A stretch of DNA of 64,000 nucleotides from Macrostomum lignano (Eukaryota), in the NCBI GenBank assembly GCA_002269645.1, contig NIVC01001200.1, positions 248,001 through 312,000 of the forward strand, read 5' to 3'. The position numbers and the translations under genes are program-made. The notes beneath the pieces were generated by a model. The model searched no databases. It saw only the letters and a list, made by a program, of their open reading frames with translations, and was not told the origin of the DNA. Below are positions 1 through 64,000 of this stretch, one piece after another. Numbering within the stretch: position 1 is the first letter of the stretch; each line of letters opens with the position of its first letter.

Positions 1-1292
1 TAGCAGTGCTGGGGACTATGACCCGGCCAGCGTAGCGGATTAGCATTTTTAGATCCCCATCCTAATTGAATCTCGGGCCAGGGGATTTCCAGGAAGAAGG
101 GTGGCAGGCGAATGGATTATTACTAACGGCCTGGGAAAAGGCCGCTTTTTTGCATGGCTGCCATCCACCGGTTCGCTGGCCTCGCAGCAAAATTTTATGA
201 GCACGAACCGCTGCAGGCAATGCGGCCTCTCACCTATTCTATCTTGAAAGGGAAACAGGCTGCTGCTGGAAGCGAGTCATCAATTATGAGCCACGAGGCC
301 GACCCGCTCGCGACCAGAAGTGGCCCTCAGGGCCAGCGGGCCAGCGAAAGTGCGCCTGCGTCTCAAGTTACGGCATAAAGCCGGTTGGATGGCCAACAGC
401 GCACAAGTGCCCCCCCCCCCCAACAACCCGAAAGGGATGGCTGCTAGCCGCCAGGACGAGAGCCGGTCAGGAGCCAAAATAAAGTCAAACAATGGACTAT
501 GGCTGCGAACCTGGCTGGGACCATGGAGGATGCTTTGGCAATACAAGCGATTTTTATTCATCATCAAAAGTAGGATTAATAAATAGGCAAAAGTCACGAA
601 AGCTAAAGTTTTACTTTCTTCCTAAAAGCTGCGCAGCATTAGTAGTTTGAAAAATGGCTGACACGTCTCTTCTTCCATACACAGTTAACACCATATTTTT
701 CAACTTCAGCGCTTTTGTGTCAGTCAAGCTGGTCAATCTGACATCTCTGTAGTCACAAAAGTTGCAAGATTTTTGTGCCAAGCATATTTTAATATTTTAG
801 GTAAATAGATGGTCAAGTAAGCTTGGACAATTGAAGACGGCAAAAATTATAAGGCAGGATTAAAAGCCACTATGACTTACAATGGAGTTTAACTTCTTGA
901 CAATTTCCATAAGTACAGGAAGCTTCAATGAAGAGCAGGTGGACTTGGTACAAAAAGTACACAGTGATTCTTTATAACTGAAGGGAAGCAAAAGTCGATA
1001 GGCCTAAGTTTCCAATTTATCGGAGTTCATTTCACCACTGACCGCTGATTGACCGACGGAAAGCTTTTCAGATCCTAGACCTTGATCGAGTCGATAATAT
1101 GGAAATGGAAATGGTTTTCTCAGTTAGTCTTTCTCATCTGTGTCTGAATCGAACTAAGAGGGCCGGGAGCCAACTATCGCATACGCTAAAAATAGCATAG
1201 CTTTAATGAGTCGGCCGCTGCACTCCACAGTCCAGCCAGCCTTCTGTGAAGGTCAATTTATGCAAGCTAGTAACTGAAAAGTTTGCAGCAAG

Positions 1293-1775
1293 ATGTGGAT
1301 TCAAGGCCAGATGGGCGCAACAGAAACTGATGTTTTCCATCAACAGATTCGAACCATCAAGTGGTTTTCACTATTAAGTGGGCAAAAACAAAGGGAAATG
1401 CAACTTCTGCACATCAACACGAGAGCGTACAGTGCAGTGCAACGGGATTTTTACTGGGTGGGCGATAACTGCATGCACTGCGTACGATCTGCTTCCAATC
1501 TGGTCGGAACGGAGTCGCTTGACCTACACGGCTTGTGCGCACAAATTGAACCGTTGCTGCAATCGATCAAAGCCACTTTTTGCAATACAGAAATGCTTGC
1601 CAGTCGATACACAGAGCTTTTGCATTCATTCTGTGTTGTTCCGAATGCCCGATTCTCCCACGCAAGAACGTGCTGGCCAGCTGCGATGGTGCCCCTCGCC
1701 ATCAGTCAGCAAGATGCACTTCTGTTCGCTACTCGTATTTCACGAGAGAAAAATCTTCAACCCAAAACTGACTGA
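1293..1775 (+). CDS. Possible coding exon or ORF of unknown function (160 aa); overlaps a second + frame ORF at 1378-1926
   Basis: Non-repetitive, mixed-composition ORF preceded by an acceptor-like tttgcag (1288). No family recognised and no gene model could be closed. Confidence 0.25.
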   Translation: MWIQGQMGATETDVFHQQIRTIKWFSLLSGQKQREMQLLHINTRAYSAVQRDFYWVGDNCMHCVRSASNLVGTESLDLHGLCAQIEPLLQSIKATFCNTEMLASRYTELLHSFCVVPNARFSHARTCWPAAMVPLAISQQDALLFATRISREKNLQPKTD

Positions 1776-2557
1776 CTTATCGCATTGCGACCAAACGGAA
1801 GATTATCTCAGCAGACGGACGTATCTTTCGTGGGGTTTAGAACTGGATATGGGATCACTTTGGCCTTCAATCCCGCACATTGCTAGCACAAGAAATAGAA
1901 ATCGACCTGGATTTAATAATGAATAATTCATTAACCAACGTGACAAACGCACTGAGATTTCCGACTACATGCTCTAATATTATGTGCGCGGCCATAATCA
2001 CCTGATCTACTGAGCAGTACTTTGATAACGTCAAAAATTATAGGAGGTAATTCTGTTAAAAGGAAAATATATATAACGACGACTATAGAAGTTTTATTAA
2101 AAACCAAATCAAGTTTTGCAGAGCAGATAACATACATTATATATATGATACATAAAATAGCTTACGCTCGTGGTTACTAGAATCGCGTTTTATTAACTTT
2201 AAGCAGTTTAACGTTGGCTGAATAGACTAAATAATCCATAAAAATTGATAATCCTAAAAAATTATTGTCAAAATATGGTTGCATCTGAGGAGAAAATATG
2301 GAAAGGCTTTTAGATTATGTTGTACTCAGACCAGATTAATTAACGGAGGGAAAACGCGGCTCGAGTGACACAGAAATACATGTACAAGCAGACGATGAAG
2401 TGTGCCAGTAAAATAGTCATTATAAGGGAAGACACAATGAGCTCAGTTGATATGATCCTGGTCGGGATGCCAGAGCACAGATAGTCTAATTGTATAAACA
2501 ACTAAGCAACGCTCGCTTATTTAGCACACTTGTACATGCAAATACAAAACATTTCAG

Positions 2558-5500
2558 TTAACGACCTCTTGAATCGACTGCTTTCAGATAGTCGCAGACA
2601 ATCTGACTACACTCCATAATATCCAATGGGGAGGTAAACGTAAACTGCATTTTGCGGTAGCAAGAAGACTTTGACATGCTGGTGACCAAGAAAAAGTTGT
2701 AATTCTGACCGCCAAAAGCGACAAGGTCAACAAGATTCACCTGCTCAATTACACTCTGCTCGTTTGCGTCAAAGATGTGGATTGCCTGCTCAGATACAGC
2801 CAGCAGCAAATCTGTGCCTCGATAGAGATCAAAATCCACGCATCGGCAGGGGAAAAATCTTGCTCCGAGATGGTCCTGACCAGAAAGGGAGCCAATGTAG
2901 TTGCGGAGACACATCAACTTCGTCTTGGAACAATTCGCACCCCACTGTTCTAGTAGCATGAGCTTCAGGTGCATGACTCGATCCTCTTCCTGAGTCACCA
3001 CAAGTGGAAACAATTGCTTAATGAGAAGGCCGAGCGTTTGATCCTTGTGAATAATCTGTTTGTAATCACCCTTCAGAGCTTGGCAAAGGTGCGCGACTGT
3101 AATCAGAAGTGTCACCCCATCGACAGGATAGTAGCTGACGAGAAGGTCAAACTGGATTTGGTAGACGATGGCTTCTAATTCGACATCCATAAGTTCAGTA
3201 TCGAACAAGCTTAGCTGATAAGAGCGACATCGAAGATAGAAATCCACAGGAGTGCGACTTGGCCTGTCTTTTATAGACAAATGTGCGATCGAAGCTGGAC
3301 TAGACTTGACATCTTCAAATGTACTGATGCTTACTCCATTGTCACATTTGCTCAGAACATCACACACCTTCCATGTTGCATCTAAGTACACAAACGACTG
3401 ATTGTCCTTGACATAAATTGAGTAGACGACGTTTGGAGTCGAAGGAAGATCAAAAGCTGTGATTGCGGACCTGCAAAGATCGGCAACAGTTGATGAGCCG
3501 TGAAAGCCCACGACTTTGTAGGGCTTTCCGAGTAAAGAAACTGGAACACTAAACGGGTCAGAAACTGAAAATGGCTGCCTTAAAAGCATTGAGTTCACCT
3601 CTAAGGACGATGGCGGCTGAGATCGACCACCAAGTTCACGAGTCTTGTGAATGCAAGATTGACAGAAGCTGGCGAACTTGGCGACAAGAGCGTTGTTGCT
3701 TTTAAGCTGCTCATTTAGATAATATTCAGCAAATGAAAGGACTAAGTCCGATGGTAAAAACAGAGGCACAATTAGTGATAACAGCTGCCAAGACGACTGG
3801 ATCACCGCAGGAAGATCTGAATCCGCTATACGAGGTTGCTGGCTGCTGGCTGATATCGTCGATGTGCTTGAGTGTGCAGAGCAAAAAAGCTTGGGAGATG
3901 TGCACTTGAACTTTGACTTGCGCTCTTTTGGAGTCAGCTTCGACTTCGGCGAAGGAATGGTTTGCATCAAAAGCTGCAAATACAGTTCATCTTTCAAGAG
4001 AGGCAGGTCAAAACAGTGCAAACTTAGTCTTTTTACTAAATCTGCCTTTTCCATCGCGTTTGCTTCGGTTGATGGATATACATAAAGTAAAATGAGATGA
4101 AACAGTAGAATCGCCGAGTTGTTTAAATCAGATGGGAGCTTTGAAACTGGAGCTTCAATCAGCTGGTCTGAGTGACAAAAATTTCCATAAAACTCGTCGC
4201 TGATCAAGAGCGCAAGATGGTTTGAAAACGGTGAGCTTAGCCAAGACTGCCTTCTTGGCATCACCTTGCGGCTCGACTTTGGTGTCGGCGTTTTAGGAAC
4301 AGAAGGCGGCTCGGCAATAACTTTTGGTTCGATTCGACTCCCAATCTGCGTCAAAAGATGCCTCCACTTAATAAATTCGGATTCATCAGAGCAAATGAAA
4401 TATACTGGTTCCTTTTCTTTTGCTCGAATAGCCAAAGTCCGGCAATGAGAGTTAACTTCGCTGTAGTCTCCATCACTTTCAGAGGAGCTGCCACCACTTA
4501 CCTCGTAAATAATGCTGTTAGATAAATCTTTATTTCCCGTCGGTACGGAATCATTGTGACGCTTGTAGTACACCAAGAAGTGACCATACAATCGACAGTA
4601 AAACTTTTTACTATTTCCGCACTTGACTCGTTTTAGCCACCCCTTGTGCAGCAACTGACCGGAATTCCTTTGCACGATTAGTTCAGAGCTGTGACGCTTA
4701 ATAGCACCGATCATCGCATAATACCAGAGTGACCTCTCGCTTGTGGAGTCGCAACTCAAGTACAATGACTTTTCGGATCCTTTTACTTTTAGGTCAATGC
4801 CATAATCGTGCAGACTAGACCGGTTTACTAACTCAATGTCTTCTAGAGAGACGCATAGTTGGGCCTTCTGCTTTGCACCAGGCTTTGCTGGGTAGAACAA
4901 CAGGCTTTGAGTCGTCAATATGCACCAGAAACGTTTCCAAACTTTGAATTTTCCACTGAGCTTATTAACGAATCCATTTTTTATCACTTTTGATTCTGGC
5001 AAAGGATCATTTTGCAAAGGACCAGCGGCCAGTAAGACTGCAGCATTAGCGGAATCTCCTGTGGCGCTTGTATCATCGGGAGGTAGATAATAGTCCATGC
5101 TGACAGACGAGGCGCTGACTGCACTCTCTGACATTACAGATCGACCGTTTGGATCATTTTGAAAAGCGTTGTCGTATTCTGAGCTCTCACATTCAGAGTT
5201 ATCAAACTGGAGATCGATTGGATGCAACTGGACTAACCTAGCTGAGCCTTTGACACACGAATAGATGGGCAGAGCAGCAGTCAATGCCTTGATTTCTTGC
5301 TTACGCTCCGACGTAAAAACGATAGCCTCGTGAACACGCTTGGCCAAATCTTGTTTTAACAAACCCTTAATAGAAGACAAAACCTGGATGCTGGAATTAA
5401 GGGACCCAGGAATCATAGCTTGTCGTGAAGAAATCTGTTTAGTTTTGGAAGATGCCAGAATATCCGGAGAATCACGGACATTTCTCGCTGAAGAATCGCT

Positions 5501-7036
5501 GTTACTGCTGGCTCCTAGCAGAATGCGCTCCTCTGAGTTTTGAAGCTTGATAGGAGCAGCGGATGAGTGCACCAGGATCTTATCTTGCATAGGAGTGTTC
5601 GGTTCAGACAGGTTATCTCTTCCACTCTTGCTCACTGATCCCAATGGCGGCCGGTCTTGCTGCATGCCTTTTCGCAAGTGGCCAGGCTTTAGCATCGCTT
5701 TTCTGTGCTCCCGCACAGCCGGTTCAGTATGAAGCAGCGTTCGCTCAAAAGAGGAAGACAAATTGCCTTCTGACAGATCCCAGACAGGTCTGACGCCCGA
5801 TTCCTCACTAAGTTGATGCTTCAGTTGATAAGGAGGGTGTGCTCTTGGCTTTCCAAATACTCTATTCCTCAGAATTGGCTCATAGTCATCAGTTCCGCCA
5901 ATGCAATCATAAAGGGCTTCGGATGCACTCTCTTCTGGCGCCCTTTTCACCCCAGATGCTGAACTGCCTGGCTCGGCAGGAAGACTGTACAAAGTCTGGC
6001 CACTTTGAGTGCTTCCTTGCTGAAGGGTAGCAGCGGCACAACTTCTTGAGCTTCTATTGCTAGCTGAGCTGTCAATATATGGCTGCGGGTCAACTGAGGC
6101 CGGCAGAAATTGCTTGCGATTGATTCGCACTTTAGGCGGCGCGGGTTTGGTTGAGAATGCCTTTGTTTCACCAAAATCAGCGGAGGGCACGGTCATGCTG
6201 GCCGACGGACTCTCCATCTGATAGAACGTAGTGTTTGGACTGATGTAAAATTCCTGCATACCTATAGGGCCTCGCTCGAAGTCCTCGGAGGTCGATGCCA
6301 AAGCAGGCGATGACGTGTCCAGATTGGAGCTGGGAGTTACGCCGCTAACGCTACCGTCGGTGCTGGTAATTTGAGAGCCGCTACTGGAAGGTGAAGAGGC
6401 GTATGATATTCTTACCGTATCAACGGTGATATTATTTAGCACGAAATTCTCATAGGTTTCCGACAAGCTCGAATAGCAATCTAGAGAGCGTGGCGAGCTG
6501 TAGCTTTTTCTGAAATCACTATTGGTGGTACCGCTACTGTTAGATGTGTCCTTCGGCCCGGCAGAGGCTGACAGCAGTCGCTTCGGATCGTTCAAGTCGG
6601 ACTCGCTGTAGCTGTTGCGCGATAACGACTTACTGAGCCGGTGCGTACCGGGTAGAAGCGTTTCCTGAGTCTTTTCACTCAGCTTCTTCTGGCTGTTGAC
6701 AGCTTGTAACTCGCGATTGATGGCCTCAGACAGACTGAGCACTTGCGAGCCGAGCTGCAGCAGACTCGAACGATAGAATGAGAGACGATTAAGGCGCTCG
6801 TGGTTGGGATTCAACTGGATGAACTCGAGTCGGGTCTCGATAGTAGAGCGCAGAAGGCGCAGACGTCTGGTGAGAATGAGAAATGCGCCAGGCGCGTTGT
6901 GCAACAGATCGCTGTAAGAGGCAGCCAATTCGTGCAGCTCCTGGCTAAGAGCGGCGATCACCAGCCTCTCATCAGGATTCAATTGGCCGAGAGGATCAGA
7001 TTGGGCCGAGGATTCCGGACCGCCCGTCTCAGACAT
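2558..7036 (-). CDS. PLEKHH1: PLEKHH1/2 (MAX-1)-like protein: coiled coil, two PH domains, MyTH4, FERM; single coding exon, 1492 aa
   Basis: PH1 KNGFVNKLSGKFKVWKRFWCIL; PH2 HKGWLKRVKCGNSKKFYCRLYG; MyTH4 LKDELYLQLLMQT...SWQLLSL...GGRSQPPSSLEVNSML; FERM entry RQPFSVSDPFSVPVSLLGKPYKVVGFHGSSTV, resembling PLEKHH1 RNPFHHSLPFSIPVHF...VVGFDGSSTV. AATAAA on the - strand at 2189-2194. The PLEKHH1 versus PLEKHH2 assignment is not resolvable. Confidence 0.9.
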   Translation of the reverse strand: MSETGGPESSAQSDPLGQLNPDERLVIAALSQELHELAASYSDLLHNAPGAFLILTRRLRLLRSTIETRLEFIQLNPNHERLNRLSFYRSSLLQLGSQVLSLSEAINRELQAVNSQKKLSEKTQETLLPGTHRLSKSLSRNSYSESDLNDPKRLLSASAGPKDTSNSSGTTNSDFRKSYSSPRSLDCYSSLSETYENFVLNNITVDTVRISYASSPSSSGSQITSTDGSVSGVTPSSNLDTSSPALASTSEDFERGPIGMQEFYISPNTTFYQMESPSASMTVPSADFGETKAFSTKPAPPKVRINRKQFLPASVDPQPYIDSSASNRSSRSCAAATLQQGSTQSGQTLYSLPAEPGSSASGVKRAPEESASEALYDCIGGTDDYEPILRNRVFGKPRAHPPYQLKHQLSEESGVRPVWDLSEGNLSSSFERTLLHTEPAVREHRKAMLKPGHLRKGMQQDRPPLGSVSKSGRDNLSEPNTPMQDKILVHSSAAPIKLQNSEERILLGASSNSDSSARNVRDSPDILASSKTKQISSRQAMIPGSLNSSIQVLSSIKGLLKQDLAKRVHEAIVFTSERKQEIKALTAALPIYSCVKGSARLVQLHPIDLQFDNSECESSEYDNAFQNDPNGRSVMSESAVSASSVSMDYYLPPDDTSATGDSANAAVLLAAGPLQNDPLPESKVIKNGFVNKLSGKFKVWKRFWCILTTQSLLFYPAKPGAKQKAQLCVSLEDIELVNRSSLHDYGIDLKVKGSEKSLYLSCDSTSERSLWYYAMIGAIKRHSSELIVQRNSGQLLHKGWLKRVKCGNSKKFYCRLYGHFLVYYKRHNDSVPTGNKDLSNSIIYEVSGGSSSESDGDYSEVNSHCRTLAIRAKEKEPVYFICSDESEFIKWRHLLTQIGSRIEPKVIAEPPSVPKTPTPKSSRKVMPRRQSWLSSPFSNHLALLISDEFYGNFCHSDQLIEAPVSKLPSDLNNSAILLFHLILLYVYPSTEANAMEKADLVKRLSLHCFDLPLLKDELYLQLLMQTIPSPKSKLTPKERKSKFKCTSPKLFCSAHSSTSTISASSQQPRIADSDLPAVIQSSWQLLSLIVPLFLPSDLVLSFAEYYLNEQLKSNNALVAKFASFCQSCIHKTRELGGRSQPPSSLEVNSMLLRQPFSVSDPFSVPVSLLGKPYKVVGFHGSSTVADLCRSAITAFDLPSTPNVVYSIYVKDNQSFVYLDATWKVCDVLSKCDNGVSISTFEDVKSSPASIAHLSIKDRPSRTPVDFYLRCRSYQLSLFDTELMDVELEAIVYQIQFDLLVSYYPVDGVTLLITVAHLCQALKGDYKQIIHKDQTLGLLIKQLFPLVVTQEEDRVMHLKLMLLEQWGANCSKTKLMCLRNYIGSLSGQDHLGARFFPCRCVDFDLYRGTDLLLAVSEQAIHIFDANEQSVIEQVNLVDLVAFGGQNYNFFLVTSMSKSSCYRKMQFTFTSPLDIMECSQIVCDYLKAVDSRGR

Positions 7037-10000
7037 TCAGCGCGTCGGATGAGATCAAACAATACTGGAGCTCGGAGTCGATCGTAGTCAGTGTCTGGGG
7101 GGATTAGCGCAGATCTCTGACCCTTAAGGGCCAATGCAACGCGTCTAATGAAATGCTACCCGCAGAGGGCAGAGCGGAGCCGATAATAACTGAGTCGATA
7201 GCCGCCTGGCCCCAGAGGAGGCGAGACCGGCAGTCATGTGGCAGCTGGATGGTCAGGTCCAGAATCCAGGATTGGAGCGCGGATGTAGCGAAAACTGCAG
7301 CAGACTGAGCCCTCGGCTTCCCTAAGGCAGGCAGAGGCCGCGGCAATCTGTTCCACTGCACGTGTCTCGTCGAATGAAACGCTTTAAAACAGCCGCGGTC
7401 TGGTAGCCAAACCAGCTGGTCGCTGCTAACTTGCTAAGACTGGCACTTCTCTCTAGTACATGGGCCAGAAAAGGCCAAAAACACAGGACAGAACGAAGAC
7501 CCTGCTTGTCGATGGGGAAAATATGAGCCTATGGGGATTACAGGGTACAGGGGAGAAACGCAAACGATTGGAAGGGTGTGGCGTGGGAGAAGAAGATACG
7601 CTGCGATGGGATAACTTAGCCTTTCTCACCGGTCCAATGAGGAAAAAGCTGGGATTTTTTGGATAGCCGGTTTTAGGAAAGATGTTGAAATCCTTTGAGG
7701 GATGCAGACGGCACTGGGTGCAATCATTGTTATGATTTCTCTGAACTTTCCCACATATATTTTATCTAACATTAACGTCACAGAAAATTTTGTCCTTTTA
7801 TTTTCTTTTCCCCCAGATATTAAGTTTAGCGAGGCCAAAACATAGTACAAAGGCAGACTGCAGCCAAGCATTTTTAATCCAAGTCAAGCATTAAGTCGAA
7901 CATACGCTGTACTAAGAGCATTTCCTCTACTAAGATAGCAGCTAAAGACCTACAAGATGAGACCGAATAGACGCTAAGGGGCTTGTGAGCATAGGCACTC
8001 TAATGACAGCCCTAATTAGGAAAGCAGATGGGAGAGAGTGGCAAACAGGAAAAAAACCTCGGCCACCGGTCGAACGAGGCAAACTTTATGCCCGCGAAGG
8101 GGAAGAGGACCGAACGCCAGGAAGATGGCAAAGTTGCCAAAGCCGATGCCAAGCGGCGCTAGGAGGCTGCGCACTCACTGCCGTCTCATCATAGACAGAA
8201 ACGGGCGCACAGTGGTGGAAAATCAGATGCAAGGGGCCAGACAGCAGCCAGTCAAACGAGGGAGAAAATCCAGTTGGCAAAGGATCTCGGCTGGCAAATT
8301 GAAGCAATCGGAATTTCCAGCGGGATTTTCGCAAGTGAGAAAACTGCCAGGTCGGCTGCAGTGGCCCAAAAAATGATTTGCTTTGCTGCCAGATCAAATT
8401 GCGATTCGCGCAGCCGCTCTGCATCTTTCTATCCAGTATCAGGAGCGGGCGGGTTCTGTCTGGATTTCTTAATTCAAGGCAATTTCTTGAGGCTCGGCCT
8501 GCAATGAGCCAGCCAGCACAGAGGCCGGGCCTCATTCGCATGACACCGAGGGCAGCAGACAGTGTAGTGAAATTCAAAACCCACACAGTTCGACAGAGTC
8601 TGTGTGACAAGGCCGCCTATTTTCCTTATCGTAGCACTCGCAGATGCAGAGGGCGATGCACTAATTATGCATTAGGAGAGACAGGGAGCTGCATTCCTTT
8701 CTTATTAGCTGCCTGGCTGCATCTCCAAATGGGATTATAAGCCGCGTGGGTTTTTACACAAAAAATTGATTCTATGCATGACATGATAACGAATTTTGCC
8801 ACTGCCTTGAAATTTGGATGTGGATCGGCATCATGTGGATGTCACCACAGAAATATACAATTATATACACTTTCTACACAAAGCAATGTCAAGTTGTCAA
8901 GCATCAGGCAAACAAAGTATATAAAACTATTGCCAACAAGACTTGCTTTTAGTATGCCGAATTAGACAGACAAGAATACTTTAGACTTAAAAAATGCACT
9001 TGGCTACTAAAAGTAGGGATCTAAAACAGCAATGTGAAGAGAAACAAATATTTACTTGCAAGTGAAGTTACATGATGGCAAAATTAGAAAAAAAACAATT
9101 ATTAATAGATTGGCTAAACCAATAATTTCATTCTTTGGATATTGTTAACACACAGGGTGGGTGCACCATAGGTATAGGTCTTTTGTACATTTTTTGTACT
9201 TCTTGTCTAGATTTAATTCTATTTATTAGCTGTTTTGATATAGTCTACACAGATTTTATGATTTTAGAACAAAAAAGTCAAGGCTTCTATACCATGTACA
9301 CCCTAAGTATATCCTATATACTAAAATTCCTATTGTATATATATTTGCATATTTAGAAGTCAGTAGAATAGGCAAAATAGATTGTCTCCATTAGATGTAG
9401 GTTGATTATTACTCCAACTTGCAGCAATACTGGCAAAGCCTCCTACAAAAAATATGCTAATCTTTTAATATAATAAAAATAGGCATATAACTAAACTACA
9501 AGTCTTATATATTACAATACATCTTTACACTAGAAAAGAAAAAGCAAGATAGATAAAACAAAACTATATAAAAGAAACTTTATTACAAATTTAAAATGTT
9601 AATATACAATATTTATAAACTTGTTTTGTTTATTCTGATAAAATATTGGTTCTATATTATATCCAATTGATTGTTTTTATATCCTATAATTTTATTAAAT
9701 GTCAAACAAAAGACTTTTAGAACTAAAGATAGATACTAATTATTTATAATTCACTTAAAATCTATACCTATAATGAATATAAGATGTAAACTGAGACAAT
9801 TTTGAAGGAAAACATAAATTTATACATTAAAGATGGTTTGTTGATAGGCATCTAGGTCAATGATCAATTTTAGATCTATTAGAAATATAGTATATTTTTT
9901 ACTTAATTTATTGAGTAGACTAGAACATGTATTATATAGCACAATATATTTTAAGAAAAAATATTCACAGAAAGGGCTCTACTATTACTAAAGCATAGAT

Positions 10001-10566
10001 AAATTTTGTTCTAAACCTATTATAGGCCCCTCTAGTCCATAATAGTCAAGAAATTTATTTAAGCATATAGCTAATGCCTATATTTGGCTATAGTCCTATA
10101 ATATATAGGATATAGGATAATATCCTATAATATAGGATAATATATAGGACTATAATATCAAAGAATTTTTAGCCCTATACACAACACAAAAAGTTAGATC
10201 ATATTTGAATTATATATAAAGAAACTTCTACCCTATTTCAAATTACCTAATATTTTTATGTTCTAAATATTCTTAATAGATTAGACTAAAATTCAACAGC
10301 TAAAATAAAGAATAGGAAGTTTTATGGATGTAATAGAAGGGATTCAATAAATAGATCAAGTTGAATATAGAGGCTATTAGTCTATTACCATAATAGATGT
10401 ATTATAAAAAGGCAAATATTTTATTGTCCTTAGGTTTTTATTATTGCATATTATATATATATATATATACGAGCTATATACAATATTGACTATCTATCTA
10501 TGGCTTTATTACATAATAAAATTCTCCTAAAATATTATCTTTGACTTTGAAAGCATAGACTAGGCC

Positions 10567-11000
10567 CCACAGTCAGGAAGGTGGTAGATTTCACACAAAA
10601 TTGTGGTGCACACAGAGGATTTTTTGGCATACAAGGCACAAATGGCGCAGAAGAAAATTTATTGTACGCCATGTCTGCACATACTATATACAAAGTGTCT
10701 TACTTGGTGTAGTCTATACTATATCAACTTCTTAGTTCATATGTAAAAGATAAAACACAATAACAAACTTGCTTTTTTCAATTTAAAATGGCACAAGAAG
10801 GTTTTTTAAATTATGGTAACATTACATATGTACCTGAAAAAAGATTACAACAATCGTTGTTTTTTTTAAAACTCAAAACAAAAAATTAAAAAACACAAAA
10901 TTATATACGTAAATACATAAATTTTTTGACGCACGGCACACAGTTAAAAAAATTACAAAGGATTTGTTGCGGCGCACACGGCACACCTTTCTGACCATGG
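10567..11000. mobile_element. Non-autonomous DNA transposon (MITE), 434 bp, 9-bp TSD (Mutator-like by TSD length)
   Basis: Imperfect 17-bp TIR CCACAGTCAGGAAGGTG / CCATGGTCAGAAAGGTG (reverse complement). Direct repeat GACTAGGCC at 10558-10566 and 11001-11009. Confidence 0.75.
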
Positions 11001-12929
11001 ACTAGGCCTAGCATTTTTAAAGATAAAAGTATATTTATACTTGTCCTTAATTTCTAATACTAATTTAAAAAATAATCTAAATGGAATGGCTTAACTGCAA
11101 TGCTTTAAATATTAAACAGCAAAAATGAATACTAAAAAGGCTTATTGATAATTTGGTAATCTAATCTTTGGCCCAAATAATTGTCAATTGACAATTTTTT
11201 AACCTAATAATAATTATATCTAGGCTAGTACTATGTTAGGCTGATAGCAATGTGACACAGTACAAGAACACATACATCATTGAAAAATCTTTAAATCTCA
11301 TTAATTAAGTTTAAAAAATTATATAAAATAGAATTTTGGCATAACATGATAGCAATTTCCCTTACATTATAACAATGGCTAATAACCTGATAGGCACAAA
11401 TTGTGGATGCATTTAAAAAAGGCTTAGTTCAGTCATTCAGTGAAAGTAATTTTTTAGATTAATATACCAAGAAATAAAAACCTGCAAATTAGATGCTTAA
11501 AAAATTGCAAGCTATTAAATCTGCGTCACAAAGTCCTGTTTGTGCTATGCTACACGACGCGTGCGGCGTGCGTGCAGTGCACGTGGGTAACCCTGAAAAT
11601 ATTTAAATCAGCGCGCTTTGTTTCTAGGAACACTGTACGCGATCGATTCACTACAGTTGTCCTCGGAGATTTTTTCTTCGCTCACTGTTTAGACCTATCA
11701 ATTCTTCATTTTGCTTTCGAACAAATTCCTGCTGAAAATATAAGATTTCTAATATTAAAAGCGCTTATAAAAAAGAAGCCTGGAAAGAGACAAGTAAATT
11801 TTAATTCGCGGTTAATTTTTCTAAACTGGAGTCTGTTTTTAAGTTGTCAGGTAATTATTTTTTAATTTGGTTTTGAAAAAAATTGTTTCTTGATGCAAGT
11901 CAATATCTCAGAAATGCTCAGCAGAAAGTTGCTATGGAAATTCCATACAAGAGTAAACTTGTCTGTACACTTAGGCCTGAATGTAGTGCATGTAGAGCTA
12001 AAATATCTACGAGTACATGAGCACATAAACAGGCACCGGAGCACATACTTTATCACTGCTGTTCGCTTATTTAAAAATGTTCTAAAAAATTTATAGAGCA
12101 ACCGGGTTTTGACACAATTCAGTTAAATGTCACTGTCAGCATAACTGGCTTCATTGGTAAAAACTGCAGCGTGTATACGTAATCGTATATTTAATATCAA
12201 TTTTTTCGATACATTTTAAAAATGAAACAGCATAATTCGGCTAAATATGCGTGTTACAAAGACAATCGATGTACAAGGATAAAATATGTTTGGAGATTTA
12301 ATAAAACTCATCAACTAATGGCCAAAACGGCGAAAGTTAGCGGTTAGTCTGAGAAAAGCTACGTAACATACATGAAGGGCACCTACATGTACACTGATTT
12401 AAAAAAATACTTAAAAACGTTAGCATGCAAAACGAGTTCTCAAGTAGCAATCTATACACTTGAAATCTAAAGCTAATTGTGTTGGCAGAAAATGCAACCG
12501 GGCAGGTTGGGGGTTTCAGATCAGAAAATCATTTTTATCAGGCCAGATTAGTTTAGTAAAATAAAACAAGAATATTAAATAAAATCAGGACATGAGTGTA
12601 GGAATGCAATTCATCTGATTGAAGTGAGCAGGATTTGACAATTTAAACAATAAAGAATGCGATAAAATATCAAATATCGCGTTTTGCTACCTAAATAAGA
12701 CAAAATTAGCTCAGTTGTGCATTTAATGAAACAGTTTGGTCAATGCGATAATTTGACTGTTACGATAACCTGCGATTGTTAGGCACGACGAAAGCATGGC
12801 TAAATTAAATATAAGCTTTAACAATTAGTCTGATTAGATTGGCAGAGGCTACAGTCGATTAGTTTTATTAGACTAATACTAGGGTTCAATCTCACTCACT
12901 TTGGAGGACTTGTTGAAACCCGATACATG

Positions 12930-15900
12930 CTAACCAGCTGGCATTCTGGTACCGTTCCTTGCAGCTACCAACACTGGCTTTGAAGTTGCCGATGCTGACT
13001 TTAAAGTTGCTGATGCCGACTTTGAAGTTGCGGATGCCGACTTTGAAGTTGCCGATGCTGACTTTAAAGTTGCTGATGCCGACTTTGAAGTTGCCGACGC
13101 CGGCTTTAAATTTGCCGACGCCGACTTAAAAGCTGTCGACGCCGACTTTGAAGTTGCCGACGCCGACTTTGAATTTGCCGACGCCGACTTTAAAGTTTCC
13201 GACACCGACTTTGAAGTCAGCGGCAGGCAAGCAGCAGCGGCAGCAGCACTGTTGTTCGAATCGAGCGCTCGTTTCAACTGCCGATTTTCCGTCTCTAAAC
13301 GACGCAGCAACCGGCCGTCAGCCTCACGATCCGAGCGCAGCTTCAACACCTGAAAAAGCAGAAAAATGATGAACTTAAAATGTGCCAAATGAGTCGGAAG
13401 CCAAAAATAAGCAATCGACTCCAACCTCGAGCTCCACGCCAGCCAGCCGCTCCAGCTCCGCCTTCAGCTTGTCGCAGGACAGCCGCAGAGTCCGGTTATT
13501 GCCGCTCAGCCTGGCGAGGTGTTTCGCCAACTCCTGGCTCGCCTGCAGCACCACCTCCGTCTCCGCCTCCGCTGCAGCCGTCGCCGCCGCCTCCGCCGCC
13601 GTCTCCGCACGCTCCGCCAGCAGCTGCTGCAGCCGGCGCTCTGACTCCGCCGCCCGCCGCTCGCTGTCGGCGGTGGCCTCACGAGCGGCCGCGAGTTCGG
13701 CGGCAGCCGCCGTCTCTGCCTTCGCTCGCTCCTCCAGAATGGCGCTCAGCTTGCGCTCCACGTCGGCTGCCATGGACTCCGCGGCCGTCCGCTCGGCCAA
13801 CAGCCGCTCGGCGCGCCGTCGCGCCTCTTCGAGAGCGCGCTCGGCTGCCTCTAGCAGGGCGCCATCCTCGTTGGATTTCGTCGATGACTCTGGCGCCGCT
13901 GACGCAACCGCAGCCCGGAGTCGATCGACCTCCGCCTCCAGGTCGCGGATTCGCGCCGCCGTGGCCAGCTCGGCGGCCAGCGACGGTCCCGCAGTGCCGT
14001 CCGCATCGCCCGCCGCTGAGGCCGCGGCAGCTGCAGTGGCTGCGGCGGCAGCGTCGGCACCGCCCAGGGCGTCCAGCGCCTCCCGCAGCTGCCGATTCTC
14101 GGCCGCCAACCGGCGAGAGGTCGCCGTCGACTTTTCAGCCGCGGCGTCGCGCTGTCCCGCGAGCTCCTCGCAGCGCTGCTGGCAGTCGGCGAGGCGCTCG
14201 GCGGCCGCTTCAGCCTGGCTGCGCATGGCGGCAAGCCGCTGCTCAGCCTGTTGGCGCTCGTCTAGCAGCTGGCCGTTTTCGCTGCGCAGCTCCTGGGGTA
14301 GCGGGCGGAGATCGCTAGGGTGAATGGGGTTTTCCGGTATGTGAACGGGTTTTGTCGGTGTGGAACGGGTTTTGTTGGTGTGTGAATGGGGTTTTTCGGT
14401 ATGTGAATGGGTTTTGTTGGTGTGTGAATGGGTTTTGTCGGTGTGTGAATAGGTTTTGTTGGTGTGTGAATGGGTTTTGTCGGTGTGTGAACGGGTTTTG
14501 TTGGTGTGTGAATGGGTTTTTTCGGTGTGGAATGGGTTTTGTTGGTGTGTGAATGGGTTTTTTCGGTGTGTGAATGGTTTTGTCGGTTTGTGAATGGGTT
14601 TTGTCGGTGTGGAACGGGTTTTGTCGGAATGTGAATGGGTTTTTTCGGTGTGGAATGGGTTTTGTTGGTGTGTGAATGGGTTTTTTCGGTGTGTGAATAG
14701 TTTTTGTCGGTGTGTGAATGGGTTTTGTCGGTGTGGAATGGGTTTTGTTGGTGTGTGAATGGGTTTTTTCGGTGTGTGAATGGTTTTTGTCGGTGTGTGA
14801 ATGGGTTTTGTTGGTGTGTGAATGGGTTTTGTCGGTGTGTGAATAGGTTTTGTTAGTGTGTGAATGGGTTTTGTCAGTGTGTGAATGGGTTTTGTTTGTG
14901 TGTGAATGGGTTTTGTCGGTGTGTGAATGGGTTTTGTTGGTGTGTGAATGGGTTTTGTCGGTGTGTGAACGGGTTTTGTTGGTGTGTGAATGGGTTTTTT
15001 CGGTGTGTGAATGGTTTTTGTCGGTTTGTGAATGGGTTTTGTCGGTGTGGAACGGGTTTTGTCGGAATGTGAATGGGTTTTTTTCGGTGTGGAATGGGTT
15101 TTGTTGGTGTGTGAATGGGTTTTTTCGGTGTGTGAATGGGTTTTGTCGGTGTGGAATGGGTTTTGTTGGTGTGTGAATGGGTTTTTTCGGTGTGTGAATG
15201 GTTTTTGTCGGTGTGTGAATGGGTTTTGTTGGTGTGTGAATGGGTTTTGTCGGTGTGTGAATAGGTTTTGTTAGTGTGTGAATGGGTTTTGTCGGTGTGT
15301 GAATGGGTTTTGTTTGTGTGTGAATGGTTTTTGTCGGTGTGTGAATGGGTTTTGTTGGTGTGTGAATGGGTTTTGTCGGTGTGTGAATAGGTTTTGTTAG
15401 TGTGTGAATGGGTTTTGTCGGTGTGTGAATGGGTTTTGTTTGTGTGTGAATGGTTTTTGTCGGTGTGTGAATGGGTTTTGTTGGTGTGTGAATGGGTTTT
15501 GTCTGTGTGTGAATAGGTTTTGTTAGTGTGTGAATGGGTTTTGTCGGTGTGTGAATGGGTTTTGTTTGTGTGTGAATGGGTTTTGTCGGTGTGTGAATGG
15601 GTTTTGTTGGTGTGTGAATGGGTTTTGTCGGTGTGTGAACGGGTTTTGTCGGTGTGGAATGGGTTTTGTCGGTGTGTGAATGGGTTTTGTCGGTGTGTGA
15701 ATGGGTTTTGTCGGTGTGGAATGGGTTTTGTTGGTGTGTGAATGGTTTTTGTCGGTGTGTGAATGGGTTTTGTTGGTGTGTGAATGGGTTTTGTCGGTGT
15801 GTGAATAGGTTTTGTTGGTGTGTGAATGGTTTTTGTCGGTATATGAATGGGTTTGATCCGTGTGAATGGGTTTGATCGGTGCGTGAATGGGTTTGATCGG

Positions 15901-18900
15901 TGTGTGAATGGGTTTGATCGGTGCGTGAATGGGCTTAGGTCAGGGTGGTGCGTGAACAGTTACGGCTAGTGTGAAAGGGTCTAACTAGCTCATAATATGA
16001 TAAGACCGATGCCTTCACTAGTTAAGTTGGTGTGCATGACATGAATAGATACTCGTGCCCGTGAATAGCTTTAGCGGTGTGAGAACGGCTCTGACGGGTC
16101 ACTCTTGGCTCACCTGAACTCGAGCTTTGAAATATTCGAACTCGGCCAGTTTCTGCCGGAGGCTGACAACCTCGGCCTGCAGCTCCTCCGTGTTGCCAAG
16201 CTGGGGAATTGAGAAGGTGAAAGCACGAAAGAATCGATAAATATAAATGTTGATTTCAGATAACACATTTTTGCATTCAGCATTTACCGATTCCTTCAAG
16301 CGCTCGTTCTCATCCTGCAGGTCCTTCAGCTTCGTGGCCTTGTCTGAGCAGGATAGATTCTGGAGTGAGTTGTGGATGCAGTCTTTTAAGTCGACATACA
16401 ACAAAAAAATTGCATTGGCCAAATTGATCGCAGTTTAGGCCAAACAGGTTGCAGTGTTTTTACACGATGTCTATGGCTTTTCTATCGCTGGCCAAACTGA
16501 TCGCAGTTTAGGCCAACTAGGTTGCAGTGTTTTTACACGATGTCTATGGCTTTTCTATCGCTGGCCAAATCGATCGCAGTTTAGGCCAAACAGGTTGCAG
16601 TGTTTTTACACGATGTCTATGGCTTTTCTATCGCTGGCCAAATCGATCGCAGTTTAGGCCAAACAGGTTGCAGTGTTTTTACACGATGTCTATGGCTTTT
16701 CTATCGCTGGCCAAATCGATCGCAGTTTAGGCCAAACAGGTTGCAGTGTTTTTACACGATGTCTATGGCTTTTCTATCGCTGGCCAAATCGATCGCAGTT
16801 TAGGCCAACTAGATTGCAAAGGTTTATTTGTAAGAGGGACCAAAATGAAACAAGGTCCCATTGTCATCACACTCAGCTCCCACAAAGGACTCTCATAACC
16901 AAGACTCTCAGCTCCTACTGAGAAGTCTCAACACCAAGACTCTCAGCTCCTACTGAGAAGTCTCAACACCAAGACTCTCAGCTCCTACTGAGAAGTCTCA
17001 ACACCAAGACTTTCAGCTCCTACTGAGAAGTCTCAACACCAAGACTTTCAGCTCCTACTGAGAAGTCTCAACACAAGACTCTCAGGTCCTACTGAGAAGT
17101 CTCAACACCAAGACTCTCAGCTCCTACTGAGAAGTCTCAACACCAAGACTCTCAGCTCCCACTGACTCTCATCTCCCCAAAGTCCGCACCTTGAGCTGCG
17201 CCTTAAGTCGCTTTGTCTTCTCTTTCTTCTGCCGCAAGCGGTCCGCCAGCTGCGCCGCCTCGGCCGCGCGGTCGTCCAGCTGAGCTGCCAGGCTGGCGGC
17301 CTGCTGATTGGCGGAGCCCAGCAGCAGCTGGTAGCCGTGGAAATCGACGAGGTCCTCTGGCGGGCGGAGCGACTTCAGCAGGTCCGGCCCGGTGCTGGAG
17401 GCGGTCTGAGCCGAGAGCAGCACCGACTCAAGATAGAGTTTCTCACGCAGAGCCTGGCTGCCGCGCTGTGAGATGATGGCGGGGTAAGGAGGGAAGCTGC
17501 CGCGTCATTTTGCACGAATGATCTGCTGGATTTCTAACTGACTGCGGTGCAGATATGGGAGTTGCTGTTTAGCCCTGCTGGCAAAATGAGCCTGTCAATT
17601 TCTGCTCAAATGGGACTAATTGGCTGAGATGCTAAGGCTCAATGGGGATGCTGAGATGCCAAGGCTCAATAGGGGATGCTGAGATGCCAAGGCTCAATGG
17701 AGAGACTGAGATGCCAAGGCTTAATGGAGAGGCTGAGATGCCAAGGCTCAATGGGGAGGCTGAGATGCCAAGGCTCAATAGGGGATGCTGAGATGCCAAG
17801 GCTCAATGGAGAGACTGAGATGCCAAGGCTCAATGGGGAGGCTGAGATGCCAAGGCTCAATGGAGAGGCTGAGATGCCAAGGCTCAATGGGGAGGCTGAG
17901 ATGCCAAGGCTTAATGGGGATGCTGAGATGCCAAGGCTCAATGGGGATGCTGAGATGCCAAGGCTCAATGGAGAGGCTGAGATGCCAAGGCTCAATGGAT
18001 AGCTGTTTCTATTAAAAGCAGAGGCAACATATCAAATACACAGCTGATAAAGTGAATCTTCTAGATGGGTTCCGCACCTTGAAGCAGGCCAGCCGATCGC
18101 TGCAGCACCTCTGCAGAGCAGTTGAATCGTCCAACGTATCCAAGCGCACTAATTGAGCGCTAAGCTGAAATAAAAAAGCAGTATAAGTTTGCATTAGCTA
18201 ACTACTCAAAGTAGCGGAGCAGAATTTGCCAAAAATAACAGTCGAGTTCCCGAACCTCCTTGTAGCTCTCCATGATGTCCTCCTTGACCTCGCCGGGCAG
18301 GGTCTCCATCACGGCAATGAAATCGTCTTTGCGATCGCTTTGAATGACCAGGCCGAGTACTAGCAGTAGTATCTTGCGCATCTCTTGCTGCGATCCGTCT
18401 GCAAAAGACGCAGTGATGAGTTGCTTATATTTAAAGGTGGCTTAAGTAATGTCAACCGGACTCAGATTATCTACAAGTTTGCGACCGCTTACGGAGATCC
18501 GCACTGTAGTTGACCAGAGCGGAGACGTCAATCATGGGGAGCAGAACCGCTTGATTGAGACAGTCCTGCGGAGAAATGAGGAAAACAATTAAGTGCCACT
18601 GGGTTTGTGCTGGGATGTCTGGAAACAGTTCAAGACTGATCCCCAATGGTTACCATGTAGCAGGTGAGCAGTTGCACAGTCAGAGTTGAGAAGTTGTGCA
18701 CCTGGCTGGCGGAGTCCTTGGCGCAGCTGACTGGCTCAGTCCACAGAGGGCGGCTGTCTCTGCATTTAGATTGAAAAAATGCAGCACTGAGAATCTCTGC
18801 TTGCAATGATACTCTGCACAGAATTCTGCTCTCAACTTACATCTGATGGAGAACATCAAACAGAAAGTCCTGCTCCATTAGGTCTTCATATTTTAAAGCA

Positions 18901-18926
18901 TCGTCCAGAGTGTGGAATGTCTCGAT
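12930..18926 (-). CDS. CCDC88: CCDC88 (Girdin/Daple/HkRP)-like Hook-domain coiled-coil protein, ~740 aa plus an unlocated first exon. Exons: 18926-18841, 18759-18654, 18565-18493, 18398-18256, 18164-18078, 17465-17190, 16359-16288, 16200-16114, 14292-13426, 13349-12930
   Basis: All ten exons have GT-AG borders with matching phases. Spliced IETFHTLDDALKYEDLMEQDFLFDVLHQIDSRP...VHNFSTLTVQLLTCYMDCLNQ...EMRKILLLVLGLVIQSDRKDDFIAVMETL aligns with the Girdin N-terminal domain (VKTF...GVFLNQVMLQINPK...MHNLSILVRQIKFYYQETLQQ...[26 protein letters not shown]). LAEFEYFKARVQELRSEN resembles LHDIEFYKARVEELKEDN. AATAAA (-) at 12864-12869. Confidence 0.85.
12979..13217 (-). repeat. Coding 21-bp tandem repeat (KSASATS/KSASATL heptads) in the last CCDC88 exon
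   Basis: About 11 copies of GCCGACTTTGAAGTTGCCGAT variants, in frame. Confidence 0.9.
14320..15935. repeat. Intronic minisatellite, ~21-bp unit GTGTGTGAATGGGTTTTGTCG
   Basis: Roughly 75 diverged copies filling the CCDC88 intron at 14293-16113. Confidence 0.95.
16416..16818. repeat. Intronic 73-bp tandem repeat
   Basis: About 5.5 near-identical copies; the ORF track repeats at a 73-nt period (16454, 16527, 16600, 16673). Confidence 0.95.
16898..17166. repeat. Intronic 35-bp tandem repeat ACCAAGACTCTCAGCTCCTACTGAGAAGTCTCAAC
   Basis: About 7.5 copies, ending ~25 nt from the donor at 17189. Confidence 0.95.
17623..17998. repeat. Intronic 27-bp tandem repeat GCTGAGATGCCAAGGCTCAATGGGGAK
   Basis: About 14 copies in the intron at 17466-18077. 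Confidence 0.95.
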
Positions 18927-19570
18927 CTGAAAATTTGTAAGCATTTAATTTATTAATGAAAAATGCCCAAAATAGTTTCACTCTGAAGTAGAATTAGAAT
19001 AATTACCCAGGAAAATAGTGATGCAAATGAGCCCCTGATATTGCCTGTTTCAGGCATCTGAAATGTCAGGAGGAACTGGTAGTTATGAAATGATTTTTAT
19101 TGAATAAAATTATACTCCAAGCAATTAATTGACTTGAGCTCAAAACACTACAACTGATGCAAGGTTTACAACTTTTTTATTTACTACAGATGTATATTAG
19201 CTTACTTTTATGGAAAGTCAATTTTTTTATTTTAACGATATAGACATTTCAAAAAAGCTTAACAAAATGTTACCAGTTTCAAAGCTTTGTCAAGGGAATT
19301 TCTCTTTGGCATAGAGACTTGAGCAATGGAGACTTTATGCCATGTACATACATAGTGTATGGTTGGAATAAGGACTGAAGTTAAGATATTTTATTTTTAA
19401 TGCAAAACACTAAGAAGAGCTCTTAAGTCAGTGATATCTTCTCTTTTTTTTCAGATTTTATAAAAGCACTATTTATTGAAATTTGGCCTAATTGAAGGAA
19501 GGTTAACCATAGCTATTAAAATTAATAGAATAAAAATTATTAAAAATATAATATTTAATAATAGTAATAT

Positions 19571-20711
19571 CAGTGTTGGGCACTTCCGTTACTGAGTAAC
19601 TTGTAAATGGTAATGCAAGTTACTTTTTCGTAAAGCGTTCCTTACACAAGTTACTTTCCTATTTTGGTAACGGAGTAACGGTAAGTTACTCAAATTTCGG
19701 AAGTCCGTTACAGTTACTTTGCAACAATCGCAATATTTAAATTTAAAACTGATATGCTTACCTATTAGGCCAGTTGTCACATTTTTAGCATTTTTCATTC
19801 CTAAATTCAAAACTAAGTGAATAATATCATATGGCATTACGCTGTAATTAATAAAGAAATACTTGAAACATGTTTTTACTTTGTTATTTTTGGTAAAATA
19901 TTTTTGCTTTTCGTTTTTAAGTTAATAAAAATATTTTGTTTAGTTCTTAGAAACAAACAACCAAAGAAAGAAATTCATCTGTAGTCTCCACAAATCCACT
20001 CAGTGATCGACGTAGCCAGGAATTTTAATTGGGGGGGGGGGGGGGTTGACCTGGCTGGCCATGCCTCATGCACCCGCCACGCCCAACCCCACCCCCCCCT
20101 GGTGGGGTGTCTTGCAGGTGGGGTGAAGTTGCCGCCCCAACGATTGTTAAGGCGGCCTCCCTGGCTACACCACTAAAGTCCACTGGCACTGCACTGCACT
20201 GCACAATAATTTAATATTAATGATAATAATTGAAAATAAATAAAGCCTAGTAAAGCAGACTGTAGAGTGGAGTAAAGCCAGGTACTTATTATGAGCGATG
20301 TATTATCAAGGACAACTGAAGTTACGTTAAGTTGTCCTTGTGTATTATAACTTATAATGTTATTAAAAATTAAATTGCGTTTTGCCTTTAACGTTTCTGA
20401 CCTTCAGCTTCTCTTCTTTTTACGGAAAGGGCCTAAAGTGATTAAAATTTAATACAGTTACTGAAATTAATGTTGTTGTATTCTTCCTTCTGGCTTTTGT
20501 GATCATTTGTGCTGTTCCAGCACATTTGCAATGTTAAAAAAGCAGAAAATTTTGTTTATAACATAGGTAACGGAAGTAAGTAACGGAAGTAACTTAAAAG
20601 TTACCGGGTTTTTGTTCAAAGTTACTAGGCTAACGTAAGTTACTTTTTAAAAAGTGGTAACTTAAGTTACAGTAACCCAAGTTACTTTTTTGAGTAACTT
20701 GCCCAACACTG
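19571..20711. mobile_element. hAT-type non-autonomous element, 1141 bp, 8-bp TSD
   Basis: Perfect TIR CAGTGTTGGGCA / TGCCCAACACTG. TSD AGTAATAT at 19563-19570 and 20712-20719. Many subterminal GTTACT/AGTAAC motifs at both ends. Confidence 0.9.
20001..20175. mobile_element. Small MITE nested inside the hAT element
   Basis: Ends CAGTGATCGACGTAGCCAGG and CCTGGCTACACCACTA form an imperfect inverted pair; flanks AAATCCACT / AAGTCCACT match at 8 of 9; internal poly-G run. Confidence 0.65.
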
Positions 20712-21854
20712 AGTAATATAATAAATAAATAAACAAAATAATCATAGATACCTGGTAAAAATGGTTAGGACTAGATCTAGATTCTTAGTATTAATCTAGG
20801 CCTAGGTCTAAATAAAAAATTGATAGCTTTGTAAAGACAGGGTCAGCAACAATTAAATGATATTGGTTAATAATGTCTATATTTAATTACTTGGACAGGT
20901 TTATTGAGAATGAATATAGTTACTAATATAATACTAAAGTAGAGCAATAACTATATTAATAGCTAAAGAGTATCTATATATAAAATTTTATTATAAATTT
21001 ACTTGATTCAAATAGGAAAATTGGTTCATCTTGGCCAATTGGCACATTTGATTTTTTCTAATAAAGACCCTAGTTAAAAAGCTATTAAGGTTCAATAATA
21101 AATTGAATAAAAATGTAACTAGGCATAAGATAAAGCTTTGTTTATTATATAAATTATTAGGCCTATCACTTGGAGTCTAGGCCTAGTCTTATTATCAAAA
21201 TATTTGTTACCAAAACAATAATAATACATACACTACTCTACATATACGAGTATGTAGAATAGGCCTATGTAAGAAATTTTTACTCTACATATATTCACAT
21301 AAATTTGGTTTGGCAATTGGAAGTTGCCAAGTTAGAATATAACCAGAAGTTAATTTCTATTGGCATATCATGATTATCATAACAAAAGCCTAGTACTAGT
21401 AGGCAATAAGCTATATTCAGGAAGGTGGACTTTATCATGGATATTTCCCCATATGCAAGAGAATGGATTCATGTCCCTGGTGACTAGTGACTGTCCTTAG
21501 TCATGGCGCTGTGTAGAGTCCAATCTATCTAGGACTAGTACTAGCCTATCACTAGGCCTATGCTGTAGGTCTAGTTATTATAAGATAAGATAAGCCTAAT
21601 ACATATAAGGTGATATACCAAGGTGGCCACAAGGCAAGCCTATTTCTTATTGGTTTGGAGGGAAGGGGAGGGTAGGGTATGGGAATGGAAGCTCTCTCAT
21701 CAATCTCCCCCCACCTCAACCTCCCTACCTCACATTTGCACAACTATCCAGTTTTGGATACTTAATTACCTAAACAATCTTGGAGTCAAGTCTGAATTGA
21801 ATAAATTTCATTTGACTTCTTTTCTATTTGGCTGTTTGCTTTAATTTGCTCAGA

Positions 21855-22575
21855 ATGGCTGCATCATTTCCATGTGTGCAGCCAGTTACTAATGAAGATC
21901 ATGCAAATGAATGCTCCCAGTGCCGCAATTGGCAGCATCTTGAATGCAGTAGCCATGTCACACCTATGCAATATGAAGTATGCAAGGCATTTGTAAGTTT
22001 TTTTGGCTCTGCAATCGGTGACCTGCTGACCTGCTGACATCCATACATGTGCAACCTTGGGAATCACTCAGCCATTTCTATTGGCAACACACACACACAC
22101 ATGTAAGTTGCTATTGGCTAAAAGCAGTCACATGACCCTAGAATCCTTAGGTTGCGCCCAAGCATGCTGACATCAAGGTCACCAGGTGTAGCAGCAGCAC
22201 CTGTGCAAATTGCAATGGACCAGGCTGTTGCTGCAGCAGCACCTGTGTAGATTGCAGTGGACCAGGCTGTTGCCACAGTAGCACCAGTGCAGATTGCAGC
22301 GAACTAGGCTGCTGCTGCTGCAGCTCATTTGCCAGAGATTTTTCTATATCAATTTCCTGGCTTTCCTGATCCTTGAAGTGTCTATCCATGTCCTACCTGT
22401 GGACTTTGTACCACTTTGTAGCCCCCCACCTCAGCTTTTTGAATATCTTCCAGGTGCAGGGTATAATGGGAAAGGTCTTTATGTATGATTTGTGAGGCAT
22501 GACCTAGGCCATCTACTGGACATTAAGATGCAGCAAAATGGCAACACCTACTATTGTTGCACAAAGTGCCTGTAT
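21855..22575 (+). pseudogene. Decayed PHD finger, Ala-rich repeat and FLYWCH-like fragment; probable relic of a Mutator-type transposon gene
   Basis: MAASFPCVQPVTNEDHANECSQCRNWQHLEC...(frameshift)WLCNR* is a broken PHD. DQAVAAAAPVQIA repeats carry CAG-to-TAG stops. FEYLPGAGYNGKGLYV*...DLGHLLDIKMQQNGNTYYCCTK resembles a FLYWCH N-terminus. Family assignment is inference from remembered motifs. Confidence 0.45.
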
Positions 22576-22576
22576 A

Positions 22577-22765
22577 TAAACAGTGAATTCTGCACTTTTA
22601 GCCACAATGCAGAAGTAAAATTTTAATAAGAACAAAACATTGCTTTTGCCTTTAACTAAACAGTGAGTCTTGCACTTCAAGTTTTAACCACAATGCACAG
22701 GTAAAATTTTAAAAAGAATTCAAAAACTGTTTTTGCCTTTATTTAAACAGTGAATGCTGCACTTT
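22577..22765. repeat. Diverged ~80-87-bp tandem duplication (about 2.3 copies)
   Basis: AAACAGTGA...TGCACTT...CACAATGCA...GTAAAATTTTAA recurs at 22578, 22658 and partly at 22745. Confidence 0.7.
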
Positions 22766-23298
22766 TCTATTATATATACCTCTGCCTACTGCCTTTTTCG
22801 ATGCAGGGGTTCATTTGGCCATAGGCAGAAACAAATTTGTAGATCCAATAGCAATAATCTGCTTATGGTAAAATGTTGATATTCTGAATTCTTGAAATTT
22901 AGTACATCTTCCTCTTTAAATTTGTTAGAATGTGCTAAAAACTTAAATATATTAGTTTATTAATATGAATGTGAAAATCTCAATTAGGTCAGTCAGGTCA
23001 AGAAAATTACTAGTGCCCAATGCAATTATACAGACACATTGCTATCATATACAGTTTCATGTGGAGAAATTATAGCTAAACTTGAGGGACATAGACAATG
23101 TTCCTCTCTGAGTCTCTATACCCGAGGAGCTAAAAAAAGCCAATAGTAATTGAGGGGGCTGATAGTTTTATAGACCAATTAGAGCTGTGGCCACCTTATT
23201 AGTGTGTGGCCACATTAGACATGCGCCTACATATAACTACAAATACAGTAAAATTATTTAGATACATACACATCCTAGTGATAAATGACACAACATAC

Positions 23299-23364
23299 CA
23301 TTCTTGGGCTGGATTCAGCTTGCTCTCGTTCAACTTGAAATGTTAATGGACAGGAGTAATCCAT
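23299..23364 (-). CDS. Candidate first coding exon of the CCDC88-like gene (MDYSCPLTFQVEREQAESSPRM)
   Basis: ATG plus 22 codons ending at a strong phase-0 donor ATG|GTATGT, compatible with the 18926 acceptor. Only weak similarity to Girdin EQFMTSPLVTW. Confidence 0.35.
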
Positions 23365-25801
23365 CTTGACTTTCGCAGCTTTACCATTAACTCATTGGAA
23401 TGATTGGCTAGAGAATGTAACGATTTATCTTTGATTATTTGCTAACCCTTTAATTTATTAAACTATTTATTGACTTTAGTTAACGTATAGCGCATGCAGA
23501 CTCTATGAAAGTACAAATACAGAGACTTATCATCTATACAGGGACAACCCGTCGCCGATGAGTAGTATATATCTGACTCTCTCTCCTCTCGTCGTGCATG
23601 CACCACTAATATTAGTTCACCACTAATTTTATATCATTTAAAATAAATTGAATTTATGAAATCAAAAGAAGCTGTGACTTAATTAAAAAAGAGTAGTTAT
23701 CAGCTTTAGCTTTAGAAATAAAAATAGTTTTAGTTTTTTAGGGTACTTTTAAAATAATCCTTATAATTGTTTATATATTAAAATAACTTCTCTTATAACA
23801 TTTGTTGAAATGTTTTTGACGCCGGTCACATAAAGAACTATGAGCAGCATGGGCATCTTTCCTAAACTAAAGTAAAGTTATTATTTGCTAGTTTTTTTGC
23901 CCTAAACTGAACTGGTTGCACTCTATAATCGATAAATACTCTCTTGATCGTGCTGTCAAAGAAAAAGAATCAAACAGGACGAGAGGGACTAAGCTGGAAG
24001 TTGTACGTGTACTTGTAAATCAAGCATCAAGGACCATAAAATTGTTTTGGGAAGAATCAAGATATCTTGGCGCAAAAGCTTTTACTTTTATTTACCATGT
24101 TAACGACGATGATAGGTGGTAGATATCCATGAATAAATTATTCAAGCTAAAAGTTTGTATGCCCCGAGTGCATGTAGCTCATTGGAACTTTAAATAACAC
24201 ATAAGAGAAAATGAGAAAATGAACAAATAAGGTGAAGTCAGACGACAAAACTTTTTTATTTTAAACTACGACCTTGCTTAATTTAAGTGACTATATTTTA
24301 GCAGAAGAATTTAACTGTCATAAATAAAGATAACAAAAACTAGTAGATATTTAGATAGTAGATATTTCCTAGAAACGAAACGCACCAAATCAAAATTTCA
24401 TAACTAGCTTATATTATCATAAATCTAACTGAATAAACATTTTTGGACAAAAGCGAATCGGTATAGTAATTATGTTGGAAATTCTACTATACCAGCCAAA
24501 ATAAGCGTAATCAATATAAACACACTAAACAAAACTGCATTACTAAACAAAGCAATTAAAATTAGAAAGTATCACAATCGTGAAAAGACTGTTCGCCTGA
24601 TTTCAGAGGCTGATATTTCGTATCCGAACAGAACAGGGGGAACGCAGAGAAACAGGAGTGACTAGCAGGTAATAATCCACCGCTATGCATCCGGTCTGCC
24701 ATGAAACCAGACATTGAGATGGACCTCCACATGATCGGCGCTACTAAAAGTAGCATTAAAAATGAATTTCGCGACCTACAGTGCAAACGGTGCATTGTAA
24801 AAATATAGATATACAAGCGAGCCAGCAGTTGACCTTCATTTGTCTTTACACCAAAAAGACCAGGCAGTTAGATTCCAGCTGAACAGACAGCATCGTATAA
24901 ACCATTGATAAAGAGAAATCAATGCAATATTATCAACACAGATGCATTTAAGCATAACTTTGGTGAAAACAGTGCGGCAAAGACTGAGAGGGGTATTCCA
25001 GGAATGAGAGCGCAGTGGAGTGCGGTGTGTAAATAGCAGTGTACTACTAGTACTGTATAGAAAGATTCTAATCGAATGTCTCCGTAATAAATTATTGGTG
25101 AAAAATATGCATTAATTGAGGAAAATAACAAAACTGGATACTAGACATACTACTTCTATAGTATTAGCTGAGTAGTTTGTATTGCAAAATAATAAATAAG
25201 TAAAGAATAAGTCTATAAACTGGCGAACAGATTCAGGGGGTCGCAGCTGAAACCGTAGACAGCAAAATGGAAACACGACACGAATGTCAAAAACATATCT
25301 AACATATCTAAACTCGCTAGTTTAAAGGTTTAAAGTTACGCCACTGCTATAACGAGTATAATAAATCAATAAATAAAGCTAAGAAAATAGCGGAATATTA
25401 GCGATATTATGATAACAGTTAATATTTGCAATATAAAACAATAAATTGAAATAAACAAGTGCTATATGGATGCGATTGCGCTGCTTCCTACATCAGATAT
25501 ATCGGTAAATATATAAAGTGCCCGTATGCGTGAATAGAGCAGGGCGGGGGAGGCAACAGACCGGAGGCGGCAGTCCCTCAGAACCAAAGCATGTGAGCTA
25601 CAATCTGTGAAGACGGAAAACTTTCGGTATCACTGAGAATGCCGCCTCTGTCTCCCCGCCCCCTTAGCCATTTGTGCTTGCCTGTGCCGAGTTCTGAGTC
25701 AGCAATTGACCACAAAAACTGATTATGCGATTAGAATTATTTAAGAGTTAGCGCCACAGTCCTGACTGCGACTGCCCAGGTGATGAGGTACTCATCTCAC
25801 C

Positions 25802-27872
25802 TCAGCACCGGGTCTCGTAAAGGCCGCTCTTGCCGATGTACCGAACCCACTTGATGACGTCATGATCCGAGTAGTTCAGCTTGGACTCGAACACCTTTAG
25901 GTAGCGGACCTTGAAGCCGGACGGAGCGAAGGGCACCTGGAGGAGGTAGGGGTTGTTAATTCGATGCTGTCATCAATACTCCAGCAAGAAATCAATCAAA
26001 ACTTACTACTCAACATTACTTAATAAGTAGCTGGAAAGGGTATTTTTGACACAAAACAATAAATTTCCAAAAAAGTTGCACTCAAGTTTTTTCTGCTTAT
26101 CAATACTAAATATTATAGGCGCTAAAGGACCCGGGTTCGATTCCGTGCGATGTGCATGAGAAGGTGTCTGCAAAAAGTATTGCTCAGGAGTCAGCGGTCC
26201 GCAACCCCCCTTCGGGTGTTTTTATCGTCAGCTCACCGGACCATTGGGACCTTCAATACGATGACAACTTTGAGACTCTAGTTAGCCAGTGTCAATTAAT
26301 TCGGTTCTAGAAATATAGAAAAAAATGAATTCCCAGACATTCACCTCGAAGTTCATGGAGATAGGCGGCCGAGTCCACTTCTTGGCCTTGTCAGTGGCGC
26401 TGAGCATGTCGATCTCCGCGCTCAGCTGCCACTCCTTCATGCCGCCCATTCGCTTGATCTTCCACACGATGGCGTTGTCGGAGGCCTTGTACCTGGCCTT
26501 GCCCTTCATGCAGATCACCTGCACTCCGCTGGTGTTCAGCGGGGTGGGGATTCGAACCTCCACCTTCTGGGCCAGCAGGGACGGCTTGAAGTTGCTCTTC
26601 ACCACCACCTTGACCTCCATCTTGGTGCGGCCGATCTCGCGCACTAGCGGGATGACCCGGAACGGCAGGCTGATGTCCTTGGTGGTCCGGTAGCGCATCA
26701 GCTCGAACTCGCCGTCCGGCGGGATGAACGAGATGGCGTGCTCGGTGTCGAACTTGCTGAGCTTCACGCACTGGTGGAACTGGCAGTCGTCAATGGCGAT
26801 GTGGCCGGCCTTGCCGCCGCCGCCGAGGTTGCCGCCGCCGGAAGTCGCGCCCGGCTCCTGCCGCTTGCTGTCCACCACAATCTTGTCGTTGATGCCGAAC
26901 TTGCACTCGGGCATGCCGGACAGGAACGACTTCATCTGCACCCGGCCGGACACGTGGGCGGACAGCACCTGGCCTTGAGGCGACATCAGCAGGTTGACGG
27001 ACTCGATCACGTCGAGGAACAGCTCGTTGCGCCGGTACTTGATGCCCTCCCGGCGCCAGGCAATCTGTCCCGTGACCTGCGGTGGCGAATCGGCCAATTT
27101 TTATAAGTCAGTCTTGACGCTTAGCATCCAAGTGGTAGCAGTGCCTCAGCAACAGGATATCTTAGCAACAGACAGGGTGCCTAAGGAACGGGCAACTTCC
27201 CCTAGCAACAGACAGGGTGCCTAAGGAACGGGCAACTTCCCCTAGCAACAGACAGGGTGCCTAAGGAACGGGCAACTTCCCCTAGCAACAGACAGGGTGC
27301 CTAAGGAACGGGCAACTTTCCCTGACCCCTAGCAACAGACAGGGTGCCTAAGGAACGGGCAACTTCCCCTAGCAACAGACAGGAGACCTGACAGGCAAGG
27401 TCCCCAGAAAACATACCTGGTTAGTAATCTTGGTGGTCTCCTCCTTAGTCTGGGACTTGATTCCCTGCTGGGTGATGTAGGTCTTGAGAATGCCCGTGTC
27501 GGTGTTCTGCGGATAGCCGTAGTCCATGATCTCGTCAAGCAGCTCATAGATGAGCACAAAGTTATTCTTGATGTTGTCCTCGTTAATCTTGCCAAAGTAG
27601 TTGCCCATGACCTCCACCATCTTGTAAAGAAACTGGAACACCAGGGCGGCATTGACGTTCTTCTTGGCCGCGGCGCAGATCCAAATATTGGATCGCTTGA
27701 TGTGGAAGAAGCTGGTGTGCGCGATGTTGGTCACCGGCGAGCGCACCTGCTGCCTGGCGTGGATGACGTTGACTCGAAAAGCGTCCACGGCGTTGCGCCC
27801 GATGTCGTCTCGGTAGACGCGAGAGATCAGCACCTCGCCTTTGTGGTTGTACACAAATAGGCCGCCTATCAT
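25802..27872 (-). CDS. AP2M1: AP-2 complex subunit mu, 440 aa. Exons: 27872-27417, 27076-26345, 25936-25802
   Basis: [47 protein letters not shown]...; [23 protein letters not shown]...; [44 protein letters not shown]. Both introns are phase 0, GT-AG. Confidence 0.98.
27163..27383. repeat. Intronic 40-bp tandem repeat in AP2M1 intron 1
   Basis: TAGCAACAGACAGGGTGCCTAAGGAACGGGCAACTTCCCC, about 5.5 copies. Confidence 0.95.
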
Positions 27873-29840
27873 TGCTGCTGCTGCCAAGGGCTTGGAACCT
27901 TTAAATATCCGCAAAAAACTACGCGCGCTGGTTCAGGGTTCAGCTGAGGGCCACACAATGTCTAATCCTGTCTGACTTCAGGAGAACTGCAGGTTAGGTC
28001 AGGTCAGGTAGCCAGCAAGTGGTAACTCATTTAATATGAATTAACAATGTTAAAAGTGAAATCTTGGTTAAAACATTTTAATTTTATTTTAACATTATTG
28101 TTTTACTGTTCCAATACTTTGCTTACCAACTATGGTCACTTGAAATGATATGCTCAAACATTGGATTATGAATATTTAAAATTGATTAGATTGCATGTTT
28201 ACTCAATGCTCCATATTGTCATTCTCAATGCATTGACTCTAGTCCCTATCTGATAGGGATGTTGTAAGGATTATTTGATAAGGATAATATTGTGTTTAGG
28301 ATAGAGAGAGCCCAATTTATTTGTATCAATGCACTTATGAATACTTATTCTCTATTTCATCAATTTTCTCTGTTAACTGAGCAGTTTATTTCATTAGATA
28401 AATAAAATTTGACAATGAGGCCAATGAGGAAAAGTTAAAAGAGAAAATGCCTAAAGACAGCTGTCTCATTTCACTAAAGGCCAGAAACATTGTTGACAAG
28501 TTCACATCACAAACAACAAAATATTGTCTGCTAAAGGTACTGAGCTTAGATTAAGAGCTATTCTGGCAAATGTAAAACTGCAAGACAATACTCTGGATAA
28601 CCACTATAAGCAAGTTGAAGGTCATCAGGAATCTACCAGTACACATTCAAACTAAAAATGAATGGAAAAGCTTGCTTTAATTTGCTAATATAATGAATTA
28701 CTTTCTTCTTAATTTCTCTTTATATTATATATCAATATATCAATATATCATTGTATCTAATAAATTTTTACTCTGAAAAAAGTTAAAAGAATCTTAATAC
28801 ACTGAATATTCTGAAATAAAATCCATTTTTCCATTCTAAATTATCCAAATTCAAACTATTAGACTAATAGAACTTATTGGTACCATTATTTCTAAAGTAA
28901 TCCAATTATATTTACTGAAAGTTAATTCTTGTTGGATGGAAAATAATTTAAAAGTTTTTCTTTTAATAAGTGCCTAAAACTGATAATTTTTATTATTTGT
29001 AATTCAAAATAGTTCAGCTACAAAAACATAAAGCTAATTATTATAATTATTTTATTATATTCTTTTGGATTAGCAAAGCTTGATATTAGCTGAATATATA
29101 TATTAAAGTAATTTCATAATATAATTTACTTTAAAGAGAGAACTAAAATGCTTTTTAACCTTTTTCAAATAAAAAGAAAACAACTACTATGTAATAGACT
29201 CAAACTAGTATAGGAGACAAATATAAGATAGCCAAATTTGACCATCTGATTTTGTAGTTTCCAAAAACAAATTTGCATAGTCAGTCATATGTTTAATGCT
29301 TAGTCAGTGCTGATATACTATACATGTTCTTTGAAGTGGTGTCTATATTTTTGTTTTAATCTTACCTACTCCTTAATTGCTTTTTATTTATATATCAATC
29401 ATGGTAAAATAATGCATTTCTTCTAAATACTGAAGCTTTCTATATGTATAACAAACAGTATACTTTTTCCTATAGGGCTTGTATATTGCTTGCAATAATT
29501 GCAATTCAATGTTAAGCCAATTGCAAAAACTATAATTCACTTGCAATCTGCCATGCAATCTACTTACAAACAATTGTCAATATATGTGCAAGATCTATAT
29601 GCCACTTGCAATCAAGTCCCAATTATTGCAATTTCAGTTGCTTAGGATATCCCAGGCATCTGGATAAAAAGCCTCATGGATAACATGAGCTCTGTTTAAT
29701 TGGCCATAGAGCCCAACTCCATCTAGCTATTTGAGCCAGACTACCATGTTATACCACCACTATTACCTACAACTTGGACTAGCAAATTGAGCTATAGCTT
29801 AATTGGCACTTGGCTGCCAAATGCAAGCAATGACCTGGAG

Positions 29841-30134
29841 CATACATGCGCAACAGTCGGCTGAGTCGGCCGATCTGGCTGACCGATTTGGCGGCCAACC
29901 AAAGAAGTCGCAAAAATGCCCAACAAAAAAACCCAAGTAGTAGTACAAAGTAGCCGACGAGGCATTTTGGCTAAATAAAACAGTCATAGTTACTCCTGCC
30001 GTTTACCCAAAGTTGCGTTAATTTTGTTCTAGGGTTTTTTACATATAAGTCACATTTTTGGCCAAAAAGTACGTCACATTTTTGTTAAAACTAAGTCGCA
30101 TGGCCAACTGAAATTTGGGGGTTGCGCATGTATG
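29841..30134. mobile_element. hAT-type MITE, 294 bp, 8-bp TSD
   Basis: Perfect 14-bp TIR CATACATGCGCAAC / GTTGCGCATGTATG. TSD ACCTGGAG at 29833-29840 and 30135-30142. Confidence 0.9.
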
Positions 30135-30558
30135 ACCTGGAGACTGAACTATAGGACCAGACCTAGCAATTACCTGAGCTACTGCTGTGGGAAATCAATG
30201 AGAAATTAGCCCCAGCACTAGATACATTAGCAATTGCTAGAAATGGACCAGCCTAACCTACCACTACAAGCTAGCAATTGCCACTTTGGCAATTGAAATG
30301 GCCACCACTATAACTGCAATTTAGCTCTACAACAAGACTGAAGGTCAGCAGCTAGGGCTTTGTTATACCTTGGTGGCTCTGGCCATTGACCACTTAGCTA
30401 TCTAGCATAGAAGGCTACCCATTACCAGTAGAACAACTTTGCTACTGTGCTTATATTGCAAGCTTGGCTACAACTTTGGACCAGTCTCAAGTGGCCCTGC
30501 TTGACAATATTGCATGCAATATATGGCTGGCCAATTAAGAAAACCAAGCCCTAGTGCA

Positions 30559-30981
30559 CTATAGCAAATACCCATAACCCAGCAAAACATAAGTATGGAT
30601 TTTGACCACATTTTGGTGCTCCTTGACTGCCATATGGTGATCTAGCATAGCAACCCAGTTGGCCTCAGCAGAAGAGGTGTCACTAGCAGAAAGGGTGGCA
30701 CTTGACATGCCAGCAGATAGAACAGCAGTGCCAGCACTGGTGGCAGTCATGGCATTGTTATTGGCATCAGCTTCCTCCGATGTGCGTTGGCTGCCAAGGT
30801 CAGCTGACCCTGATGTCTCTCCAACATCAGCATGTAAGCAACTGCCTGTGTGCATTGACTCTGCAGCATTGAACTTTGGCAGTTGCTCATTGGCCAGGAC
30901 CTTTTCAAGCGCCATCTCTAGACACAAAAAATATCTGACCTGCTGTTGCAGTTCCTCCATCTGTGTGTTGATTTCTTGCAA
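30559..30981 (-). pseudogene. Isolated ORF fragment (coiled coil plus Ser/Ala linker), possibly a retroelement ORF1/gag relic
   Basis: QEINTQMEELQQQV...ANWVAML in otherwise AT-rich intergenic DNA; no splice partners or ORF2 found. Confidence 0.25.
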
Positions 30982-32944
30982 CTGGACTGTATGTCAGTCC
31001 AGCTCAGTCTCTGTATATATAGGTGAAAGGAATACATCAGGGGAGGGAGTAAAAAGTGTTGGCATAGTGGACACAATTACCTTGCACTGGCCAAGAGATA
31101 TAGCAGCAAGATGTTGCTACAGTTTGAAAGGTATAATACTGCAACGATGTGTTCACTTACTTCTGGCATCGGACAAGTCATAGAGGTAGGATGTATCAAG
31201 CTGCAGGCCACAGCATGACCTAACCTGCTTATACAATATCAATAGATAGTGACCCATTAAATATATATGCACCCTTTTTTATGTAGACTTGTAAAAACCT
31301 GAATTTTTTCAGACCATCACTGATGGGACAGCAAGCGTCACCAATGGGATAATGTTTAGAGTCACAAGTTTATATAACAACATGCACCTATACAGCTTAA
31401 GCTTATATATAAGCATCTTAACTACCTAGTTTTGCATTGATAAAGAAAAGAAAAATTAAGCAAGAAAACTATAAGAGTTATTTTTGGCAAGGAAAAAAAA
31501 TGCATCCCAGCTTATATTTTAGAACGTTTCTTGATTGCATTTCAAATGTATTTTGACCACATCATGCCATTTTGAATGTTTCTTGACCATATTTGACCAC
31601 ATTTTGATTATAAGTTGACCATTTTTGATTGCATTTATTTAACTGCAAAATGGGCAAGGTAGACTGTTTTTTTTACTTTCACAGCAAAATTTTTTGATGG
31701 GAAGGACTAAGAGATCCAATGTTCATTTTGTCAAAGCAGCACTCTTATGCCTATGGTAAAAGAGGCTACCATATTGATTTTTTTAGACTTGTAAAATAAA
31801 GACTCATCCCTTTGTCCCAAGACTGGCCCTGACTTTCAACCCTAAAGTGTTCCTTCATATCATTTTATAATTGTCCTATTTCCTGGGTTTAGTCTTTTTT
31901 CTTGTGGTTAGTACATCTTTTACTTTTTCTAGCCTTGTCTCTCCTTTGCTTGCTTTTTTACTTTATCTATGATTTAAATATATTTCATATATCTACCATT
32001 TGCTATTTTGTGTTTAACCATTTCATGTCCTCCCTTGCCCCTCGGCCAATGCTTGTCCTATTTTAACTAAAACCTACTGTCTAGGTTTGTCCATTGAATA
32101 TTTTCTGGTTTTTTAAATATACCCACTTTATACTGCTCTACATTAACTGTTTTTTTTCTTATTTTCTTACTTATTTTTTCTGAATATTCTAGATTATTTT
32201 GCATTTTTCTTATTTACTACCCATTTATTGCTTGAACCCCATGTAGATTAGCCTTTTTGCAATGCAGCTCCTTCATTTTATCATATGCAATCAATTCTAA
32301 GCTGAACTTGATCAATAAATAATGATTGTTCAAGTGCATTTATTCTTTGATAAGCCCAAAGCTTTATCTTAAATTGCCTATGGTTATGGGGAAAAATAAC
32401 CATATTTTCCAACTCTAAGTAAACTTTAAGAATTAGATATTCTGTAAATATTATATAAATTATAACTATAATTAGCAATATTATATTACTAATAATAAGC
32501 TTCAACATAAATCAATGCACATTAAAACCTTGGTATTAAAGGACTTTAATGGCTGTGCCTAATTACAACTAAGCCCTACATAACAATAGTCTTAGCTACC
32601 CTTCTTTGAAATTGAAAACCCATAGGCCCTAGCAGATAGAATAACCCTATAAACAAAATTCACAAGATTTCACCATGTGATATTTCTTCTAGCTTTAAAC
32701 ATAAAAACTCTAATTCAAATGGCAGTTGAACTTTTTAAATTTTGAGTTTGCCACAACATTTCAATTTTTTTGTTTTGCAACTACTCTCATCTTACAAATA
32801 ATCTTAGTTATTAGCCAATATAAGCTAGGCTATTTAGGTCTATGAATTATTAAGTTTAAAGATTAGGGTATATTAGCAATAGATATTATTTATTCATTGC
32901 TTAGTCTTATCAAAAAATAATTGACCACTAAGTTAAATGGCATA

Positions 32945-33240
32945 TGACAAGTGAGGTGGGGCGGAGGAGAATTTTTTTTGGAAGGGAGGGTGGTTTTGAA
33001 AATTTGCTGACACCAGTGAGGTGGGGCGGATTCCTCGTTTGAATTTCCGCCGAATGTTGCGTTCGCACGAATAAAACCGGAAAAATCGCGCAGATGAATC
33101 ACAACGGAATTTCTTCTCCTTTTCTCCGACTGCCGGGTTCTCAAGTCCGGGGGGAGGGTAGTCGTAATCGTAGCAGAGCGGTCGTTTAGCGGCTCGGGTC
33201 GTTCAAGGGATGAAACACCGGAGATTTCTGGCTCCGTAAA
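32945..33240 (+). promoter_or_regulatory. GC/CpG-rich island, candidate Dlg promoter or 5' UTR exon
   Basis: Two copies of AGTGAGGTGGGGCGGA (GC box) near 32950 and 33016, a CpG-rich patch in AT-rich DNA, and a donor-like CC|GTAAAT near 33235. Confidence 0.3.
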
Positions 33241-34209
33241 TTAATGCGTCGATGTGTTGAACTGGTTACTTTCAGTAGGGTAGTTGCTGCCACCACCGTA
33301 ATTTACGTATTACGGAACGGATAAGTCTCAGAGCTTTCTTTGAGATGAGAACTTGGTTATTTTACGCCCCACGGGCAAATGACTCAATAAATGCTATGGC
33401 TTATGTCAGCAGATTAAATATGATTCGGAATAATGGTTATGGGCTTAGTTTATTAATAAAACAATGCAGGCTTATGATTAGTGAATTTGGTTTTAGACGA
33501 CTGAGATGCTCACGGGCGCCGGTGCGCTAAATAAAACTTAAGAAACGAAAACTAGATTAAGGAAAATTAGGTGGTCGAAAACAAAAGGGGTAGGGTGGGG
33601 GAGAAAGGTGAAACGGTAGGGGGGGGGGGTTAAAGAAAACAACTCATGCGCAGTTTATAAATAAGAAGAGAATTACATATACAACAATTGGAAGTTAAGC
33701 TGGACAGGCCGTTGGAGCAAAATTTCAGTGCGCGGAAACATTGGGTGGACGGCTTGCCGCAAAGGAAAAGGGAGAAAAATTATAACAAAATCCACCGCAA
33801 GGGGGCGTGTTTTAACACCCAGTGGAAAATAAAAACAGTGGCTGGACGGCCACTTGACGGAAAAATGACGCGTTGGAAATTCAATAGATGGATAAAAAAA
33901 ATTAATGTTTCTTGGGCATGCAAACTAGCGTAATTGTGTGATTAAATGTTCCACAGTGGCACTCGACTGCCACACAAGTATGAAAACAGAAAAATAGAAG
34001 GAAATAGAATAAAAATAATTTGGCATTCCTTTGGTTTACAATCATTTTTTCACCCACATTTCGGTTCACGATCCCCATGTAATTTTTCATATAAATGATC
34101 ATAGCTTGCTTGAAATAAACAAAAATTGTTAAACTGAGCTTATTCGTTACATAAAAAAAAACTGAACGGAATAGCCGACAAATGGTTTCTTTCATGGCAT
34201 GGCAATGAC

Positions 34210-34768
34210 GAGGATCCTATATATCCACTTTGGTTTACGATCATTTAAACGGAAGCAATACATGTAAATGATTGTGAACCAAAGCTAGCGTATGTGTGTA
34301 AGGGGGTTTTGGTGTTTTACAAGCTCTATCTGAAATCGATCACTATTTCAATACATGGCTAGCTTTGGTTCACGATCATTTACATGTATTTTTTCCATTT
34401 AAATGATCGTGTACCGAAGCTGAAGGGGGGTGTCGAAGACATATGTAGTCATATATTTATTTGGTGGCTTGTTGGCGATTGAAATGTCATCTTGAGTTAA
34501 CGTGCGCTCCCAAGTAACTTGATGCTTTATTATTCTCTGCACGCTGCCACCCCCCCTCAGCTTTGGTTTACAATCATTTAGATGTAAGCAATACATGTCA
34601 ATGATCGTGAATCGAAGCTAGCCATGTATTGAGATAGTGATCGATTTCAGATAGAGCTTGTAAAACACCAAACCCCCCTTACACACATACGCTAGCTTCG
34701 GTACACGATCATTTACATGTATCTCTTCCATTTAAATGATCGTAAACTGAAGTGGATATAGGATCATC
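34210..34768. mobile_element. Foldback-like element with ~215-bp imperfect TIRs built from modular subrepeats
   Basis: 34210-34430 is the reverse complement of 34553-34768 at high identity. Arms contain TTTGGTTYACGATCATTTACATGT motifs in both orientations. No clear TSD. Confidence 0.8.
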
Positions 34769-35327
34769 TTTGGATTCTTGGAACTGTGAAATGGATCACT
34801 ATAACCCCTTTACCTTCTTGTTTCATTTGAACATGCAGCTAGTGTTATGATGGATAAATAAAAAGGATTGGAGTGCTTGTCTACACTGTTTTTTTTGCAT
34901 TTTGATGAAATAAACAACAATTTTGTATCTTCCCTATCTCTCCAATGGGGATCGTCACTAATTTCAATGATCGTAAACCGAAGGAATGCCAATAATTTTA
35001 TACTAAGTTTTTTACTACTAGTCTACTAGGGCCTCCAGTCGTCTTGTCGCTGGATTGACTGGAAGCCAGCCTAAAAGTCTAAAACATGCATGCCTATTCA
35101 ACTGTTTTAAGGCCTATTTGATTTCTATAAAGCTTTATATTTGACGACTGACATAAAAACGAGATAAAAGATTCATAAATAGTTTCTATTTATTTTATAA
35201 ACACTTCCAAACCAAAAAATGACGTATAAAAACAGATTCATACTATGTTTCTTTTTTAATAATAGCCAATAGGTCTACCCTTAGATTTATTGTGAATTTA
35301 TAAAAAAATGCTCCCTACACATCTACA

Positions 35328-35705
35328 GGGTCTCCCTAAAACACGCCCCGCACCGCCCTGCAGCGCTACACATTAAAACAAATTGGACTATAACTGAAGA
35401 CACTTCAAAATGCGTTTTCTGTTAAGCTTCAAAGTTTTTATTAAATTAAGTTTTTTACTATGAAATATAAAATTCGGTGAATAATAAGTGATATTATTAA
35501 TAATATTAATGAAAAATAATAATATAATTTAATAATGAAAACAAGAATATAAAAAATAATAACAATATTTATAATATTGTTTAAAGATATTTATTCCATT
35601 ACTTGTACAACAAATAGTTTTCTTTGCAATCAAATACTGCGTTGACAAAAAATGTTATAATGTGTAGCGGTTCGGGGCGGGGCGGTGCGTGTTTTAGGGA
35701 GACCC
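35328..35705. mobile_element. Mutator-type MITE, 378 bp, 9-bp TSD
   Basis: About 48-bp TIR starting GGGTCTCCCTAAAACACGC, AT-rich core, perfect TSD ACATCTACA at 35319-35327 and 35706-35714. Confidence 0.92.
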
Positions 35706-37788
35706 ACATCTACATACGTTTTTAAAAAGTTTTAATGGTAAAACTAATTAAATACGGCTTTTGCTAGTTTCACAAAGTTATTCTTTTAATTAAGTTTGCA
35801 ACACAGTAAATAAACTTTATTATTTTGTTTCTTAATCTTTAAAAGCTTTATTTTTGTACACGATGATTGTATTGAGCGCATTTTTAACATTTGTAAACTT
35901 CGCAACTTCCGTTTCCTGGAAGGGTTTTAAGCTAATGCGTTTAAGCTAGAATATGTTCGCGGTGTTGTAGGGAACACACGCGTCTTTATTTTTTGCATTT
36001 CTGTACTACTCATAACAATAAAATGCCCATTAATAAGCAGGGTAAGTTACTGTTCATGTAATTAATACTAATATGTGACATCTCACACCTGTAAATTGCT
36101 ACAAAAGTGTTGTTCATTTCATTCTTTTACTGAGGTGTCAAATAATATAAGATAGGAAGCTAGCTGAATAAATTAGGAGTTTGGAATATCATTCTACAAC
36201 ACTACTCAAAATGTGTTTTGTCTGTAGCTTTGAAGAAGTAACAAGTATTTGAATAATTGAATTAATTGATTTTGACTTTCTTAATCTAGATATACTAAAT
36301 CTCTAAGGTTTGTATGTCCATAACGCTCTAGAGATTGCAATTCTTGACCAATTGGAATACTATTTTTATTGTTTAATAGGTATTTTTTCATTAGACTAAA
36401 TGATTTTTGGATTGAGATCTGAATTAAGGTGTTTCATAATTTCATTTTTCATATTAGTCTTCATACTATAGTATGAAATACATCCAAACATATAATGTTT
36501 AAAATAGGCTAGGCCCAACACATTTTTTGTGAATTAAGATTTACACTATTAGATGTGTTGTTATATGAAAAGGAACTACTATTAATTTTAGGTAAAAATA
36601 AATAAAAATGCATATTTTAGTTAAAAATACATGCAACAAGGACACCTTGATATCTGAAATGTGTATGGTAAAATATTGTATTTATTATATGCTAGAGGCT
36701 TAAGTTCATCACTCGAACGATTCAGGCGTTATTGAATTACATTCTCAGTTTACTCTGCATGCTTTGCCATTGTCAATCCTGCATGCTGACTTGTCAAATG
36801 AGAATGCATGCAATTGAAATTTAGCATTTTTTCTCTGATTCAGTTATAGTGTCTGCTTGCTTTTTTGAGAATTCACTCAATAATCAAATTTACAAAAAAA
36901 AAATTCAAGCAAACAGAAAAATGATGATATTCACTGGCCAGTAATAAAACTAATTATAAATGCTGTAAAGTAACAAACGCTGTCAATTTGATTGACATTC
37001 TCTGCCACAGATTTATTCACTACACAGATTTTACTCGATTTCGCCTAAGTAAAAAAGTCGATCACTTGAAATTCTTGGGGCCTCTGGAACAGCCGAGTCC
37101 ATCATCATTGAGCATGCACCAGCTGCCAGCGTGACAGAAGCGATGCCGCCCCCTCCATTTCCGATGTTCTCCGCCTGAGCAGTCCCAAATTCAATGCAGT
37201 CTGGAGTAGTTTCCCGTCCCGGCGCCTTCCGCCCTCAGAACTCAGAGGAGGAGACGCAGCGGCTGTGGGGCAGGAAAGACAGGGGATAATCAATTTGATT
37301 GACTAAATGAGTGGTAGGGGAGAGGCGCAGACTCCATTCCCGAAGACTTGCTGGTTTGGGGACTTGGCCGCAACCAACTCATGCATGAGACTCATTGCAC
37401 CTCATTGCGCTTCGCTTCCTCTTTCATTCTTGCTAAAGAAAACTTTTCTGTCAACGAGGTTTCTGCCGGCTTCGCCCCTCCCAGTTCGCCCCGCTGCATC
37501 TGCTGACTAGCGGCTGTAATTCAAGTTAGGTTGAAAGAATGAACTTTTGCTGCACTGCACCCGAAATTTGTCTTATTAAATGGAATCTCACTAAATTCAC
37601 GTTTAAAACACTGAAGTTTCATAGAAACTTGAATTATTACATGTCTGCTGCTCTGGACAGTGAAATTATATCGTTAAAAAAAACCAACCTTCTTAGAAAC
37701 CCGACCTTTCTGTAGCAAAAATCAATGAAGCAGATTTGATATCCGGATCTACTTTAATCTTTAGGATCTCAGTTCAAGGCAACGCCGT

Positions 37789-40700
37789 ATGCCTTTGCCA
37801 GCCCTTTCACCCATAGTCTGCGTCACCGATCCAAGTGACAGGCTCTAATCCGATCAAACTTATTTAGGTTTGTGATTAACACTGCAACTATAAGCTATAT
37901 TGCTGCTAGTATCAATTGGGCAAATTTGCCAGCGCTCACGCATGTCTACTGTGCTCAATTCCGTTTGACAGACGCGACTCGAGCCCTGGAGCTGCTTGAG
38001 CAGTACCAGACTCAGCTGAACGCGACCGAGGACGCTAAGCTGAGGGCCGCCATCGAGCGAGTCATTCGAATCTTCAAGTCCAAGCTGTTTAATGCTCTTG
38101 TCGGTGAGTGCAATAGTTACAGCTCATAACGGACTGAACTGTATTTTGGGAACACAAACATCTCTAGCTGTGCAGTCTCAGTTCACCCCCACCGGCCCTA
38201 ACACAGAAATTCAAGAGTTTTACGAGGTGACGCTGCTGGATGAGAACAAATCGTTGGAGCAGAAAGCGATGGAAACTCAGCGAGTTGCCGACCGATGGGC
38301 CGACGGGCCTCAGTCTGCGAATGGACCGACGAGGCAGCAGAAGGTGAGTCGCTTTTTGGCAAGCTGACGGAATAACCAGTGGCTGAGTCAGGCTATTCAG
38401 TGACTGGATAGCAGGCTATTCAGTGACTGGATAGCAGGCTATTCAGTGACTGGATAGCAGGCTGTTCAGTGACTGGATAACAGGCTATTCAGTGACAGGA
38501 TAACAGGCTATTCAGTGACTGGATAACAGGCTATTCAGTGACAGGATAACAGGCTATTTAGTAACTAAAGTAAACAATCCAGTGCTGGAAAAAGTTGTAA
38601 GAGAAAGGTCTTTAAAATCTAGAGCCTTCTGAGCAGCTTTGGTACTTACGTGGCACACTGTCAGGGCTGCAACACGCTATCGATCGGTCTAGCATTGATT
38701 TGCTTTTAGTGGGAAAAAAGTAAGACCTTTTTGTGTGCTTGCGTCTGCTGTACTCAAATTCTAAAACTCTTGCGTGAGTTGCCGCTACCGGCCAATTGGA
38801 TTTGCTTTCCCATGCAGCCTCAAGCCGAACCGACTGCTCCGAAGGCCAACTAGTAGAGCACTCTTGGCACAATTCTCGGTGCACAATTAGCCATGGTAGT
38901 CGAGCCCGGGTGCAAACTCGATTTTGCTGAGCGCTCGCCGACTTCAAGTCATTGAGAATTCAATTTGCAGTCCTGTTTCTCTGTCTCTCTCCGGATGTCT
39001 TGCAGCCATTTCTGTTGAAATGTTTTCGGAACGAGAGTCGTAGAAGAAGCGGAGAAGAATTGCAGCAGTTTGATTGCAGGTGCGCTCACTTCTGCCGCTG
39101 TCCCGAAGCAGGCAGGCGCTCACACGGGGTGTAAAAAGCGGCTTTGACTATTTCCAAAGCAATCCGATATTTCTGACCCATGCAGGCTTGTTCGGCCCAC
39201 CCTAACGACGGGAAGTCAGAATTCTGAAAGCTGGAACTGAGCCCAGGCTTAATTCCATAAATAAGTAGCCAAATATGTATGCAGAATAAAAAAGTTCAGC
39301 ATCGTCTCAGAGATGATTCAAACTGCCTGCCTGCCATGCCATTAAGCTGATGCGATGTGACATGCTCAATACCCGCGGGAGTGCCGGGAAAATGGAAATG
39401 CAATTTTAGAGACTTACTTTCCTGTGGAGAGTGCATCTGGTCCAGAGATGGGACTAAGTTGTTCAGGCCTTGCCGGCTACTTACTACTTACTCTCCGGGC
39501 AAGTAGTTGCTGCGCAAAAAGCTGTCGATTTATGGTAGAAGGTAGAAGCTGAAGCACGAGTATTAAGGCCCTGAACAAAACCGGAATTTGAAGCGAGCGA
39601 AAAACAAGTCGGCTACCCTCGCGTGGAAAACTTTGCACGCACGTCCCCCGCTTTTTCTAGAAACCCGCCGCACCGTCATCTCCGCCGCCGCCACCGCCGG
39701 ACTCGTCCGTCGGCGCCTTCGAGGTGGTGCTCCGTCGACTCGCCGGTCAGGGCTTCGGCTTCAGCATCGCTGGCGGAGTCGACGAGCCGCACCAGCCCGG
39801 CGACAGCCGCCTGTTCGTCACGAAGGTCGCGCCGGGTGGCGTAGCCGAATCCGACGGCCGGATGTCTGTCGGTGACGTCATTCTGGCCGTGAACGGCGTC
39901 GACGTCACCTCTGTGTCGCACGAGGCGGCCGTATCGGCGCTGAAGATGTCGGGCGCTCAGCTCAGTCTCCTCATGTTGAGGCCGCCGCCTCAGCCGCAGC
40001 CGGCTTTGAAACCGACAGCTGAAGCTGCGCCTCTGCCGGCTGAGCCGCCAGTTACCATGGAGACTGGCGCTGAGGCCAACGGAGGTACATTTCTACCTGC
40101 TTGAGTTTTTTAGCTGCTAATCCAGTAAATTCCAGGAATGTTTATCTTAATGACTCGTCATGTCAGAGATTTACTTCTCGACTTCTCGAACTCACCTCGG
40201 ACTCACCTCTCGGACTCACCTCCTCGGACTCACCTCTCGGACTCACCTCTCGGACTCACCTCTCGGACTCACCTCTCGGACTCACCTCTCGGACTCACCT
40301 CTCGGACTCACCTCTCGGACTCACCTCTCGGACTCACCTCTCGGACTCACCTCTCGGACTCACCTCTCGGACTCACCTCTCGGACTCACCTCTCGGACTC
40401 ACCTCTCGGACTCACCTCTCGGACTCACCTCTCGGACTCACCTCTCGGACTCACCTCTCGGACTCACCTCTCGGACTCACCTCTCGGACTCACCTCTCGG
40501 ACTCACCTCTCGGACTCACCTCTCGGACTCACCTCTCGGACTCACCTCTCGGACTCACCTCTCGGACTCACCTCTCGGACTCACCTCTCGGACTCAACTC
40601 TCGGACTCACCTCTCGGACTCACCTCTCGGACTCACTATTGAAGCTTCTCCCACCCAATGCGTCTCCCGTGTTGCAGGCGGCGGCCCGCTGGAGGTGACG

Positions 40701-43700
40701 CTGTCCAAGACGGCCCGCGGCCTGGGCTTCAGCATCGCCGGCGGGACGGACAATCAGCACCTGCCTGGCGACGACTCGATCTTCGTCACGAAGGTGATCG
40801 ACGGCGGCGCCGCGCAGCACAGTGGCCGCATCGGCTTCGGCGACCGCCTACTGGCCGTTGACGGCCGCCCGTTGACCGCCTGCACCCACCAGGAGGCCGT
40901 GGCCACCCTCAAAGCCACCGGCGACCGGGTCCGCCTCACCGTTGGCAAGGCGACGCCCGAGGAGGTCGCCCTGCTCATTGAGCTGGATGAGGCTGCTCGG
41001 TTGGAGGAACAGGAGGCTGAAGCTGCGGCTGCTGGTGAGTTGCTGACTCATCTGTATGTGCTCAGCTATGGTTGCTGACTCATCTGTATGTGCTCAGCTA
41101 TGGTTGCTGACTCATCTGTATGTGCTCAGCTATGGTTGCTGACTCATCTGTATGTGCTCAGCTATGGTTGCTGACTCATCTGTATGTGCTCAGCTATGGT
41201 CTCTGACTCATCTGTATTTGCTCAGCTATGGTTGCTGACTCATCTGTATGTGCTCAGCTATGGTTGCTGACTCACCTGTATGTGCTCAGCTATGGTTGCT
41301 GACTCATCTGTATGTGCTCAGCTATGGTTGCTGACTCATCTGTATGTGCTCAGCTATGGTTGCTCACTCATCTGTATGTGCTCAGCTATGGTTGCTGACT
41401 CATCTGTATGTGCTCAGTTTTGGTTGCTGACTCACCTGTATGTGCTCAGCTATGGTTGCTGACTCATCTGTATGTGCTCAGCTATGGTTGCTGACTCATC
41501 TGTATGTGCTCAGCTATGGTCTCTGACTCACCTGTATGTGCTCAGCTATGGTTACTGACTCATCTGTATGTGCTCAGCTATGGTTGCTGACTCATCTGTA
41601 TGTGCTCAGCTATGGTTGCTGACTCATCTGTATGTGCTCAGCTATGGTTGCTGACTCATCTGTATGTGCTCAGCTATGGTTGCTGACTCATCTGTATGTG
41701 CTCAGCTATGGTCTCTGACTCATCTTTATGTGCTCAGCTATGGTTGCTGACTCACCTGTATGTGCTCAGCTATGGTCTCTGACTCATCTGTATGTGCTCA
41801 GCTATGGTTGCTGACTCACCTGTATGTGCTCAGCTATGGTTGCTGACTCACCTGTATGTGCTCAGCTATGGTTGCTGACTCACCTGTATGTGCTCAGCCA
41901 GTCTCTGATTGGTTGCTGGCTTACCATTGCCATTTTACTGTAAAGTACTTTTATGTCTTGCGGCATTTCGCACCCCTATTTAAAGAAGGGTCTTTTCACT
42001 CTACTCGTATCAGTAGTGCGAGGTGTGCAATTTCGTTGAGCTTCCATTCAAATTAGTTAATTTTCAACCAGATCTGTTTGTCAATTCATTCATATTGCGC
42101 TTAACTACTCGGTAGTAGTCAGTACAGATTTGCATATAAATAAAATTTGGACGTTGCGTTTCGATTGGCGGAATTTGAAACTGTTGCTGAAGGTAAGCCC
42201 GAGTCCCGCTGGATCATAACCAGATTACTAGCTGCCTGTCGCATTCATATTATTAGTGTTGCCGACACACCTACGGCAGAATGCTACACTGTCTCCTGAG
42301 TCTGCCTATAGACCTCACTGCGAGTAGCGCTCATGATTTAATAACGGACCATAACTTCTCACTTTGCTCTTGAGTTCTTTTAGACCCCCCCCCAGGTTAA
42401 TGTTTAATCAGCCCCATTCATTTGTACCTTTGGCTTTGAAAACAGACTGAGAGTTTCAAGCATTCTGAGTTGACATGCTTTGCGTTTCTTTTTGTCATTT
42501 CTCTCGCTCAGGCTGGGTCTGGGCGTGCGTCTCTCCACGCATTACACTGAGTTTGACATTTTATTCTGCGTGTACAGATGGGTCAGCTGACCCAGCCAAT
42601 AAGTTTGTACAAGTGGGTCAGCTGACCCAGCCAATAAGTCTGTACAGATGGGTCAGCTGACCCAGCCAATAAGTCTGTACAAGTGGGTCAGCTGACCCAG
42701 CCAATAAGTCTGTACAAGTGGGTCAGCTGACCCAGCCAATAAGTCTGTACAGATGGGTCAGCTGACCCAGCCAATAAGTCTGTACAGATGGGTCAGCTGA
42801 CCCAGCCAATAAGTCTGTACAGATGGGTCAGCTGACCCAGCCAATAAGTCTGTACAGGTTGGTCAGCTGACCCAGTCAGTGTGTAGAAATTGGGTCAGCC
42901 ATCTCCTGACCCAGTCAGAGTGTAGAGATTGGGTCAGCCATCTCCTGACCCAGTGAGTGTGTAGAGATTGGGTCAGCCATCTCCTGACCCAGTGAGTGTG
43001 TAGAGATTGGGTCAGCCATCTCCTGACCCAGTGAGTGTGTAGAGATTGGGTCAGCCATCTCCTGACCCAGTGAGTGTGTAGAGATGGGGTCAGCCATCTC
43101 CTGACCCAGTGAGTGTGTAGAGATTGGGTCAGCCATCTCCTGACCCAATCAGAGTGCGGAGCCTGGGTCAGCTGATCAGCAGATTCTGAGTTCATTGAGT
43201 ATTCATTTATAAATGACATTGAGTCCGACAAGCTTCCGCTTTTTGTTCAGCAATGCTTGCATTACTAAATGCCCTTTGGATTTTGCTGATAGGCAATCGA
43301 AGCATTTATATTTTGAGTTATTTCTAATAATTTTAAGAGACTTTTCCTCAGAACTAAAATAATTTTGAGTTCTATCTACTTATTGCCTTTTCTGTTGGCT
43401 GACGAATGAGTACTTTATCAAATTCTTATTTTTAGCAATTTCCTCTAAGAAATTAATTTGATGCAGCGGCAGGATTCTGGACCCCCCAACCGCCCTCACT
43501 CACTGCAGGAGGGGCCGCTCGCGGACTGCCCGGCTCGACGAGACCCAGCAGACCCGACGCTCAGCAAAGGCATGGTAAGTGACTGAGCTGCATGACCATA
43601 CCCTGACTGAGCTGCATGACCATACCCTGACTGAGCTGCATGACCATACCCTGACTGAGCTGCATGACCATACCCTGACTGAGCTGCATGACCATACCCT

Positions 43701-46700
43701 GACTGAGCTGCATGACCATACCCTGACTGAGCTGCATGACCATACCCTGACTGAGCTGCATGACCATACCCTGACTGAGCTGCATGACCATACCCTGACT
43801 GAGCTGCATGACCATACCCTGACTGAGCTGCATAACCATACCCTGACTGAGCTGCATGACCATACCCTGACTGAGCTGCATGACCATACCCTGACTGAGC
43901 TGCATGACCAAAATCTGACTGAATTCATGACCATAATCTGACTGAATTTATAAAAAAATCTAACTAAACCCATGACCATAATCTGACTGAATTGATGACC
44001 ATAATCTGAATAAATCCATGACCATAATCTGACTGAATCCTTGATCTGCGCGTACCATGACAATACACGCAGAGCTGACTGAATCTATGACAATAATCTG
44101 ATGATATTCGCAGTCATGAGGTCACAATGCAGTCATGAGGTCACAATGCAGTCATGAGGTCACAATGCAGTCATGAGGTCACAATGCAGTCATGAGGTCA
44201 CAATGCAGTCATGAGGTCACAATGCAGTCATGAGGTCACAATGCAGTCATGAGGTCACAATGCAGTCATGAGGTCACAATGCAGTCATGAGGTCACAATG
44301 CAGTCATGAGGTCACAATGCAGTCATGAGGTCACAATGCAGTCATGAGGTCACAATGCAGTCATGAGGTCACAATGCAGTCATGAGGTCACAATGCAGTC
44401 ATGAGGTCACAATGCAGTCATGAGGTCACAATGCAGTCATGAGGTCACAATGCAGTCATGAGGTCACAATGCAGTCATGAGGTCACAATGCAGTCATGAG
44501 GTCACAATGCAGTCATGAGGTCACAATGCAGTCATGAGGTCACAATGCAGTCATGAGGTCACAATGCAGTCATGAGGTCACAATGCAGTCATGAGGTCAC
44601 AATGCAGTCATGAGGTCACAATGCAGTCATGAGGTCACAATGCAGTCATGAGGTCACAATGCAGTCATGAGGTCACAATGCAGTCATGAGGTCACAATGC
44701 AGTCATGAGGTCACAATACAGTCATGAGGTCACAATGCAGTCATGAGGTCACAATGCAGTCATGAGGCCACAATGCAGTCATGAGGTCACAATGCAGTCA
44801 TGAGGTCACAATGCAGTCATGAGGTCACAATGCAGTCATGAGGTCACAATGCAGTCATGAGGTCACAATGCAGTCATGAGGTCACAATGCAGTCATAAGG
44901 TCGCAATGCAGTCATGAGGTCACAATGCAGTCATGAGGTCACAATGCAGTCATGAGGTCACAATGCAGTCATGAGGTCACAATACAGTCATGAGGTCACA
45001 ATGCAGTCATAAGGTCACAATGCAGTCATGAGGTCACAATGCAGTCATGAGGTCACAATGCATCCGCCCCTCCACCCGCAGCGGGATTTCAAGGTCCGGC
45101 CGACGGCGCCCCGAGCAGCAGCAAGAAGTCCAAAGGACTCGGCGGCCTGTTTGGCGGCGGCAAGAAGAAATGAAAACAAATTGTGCTCCTTGCTGCTTCA
45201 AGAAGAGACAGAGCGCCTCTTCCCGTGTCTCGGCAATGCCTTGTACTTTTTTGGATCGGCTTAACCAGTGAAATTTGCTGAGTTTTAAATCTCTGAGGTG
45301 TTACTAAATTAGTAGTGCCGCTGTCACTTGTCGCTCCTGTCACTAGTCACCGAACCGTTAAAAACATTGATCACTCACCATTAATCATTATTTACACATC
45401 AACAGTTTCGCCCCCATGACCGAAAGTTTTTGTTTTACCGAGAATACCCAATCTTTACATTGCATTGTCGCAGCTGGTCAATTGGACATTCCCAGTTTAT
45501 TCTCTCAATAAACTGTAGCGTTTTAGACAATATACTTGCGATCGTGTGATAATGATAGCTTAGTTTTACGTTTTCCTCAACCAATTTCAAAGTGCACAAT
45601 ATACTTTGAAAAAATTCGGTCTCGAGTTCTCCCCATCAGTACTCGGTGGTCCGCGCCAGTTATTTTTGCAATCGGGAGCGGCCCGTGGAAGCAAAATCCG
45701 GTCTGGCGCAGCTGGCCAAGGCAGCGCTGCCGAAATCCCCCTCCCCGCCCAGCGCAGCTTTGACTCTGATGGCAGCTAAGGGGATTTCGCGCCTGAGAAA
45801 TGCATAGGGGATCGGCAGTGCTGCACTCTGTTGTGTCCCCACACTCGCTGGCCCTGTAATCACTGCTCTCACTGATGCTGCCGCGTCTCCCCCCCCCCCA
45901 ACTCGCTGTGTTTTTTGCTCCGCAGCCGTGCTCATTCATTCCTTCATCGGCCCCGGGGGGGGGGGGCTGTGACAGACTGCATGGCTGACTGGCTGGCTGG
46001 CTCGGTTTCAATCAGGCAGCGCAGATGAAGCAGAGAGGCTGCTGCAGCTCTGCCATCGGATATAATTTCAATCCGGTCCGCAGCGCCATGCGCGGTAATT
46101 ACTCGAGGAGGGGGGAGGCTGATGAGGCGCACCACGCACACGCGCACTGCGCCGGCTTGGGTTCCCATCGGGTCGGCTTCTCCTCTTCCCGGCCTGCTGC
46201 TGGTGTGCGGTTTCCGAGGGCTGCGGGCCCGCGCGGTTCATCGGCTGCGGACAATGCGGAAGCGATCTGGGGGATTCTGCTCCCCCATTCAAATCTGCCG
46301 GTGCAGCTTTCTGCTCTGCTGAGCAGCTCATCAGCTCCGCGTGTTGCAGAATTCGCTTATAGAGCTTGTATAGGCATGTCAGCGTGACGGATGGCGTTCT
46401 GTCTTTAGGTTTGTGTAGGCATGTCAGGGTGACGGATGGCGTGCTGTCTTCAGGTTTGTGTAGGCATGTCAGGGTGACGGATGGCGTGCTGTCTTCAGGT
46501 TTGTGTAGGCATGTCAGGGTGACGGATGGCGTGCTGTCTTCAGGTTTGTGTAGGCGTGTCAGGGTGACGGATGGCGTGCTGTCTTCAGGTTTGTGAAGTC
46601 ATGTCATTGTGACCTACCGTACATGTATTCTTTGACGCTTTTGTTTCATCTTACTAATCATAGAAAGATTTATTAGACTGTGTAAGTCAGGAGTTCAGAT

Positions 46701-49700
46701 GAGTTGTTACCTACAGCTAACAACAAACTTTCGAATTTGGGACCTGAGGGGTTGCTGGAATCTCAGCAGCTTATAGAAGCGCTGCTACCAGGTAGAAGCG
46801 TCTGATAGAAGCTTCAGTAAGCAGCTGACAGAGGTGAGGACTCTGAGCCACTGGGCACGCGCAGAGTTTCTCATACACTTCTTAACTCGGCGTGTTAGCT
46901 CAGCTCAGCCCACCGCCCCTGTAGGACTCAGCTAAGCACCCAAGGTGAGCCGTGGTGAGGCGGCGGTAAAAGTCCCGCACTGACTGGCCCCGGCCTCAGT
47001 GGGGGAGCAGCTCCCCCTTAATCCCGAGCAGGCCATAAGTGGAATTGGGCATTTCACTTTTTACACTTTTATGACCTGCGATTGCCTTCTGCGGCCTTCT
47101 ACGCTGCCCCCCCGGCCCCGCGTGTGGGACTTCGCGGCAAGGCCTGGATGCCCGCAGCTGCCTCCTCCCTCGCTTATCTTCCTACGGTTGTCTTTCCCCC
47201 TCCAGTCGGGGCTAAATTTATCCCTGAAACAGCTTCCTACCGCTTGTACTCCCATCGATCCCTGATCCCCTGGGGAAGTTCCGGGTGGCAACTCGAACGC
47301 CTGTCTGCCTGCCAGGCCGCCACGAAGAAGCTGAAAATAAACAGAAGCTGCAGCGCGACCCCGCCGCTCACCTGGCGCCTTCCAGCGCATCTTTCAGTTG
47401 AAACCTCTGCTTTTTGGAAGCAATTTTAGAGAGCCAAAGCGCCGCAAGCTAACGCTGCCTCTCTCTGCCCCCCTCTGCACTCTCGCTGAACAGCTTCGAG
47501 TGGCTCAGCGCGCGGCAGCCTTCGACAGTCGCGACCGCGGCAGCGTCGACTGCGTCAGCGGCGGCACTCGCTGTCGGCTGTTGGAGAGGCGCACTTGGAC
47601 GGCGAACTGAACGGTTGGACTAGGTGAGTAACGGCAGATGTGTGAATTAAAAATCTAGGTCTGTGAATGAGCAATGCAGATGTGTGAATGAGGACTTCAG
47701 ATGTGTGAATGAGAAGTTCAGATGTGTGAATGAGAAGTTCGGATGTGTTAATGAGGAATTTAGATGTGTGAATGACTATTTCAGATGTGTGAAGGAGGAA
47801 ATTAGATGTGTGAAGGAGGAAATTAGATGTGTGAAGGAGGAGTTCAGATGTGTGAATGAGAAGTTCAGATGTGTGAATGAGGAGTTCTGATATGTGCATG
47901 AAGAATTCAGATGTGTGAATTAGGAATTCAGATGCGTGAATGAGGAATTCAGATGTGTGAATGAGGAATTCAGGTGCGTGAATGAAGAGTACAGATGTGT
48001 GAATGAGGGAATGCTAATAATAAACACAGCCAGAGACAAGAAAAGCCACATAATAGAGGCCAATAGGCAATATGGGTGATGGCCAATGGTCCAGTTTCCA
48101 AGCCAGAGCACTCATTATTCAAGAAATTTCAACTCTTTCATTCCGAATCGCGGAAGTCATTCGATCTGCGCCTTGCGATTTTCTCCGGCGGTCAATGCGG
48201 CCGGTCTGCCTCCCCCGGGACCGTCGGTGGACCGGCCGAAGTCTCCCACGGCAGGATGCGTACTGGAATTCTTTCAAGTCGCCGGCCTCCCATTTCCCCT
48301 CACTAAAAGGTCCGGGTCAGAGATCCGCAATGCCTATTTGCTATTCAAAGCGGCCTCAAATCTCCCTTAACTCCCGTCGGACTCAAACCGGCAACCTACC
48401 AACGCGAGTCTGGGGTTCGAATCTTGGTCCAACTTCTTCCTGGCCTCCTCCGTTGCCCCCCCCCCAGACTCTCCGCTCGTTTTTCGGTCGACTTGCCGCC
48501 ACGCATCGCTGACTCAAATCTGCTCAGCCTGCCCAGGCCTGAGCGCTGCGGCAGCCTCGGCCAAGCAGCATGCAGGAGCCGGACTTCCTGCCCCTCAGCT
48601 GCCTGACAGGGGACTCTCCCCTCTCCCCCTCTCCTTCTCTCTCCCTCTCTCCCTCTCTCCCTGTCTGCCTCTATCTCCCTCTCCCCCTCTCGCCCTCTCC
48701 CTCTCTTCCCCTCTCCCTCTCTCCCCATCTCCCTCTCACCCTCTCTCCCTCTCTCCCCCTCTCCCTCTCTCCCCCTCTCCCTCTCTCCCCATCTCCCTCT
48801 CTCCGCCTCCACCTCTCCCCCTCTCCCTCTCTCCCCCTCTCCCTCTCTCCCCCTCTCCCTCTCTCCCTCTCTCCCTCTCCTCCTCTGCCCCTCTCCCTCT
48901 CTCCCTCTCTAATTCTCTCCTTCTCTCTCCCCGCCTCTCCCTATCTCTCTCTACCTCTCTCCGCTCGGTGTCTCCTACCTACCTCTCTGAAGCATCCTCT
49001 CACTCTTTCCCAATCTCTCCACTCTCCACTTCTCATTCTCACCCTGGATCTCCCTCTCCCGGTATCAATTTCCTTGCCCTCCGTGCCCCCCTCTCCCCTC
49101 CCTCCACCCCGCTAGCCCGGTGCCCCCCAGCAGCAGCCGCTGACCCCAGCAGCAGGAAGTCGCAAGGCGCTGCCGCGGTCTTGGTGGGACTCGAGCAGCG
49201 GTGGCCGAGAGTGCAGCGGCGGCCGCGGTCACCGTCCGCCTGCCTCTGCCATTCCCTCTCGCTTCCCAGCTCCTCTCCGCCTCGCCACTTCCCACTGGCT
49301 CTCCCCGAGCTGCCATGGGGATTTACGCGCCCTCTTCTCCCTTCCTGCCCTCGCCCCTCTGCCCCGCTACCGAAGGCCACACTTTCCCCGCCCCTTCTGC
49401 CAGTAAATATATAGAGGCTGCGGCCGAGGGCAGGCAGAGAGGAAGAAGAGGCCCAAGCCCCTCCCGTGCCGCAGCCGCATCCGCCGCAGTTTCCAAGCCC
49501 CATCGCCCCGAAACTGCTTGTTCCTCTTTGAACTGGCGGCCTGCAGCAGACAGCAAGAAGCAAGCGGAACGCAAGAAAAGTTTCTTTCTGCATCGCTGCC
49601 CCCAGGCGAAGCCAAGCCGTAGAATAAAGGAGACGCTTCCCCTTTTCCCCGCCGGCGCCGAGGCCTCCCCCGCATAGCAGCGGCACGCTAAACAGTTTAT

Positions 49701-52700
49701 CCCTGCTCAGCGACTGAGCACTGCCTGCCCTACAAGAGGTGAGTTGAGCTGCCGCGCACTTCTGACCGATTAGCCATGCCTACAGGGCCCTCAGCTCAGA
49801 GCGGTGGCTCAATTTTCTTAATTAAATGGAAGCATTGCTTTTGCGAGCCTTCATCGCCTGAGCCAGCATGCAGTGTCTTCCGCTGGGCTTCTGTAGGTGG
49901 AACTTTCCAATTTGAAAAAATGGGCCGCTTATTTACCAACCCTGACACAAACCTTTCCCCAACACAAACTCATTCCCTGACACAAACTCATTCCCTGACA
50001 TAAACTCGTTCCCCAACACAAACTCATTCCCTGACACAAACTCATTCCCTGACACAAACTCATTCCCTGACACAAACGCATTCCCTGACACAAACTCATT
50101 CCCTGACACAAACTCATTACCTGACACAAACTCATTCCCTGACACAAACGCATTCCCTGACACAAACTCATTCCCTGACACAAACTCATTCCCTGACACA
50201 AACTCATTCCCTGACACAAACGCATTCCCTGACACAAACTCATTCCCTGACACAAACTCATTACCTGACACAAACTCATTCCCTGACACAAACGCATTCC
50301 CTGACACAAACGCATTCCCTGACACAAACTCGCTCCCTGACACAAACTCATTCCCTGACACAAACTCATTCCCTGACACAAACTCATTCCCTGACACAAA
50401 CTCATTACCTGACACAAACTCATTCCCTGACACAAACGCATTCCCTGACACAAACGCATTCCCTGACACAAACTCATTCCCTGACACAAACTCATTCCCT
50501 GACACAAACGCATTCCCTGACACAAACTCATTCCCTGACACAAACTCATTCCCTGACACAAACTCATTCCCTGACACAAACTCATTCCCTGACACAAACT
50601 CATTACCTGACACAAACTCATTCCCTGACACAAACGCATTCCCTGACATAAACTCATTCCCCAACACAAACTCATTCCCTGACACAAACTCATTCCCTGA
50701 CACAAACGCATTCCCTGACATAAACTCATTCCCCAACACAAACTCATTCCCTGACACAAACTCATTCCCTGACATAAACTCATTCCCCAACACAAACTCA
50801 TTCCCTGACACAAGCCTCAGCACCTGTCACGCAGTCAAATGATTCTCAAGAGTCAGTCAATGAAATTTGACCAGTCAGGAACTGCCAAACCCACTTCAAC
50901 AACCAGGCAAGAGCAGAAGTCTGTAAGCCAGTCAGACCTGAATGAAGACATGCGGCTGACAAAAACTAGCAAAGTTTACCATAGAAACCGGTAATTCCAT
51001 CTGAACTAATTTGCTCTGACCAATCTGTGCTGGATTCCTCTCCCCACGCTAACCTCTCATTCATAATTGCACAATTTTCTTTAATTTTTACTCGGGCCAA
51101 GATATTCCAGGAAATGCATGCAGCAGTGTTTGAGCACATGTCCTACTGCCCATATATGCATGCCTAAACTGACTTGGTCAGGGTTTTACGACCTGCTCTC
51201 AACGTATTGACCGGGCTTGGGTGAATTTTTTTAACAAGGACTCGCGGCTGAAATGCAAGTTTTTTACTGTTTTCTCTTAGATTAGTTTCCGCTTCTTGGG
51301 CTGGGTGGGGCTGGCGCGCTGTGCTTAGAAATGCGCTGAGTTTGGCTGGCAGGGACTCGAGCCTTGGAATTGGGTTTGATTTGAGTGAGGCGGTGAGTAA
51401 GGCAGTGAGTAAGACAGTGACAGGCAGTGAGTGGGACAGCGAGTGAGATAGTGACAGGCAGTGAGTGAGTGAGACAGCAAGTGAGACAGCAAGTGAGACA
51501 GCAAGTGAGTCAGCAAGTGAGACAGCAAGTGAGACAGCAAGTGAGACAGCAAGTGAGACAGCAAGTGAGACAGCAAGTGAGACAGCAAATGAGTCAGTAA
51601 GTGAGACAGCAAGTGAAACAGCAAATGAGTCAGTAAGCAAGACAGCAAGTGAGACAGCAAGTGAGTCAGTAAGTGAGACAGTAAGTAAGGCCTGTGAATA
51701 AGGCTGTGGGTAAGAGGTTGAGTAAAACATAGAGTGAGGCAGTGGGTGAGGCAGTGAGAGAGGGGATGCGTTGAGCAGTTTGAAGACCCAGTTCAGGCTG
51801 GAGTTCTCAGCCCGGGCTCCGCAGGCCATCGGAGATGCCCCCCCCCCGACCCCAGGGCCATCATTCAAAGCTGATTAATTTCGCAGCTTATGGCACGAGC
51901 TCAGTTTCACAGGCGCCCCGCTCATCCCTGCCAGGGTTGTCTCAGATTTTCTCCGAGTCTGATGAATGCCCCGCCCAGGCTGAGCCCGCCGGGAGGGACA
52001 GGCAGGCAGGGGGAGAAAGGCTCGGGGAAGAAATTATCCCGAAAATATCCCCCCCGCTCGACATGGGAAATTGCGGCGCGAGGAAGTTCTTCCAATCTCC
52101 AGTTTATTAGAAATTATGCCCGGCCGCTTGCCCACTTTGGCCAGCCGTGATTGATGGCTGCGGCCTACCGGGCTTCCCGGCAGCAGCTGATTGATCCCCG
52201 CCGCCCGGGGAGATAAAAATCCCCGGCTCCAGCAATCTCAGACTTTGTGGCCTTTGCTGGGCAAAAATCTGCAGGTTTCTTCCGACCTGATTTTGCCTGT
52301 CTAACAGGTGTAGTCTTTCTAACAGGTGCAGATTGAGTCTGTCTAACAGGTGCAGATTGAGTCTGTCTAACAGGTGTAGTCTTTCTAACAGGTACAGATT
52401 GAGTCTGTCTAACAGGTACAGATTGAGTCTGTCTAACAGGTGCAGATTGAGTCTGTCTAACAGGTGTAGATTGAGTCTGTCTAACAGGTGCAGATTGAGT
52501 CTGTCTAACAGGTGTAGATTGAGTCTGTCTAACAGGTGCAGATTGAGTCTTTCTAACAGGTGTAGATTATGCCTGTCTAACAGGTGTAGATTATGCCTGT
52601 CTAACAGGTGTAGATTATGCCTGTCTAACAGGTATAGATTATGCCTGTCTAACAGGTGTAGATTATGTCTGTCTAACAGGTTCAGATTATGCCTGTCTAA

Positions 52701-55700
52701 CAGATGTAGATTATGCCTGTCTAACAGGTGCAGATTGAGTCTGTCTAACAGGTATAGCTTATGCCTGTCTAACAGGTGTAGATTATGCCTGTCTAACAGG
52801 TGTAGATTATGCCTGTCTAACAGGTGCAGATTGAGTCTGTCTAACAGGTATAGCTTATGCCTGTCTAACAGGTGTAGATTATGCCTGTCTAACAGGTATA
52901 GATTATGCCTGTCTAACAGGTATAGATTATGCCTGTCTAACAGGTGTAGATTATGCCTGTCTAACAGATGTAGATTATGTCTGTCTAACAGGTTCAGATT
53001 ATGCCTGTCTAACAGATGTAGATTATGCCTGTCTAACAGGTGTAGATTATGCCTGTCTAACAGGTTCAGATTATGCCTGTCTAACAGGTGCAGATTATGC
53101 CTGTCTAACAGGTGTAGATTATGCCTGTCTAACAGGTTCAGATTATGCCTGTCTAACAGGTGTAGATTATGCCTGTCTAACAGGTTCAGATTATGCCTGT
53201 CTAACAGGTGCAGGTTTTGCCTTAACAGGTATCAGACGGTGGCTAGGACACAGAAGCAGTGGCCATTGTTATTTCGGGGCCTTATCAACCCAAATGAGGT
53301 GAGCATTACCCACCCAGCAGCCAGACAGATGCAGGCCCGCCTACAGACCCTGGACGGGTTGTCTGCTCTGGGAGACTGGCAAAAATTATGCATAGATGAG
53401 GCCGCATCCCGCTTTGCTCTAGGCCAGGGAGATCCTGAACCATGATCTGGAAAGCCAGTTCTTCCTCAAATCCTCATTTTCCAGACGCGATTGGGCTGGC
53501 AGGTGCTTGATGTATATTTTTATTAACTCGATCTTATTTTAATGTTGACAAGAATTCTCAGCATCTCGCTTCAAAGTCATCTCGATTTCCTAGATATGGA
53601 CTGCGTAGTGCTTCCGATGGAACTCTAAAAAAGCAAAAAAAATCTACATTTTTACAGGTACCGATAGATTTCATGACGTCCAACTGTTTGACTCCATTGT
53701 CTCCAATGACGGACACTGAGTCAGTCAGGAACCCCGCCAGGAAGTCTGGGGATTTGGCAGGAGTCCGCGCTCCAGACTCTGGTTCAAGGCCTCCTTGGCC
53801 AGGCCCTGTAATTTACCCCCCCCCCCGAGACCGCATCGGGGTGTGCGCTCACATTGATTGATGAAGCCAGGCCTGATTAAGATCGGCCAGGAGTCTGTGA
53901 CGCATTTTGAGCAGCGCCGCATCGCCGGGTGAATATCGTCTGAGAGCAGTCGAACTTTGTTGTTCTTTGCTCCCAACGGGATAATTTTAGCCGACTCTGC
54001 TGACGCGCGGGGAGCAAGGGGGGAGTATTTTCCTCTGGGATTCAGAAATAGCTCTTCCCCTCGCCCCCTCTCCCGCCTCCACTTTCCTAAGGGCGGGGGC
54101 TGATCGATCAGCAGCATCATCATCGCTCTCAGGCATCCCCCGATCTATTTATAGAAGCCGAGAGTTCGGGCTATTTTCGGGCAGGGGTTGCGTCACTGCT
54201 TGCAGAAGAGAGAGGGGGGAATCCCGCCTAGGGCTGAGCTGCAGCTGGCAGAGCCGCCCCCGCTTATCCGACCCGGTTGAGCAGCTCCTGCGCTGCCAAA
54301 TTTCTGTCTTTTTTTATCTCAGCTGCCTGCTGCGCCTTTCCGCCTCCACTTGCTGTGCCGCAGCCAGTTTGAATAGTGAGCTGATAAGCAGCAGGTTGGG
54401 GGGGGTCTTATCTCCTAGCGCTGACCCCGCAGACAGACAGGCCCAGCTTGGAGACACCCGGCCCAGAGCTGGGGGTGCATTGTAGCTTCTCAGCCGAGCT
54501 GCTGCCACCTTCACCCCAACTCCCACTTCTCTTCAGTGCAGCTGACTTGGGATCTGGGAAAACCAGCAGCTGTCAGACTGGGAATCGATGGAGAGAAAAA
54601 TCCCGCCTCGGAAGGCGTCTCTTGCGGAAACGTTTGACAATTTGCAGCAGAATCTGACATGAACTGGCGCCATCGCTTTGAGTATCAGGGATGCACCACT
54701 GTGTGTTAAATAGAATGCCTTAGGCTCTCTAAGCGTCAGGCATGTAACACTCTCTGCGCCTTAGGAGTTGGCCCTCACGGGTGGGTGGAACTCCATTTTC
54801 AAATACTTTCTGCATCGCAACAACTCACTTTTGCACTGGCAGCATCATTTCTCAATGAAAGCGAACGCTTGCATCGGAGATGAGCCGAAAATCCCGGCAG
54901 AGATAAGCAGCAGGCTCAGACCGCCTGCCGTCTGTCAGGGGGAGGCGGGGGAGGCAACGCCAGCCTGGGGAGGCCAAGAGTAGCCTGTGTGACTGCGGCT
55001 CATTTGTACGGCCACCCAAAACCCCCTCAACTGCTTCCCCCCCAAAAAAAGCCGGCCTGGCAACAAATCAGCCAAGCGGAAGGCGGTGACACCAGCCAGA
55101 CTCCACTCTGCTCAGCTGCTCAGCTACCCCCCCCCCCCTCCTCCAGCCTGGCATTGGGGCGCGGTGGGCACCCAGTGGTAAAGGGCAGGGGATGACAAGC
55201 AGGCGGGCGGAACCAGAGCATAAAATAACAAGCGGCAGCCCGGCGCGCTACACCATCTTCATTCATCTTCAAGTCACTTGACGAATTTCCGCAGGGAGCC
55301 CCGCCAGGTGCTGCTGAGCCTCGACCCCGGTTGCAGCAGCTCCGGCAGCAGCAGCGCCAACGGCAGCAGCGGCGGAGGCCCCGGCCTCGGCTTCAACATT
55401 GTCGGCGGCCAGGACGGCGCCGGCGTCTTCGTGAGCGGCCTGCTGCCAGGCGGCATCGCCGAGCGCTCCCGACGACTGCGCCGCGGTGACCAGCTGCTGG
55501 CGGTGAACGGCGCCGACCTCTGCCGGGCCGGACACTGCGAAGCGGCCGCGGCTCTCAAATCGGCGGTCGCGGCGGCAGCAGCGGCAAGCAAAAGCGGCAA
55601 GGCGGGCGCGGTGCAGCTGCTGGTCGCCTACCGGCCAGAGGAGTTCACGCGGTTCCAAGCGCGGGTCCTGCGGGCCAAAGAGCTTCAGCAGCAACAGCAG

Positions 55701-57515
55701 GCAGCGGCCGCGGCGGCAGAGGCAATGCTCCCAACGGCTGATGCTGACGGTGACGCGGACGTCGGCACGGCGACGCTGAAGACAACGCAGAAGCGCAGCG
55801 TCTACGTCCGAGCTGAGTTCGACTTCGACCCGGCGCGCGAGTCCGGGCTGCCGAACCGCGGCATCGCCTTCCGGCGCGGCGACATCCTGCACGTCACCAA
55901 CGCCTCCGACGACGAGTGGTGGCAGGCGCGCCGAGTTGGCAACTCCGGCAGCCAGGCCAGCTTCGGCATCGTGCCGTCCAAGCGACGGGTTGAGCGGCGC
56001 GAGCGGGCAAAGCTGCGCAAAGTCAACTTCAACAACAGCCGCAGCGGCAGCGGCGGAGGCGGCTCGACCGAGACCAGCCTCGACGGCAGCAGCGGCGGCA
56101 GAGGCGGCGGCGGCTCGCTGGACCGCAGCTCCGCCAAGAAGAAGCCGTCATTGCTGCAGCGGCTGCACATCGGCCACCACCACCACCACCACCATCACCA
56201 CGACCACCAGTCCGGCCAGCAGCAGCGAAGCCTCCAGGAAGACGACGACGACTTGGTCTCGGCGGCCGCGACAGCTTCGGGTGGCTCCACCGAGGCCGGC
56301 AGCCAGCGAATTCCGTCCTACGAGCTGGTGCGGCAGACCAAGCCAACGGCCACCCGGCCAATCATTCTGCTGGGCCCGCTGCGCGACCAGCTTAACGACG
56401 CCCTGGCCAGCAACTACCCGGACCGGTTCGCCAGCTGCGTTCCGCACACCACCCGGGCGCCGCGGGAGGGCGAGGAGGACGGCCGGGACTACCACTTCGT
56501 GGCCAGCCGCGAGCAGATGGAGCGGGACATCGCCGGCCAGCAGTTCGTGGAGGCCGGCCGCTACAACGGCAATCTGTACGGCACCTCCGTCCAGAGTGTC
56601 CGGGCCGTGGCGGACAGCGGCCGGCACTGCATCCTGGACGTGTCCGGCCAGGCCATTCGGCGGCTGGAGGCGGCCGGCCTGCACCCTATTGTGATCTTCC
56701 TGCGGCCGCTGGCGCCAGAGAACATCGCGCAGCTGCGGCCGGAGGTCGGGCCAGAGCAGGCGGCCGCGCTGTTTGAGAAGGCCGGCAAGATCGAAGCAGA
56801 GTTCGGCAGCATGTTCACTGGTGAGGCCTCGCATGTCAGACAATGTGTCAGAAAAAATGTCAAGGAATTTGTGTCGAAAAAATGTGTCAAAAAAGACGAA
56901 TGTCAACGGTTTGTCAGACGAATGTCAGACGGTTCATCGAATGTCGGACGGTTCATCGAATGTGGGACGATGTGTCACACGAATTAATGTCGAATTTTGA
57001 ACGAATGTGTCAGACGAAGTGTCAGACGATGTGTCAGACGAATGTGTCAGACGATGTGTCAGACGAATGTGTCAGACGATGTGTCAGAAGAATGTGTCAG
57101 ACGATGTGTCAAGCGAATGTGTCAGACAAATGTGTTGGAATGCCAGAATGTCAGACTATGCATTCAAAATAATTTCAGACGATCTGTCCGTTAAAAACAT
57201 TTCGGATGTTGTGTCAGGTGAATATCTTGCGGTGTGTGGTGTGTCAGGAAAACCATAGTAATTTGCACCAGGCGGTGTCAGTAAAACCCAGTCAGCCAGT
57301 TTCAAATTATTTTATTCATGCAAAGCTGGGCGTGAACATTCAGATAGGAATTCACCCGGTCGCTCGCTTATCCCTGACCGACTCAAACCAAACCCGACCC
57401 TGCAGCCGCTGTCTCGGGCAGCACAGTGGAGGACCTGTTCGCCCAGGTCAGGCGCGTCATCGCCCAGCACTCCGACCAGATGGTGTGGGTCGCCTGCACC
57501 GACGACCAGCTGTGA
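37789..57515 (+). CDS. DLG1: Discs large (L27-PDZ1-PDZ2-PDZ3-SH3-HOOK-GK MAGUK), full-length isoform ~990 aa. Exons: 37789-37834 (tentative), 37972-38103, 38207-38343, 39661-40084, 40678-41034, 43467-43574, 47494-47623, 55295-56820, 57406-57515
   Basis: L27 ATRALELLEQY...[30 protein letters not shown]; PDZ1 GFGFSIAGG; PDZ2 [31 protein letters not shown]|EPRQV junction in phase 2; SH3 YVRAEFDFDPARESGLPNRGIAFRRGDILHVTNASDDEWWQARRV; GK VPHTTR...GRDYHFV...EAGRYNGNLYGTSV; C-terminus MVWVACTDDQL*. All phases are consistent. AATAAA at 57857 and 58128. Confidence 0.95.
38389..38562. repeat. Intronic 23-bp tandem repeat CAGGCTATTCAGTGACTGGATAR
   Basis: About 7.5 copies starting 45 nt after the donor at 38344. 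Confidence 0.95.
40190..40636. repeat. Intronic 13-bp tandem repeat GGACTCACCTCTC
   Basis: About 34 nearly identical copies between the PDZ1 and PDZ2 exons. Confidence 0.97.
41039..41899. repeat. Intronic 32-bp tandem repeat GTTGCTGACTCATCTGTATGTGCTCAGCTATG
   Basis: About 27 copies, beginning inside the donor site GTGAGT of the PDZ2 exon. Confidence 0.97.
42572..43174. repeat. Two adjacent related arrays: a 35-bp unit (~9 copies), then a 39-bp unit (~7.5 copies)
   Basis: The 35-mer contains the palindrome GGGTCAGCTGACCC; the 39-mer contains GGGTCAG-ccatctc-CTGACCC. Confidence 0.95.
43580..43910. repeat. Intronic 24-bp tandem repeat GACTGAGCTGCATGACCATACCCT
   Basis: About 14 copies starting at donor +6, decaying into shorter variants up to ~44100. 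Confidence 0.95.
44110..45062. repeat. Intronic 19-bp tandem repeat GCAGTCATGAGGTCACAAT
   Basis: About 50 near-perfect copies ending ~20 nt before the acceptor at 45081. Confidence 0.97.
45082..45173 (+). CDS. DLG1: Putative alternative terminal exon of Dlg (AGFQGPADGAPSSSKKSKGLGGLFGGGKKK*)
   Basis: Acceptor CCCTCCACCCGCAG, phase 1 matching the upstream donors at 41034 and 43574; GC-rich codon style; stop at 45171-45173; AATAAA at 45507-45512. Confidence 0.7.
46372..46594. repeat. 45-bp tandem repeat
   Basis: About 5 copies of GTAGGCATGTCAGGGTGACGGATGGCGTGCTGTCTTCAGGTTTGT. Confidence 0.95.
47635..48007. repeat. Diverged 21-bp intronic repeat CAGATGTGTGAATGAGGAATT
   Basis: Starts ~12 nt after the donor at 47624. 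Confidence 0.9.
48616..49115. repeat. Polypyrimidine (CT/CCT-rich) low-complexity tract, ~500 bp
   Basis: The + strand is almost entirely C/T. Confidence 0.95.
49942..50813. repeat. Intronic 18-bp tandem repeat CCTGACACAAACTCATTC
   Basis: About 48 copies. Confidence 0.97.
51400..51690. repeat. Intronic 12-bp repeat GTGAGACAGCAA
   Basis: About 20 diverged copies. Confidence 0.9.
52297..53228. repeat. Intronic 24-bp tandem repeat CTGTCTAACAGGTGTAGATTATGC
   Basis: About 39 copies with variants GTGCAG, GTATAG and GTTCAG. Confidence 0.97.
56832..57135. repeat. Diverged short-period repeat (ATGTGTCAGACGA core) in the last Dlg intron
   Basis: Begins ~10 nt after the donor at 56821. Confidence 0.85.
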
Positions 57516-58216
57516 TCTGCCGCGGTTCACTGCAGCGGAAGCCGACTCTTGCACAGTCGCGCCAGTCACTGAGCCGCCCATTTTACACGCTCAACAAATG
57601 TGCTTATCTGCTTAGCCAATGTTCTCAGTGACAGTTCTTAAGCGCCCGCGCCCAGTATTTGGAAGCCAGCCGGCACCCCCTGCTGTGCAGCCCCACCCCC
57701 CGGCAGTAGAAGGAAAAGAGGCTTTATTTCTTAGAAAAGGCTGGCTTCAGGCGAAAAATGCACTGCCGAGATGTACCTTGAACAGTATTGAACAGCCAAT
57801 GAAATTAATGATGCGGTGACACCTACTCGTGCAACATGAGCAGGAGTTGATTGAAGAATAAATTGAAAATACGATGCCTCGCACAAAAAAGCAATTCTTA
57901 TCTTGGAAGTGTACTTTGAGCGTCAAGCAGGCCTTCAAATCATGCTTTCTAAGAAATCTTTATATCCTTCTAACTGCGTATTCCTGGAGTCTCTATAAAT
58001 TGTATTCTCGCACCCGTTCTCAGATGGATCAGCAAAAGCCCGGCCGGCCTGAGCTCACTGAGTGAATTGAACTTCAAAATCTTGCTTTTGTCGCTGCCTG
58101 GAAGCGGCCATTCTAGCGATACGCCTCAATAAACCAAACTCAGTCTTGTACTCGGATTTTCAGATAAATCCCTTCGGTCCGCGGCATGCCTCTCAGTTAT
58201 TTGACGGCTAAAGGCC

Positions 58217-61200
58217 ACTGGGGAATATGGGGAGCCAGGGACAGATGAAGCAGGGGGATTCTGCATTGGGGAATATGGGGAGCATGGGACAGATGAAGCA
58301 GGGGGATTCTGCATTGGGGAATATGGGGAGCCAGGGACAGATGAAGCAGGGGGATTCTGCATTGGGGAATATGGGGAGCCAGGGACAGATGAAGCAGGGG
58401 GATTCTGCATTGGGGAATATGGGGAGCCAGGGACAGATGAAGCAGGGGGATTCTGCATTGGGGAATATGGGGAGCCAGGGACAGATGAAGCAGGGGGATT
58501 CTGCATTGGGAAATATGGGGAGCCAGGGACAGATGAAGCAGGATTCTGCACTGGGGAATTATGGGGAGCATGGGACAGATGAAGCAGGATTCTGCACTGG
58601 GGAATTATGGGGAGCATGGGACAGATGAAGCAGGATTCTGCATTGGGAAATATGGAGAGCATGGGACAGATGAAGCAGGATTCTGCATTGGGGAATATGG
58701 GGAGCATGGGACAGATGAAGCAGGGGGATTCTGCACTGGGGAATATGGGGAGCCAGGGACAGATGAAGCAGAGGGATTCTGCACTGGGGAATATGGGAGA
58801 GCCAGGGACAGATGAAGCAGAGGGATTTTGCACTGGGGAATATGGGAGAGCCAGGGACAGATGAAGCAGGATTCTGCACTGGGAAATATGGGGAGCATGG
58901 GACAGATGAAGCAGGGGGATTCTGCATTGGGGAATATGGGGAGCATGGGACAGATGAAACAGGATTCTGCACTGGGGAATATGGGGAGCCAGGGACAGAT
59001 GAAGCAGGGGGATTCTGCATTGGGGAATATGGGGAGCCAGGGACAGATGAAGCAGGGGGATTCTGCATTGGGGAATATGGGGAGCCAGGGACAGATGAAG
59101 CAGGGGATTCTGCATTGGGAAATATGGGGAGCCAGGGACAGATGAAGCAGGATTCTGCACTGGGGAATTATGGGGAGCATGGGACAGATGAAGCAGGATT
59201 CTGCACTGGGGAATTATGGGGAGCATGGGACAGATGAAGCAGGATTCTGCATTGGGAAATATGGAGAGCCAGGGACAGATGAAGCAGGGGGATTCTGCAC
59301 TGGGGAATATGGGGAGCATGGGACAGATGAAGCAGTGGGATTCTGCACTGGGGAATATGGGGAGCATGGGACAGATGAAGCAGAGGGATTCTGCATTGGG
59401 GAATATGGGGAGCATGGGACAGATGAAGCAGGATTCTGCACTGGGGAATATGGGGAGCCAGGGACAGATGAAGCAGGATTCTGCACTGGGGAATATGGGG
59501 AGCATGGGACAGATGAAGCAGGATTCTGCACTGGGGAATATGGGGAGCATGGGACAGATGAAGCAGGGGGATTCTGCATTGGGGAATATGGGGAGCATGG
59601 GACAGATGAAGCAGGGGGATTCTGCACTGGGGAATATGGGGAGCATGGGACAGATGAAGCAGGATTCTGCACTAGGAAATATGGGGAGCATGGGAAAGAT
59701 GAAGCAGGGGGATTCTGCACTGGGGAATATGGGGAGCATGTGACAGATGAAGCAGGGGGATTCTGCACTGGGGAATATGGGGAGCATGTGACAGATGAAG
59801 CAGGATTCTGCACTGGAGAATATGGAGAGCCAGGGACAGATGAAGCAGGATTCTGCACTGGGGAATATGGGGAGCATGGGACAGATGAAGCAGAGGGATT
59901 CTGCATTGGGGAACATGGGGAGCCAGGGACAGATGAAGCAGGATTCTGTACTGGGGAATATGGGGAGCATCGGACAGATGAAGCAGGGGGATTCTGCACT
60001 GGGGAATATGGGGAGCATGGGACAGATGAAGCAGGATTCTGCACTAGGAAATATGGGGAGCATGGGACAGATGAAGCAGGGGGATTCTGCACTGGGGAAT
60101 ATGGGGAGCCAGGGACAGATGAAGCAGAGGGATTTTGCACTGGGGAATATGGGAGAGCCAGGGACAGATAAAGCAGGATTCTGCACTGGGAAATATGGGG
60201 AGCATGGGACAGATGAAGCAGGGGGATTCTGCACTGGGGAATATGGGGAGCCAGGGACAGATGAAGCAGGGGATTCTGCACTGGGGAATATGGGGAGCCA
60301 GGGACAGATGAAGCAGGGGGATTCTGTATTGGGGAATATGGGGAGCATGGGACAGATGAAGCAGGATTCTGCACTGGGGAACATGGGGAGCCAGGGACAG
60401 ATGAAACAGGATTCTGCACTGGGGAACATGGGGAGCCAGGGACAGATGAAGCCGGATTCTGTACTGGGGAATATGGGGAGCATCGGACAGATGAAGCAGG
60501 ATTCTGCACTGGGGAACATGGGGAGCATGGGACAGATGAAGCAGGGGGATTCTGCACTGGGGAATATGGGGAGCCAGGGACAGATGAAGCAGGGGGATTC
60601 TGCACTGGGAAATATGGGGAGCATGGGACAGATGAAGCAGGATTCTGCATTGGGGAATATGGGGAGCATGGGACAGATGAAGCAGGGGGATTCTGCACTG
60701 GGGAATATGGGGAGCATGGGACAGATGAAGCAGGATTCTGCACTGGGGAACATGGGGAGCCAGGGACAGATGAAACAGGATTCTGCACTGGGGAACATGG
60801 GGAGCCAGGGACAGATGAAGCCGGATTCTGTACTGGGGAATATGGGGAGCATCGGACAGATGAAGCAGGATTCTGCACTGGGGAACATGGGGAGCATGGG
60901 ACAGATAAAGCAGGGGGATTCTGCACTGGGGAATATGGGGAGCATGGGACAGATGAAGCAGGATTCTGCACTGGGAAATATGGGGAGCATGGGACAGATG
61001 AAGCAGGATTCTGCATTGGGGAATATGGGGAGCATGGGACAGATGAAGCAGGGGGATTCTGCACTGGGGAATATGGGGAGCCAGGGACAGATGAAGCAGA
61101 GGGATTCTGCACTGGGGAATATGGGAGAGCCAGGGACAGATGAAGCAGAGGGATTTTGCACTGGGGAATATGGGAGAGCCAGGGACAGATGAAGCAGGAT

Positions 61201-61716
61201 TCTGCACTGGGGAATTATGGGGAGCATGGGACAGATGAAGCAGGATTCTGCACTGGGGAATTATGGGGAGCATGGGACAGATGAAGCAGGATTCTGCATT
61301 GGGAAATATGGAGAGCATGGGACAGATGAAGCAGGATTCTGCATTGGGGAATATGGGGAGCATGGGACAGATGAAGCAGGGGGATTCTGCACTGGGGAAT
61401 ATGGGGAGCCAGGGACAGATGAAGCAGGGGGATTCTGCACTGGGAAATATGGGGAGCATGGGACAGATGAAGCAGGATTCTGCATTGGGGAATATGGGGA
61501 GCATGGGACAGATGAAGCAGGGGGATTCTGCACTGGGGAATATGGGGAGCATGGGACAGATGAAGCAGGATTCTGCACTGGAGAATATGGGGAGCCAGGG
61601 ACAGATGAAGCAGGATTCTGCACTGGGGAATATGGGGAGCCAGGGACAGATGAAGCAGGATTCTGTACTGGGGAATATGGGGAGCCAGGGACAGATGAAG
61701 CAGGATTCTGCACTGG
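58217..61716. repeat. 3.5-kb G-rich minisatellite, 45-49-bp unit, between the convergent Dlg and Atg16 3' ends
   Basis: Roughly 75 copies of TGGGGAGC(CA/AT)GGGACAGATGAAGCAG(GGG)GATTCTGCAYTGGGGAATA; this is the source of the 1033, 632, 565 and 465 aa pseudo-ORFs. Confidence 0.97.
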
Positions 61717-62581
61717 TTCGGTCTCCAGATGCAATCATCATGAGAAAATCTGCTCGATAAACTTATGAGTGCTCCTCAGTTGTTTAATTTTTTTCGATTC
61801 CGGAGATCCAGAAGCTGAGATATTGTGAGTGCTGCACTAAAAGCTGAAAACTGAAAGTGTGTCGAAATGTTCTGCTGTAATTTAGATCCTTTAAAAAGTG
61901 CTCACCCCCTGAGCTGCCCGGGAAAAGCTCTCGGCTATTTTTGGAAACATTGAAGTCACCCTCCTTGAAAGCAGCATTTTTAACTCAAAGCTTGAGAAGC
62001 CGCGGTCAGCTGGCTTTCATTCAGCTCAAATTGCCTCAAAATGCCTCCCGAGTGCCGCCGGCAACGCCCGCGCTTCCCGGTCCGGGGAGGTGCAGCTGGA
62101 ATGCGGGGATATTTTTAGCCAGGCCGATTTGCTGAGCTCGACAGATGCTGGATGCGTCATCTCAGTTGCCGCTTCAGTGGGATTGCGTGCGATGCGGGAT
62201 TCGATCGTCGGACAGCGGGCACAGCGCACGGGTGAAGAAGTTCAAAGAAATGGAAATCAGGAAGCACAGGCAATTATCAGTAAATTAAGATTAAATTTCT
62301 GCTGTTAAAAGCAGCATGTCGGAGATAAATTGAGCTATTTAGCACAACACGTGCCGCGTGAATCTATAGAAGTACTGCCACAGAGGATCAGGGACTTCCT
62401 GGGTCCAGTATTTACAATAAGAATGGCCGAGCCAAAAAATTAAATAGCTACATGTAAATAGAGCTAGATTAGCAATCCAGGCTAGATTAATGAGCAACTA
62501 TGAATATCGTTAGCAATTCATGATTTGGGCCAGAGAATAGGACTAATTAGAACTAGAATTCAGTGACTGGGATTAGCATTT

Positions 62582-63176
62582 CATTCTTAGGATTAGCAGT
62601 CCATGACTGAATGATTAGCAGTCCATGACTGAATGATTAGCAGTCCATGACTGAATGATAAGCAGTGCATGACTGAATGATAAGCAGTGCATGACTGAAT
62701 GATTAGCAGTGCATGACTGAATGATTAGCAGTCCATGACTGAATGATTAGCAGTCCATGACTGAATGATTAGCAGTTCATGAGTGAATGATTAGCAGTCC
62801 ATGACTGAAGGATTAGCAGTCCATGACTGAATGATTAGCAGTGCATGACTGAATGATTAGCAGTCCATGACTTAATGATTAGCAGTCCATGACTTAATGA
62901 TTAGCAGTCCATGACTGAATGATTAGCAGTCCATGATTGAATGATTAGCAGTCCATGACTGAATGATTAGCAGTTCATGAGTGAATGATAAGCAGTCCGT
63001 GACTGAATGATTAGCAGTCCATGACTGAATGATTAGCAGTCCATGACTGAATGATTAGCAGTCCATGACTGAATGATTAGCAGTCCATGATTGAATGATT
63101 AGCAGTCCATGACTGAATGATTAGCAGTCCATGACTGAAGGATTAGCAGTCCATGATTGAATGATAAGCAGTCCAT
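62582..63176. repeat. 22-bp tandem repeat GATTAGCAGTCCATGACTGAAT in the putative Atg16 3' UTR
   Basis: About 27 copies starting ~20 nt downstream of the stop codon at 63198. Confidence 0.95.
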
Positions 63177-63197
63177 GGGCCAGACCGACAGCCAGGG

Positions 63198-64000
63198 CTA
63201 GCAGCCGTACTCCAGCTCAATCCAATCGATCCGCACCCGGCCGCTCCTGTCGCAGGTGGCCACCTGCAGCGGCTGGCATCGGCGGCTCTCAAAGCCGCCA
63301 TCGGGCCGCCAGGCAGCGGCCATCACGGAGGCGCTGTCGAGCGGGCGCCGGTGTAGCAGGCAGGCGGTGCGGCAGCTCCACACGTGCAGCCGGCCATCGG
63401 CCGAGCCGACAGCTGCGAGCCGCCCACACCGGCTGAGACCGCAGCGGCTGCCCGGCCGCAGGCGGAGCCCGTCGGCGCAGAGGTCGGCCAGCGGCCTGCC
63501 GGGCATCCGCGAGTCCAGCAGCAGCAGCTGCGCCTCCAGCCCAGCCAGCAGGCTGCACGACTGGCCCGGACAGGTGGCCAGACTGGCGGCCGGCCAGCCG
63601 CAGTCGGCCAGTTCGAGTGCCCGTCCGGCGGCCGACAGCCGGGCGTCATACAGGCGTACCCGGCCGTCCGAGTGGCTGGCGGCCAGCGTGGCCGGGTCGC
63701 CTGGCAGCGCGGCGAGGTCGGCGCAGGGTGCGGCACAGTCGATGGCGAGGCTGCACCGCGGCGGCGAGGAGGCGCCAAGGTCCCACAGGCAGATGAGCTG
63801 CCCGGCCGTGGCCACCTGGCTGGGGGGCGCGGAGAGGAACCTGCGAGGATGGATTGTGGGGGGTCAGTTGCTGCAGCTCCAGAGTGCTTTTGACGAGCCG
63901 AACTCGTACACTCCTCACCGGACAGCCGCAGCTCCGGGCTCGGCCAGGCGGGTGGGCAGCGGCCGGACCTCACCGCCATCGTCCACCGACCAGAGCCGAA
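63198..64000 (-). CDS. ATG16L: Divergent ATG16L-like WD40 protein, 3' part. Exons: >64000-63919 and 63840-63198
   Basis: Spliced RLWSVDD...AVR|FLSAPPSQVATAGQLICLWDL...PCADL...SHSDGRVRLYDAR...RALEL...LAAVGSADGRLHVWSCRT...SVMAAAWRPDG follows human ATG16L1 RIWTVDD...AKFLLDNARIVSG...LKLWDL...SCNDI...GHFDKKIRFWDIR...REMEL...VAAGSAEGSLYIWSVLT...SINAVAWSPSG collinearly. The 78-nt phase-2 intron is GT-AG. Confidence 0.75.

Follow-up and report, generated by a model that had tools for sequence, protein, structure and literature searches.

A putative alternative last exon and a conserved lysine-rich tail in a short Dlg protein of Macrostomum lignano

A Dlg-family gene of Macrostomum lignano carries, after the exon for its second PDZ domain, an exon that ends the protein with a short lysine- and glycine-rich tail, and we put the probability that this exon truly serves as an alternative last exon, by the mechanism proposed below, at about 0.6. 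Dlg is a core scaffold in polarity and synapses, and its activities are usually attributed to the SH3-HOOK-GK module and the PDZ domains in concert. The short gene model is already known from GenBank; what is added here is the conservation of its tail and a sister gene that encodes the short form only. All positions refer to the window, the whole 64,000 nt stretch of contig NIVC01001200.1 that was analysed and that matches this contig at 100% identity.

Gene identity and shared exons

A database search identified the gene as a member of the Dlg family, the best matches being M. lignano Dlg-like proteins, and a Pfam profile search of the plus strand found L27_1, PDZ1, PDZ2 and then PDZ3, SH3 and Guanylate_kin in that order. 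The N-terminal L27_1 domain (PF09058, E=5e-19 over 37839-38126) is present as in beta-type Dlg, and with all Dlg domains in order on one strand an in-frame spliced model of 944-980 aa can be built. The 5' exons are as follows, the PDZ2 exon being the final one common to the short and long splice paths.

36023-36041, plus strand: first coding exon; ATG, MPINKQ plus 1 base, phase 1; equals the N-terminus of PAA70891.1, and L015 position 10001 maps there
37972-38103, plus strand: L27 exon a; Pfam L27_1 E=5e-19; splice sites read
38207-38343, plus strand: L27 exon b and linker (IQEFYEVTLLD...); phase 0 end; identical in P0241
39661-40084, plus strand: PDZ1 exon; phase 0 to 1; Pfam PDZ E=2e-20
40678-41034, plus strand: PDZ2 exon; donor G/GTGAGT, phase 1; Pfam PDZ E=5e-19

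The short form and its last exon

Downstream of the PDZ2 exon the short path uses a small cassette exon and the last exon.

43509-43574, plus strand: small symmetric cassette exon; 66 nt, phase 1-1; the form used in GenBank models
43580-45062, no strand: intronic minisatellites (TRF); 24-mer x15 (43580-43945), degenerate 45-mer, 19-mer GCAGTCATGAGGTCACAAT x50 (44110-45062)
45082-45173, plus strand: alternative last exon, coding part; (A)GFQGPADGAPSSSKKSKGLGGLFGGGKKK, TGA at 45171-45173; equals the C-terminus of PAA70891.1
45174-45530, plus strand: presumed 3' UTR of the short mRNA; AATAAA at 45507-45512

An acceptor AG at 45080-45081 opens the last exon at 45082. With the 66-nt exon included, the spliced short model is identical to P0241, which is GenBank PAA70891.1 (BOX15_Mlig020975g1), a 408-aa L27-PDZ1-PDZ2 product ending KKSKGLGGLFGGGKKK. 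The exon thus has its own 3' splice site, is joined to upstream donors and contains an in-frame stop, all matching this RNA-seq-guided CDS. The exon structure of g1 recurs in copies g2 and g3, the 45082 exon being the annotated end of the CDS in three genomic copies, and for the 5' part of the locus the public RNA-seq-guided annotation lists the 408-aa form as its sole product. That annotation was built from RNA-seq by StringTie/TACO, with mRNA ends trimmed at experimental poly(A) and trans-splice sites, and isoforms below 0.75 of the major isoform were discarded (PMC5730564). Which junctions are used, how abundant each product is and where the short mRNA is polyadenylated (~45530) are judged from this deposited annotation and from one AATAAA, which is the sole AATAAA or ATTAAA in the 1 kb past the short-form stop. 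The presumed 3' UTR diverges among the genomic copies by 2.0-2.8%, the same as the intron rate. The array of 19-mers stops 19 nt short of the 45082 acceptor.

An open frame of 30 codons with a single AATAAA behind it could arise by chance alone; we count the exon as real because a transcript-based gene model matches it and because its tail is conserved. A preliminary description of this DNA had proposed that acceptors at 45082 and 47494 compete; the two acceptor sites, the stop, the AATAAA at 45507 and the exon phases were all confirmed. The same description had called the terminal exon hidden, a word that does not hold for an exon already in GenBank and UniProt.

The cassette exon was likewise found with a difference in size. 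A 108-nt symmetric exon had been proposed, and a version with that sequence and those phases can be read at 43467-43574 (alternative acceptor ...gatgcag/, donor ATG/GTAAGT, phase 1-1), but each of the three copies in GenBank uses the inner acceptor at 43509, giving 66 nt, and P0001 and P0241 contain AAAAGGAARGLPGSTRPS across it. UniProt models P0003 and P0243 lack the small exon and join 41034 directly to 45082. The short product is accordingly 408 aa with the 66-nt exon, 422 aa with the 108-nt exon and 386 aa with the exon skipped. The predicted L27-PDZ1-PDZ2-tail protein is real, and its annotated length is 408 aa instead of the ~430 aa first suggested.

Conservation of the tail and a short-only paralog

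Beyond PDZ2 a single block is conserved between the gene, its paralog and the relatives compared: the tail, which reads KK-x-KG-[LI]-G-x-LFG-(x)-KKK followed by the stop. Paralog B (P0005, about 63% identity), an older copy, shares the three-exon 3' architecture of the short form: a phase-1 PDZ2 donor, a symmetric exon of 69 nt and a phase-1 terminal exon that ends KKGKGIGSLFGMKKK. Two RNA-seq contigs from relatives, L002 and L003, both intronless, code for proteins of 415 and 414 aa ending KKGKGIGGLFGKKKK. Conservation of the exon had been suggested as a check, and the motif is indeed kept in the 63% paralog and in these two cDNA contigs. The tail codons differ synonymously among the sequences (GGA/GGC/GGT, CTG/TTG, TTT/TTC), and the stop, at one shared position, is written with three different codons. 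Judged from these substitutions, the motif is under purifying selection. Comparison of the recent genomic copies gives one non-synonymous change in the tail exon and no excess of constraint. One of the three, g3, has lost 1 nt from a run of four C, which shifts the tail out of frame; this reflects either an error in the assembly or a loosening of constraint.

A search of the 10 kb downstream of paralog B found no PDZ3, SH3 or GK. A Rad1 gene lies downstream on the opposite strand, and the AP-mu gene upstream of the paralog B locus is itself a paralog, with 88-90% identity. Since the tail is conserved and the sister gene is short-only, the short Dlg form probably has a role of its own.

Membrane or nuclear targeting by the tail

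The tail comprises ~16 residues with a net charge of +6. Its basic-hydrophobic index, calculated in a 19-residue window and, like all such figures here, approximate, is 0.39, which does not reach the usual cut-off of ~0.6; the paralog group gives 0.48-0.66, and elsewhere at the locus the HOOK polybasic stretch gives 0.70 and the 47494 exon 0.84. The polybasic PI4P/PIP2-binding domain of Dlg spans SH3 and HOOK with a reported index of 0.90 (Lu et al., bioRxiv 10.1101/2020.10.08.331603), which bears out the background claim of the preliminary description that Dlg has a polybasic lipid-binding segment in this region. Targeting of hDlg is possible through PDZ1-2 alone (PMC2133382). No transmembrane segment is evident in the short form. 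A dilysine ER-retrieval signal (KKXX or KXKXX) was considered and rejected, as the protein ends GGKKK (GMKKK in P0005) and Lys is absent at -4/-5.

Like polybasic membrane domains, the tail is a disordered stretch in which clustered Lys residues are accompanied by some hydrophobic ones, and it could bind PI4P/PIP2 electrostatically. The domains used for comparison are 20-40 residues long with an index of ~0.9-1.0, while the tail is shorter and lower in index, lies at the C-terminus, is rich in Gly and shares no homology with them. An ambiguity between polybasic domains and nuclear localisation signals (NLS) is known from the literature, and it applies equally here. The exon could be real and its tail a bipartite NLS (KK-X10-11-KKK), making the short form a nuclear or shuttling Dlg fragment. 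The pattern of a classical bipartite signal is matched by KK-X11-KKK here and by KK-X10-KKK(K) in P0005, P0004 and P0007, so that each of the four sequences, though they differ by indels, keeps a spacing of 10-11 residues from the first KK to the terminal KKK(K). The paralog has a second cluster, KKGSKKDKKKK, Dlg's own polybasic domain acts in an NLS-like way once GUK is removed (Lu et al., bioRxiv 10.1101/2020.10.08.331603), and the low index speaks against strong lipid binding by the tail. The case nevertheless comes from a pattern match, and an NLS has no need of the conserved hydrophobic core ([LI]-G-x-L-F), which is typical of basic-hydrophobic membrane motifs. A Gly-rich spacer is moreover unusual among characterised bipartite signals, and we regard a nuclear signal as doubtful.

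Distal exons and the long form

The long path would skip the 45082 exon and use the following exons.

47494-47623, plus strand: distal exon of the inferred long path; 130 nt, phase 1 to 2; encodes SSGSARGSLRQSRPRQRRLRQRRHSLSAVGEAHLDGELNGWT
55295-56820, plus strand: single exon for PDZ3-SH3-HOOK-GK; Pfam PDZ, SH3, Guanylate_kin E=9e-49; P0246-P0248
57406-57515, plus strand: last exon of the GK path, ending AVSGSTVEDLFAQVRRVIAQHSDQMVWVACTDDQL and a stop; same junction in P0246

The 47494-47623 exon has no in-frame ATG and an in-frame TGA directly upstream, and it joins the 55295 exon in frame (...NGWT/REPRQVLL). In GenBank the 3' part of the locus is gene BOX15_Mlig026046g1 (401 aa), whose CDS begins at an internal Met at 55725. 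The 429 nt before this Met (55296-55724), which encode PDZ3, show 2 synonymous changes and 0 indels between copies, and the flanking introns show ~2.7% divergence with 5-6 indels per kb. Because PDZ3 upstream of the Met is under coding-type constraint, a full-length L27-to-GK form probably exists. The acceptors at 45082 and 47494 would then compete, which is the sense in which we infer the last exon to be alternative. For annotators, the point is that PDZ3 is omitted from the CDS despite evolving like coding sequence. Both at the present locus and at a third dlg locus, the annotation detaches the 3' half and treats it as a gene of its own or as a partial one.

The locus might instead have undergone gene fission into an L27-PDZ1-PDZ2-tail gene that ends at ~45530 and an independent SH3-GK gene, full-length Dlg not being made. 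For each of the three copies GenBank has two transcript clusters, Mlig020975 with 408 aa and Mlig026046 with 401 aa, paralog B shows that a stand-alone gene for the short form can exist, and no public model joining PDZ2 to the 47494 exon or to PDZ3-SH3-GK at the locus is among the database matches; a minor long form, however, would drop out of the annotation under the pipeline's 0.75-of-major rule. PDZ3 is also intact (Pfam E=2e-13) though without an in-frame ATG, its 2 substitutions compare with ~12 expected at the intron rate, and 47494-47623 is open exactly from the acceptor, in a phase that fits the PDZ2 donor and joins REPR in frame. We consider fission unlikely.

That the short mRNA is a by-product without function, arising because a long intron full of repeats is cleaved and polyadenylated too early, and that its tail is meaningless, is very improbable and already largely refuted because the tail is conserved: the chance-level frame and signal, the g3 frameshift and the truncated MAGUK mRNAs known from intronic poly(A) sites (e.g. 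MAGI3pPA, PMC8428372) are set against a dedicated acceptor, a paralog that makes the short form alone, and a motif, phases and stop position kept with synonymous changes in that paralog and the two relatives' cDNA contigs.

Proposed mechanism and significance

Under the alternative last exon reading, the shared exons (ATG at 36023, L27, PDZ1, PDZ2) are spliced from the phase-1 donor at 41034 to 45082, usually with the 43509-43574 exon in between, and translation ends at 45171-45173. The short mRNA would be cleaved ~10-30 nt past the AATAAA at 45507, and skipping of the 45082 exon with splicing to 47494 would yield canonical full-length Dlg. The short protein may be an independent scaffold that retains L27 partners and PDZ1-2 ligands; without SH3-HOOK-GK it would lack Dlg's polybasic membrane domain and GK partners. 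Its conserved Lys/Gly/Leu-Phe C-terminus is a candidate targeting signal, for which weak electrostatic and hydrophobic membrane binding, with avidity added by L27 and PDZ, seems slightly likelier than nuclear import. Both a separate scaffold and a dominant-negative had been suggested, and the stand-alone, short-only paralog argues for the former over a mere dominant-negative.

We suggest, tentatively, that the N-terminal half of Dlg in macrostomids forms a protein class of its own with a lineage-specific selected tail, made both as an isoform and from a short-only duplicate gene. If so, an isoform has been externalised into a gene, or a MAGUK caught mid-fission, and it would be a clean example of isoforms partitioned between duplicated genes. 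The KK-x-KG-[LI]-G-x-LFG-KKK tail would be a new targeting signal in place of the SH3-HOOK polybasic domain. A conserved protein of this kind, made both as an isoform and from a gene of its own, would amount to a natural separation-of-function allele and could reveal what the N-terminal half of Dlg does by itself. Transgenesis and RNAi are established in M. lignano, so the role of the short form is testable.

Comparison with other Dlg proteins and truncated MAGUKs

The gene shares N-terminal L27_1, PDZ1 and PDZ2 with beta-type MAGUKs of the Dlg/SAP97 group (Drosophila DlgS97, vertebrate DLG1/SAP97), and as in these PDZ3-SH3-HOOK-GK follows downstream on the same strand. It is 40-47% identical to vertebrate and mollusc Dlg, with the IQEFYEVTLLD and REPR motifs kept. 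Unlike DlgS97 and SAP97, the RNA-supported M. lignano product ends after PDZ2 with a lineage-specific Lys/Gly tail, and PDZ3-SH3-GK lies in one large exon 10 kb onward that is annotated as another gene.

Short products of the same L27-PDZ1-PDZ2 content and ~400 aa are also found in mollusc-like Logan cDNA contigs P0062 and P0074, the latter assembled independently in five RNA-seq runs, and in various predicted short isoforms. In P0062 and P0074 the stop is reached by read-through of an unspliced donor (GTAAGA or GTAAAG) in a composite terminal exon, whereas M. lignano has a dedicated exon and the GLFG-KKK motif, both of which these contigs lack. MAGI3pPA resembles the M. lignano form in that an upstream poly(A) site strips C-terminal modules from a PDZ scaffold; it is a cancer-associated cryptic intronic event, and its truncated product is able to compete with full-length protein (PMC8428372). 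Unlike MAGI3pPA, the M. lignano short form has an exon to itself, entered through a separate acceptor, and a coding tail that is conserved. It is the main product in the annotation, and in the paralog it has been fixed as a separate gene.

Gene structure and the annotated short form

Splice-site reading and Pfam searches of the A-type dlg gene gave the features listed below, in agreement with all the coordinates and exon phases of the preliminary description.

Features of the dlg gene in the window (coordinates, strand, feature, source)
36023-36041, +, first coding exon with ATG (splice-site reading)
37839-38126, +, L27_1 domain (Pfam)
37972-38103, +, L27 exon a (splice-site reading)
38207-38343, +, L27 exon b (splice-site reading)
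39661-40101, +, first PDZ domain (Pfam)
39661-40084, +, PDZ1 exon (splice-site reading)
40650-41075, +, second PDZ domain (Pfam)
40678-41034, +, PDZ2 exon, phase-1 donor (splice-site reading)
43467-43574 or 43509-43574, +, small exon, phase 1-1 (splice-site reading)
45082-45173, +, terminal exon of the short path, TGA at 45171-45173 (splice-site reading)
47494-47623, +, distal exon of the long path, phase 1 to 2 (splice-site reading)
55224-56984, +, PDZ, SH3 and Guanylate_kin in one open frame (Pfam)
55295-56820, +, PDZ3-SH3-GK exon (splice-site reading)
57406-57515, +, last exon of the long path (splice-site reading)

The short form ends in the tail KKSKGLGGLFGGGKKK, followed by the stop, and a single canonical poly(A) signal (AATAAA at 45507) lies within 1 kb 3' of it. 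By themselves, an open frame of 30 codons and a single AATAAA are no more than chance could produce.

With the assembled short protein as query the best matches were M. lignano proteins, and a cluster member of the best match, PAA70891.1 (BOX15_Mlig020975g1, 408 aa), equals the spliced model with the 66-nt small exon at every residue. The protein of the g2 copy, PAA60257.1, shares this structure and differs from it at three amino acids. The direct junction from 41034 to 45082 is present in the UniProt models A0A1I8G0E8 and A0A1I8FVW7 from an older assembly. The GenBank annotation of M. lignano was built from RNA-seq with StringTie/TACO, using poly(A) and spliced-leader reads to set transcript ends (PMC5730564), so the match to PAA70891.1 makes the short form the transcript-supported product of the locus. 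The terminal exon, previously described as hidden, is therefore already the CDS end in both GenBank proteins, and the annotated protein has 408 aa rather than the ~430 aa proposed. The sequence features thus stand as described, and the interpretation put on them holds in part: an alternative terminal exon yielding L27-PDZ1-PDZ2 with a basic tail equals the GenBank model and has a conserved tail motif, and the domain content of the 408-aa model lacks SH3, HOOK and GK as suggested. The short form is already known as an uncharacterised GenBank model; a literature search turned up no publication dealing with M. lignano Dlg or with this tail, and the transcript names (Mlig020975 and others) were absent from the literature and the M. 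lignano paper supplements searched.

Over a 29-kb stretch, NIVC01001200.1 matches the window at 100% identity, with position 10001 of that stretch corresponding to window 36023. The window gene is present in two more near-identical genomic copies, one on a contig colinear with the window (L001; ~94-99.5% identity in long non-repeat blocks) and the other on L014 (95-99% over the exons and flanking segments compared), which is consistent with the known redundancy of the Mlig_3_7 assembly (GCA_002269645.1; PMC5730564). In the g3 copy (NIVC01000578.1, L014 18543-18681) a C4 run, corresponding to that in window positions 45061-45200, lacks one nucleotide, which frameshifts the tail exon in this one of the three copies; its 438-aa product (P0242) loses the tail. 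Either a homopolymer error of long-read sequencing or a genuine loss could account for the deletion.

Conservation of the tail

The B-type paralog BOX15_Mlig003967 (P0005, 407 aa, three genomic copies) is 63% identical and shares the 3' architecture of the window gene, with a phase-1 PDZ2 donor followed by a symmetric exon of 69 nt and then by a terminal exon, again phase 1, that ends KAKKGKGIGSLFGMKKK before the stop. Two Logan contigs of 1310 and 1556 bp (SRR28338165 and SRR30276804), both without introns and one still carrying an Illumina adapter, encode proteins of 415 and 414 aa ending KKGKGIGGLFGKKKK, then stop. At 84% and 75% identity to P0005 these contigs come from relatives. Downstream of PDZ2 the sequences are nearly unalignable apart from the final 16-17 residues, where the same amino acids are encoded by differing codons and the stop codons (TGA, TGA, TAA and TAG) occupy one shared position. 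Conservation of the tail exon in relatives had been proposed as a check, and motif, phases and stop position are indeed kept in the paralog and in both relatives' contigs.

By motif scan the tail occurs once per A-type and B-type locus, and no tail-like exon was found in the third dlg locus (L007). A HMMER profile of the tail region, run against 1.84 billion representatives, matched the Macrostomum family (P0007, E=4e-27) and P0252 and nothing else, the latter being an unrelated Lys-repeat protein. This short profile, which has low power, gave no tail homolog outside the Macrostomum lineage among those representatives. Against 5.8 billion proteins it recovered no match, the input sequences included, probably as an effect of low-complexity filtering.

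A stand-alone short paralog

None of PDZ3, SH3 or GK was found within 10 kb downstream in any of the three B-type loci, and in two of them a Rad1 gene is annotated on the opposite strand 0.8 kb past the stop. The AP-mu-like gene upstream of the B-type loci is a paralog of that in the window (88-90% identity), indicating that duplication of a single segment gave rise to both the A-type and the B-type loci. The terminal exon is older than this duplication, and one daughter retained the short form alone. The preliminary description had suggested either a separate scaffold or a dominant-negative; because the B-type paralog stands alone, an independent function is favoured over a purely dominant-negative one.

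The 69-nt exon of the B-type paralog is an extra polybasic segment, PPMPVKKGSKKDKKKKGSESGHD. The third dlg locus (NIVC01000759.1, 1-17805) is more distant and its annotation is also split, into a 527-aa L27-PDZ-PDZ model that ends in apparent intron read-through and a 5'-partial 532-aa PDZ3-SH3-GK model (P0123). The WD40 gene downstream of the window locus has no counterpart there, so that no shared downstream synteny is shown.

Long isoform or gene fission

In GenBank the 3' half is listed under a gene of its own (BOX15_Mlig026046 g1-g3, 401 aa) and a database search found no protein joining the two halves, both of which would suit a gene fission in which the 3' half is separate and no full-length form is made. 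This is argued against by the structure of the exons themselves: PDZ3 has no in-frame ATG, and the 47494 exon, also without ATG, is open exactly from its acceptor, has a phase compatible with the PDZ2 donor and continues in frame into the conserved REPR motif. Fission is also argued against by divergence between the genomic copies. The flanking introns differ by ~2.7% with 5-6 indels per kb, a rate at which ~12 changes would be expected in the 429 nt of PDZ3 that precede the annotated Met; only 2 were observed, both synonymous, with no indels. The BOX15_Mlig026046 CDS begins at 55725, where the first Met that follows an upstream stop is located, and so leaves PDZ3 untranslated; given the constraint on this segment (55295-55724), the SH3-GK-only model BOX15_Mlig026046g1 probably lacks its 5' part. 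The annotation pipeline dropped isoforms that fell under 0.75 of the major isoform (PMC5730564), which makes absence of the long form from the annotation weak evidence. Taking together the lack of an ATG in PDZ3, the frame and phase of the 47494 exon and the constraint on PDZ3, we put the probability that a full-length Dlg form exists at the window locus at roughly three in four. A start codon supplied to PDZ3 by the trans-spliced leader was rejected: if the leader ends in AUG, splicing at the 47494 or the 55295 acceptor would not place that AUG in the PDZ3 frame.

Possible function of the basic segments

The short protein retains L27 and the PDZ1-2 tandem and loses the SH3-HOOK polybasic domain and the GK interaction surface. 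PDZ1-2 alone targets hDlg to cell contacts via 4.1/ERM proteins and T/SXV ligands (PMC2133382), and the SH3-HOOK polybasic domain of Dlg binds PI4P/PIP2 (bioRxiv 10.1101/2020.10.08.331603). The tail of the window gene has a net charge of +6 and three hydrophobic residues.

Basic-hydrophobic index (19-residue windows; values approximate, except for the published one)
Tail, window gene: 0.39
Tail, paralog group: 0.48-0.66
HOOK polybasic stretch, window locus: 0.70
Arg-rich stretch of the 47494 exon: 0.84
Dlg polybasic domain, published: 0.90 (bioRxiv 10.1101/2020.10.08.331603)

The tail alone would be a weak membrane binder; if L27 and PDZ contacts add avidity, it could become effective. The KK-X10-11-KKK arrangement, with its conserved spacing, fits the pattern of a bipartite NLS equally well. 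Without GUK, the Dlg polybasic domain is reported to behave as an NLS (bioRxiv 10.1101/2020.10.08.331603). The long-path-specific exon (47494-47623) contains a very Arg-rich stretch, RQSRPRQRRLRQRRHS, and is more polybasic than the short-form tail, so that both paths carry their own basic segment after PDZ2.

Other readings of the tail were rejected: KKK matches no class of C-terminal PDZ ligand, there is no Lys at -4 or -5 in the window gene for a KKXX retrieval signal, no Arg/Lys stands two residues ahead of Leu for Cyclin RxL ('RxLFG') docking, and a single GLFG is far too weak alone as a nucleoporin-type FG motif.

Repeats and other features of the window

Introns in 41000-48200 contain different minisatellites, whose repeat units measure 19-45 nt and occur in up to 50 copies.

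Minisatellites in introns of 41000-48200 (coordinates)
41039-41898
42571-43172
43580-44038
44110-45062
46366-46613
47635-48008

Three arrays begin ~4-12 nt past a donor, and one comes to an end 19 nt short of the 45082 acceptor. An AGGTCA half-site is present in every one of the 50 copies of the 19-mer GCAGTCATGAGGTCACAAT. Two long tandem-repeat tracts at 14300-15900 and 58129-61775, which have an extreme GC skew (0.44-0.61 in 2-kb windows) and are open in more than one frame, are probably ordinary minisatellites of this repeat-rich genome. A large neighbouring gene on the - strand (2561-7036) is a 1492-aa intronless open frame with PH, MyTH4 and RA-like domains. The HOOK-GK linker (56200-56330), encoded in the PDZ3-SH3-GK exon, contains a nine-His run and Gly/Ser-rich and Gln/Ala-rich stretches, which are not known from other Dlg proteins.

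Comparison with other truncated MAGUKs

A literature search turned up nothing specific on naturally occurring Dlg isoforms of the L27-PDZ1-2 type. Short L27-PDZ1-2 Dlg mRNAs are also present in mollusc-like Logan cDNA contigs (L008-L013), one of which was assembled in five independent runs, and encode proteins of ~406-414 aa ending PRKKRPK or PRSKKSQR before the stop. In these, translation reaches its stop by running through a donor left unspliced (GTAAAG or GTAAGA), unlike in the window gene with its dedicated exon, whose tail motif they lack. MAGI3pPA, which arises by premature polyadenylation, and similar truncated MAGUKs can be dominant negative (PMC8428372). The short form of the window gene is a lineage-specific variant of truncated MAGUK isoforms, a kind already known.
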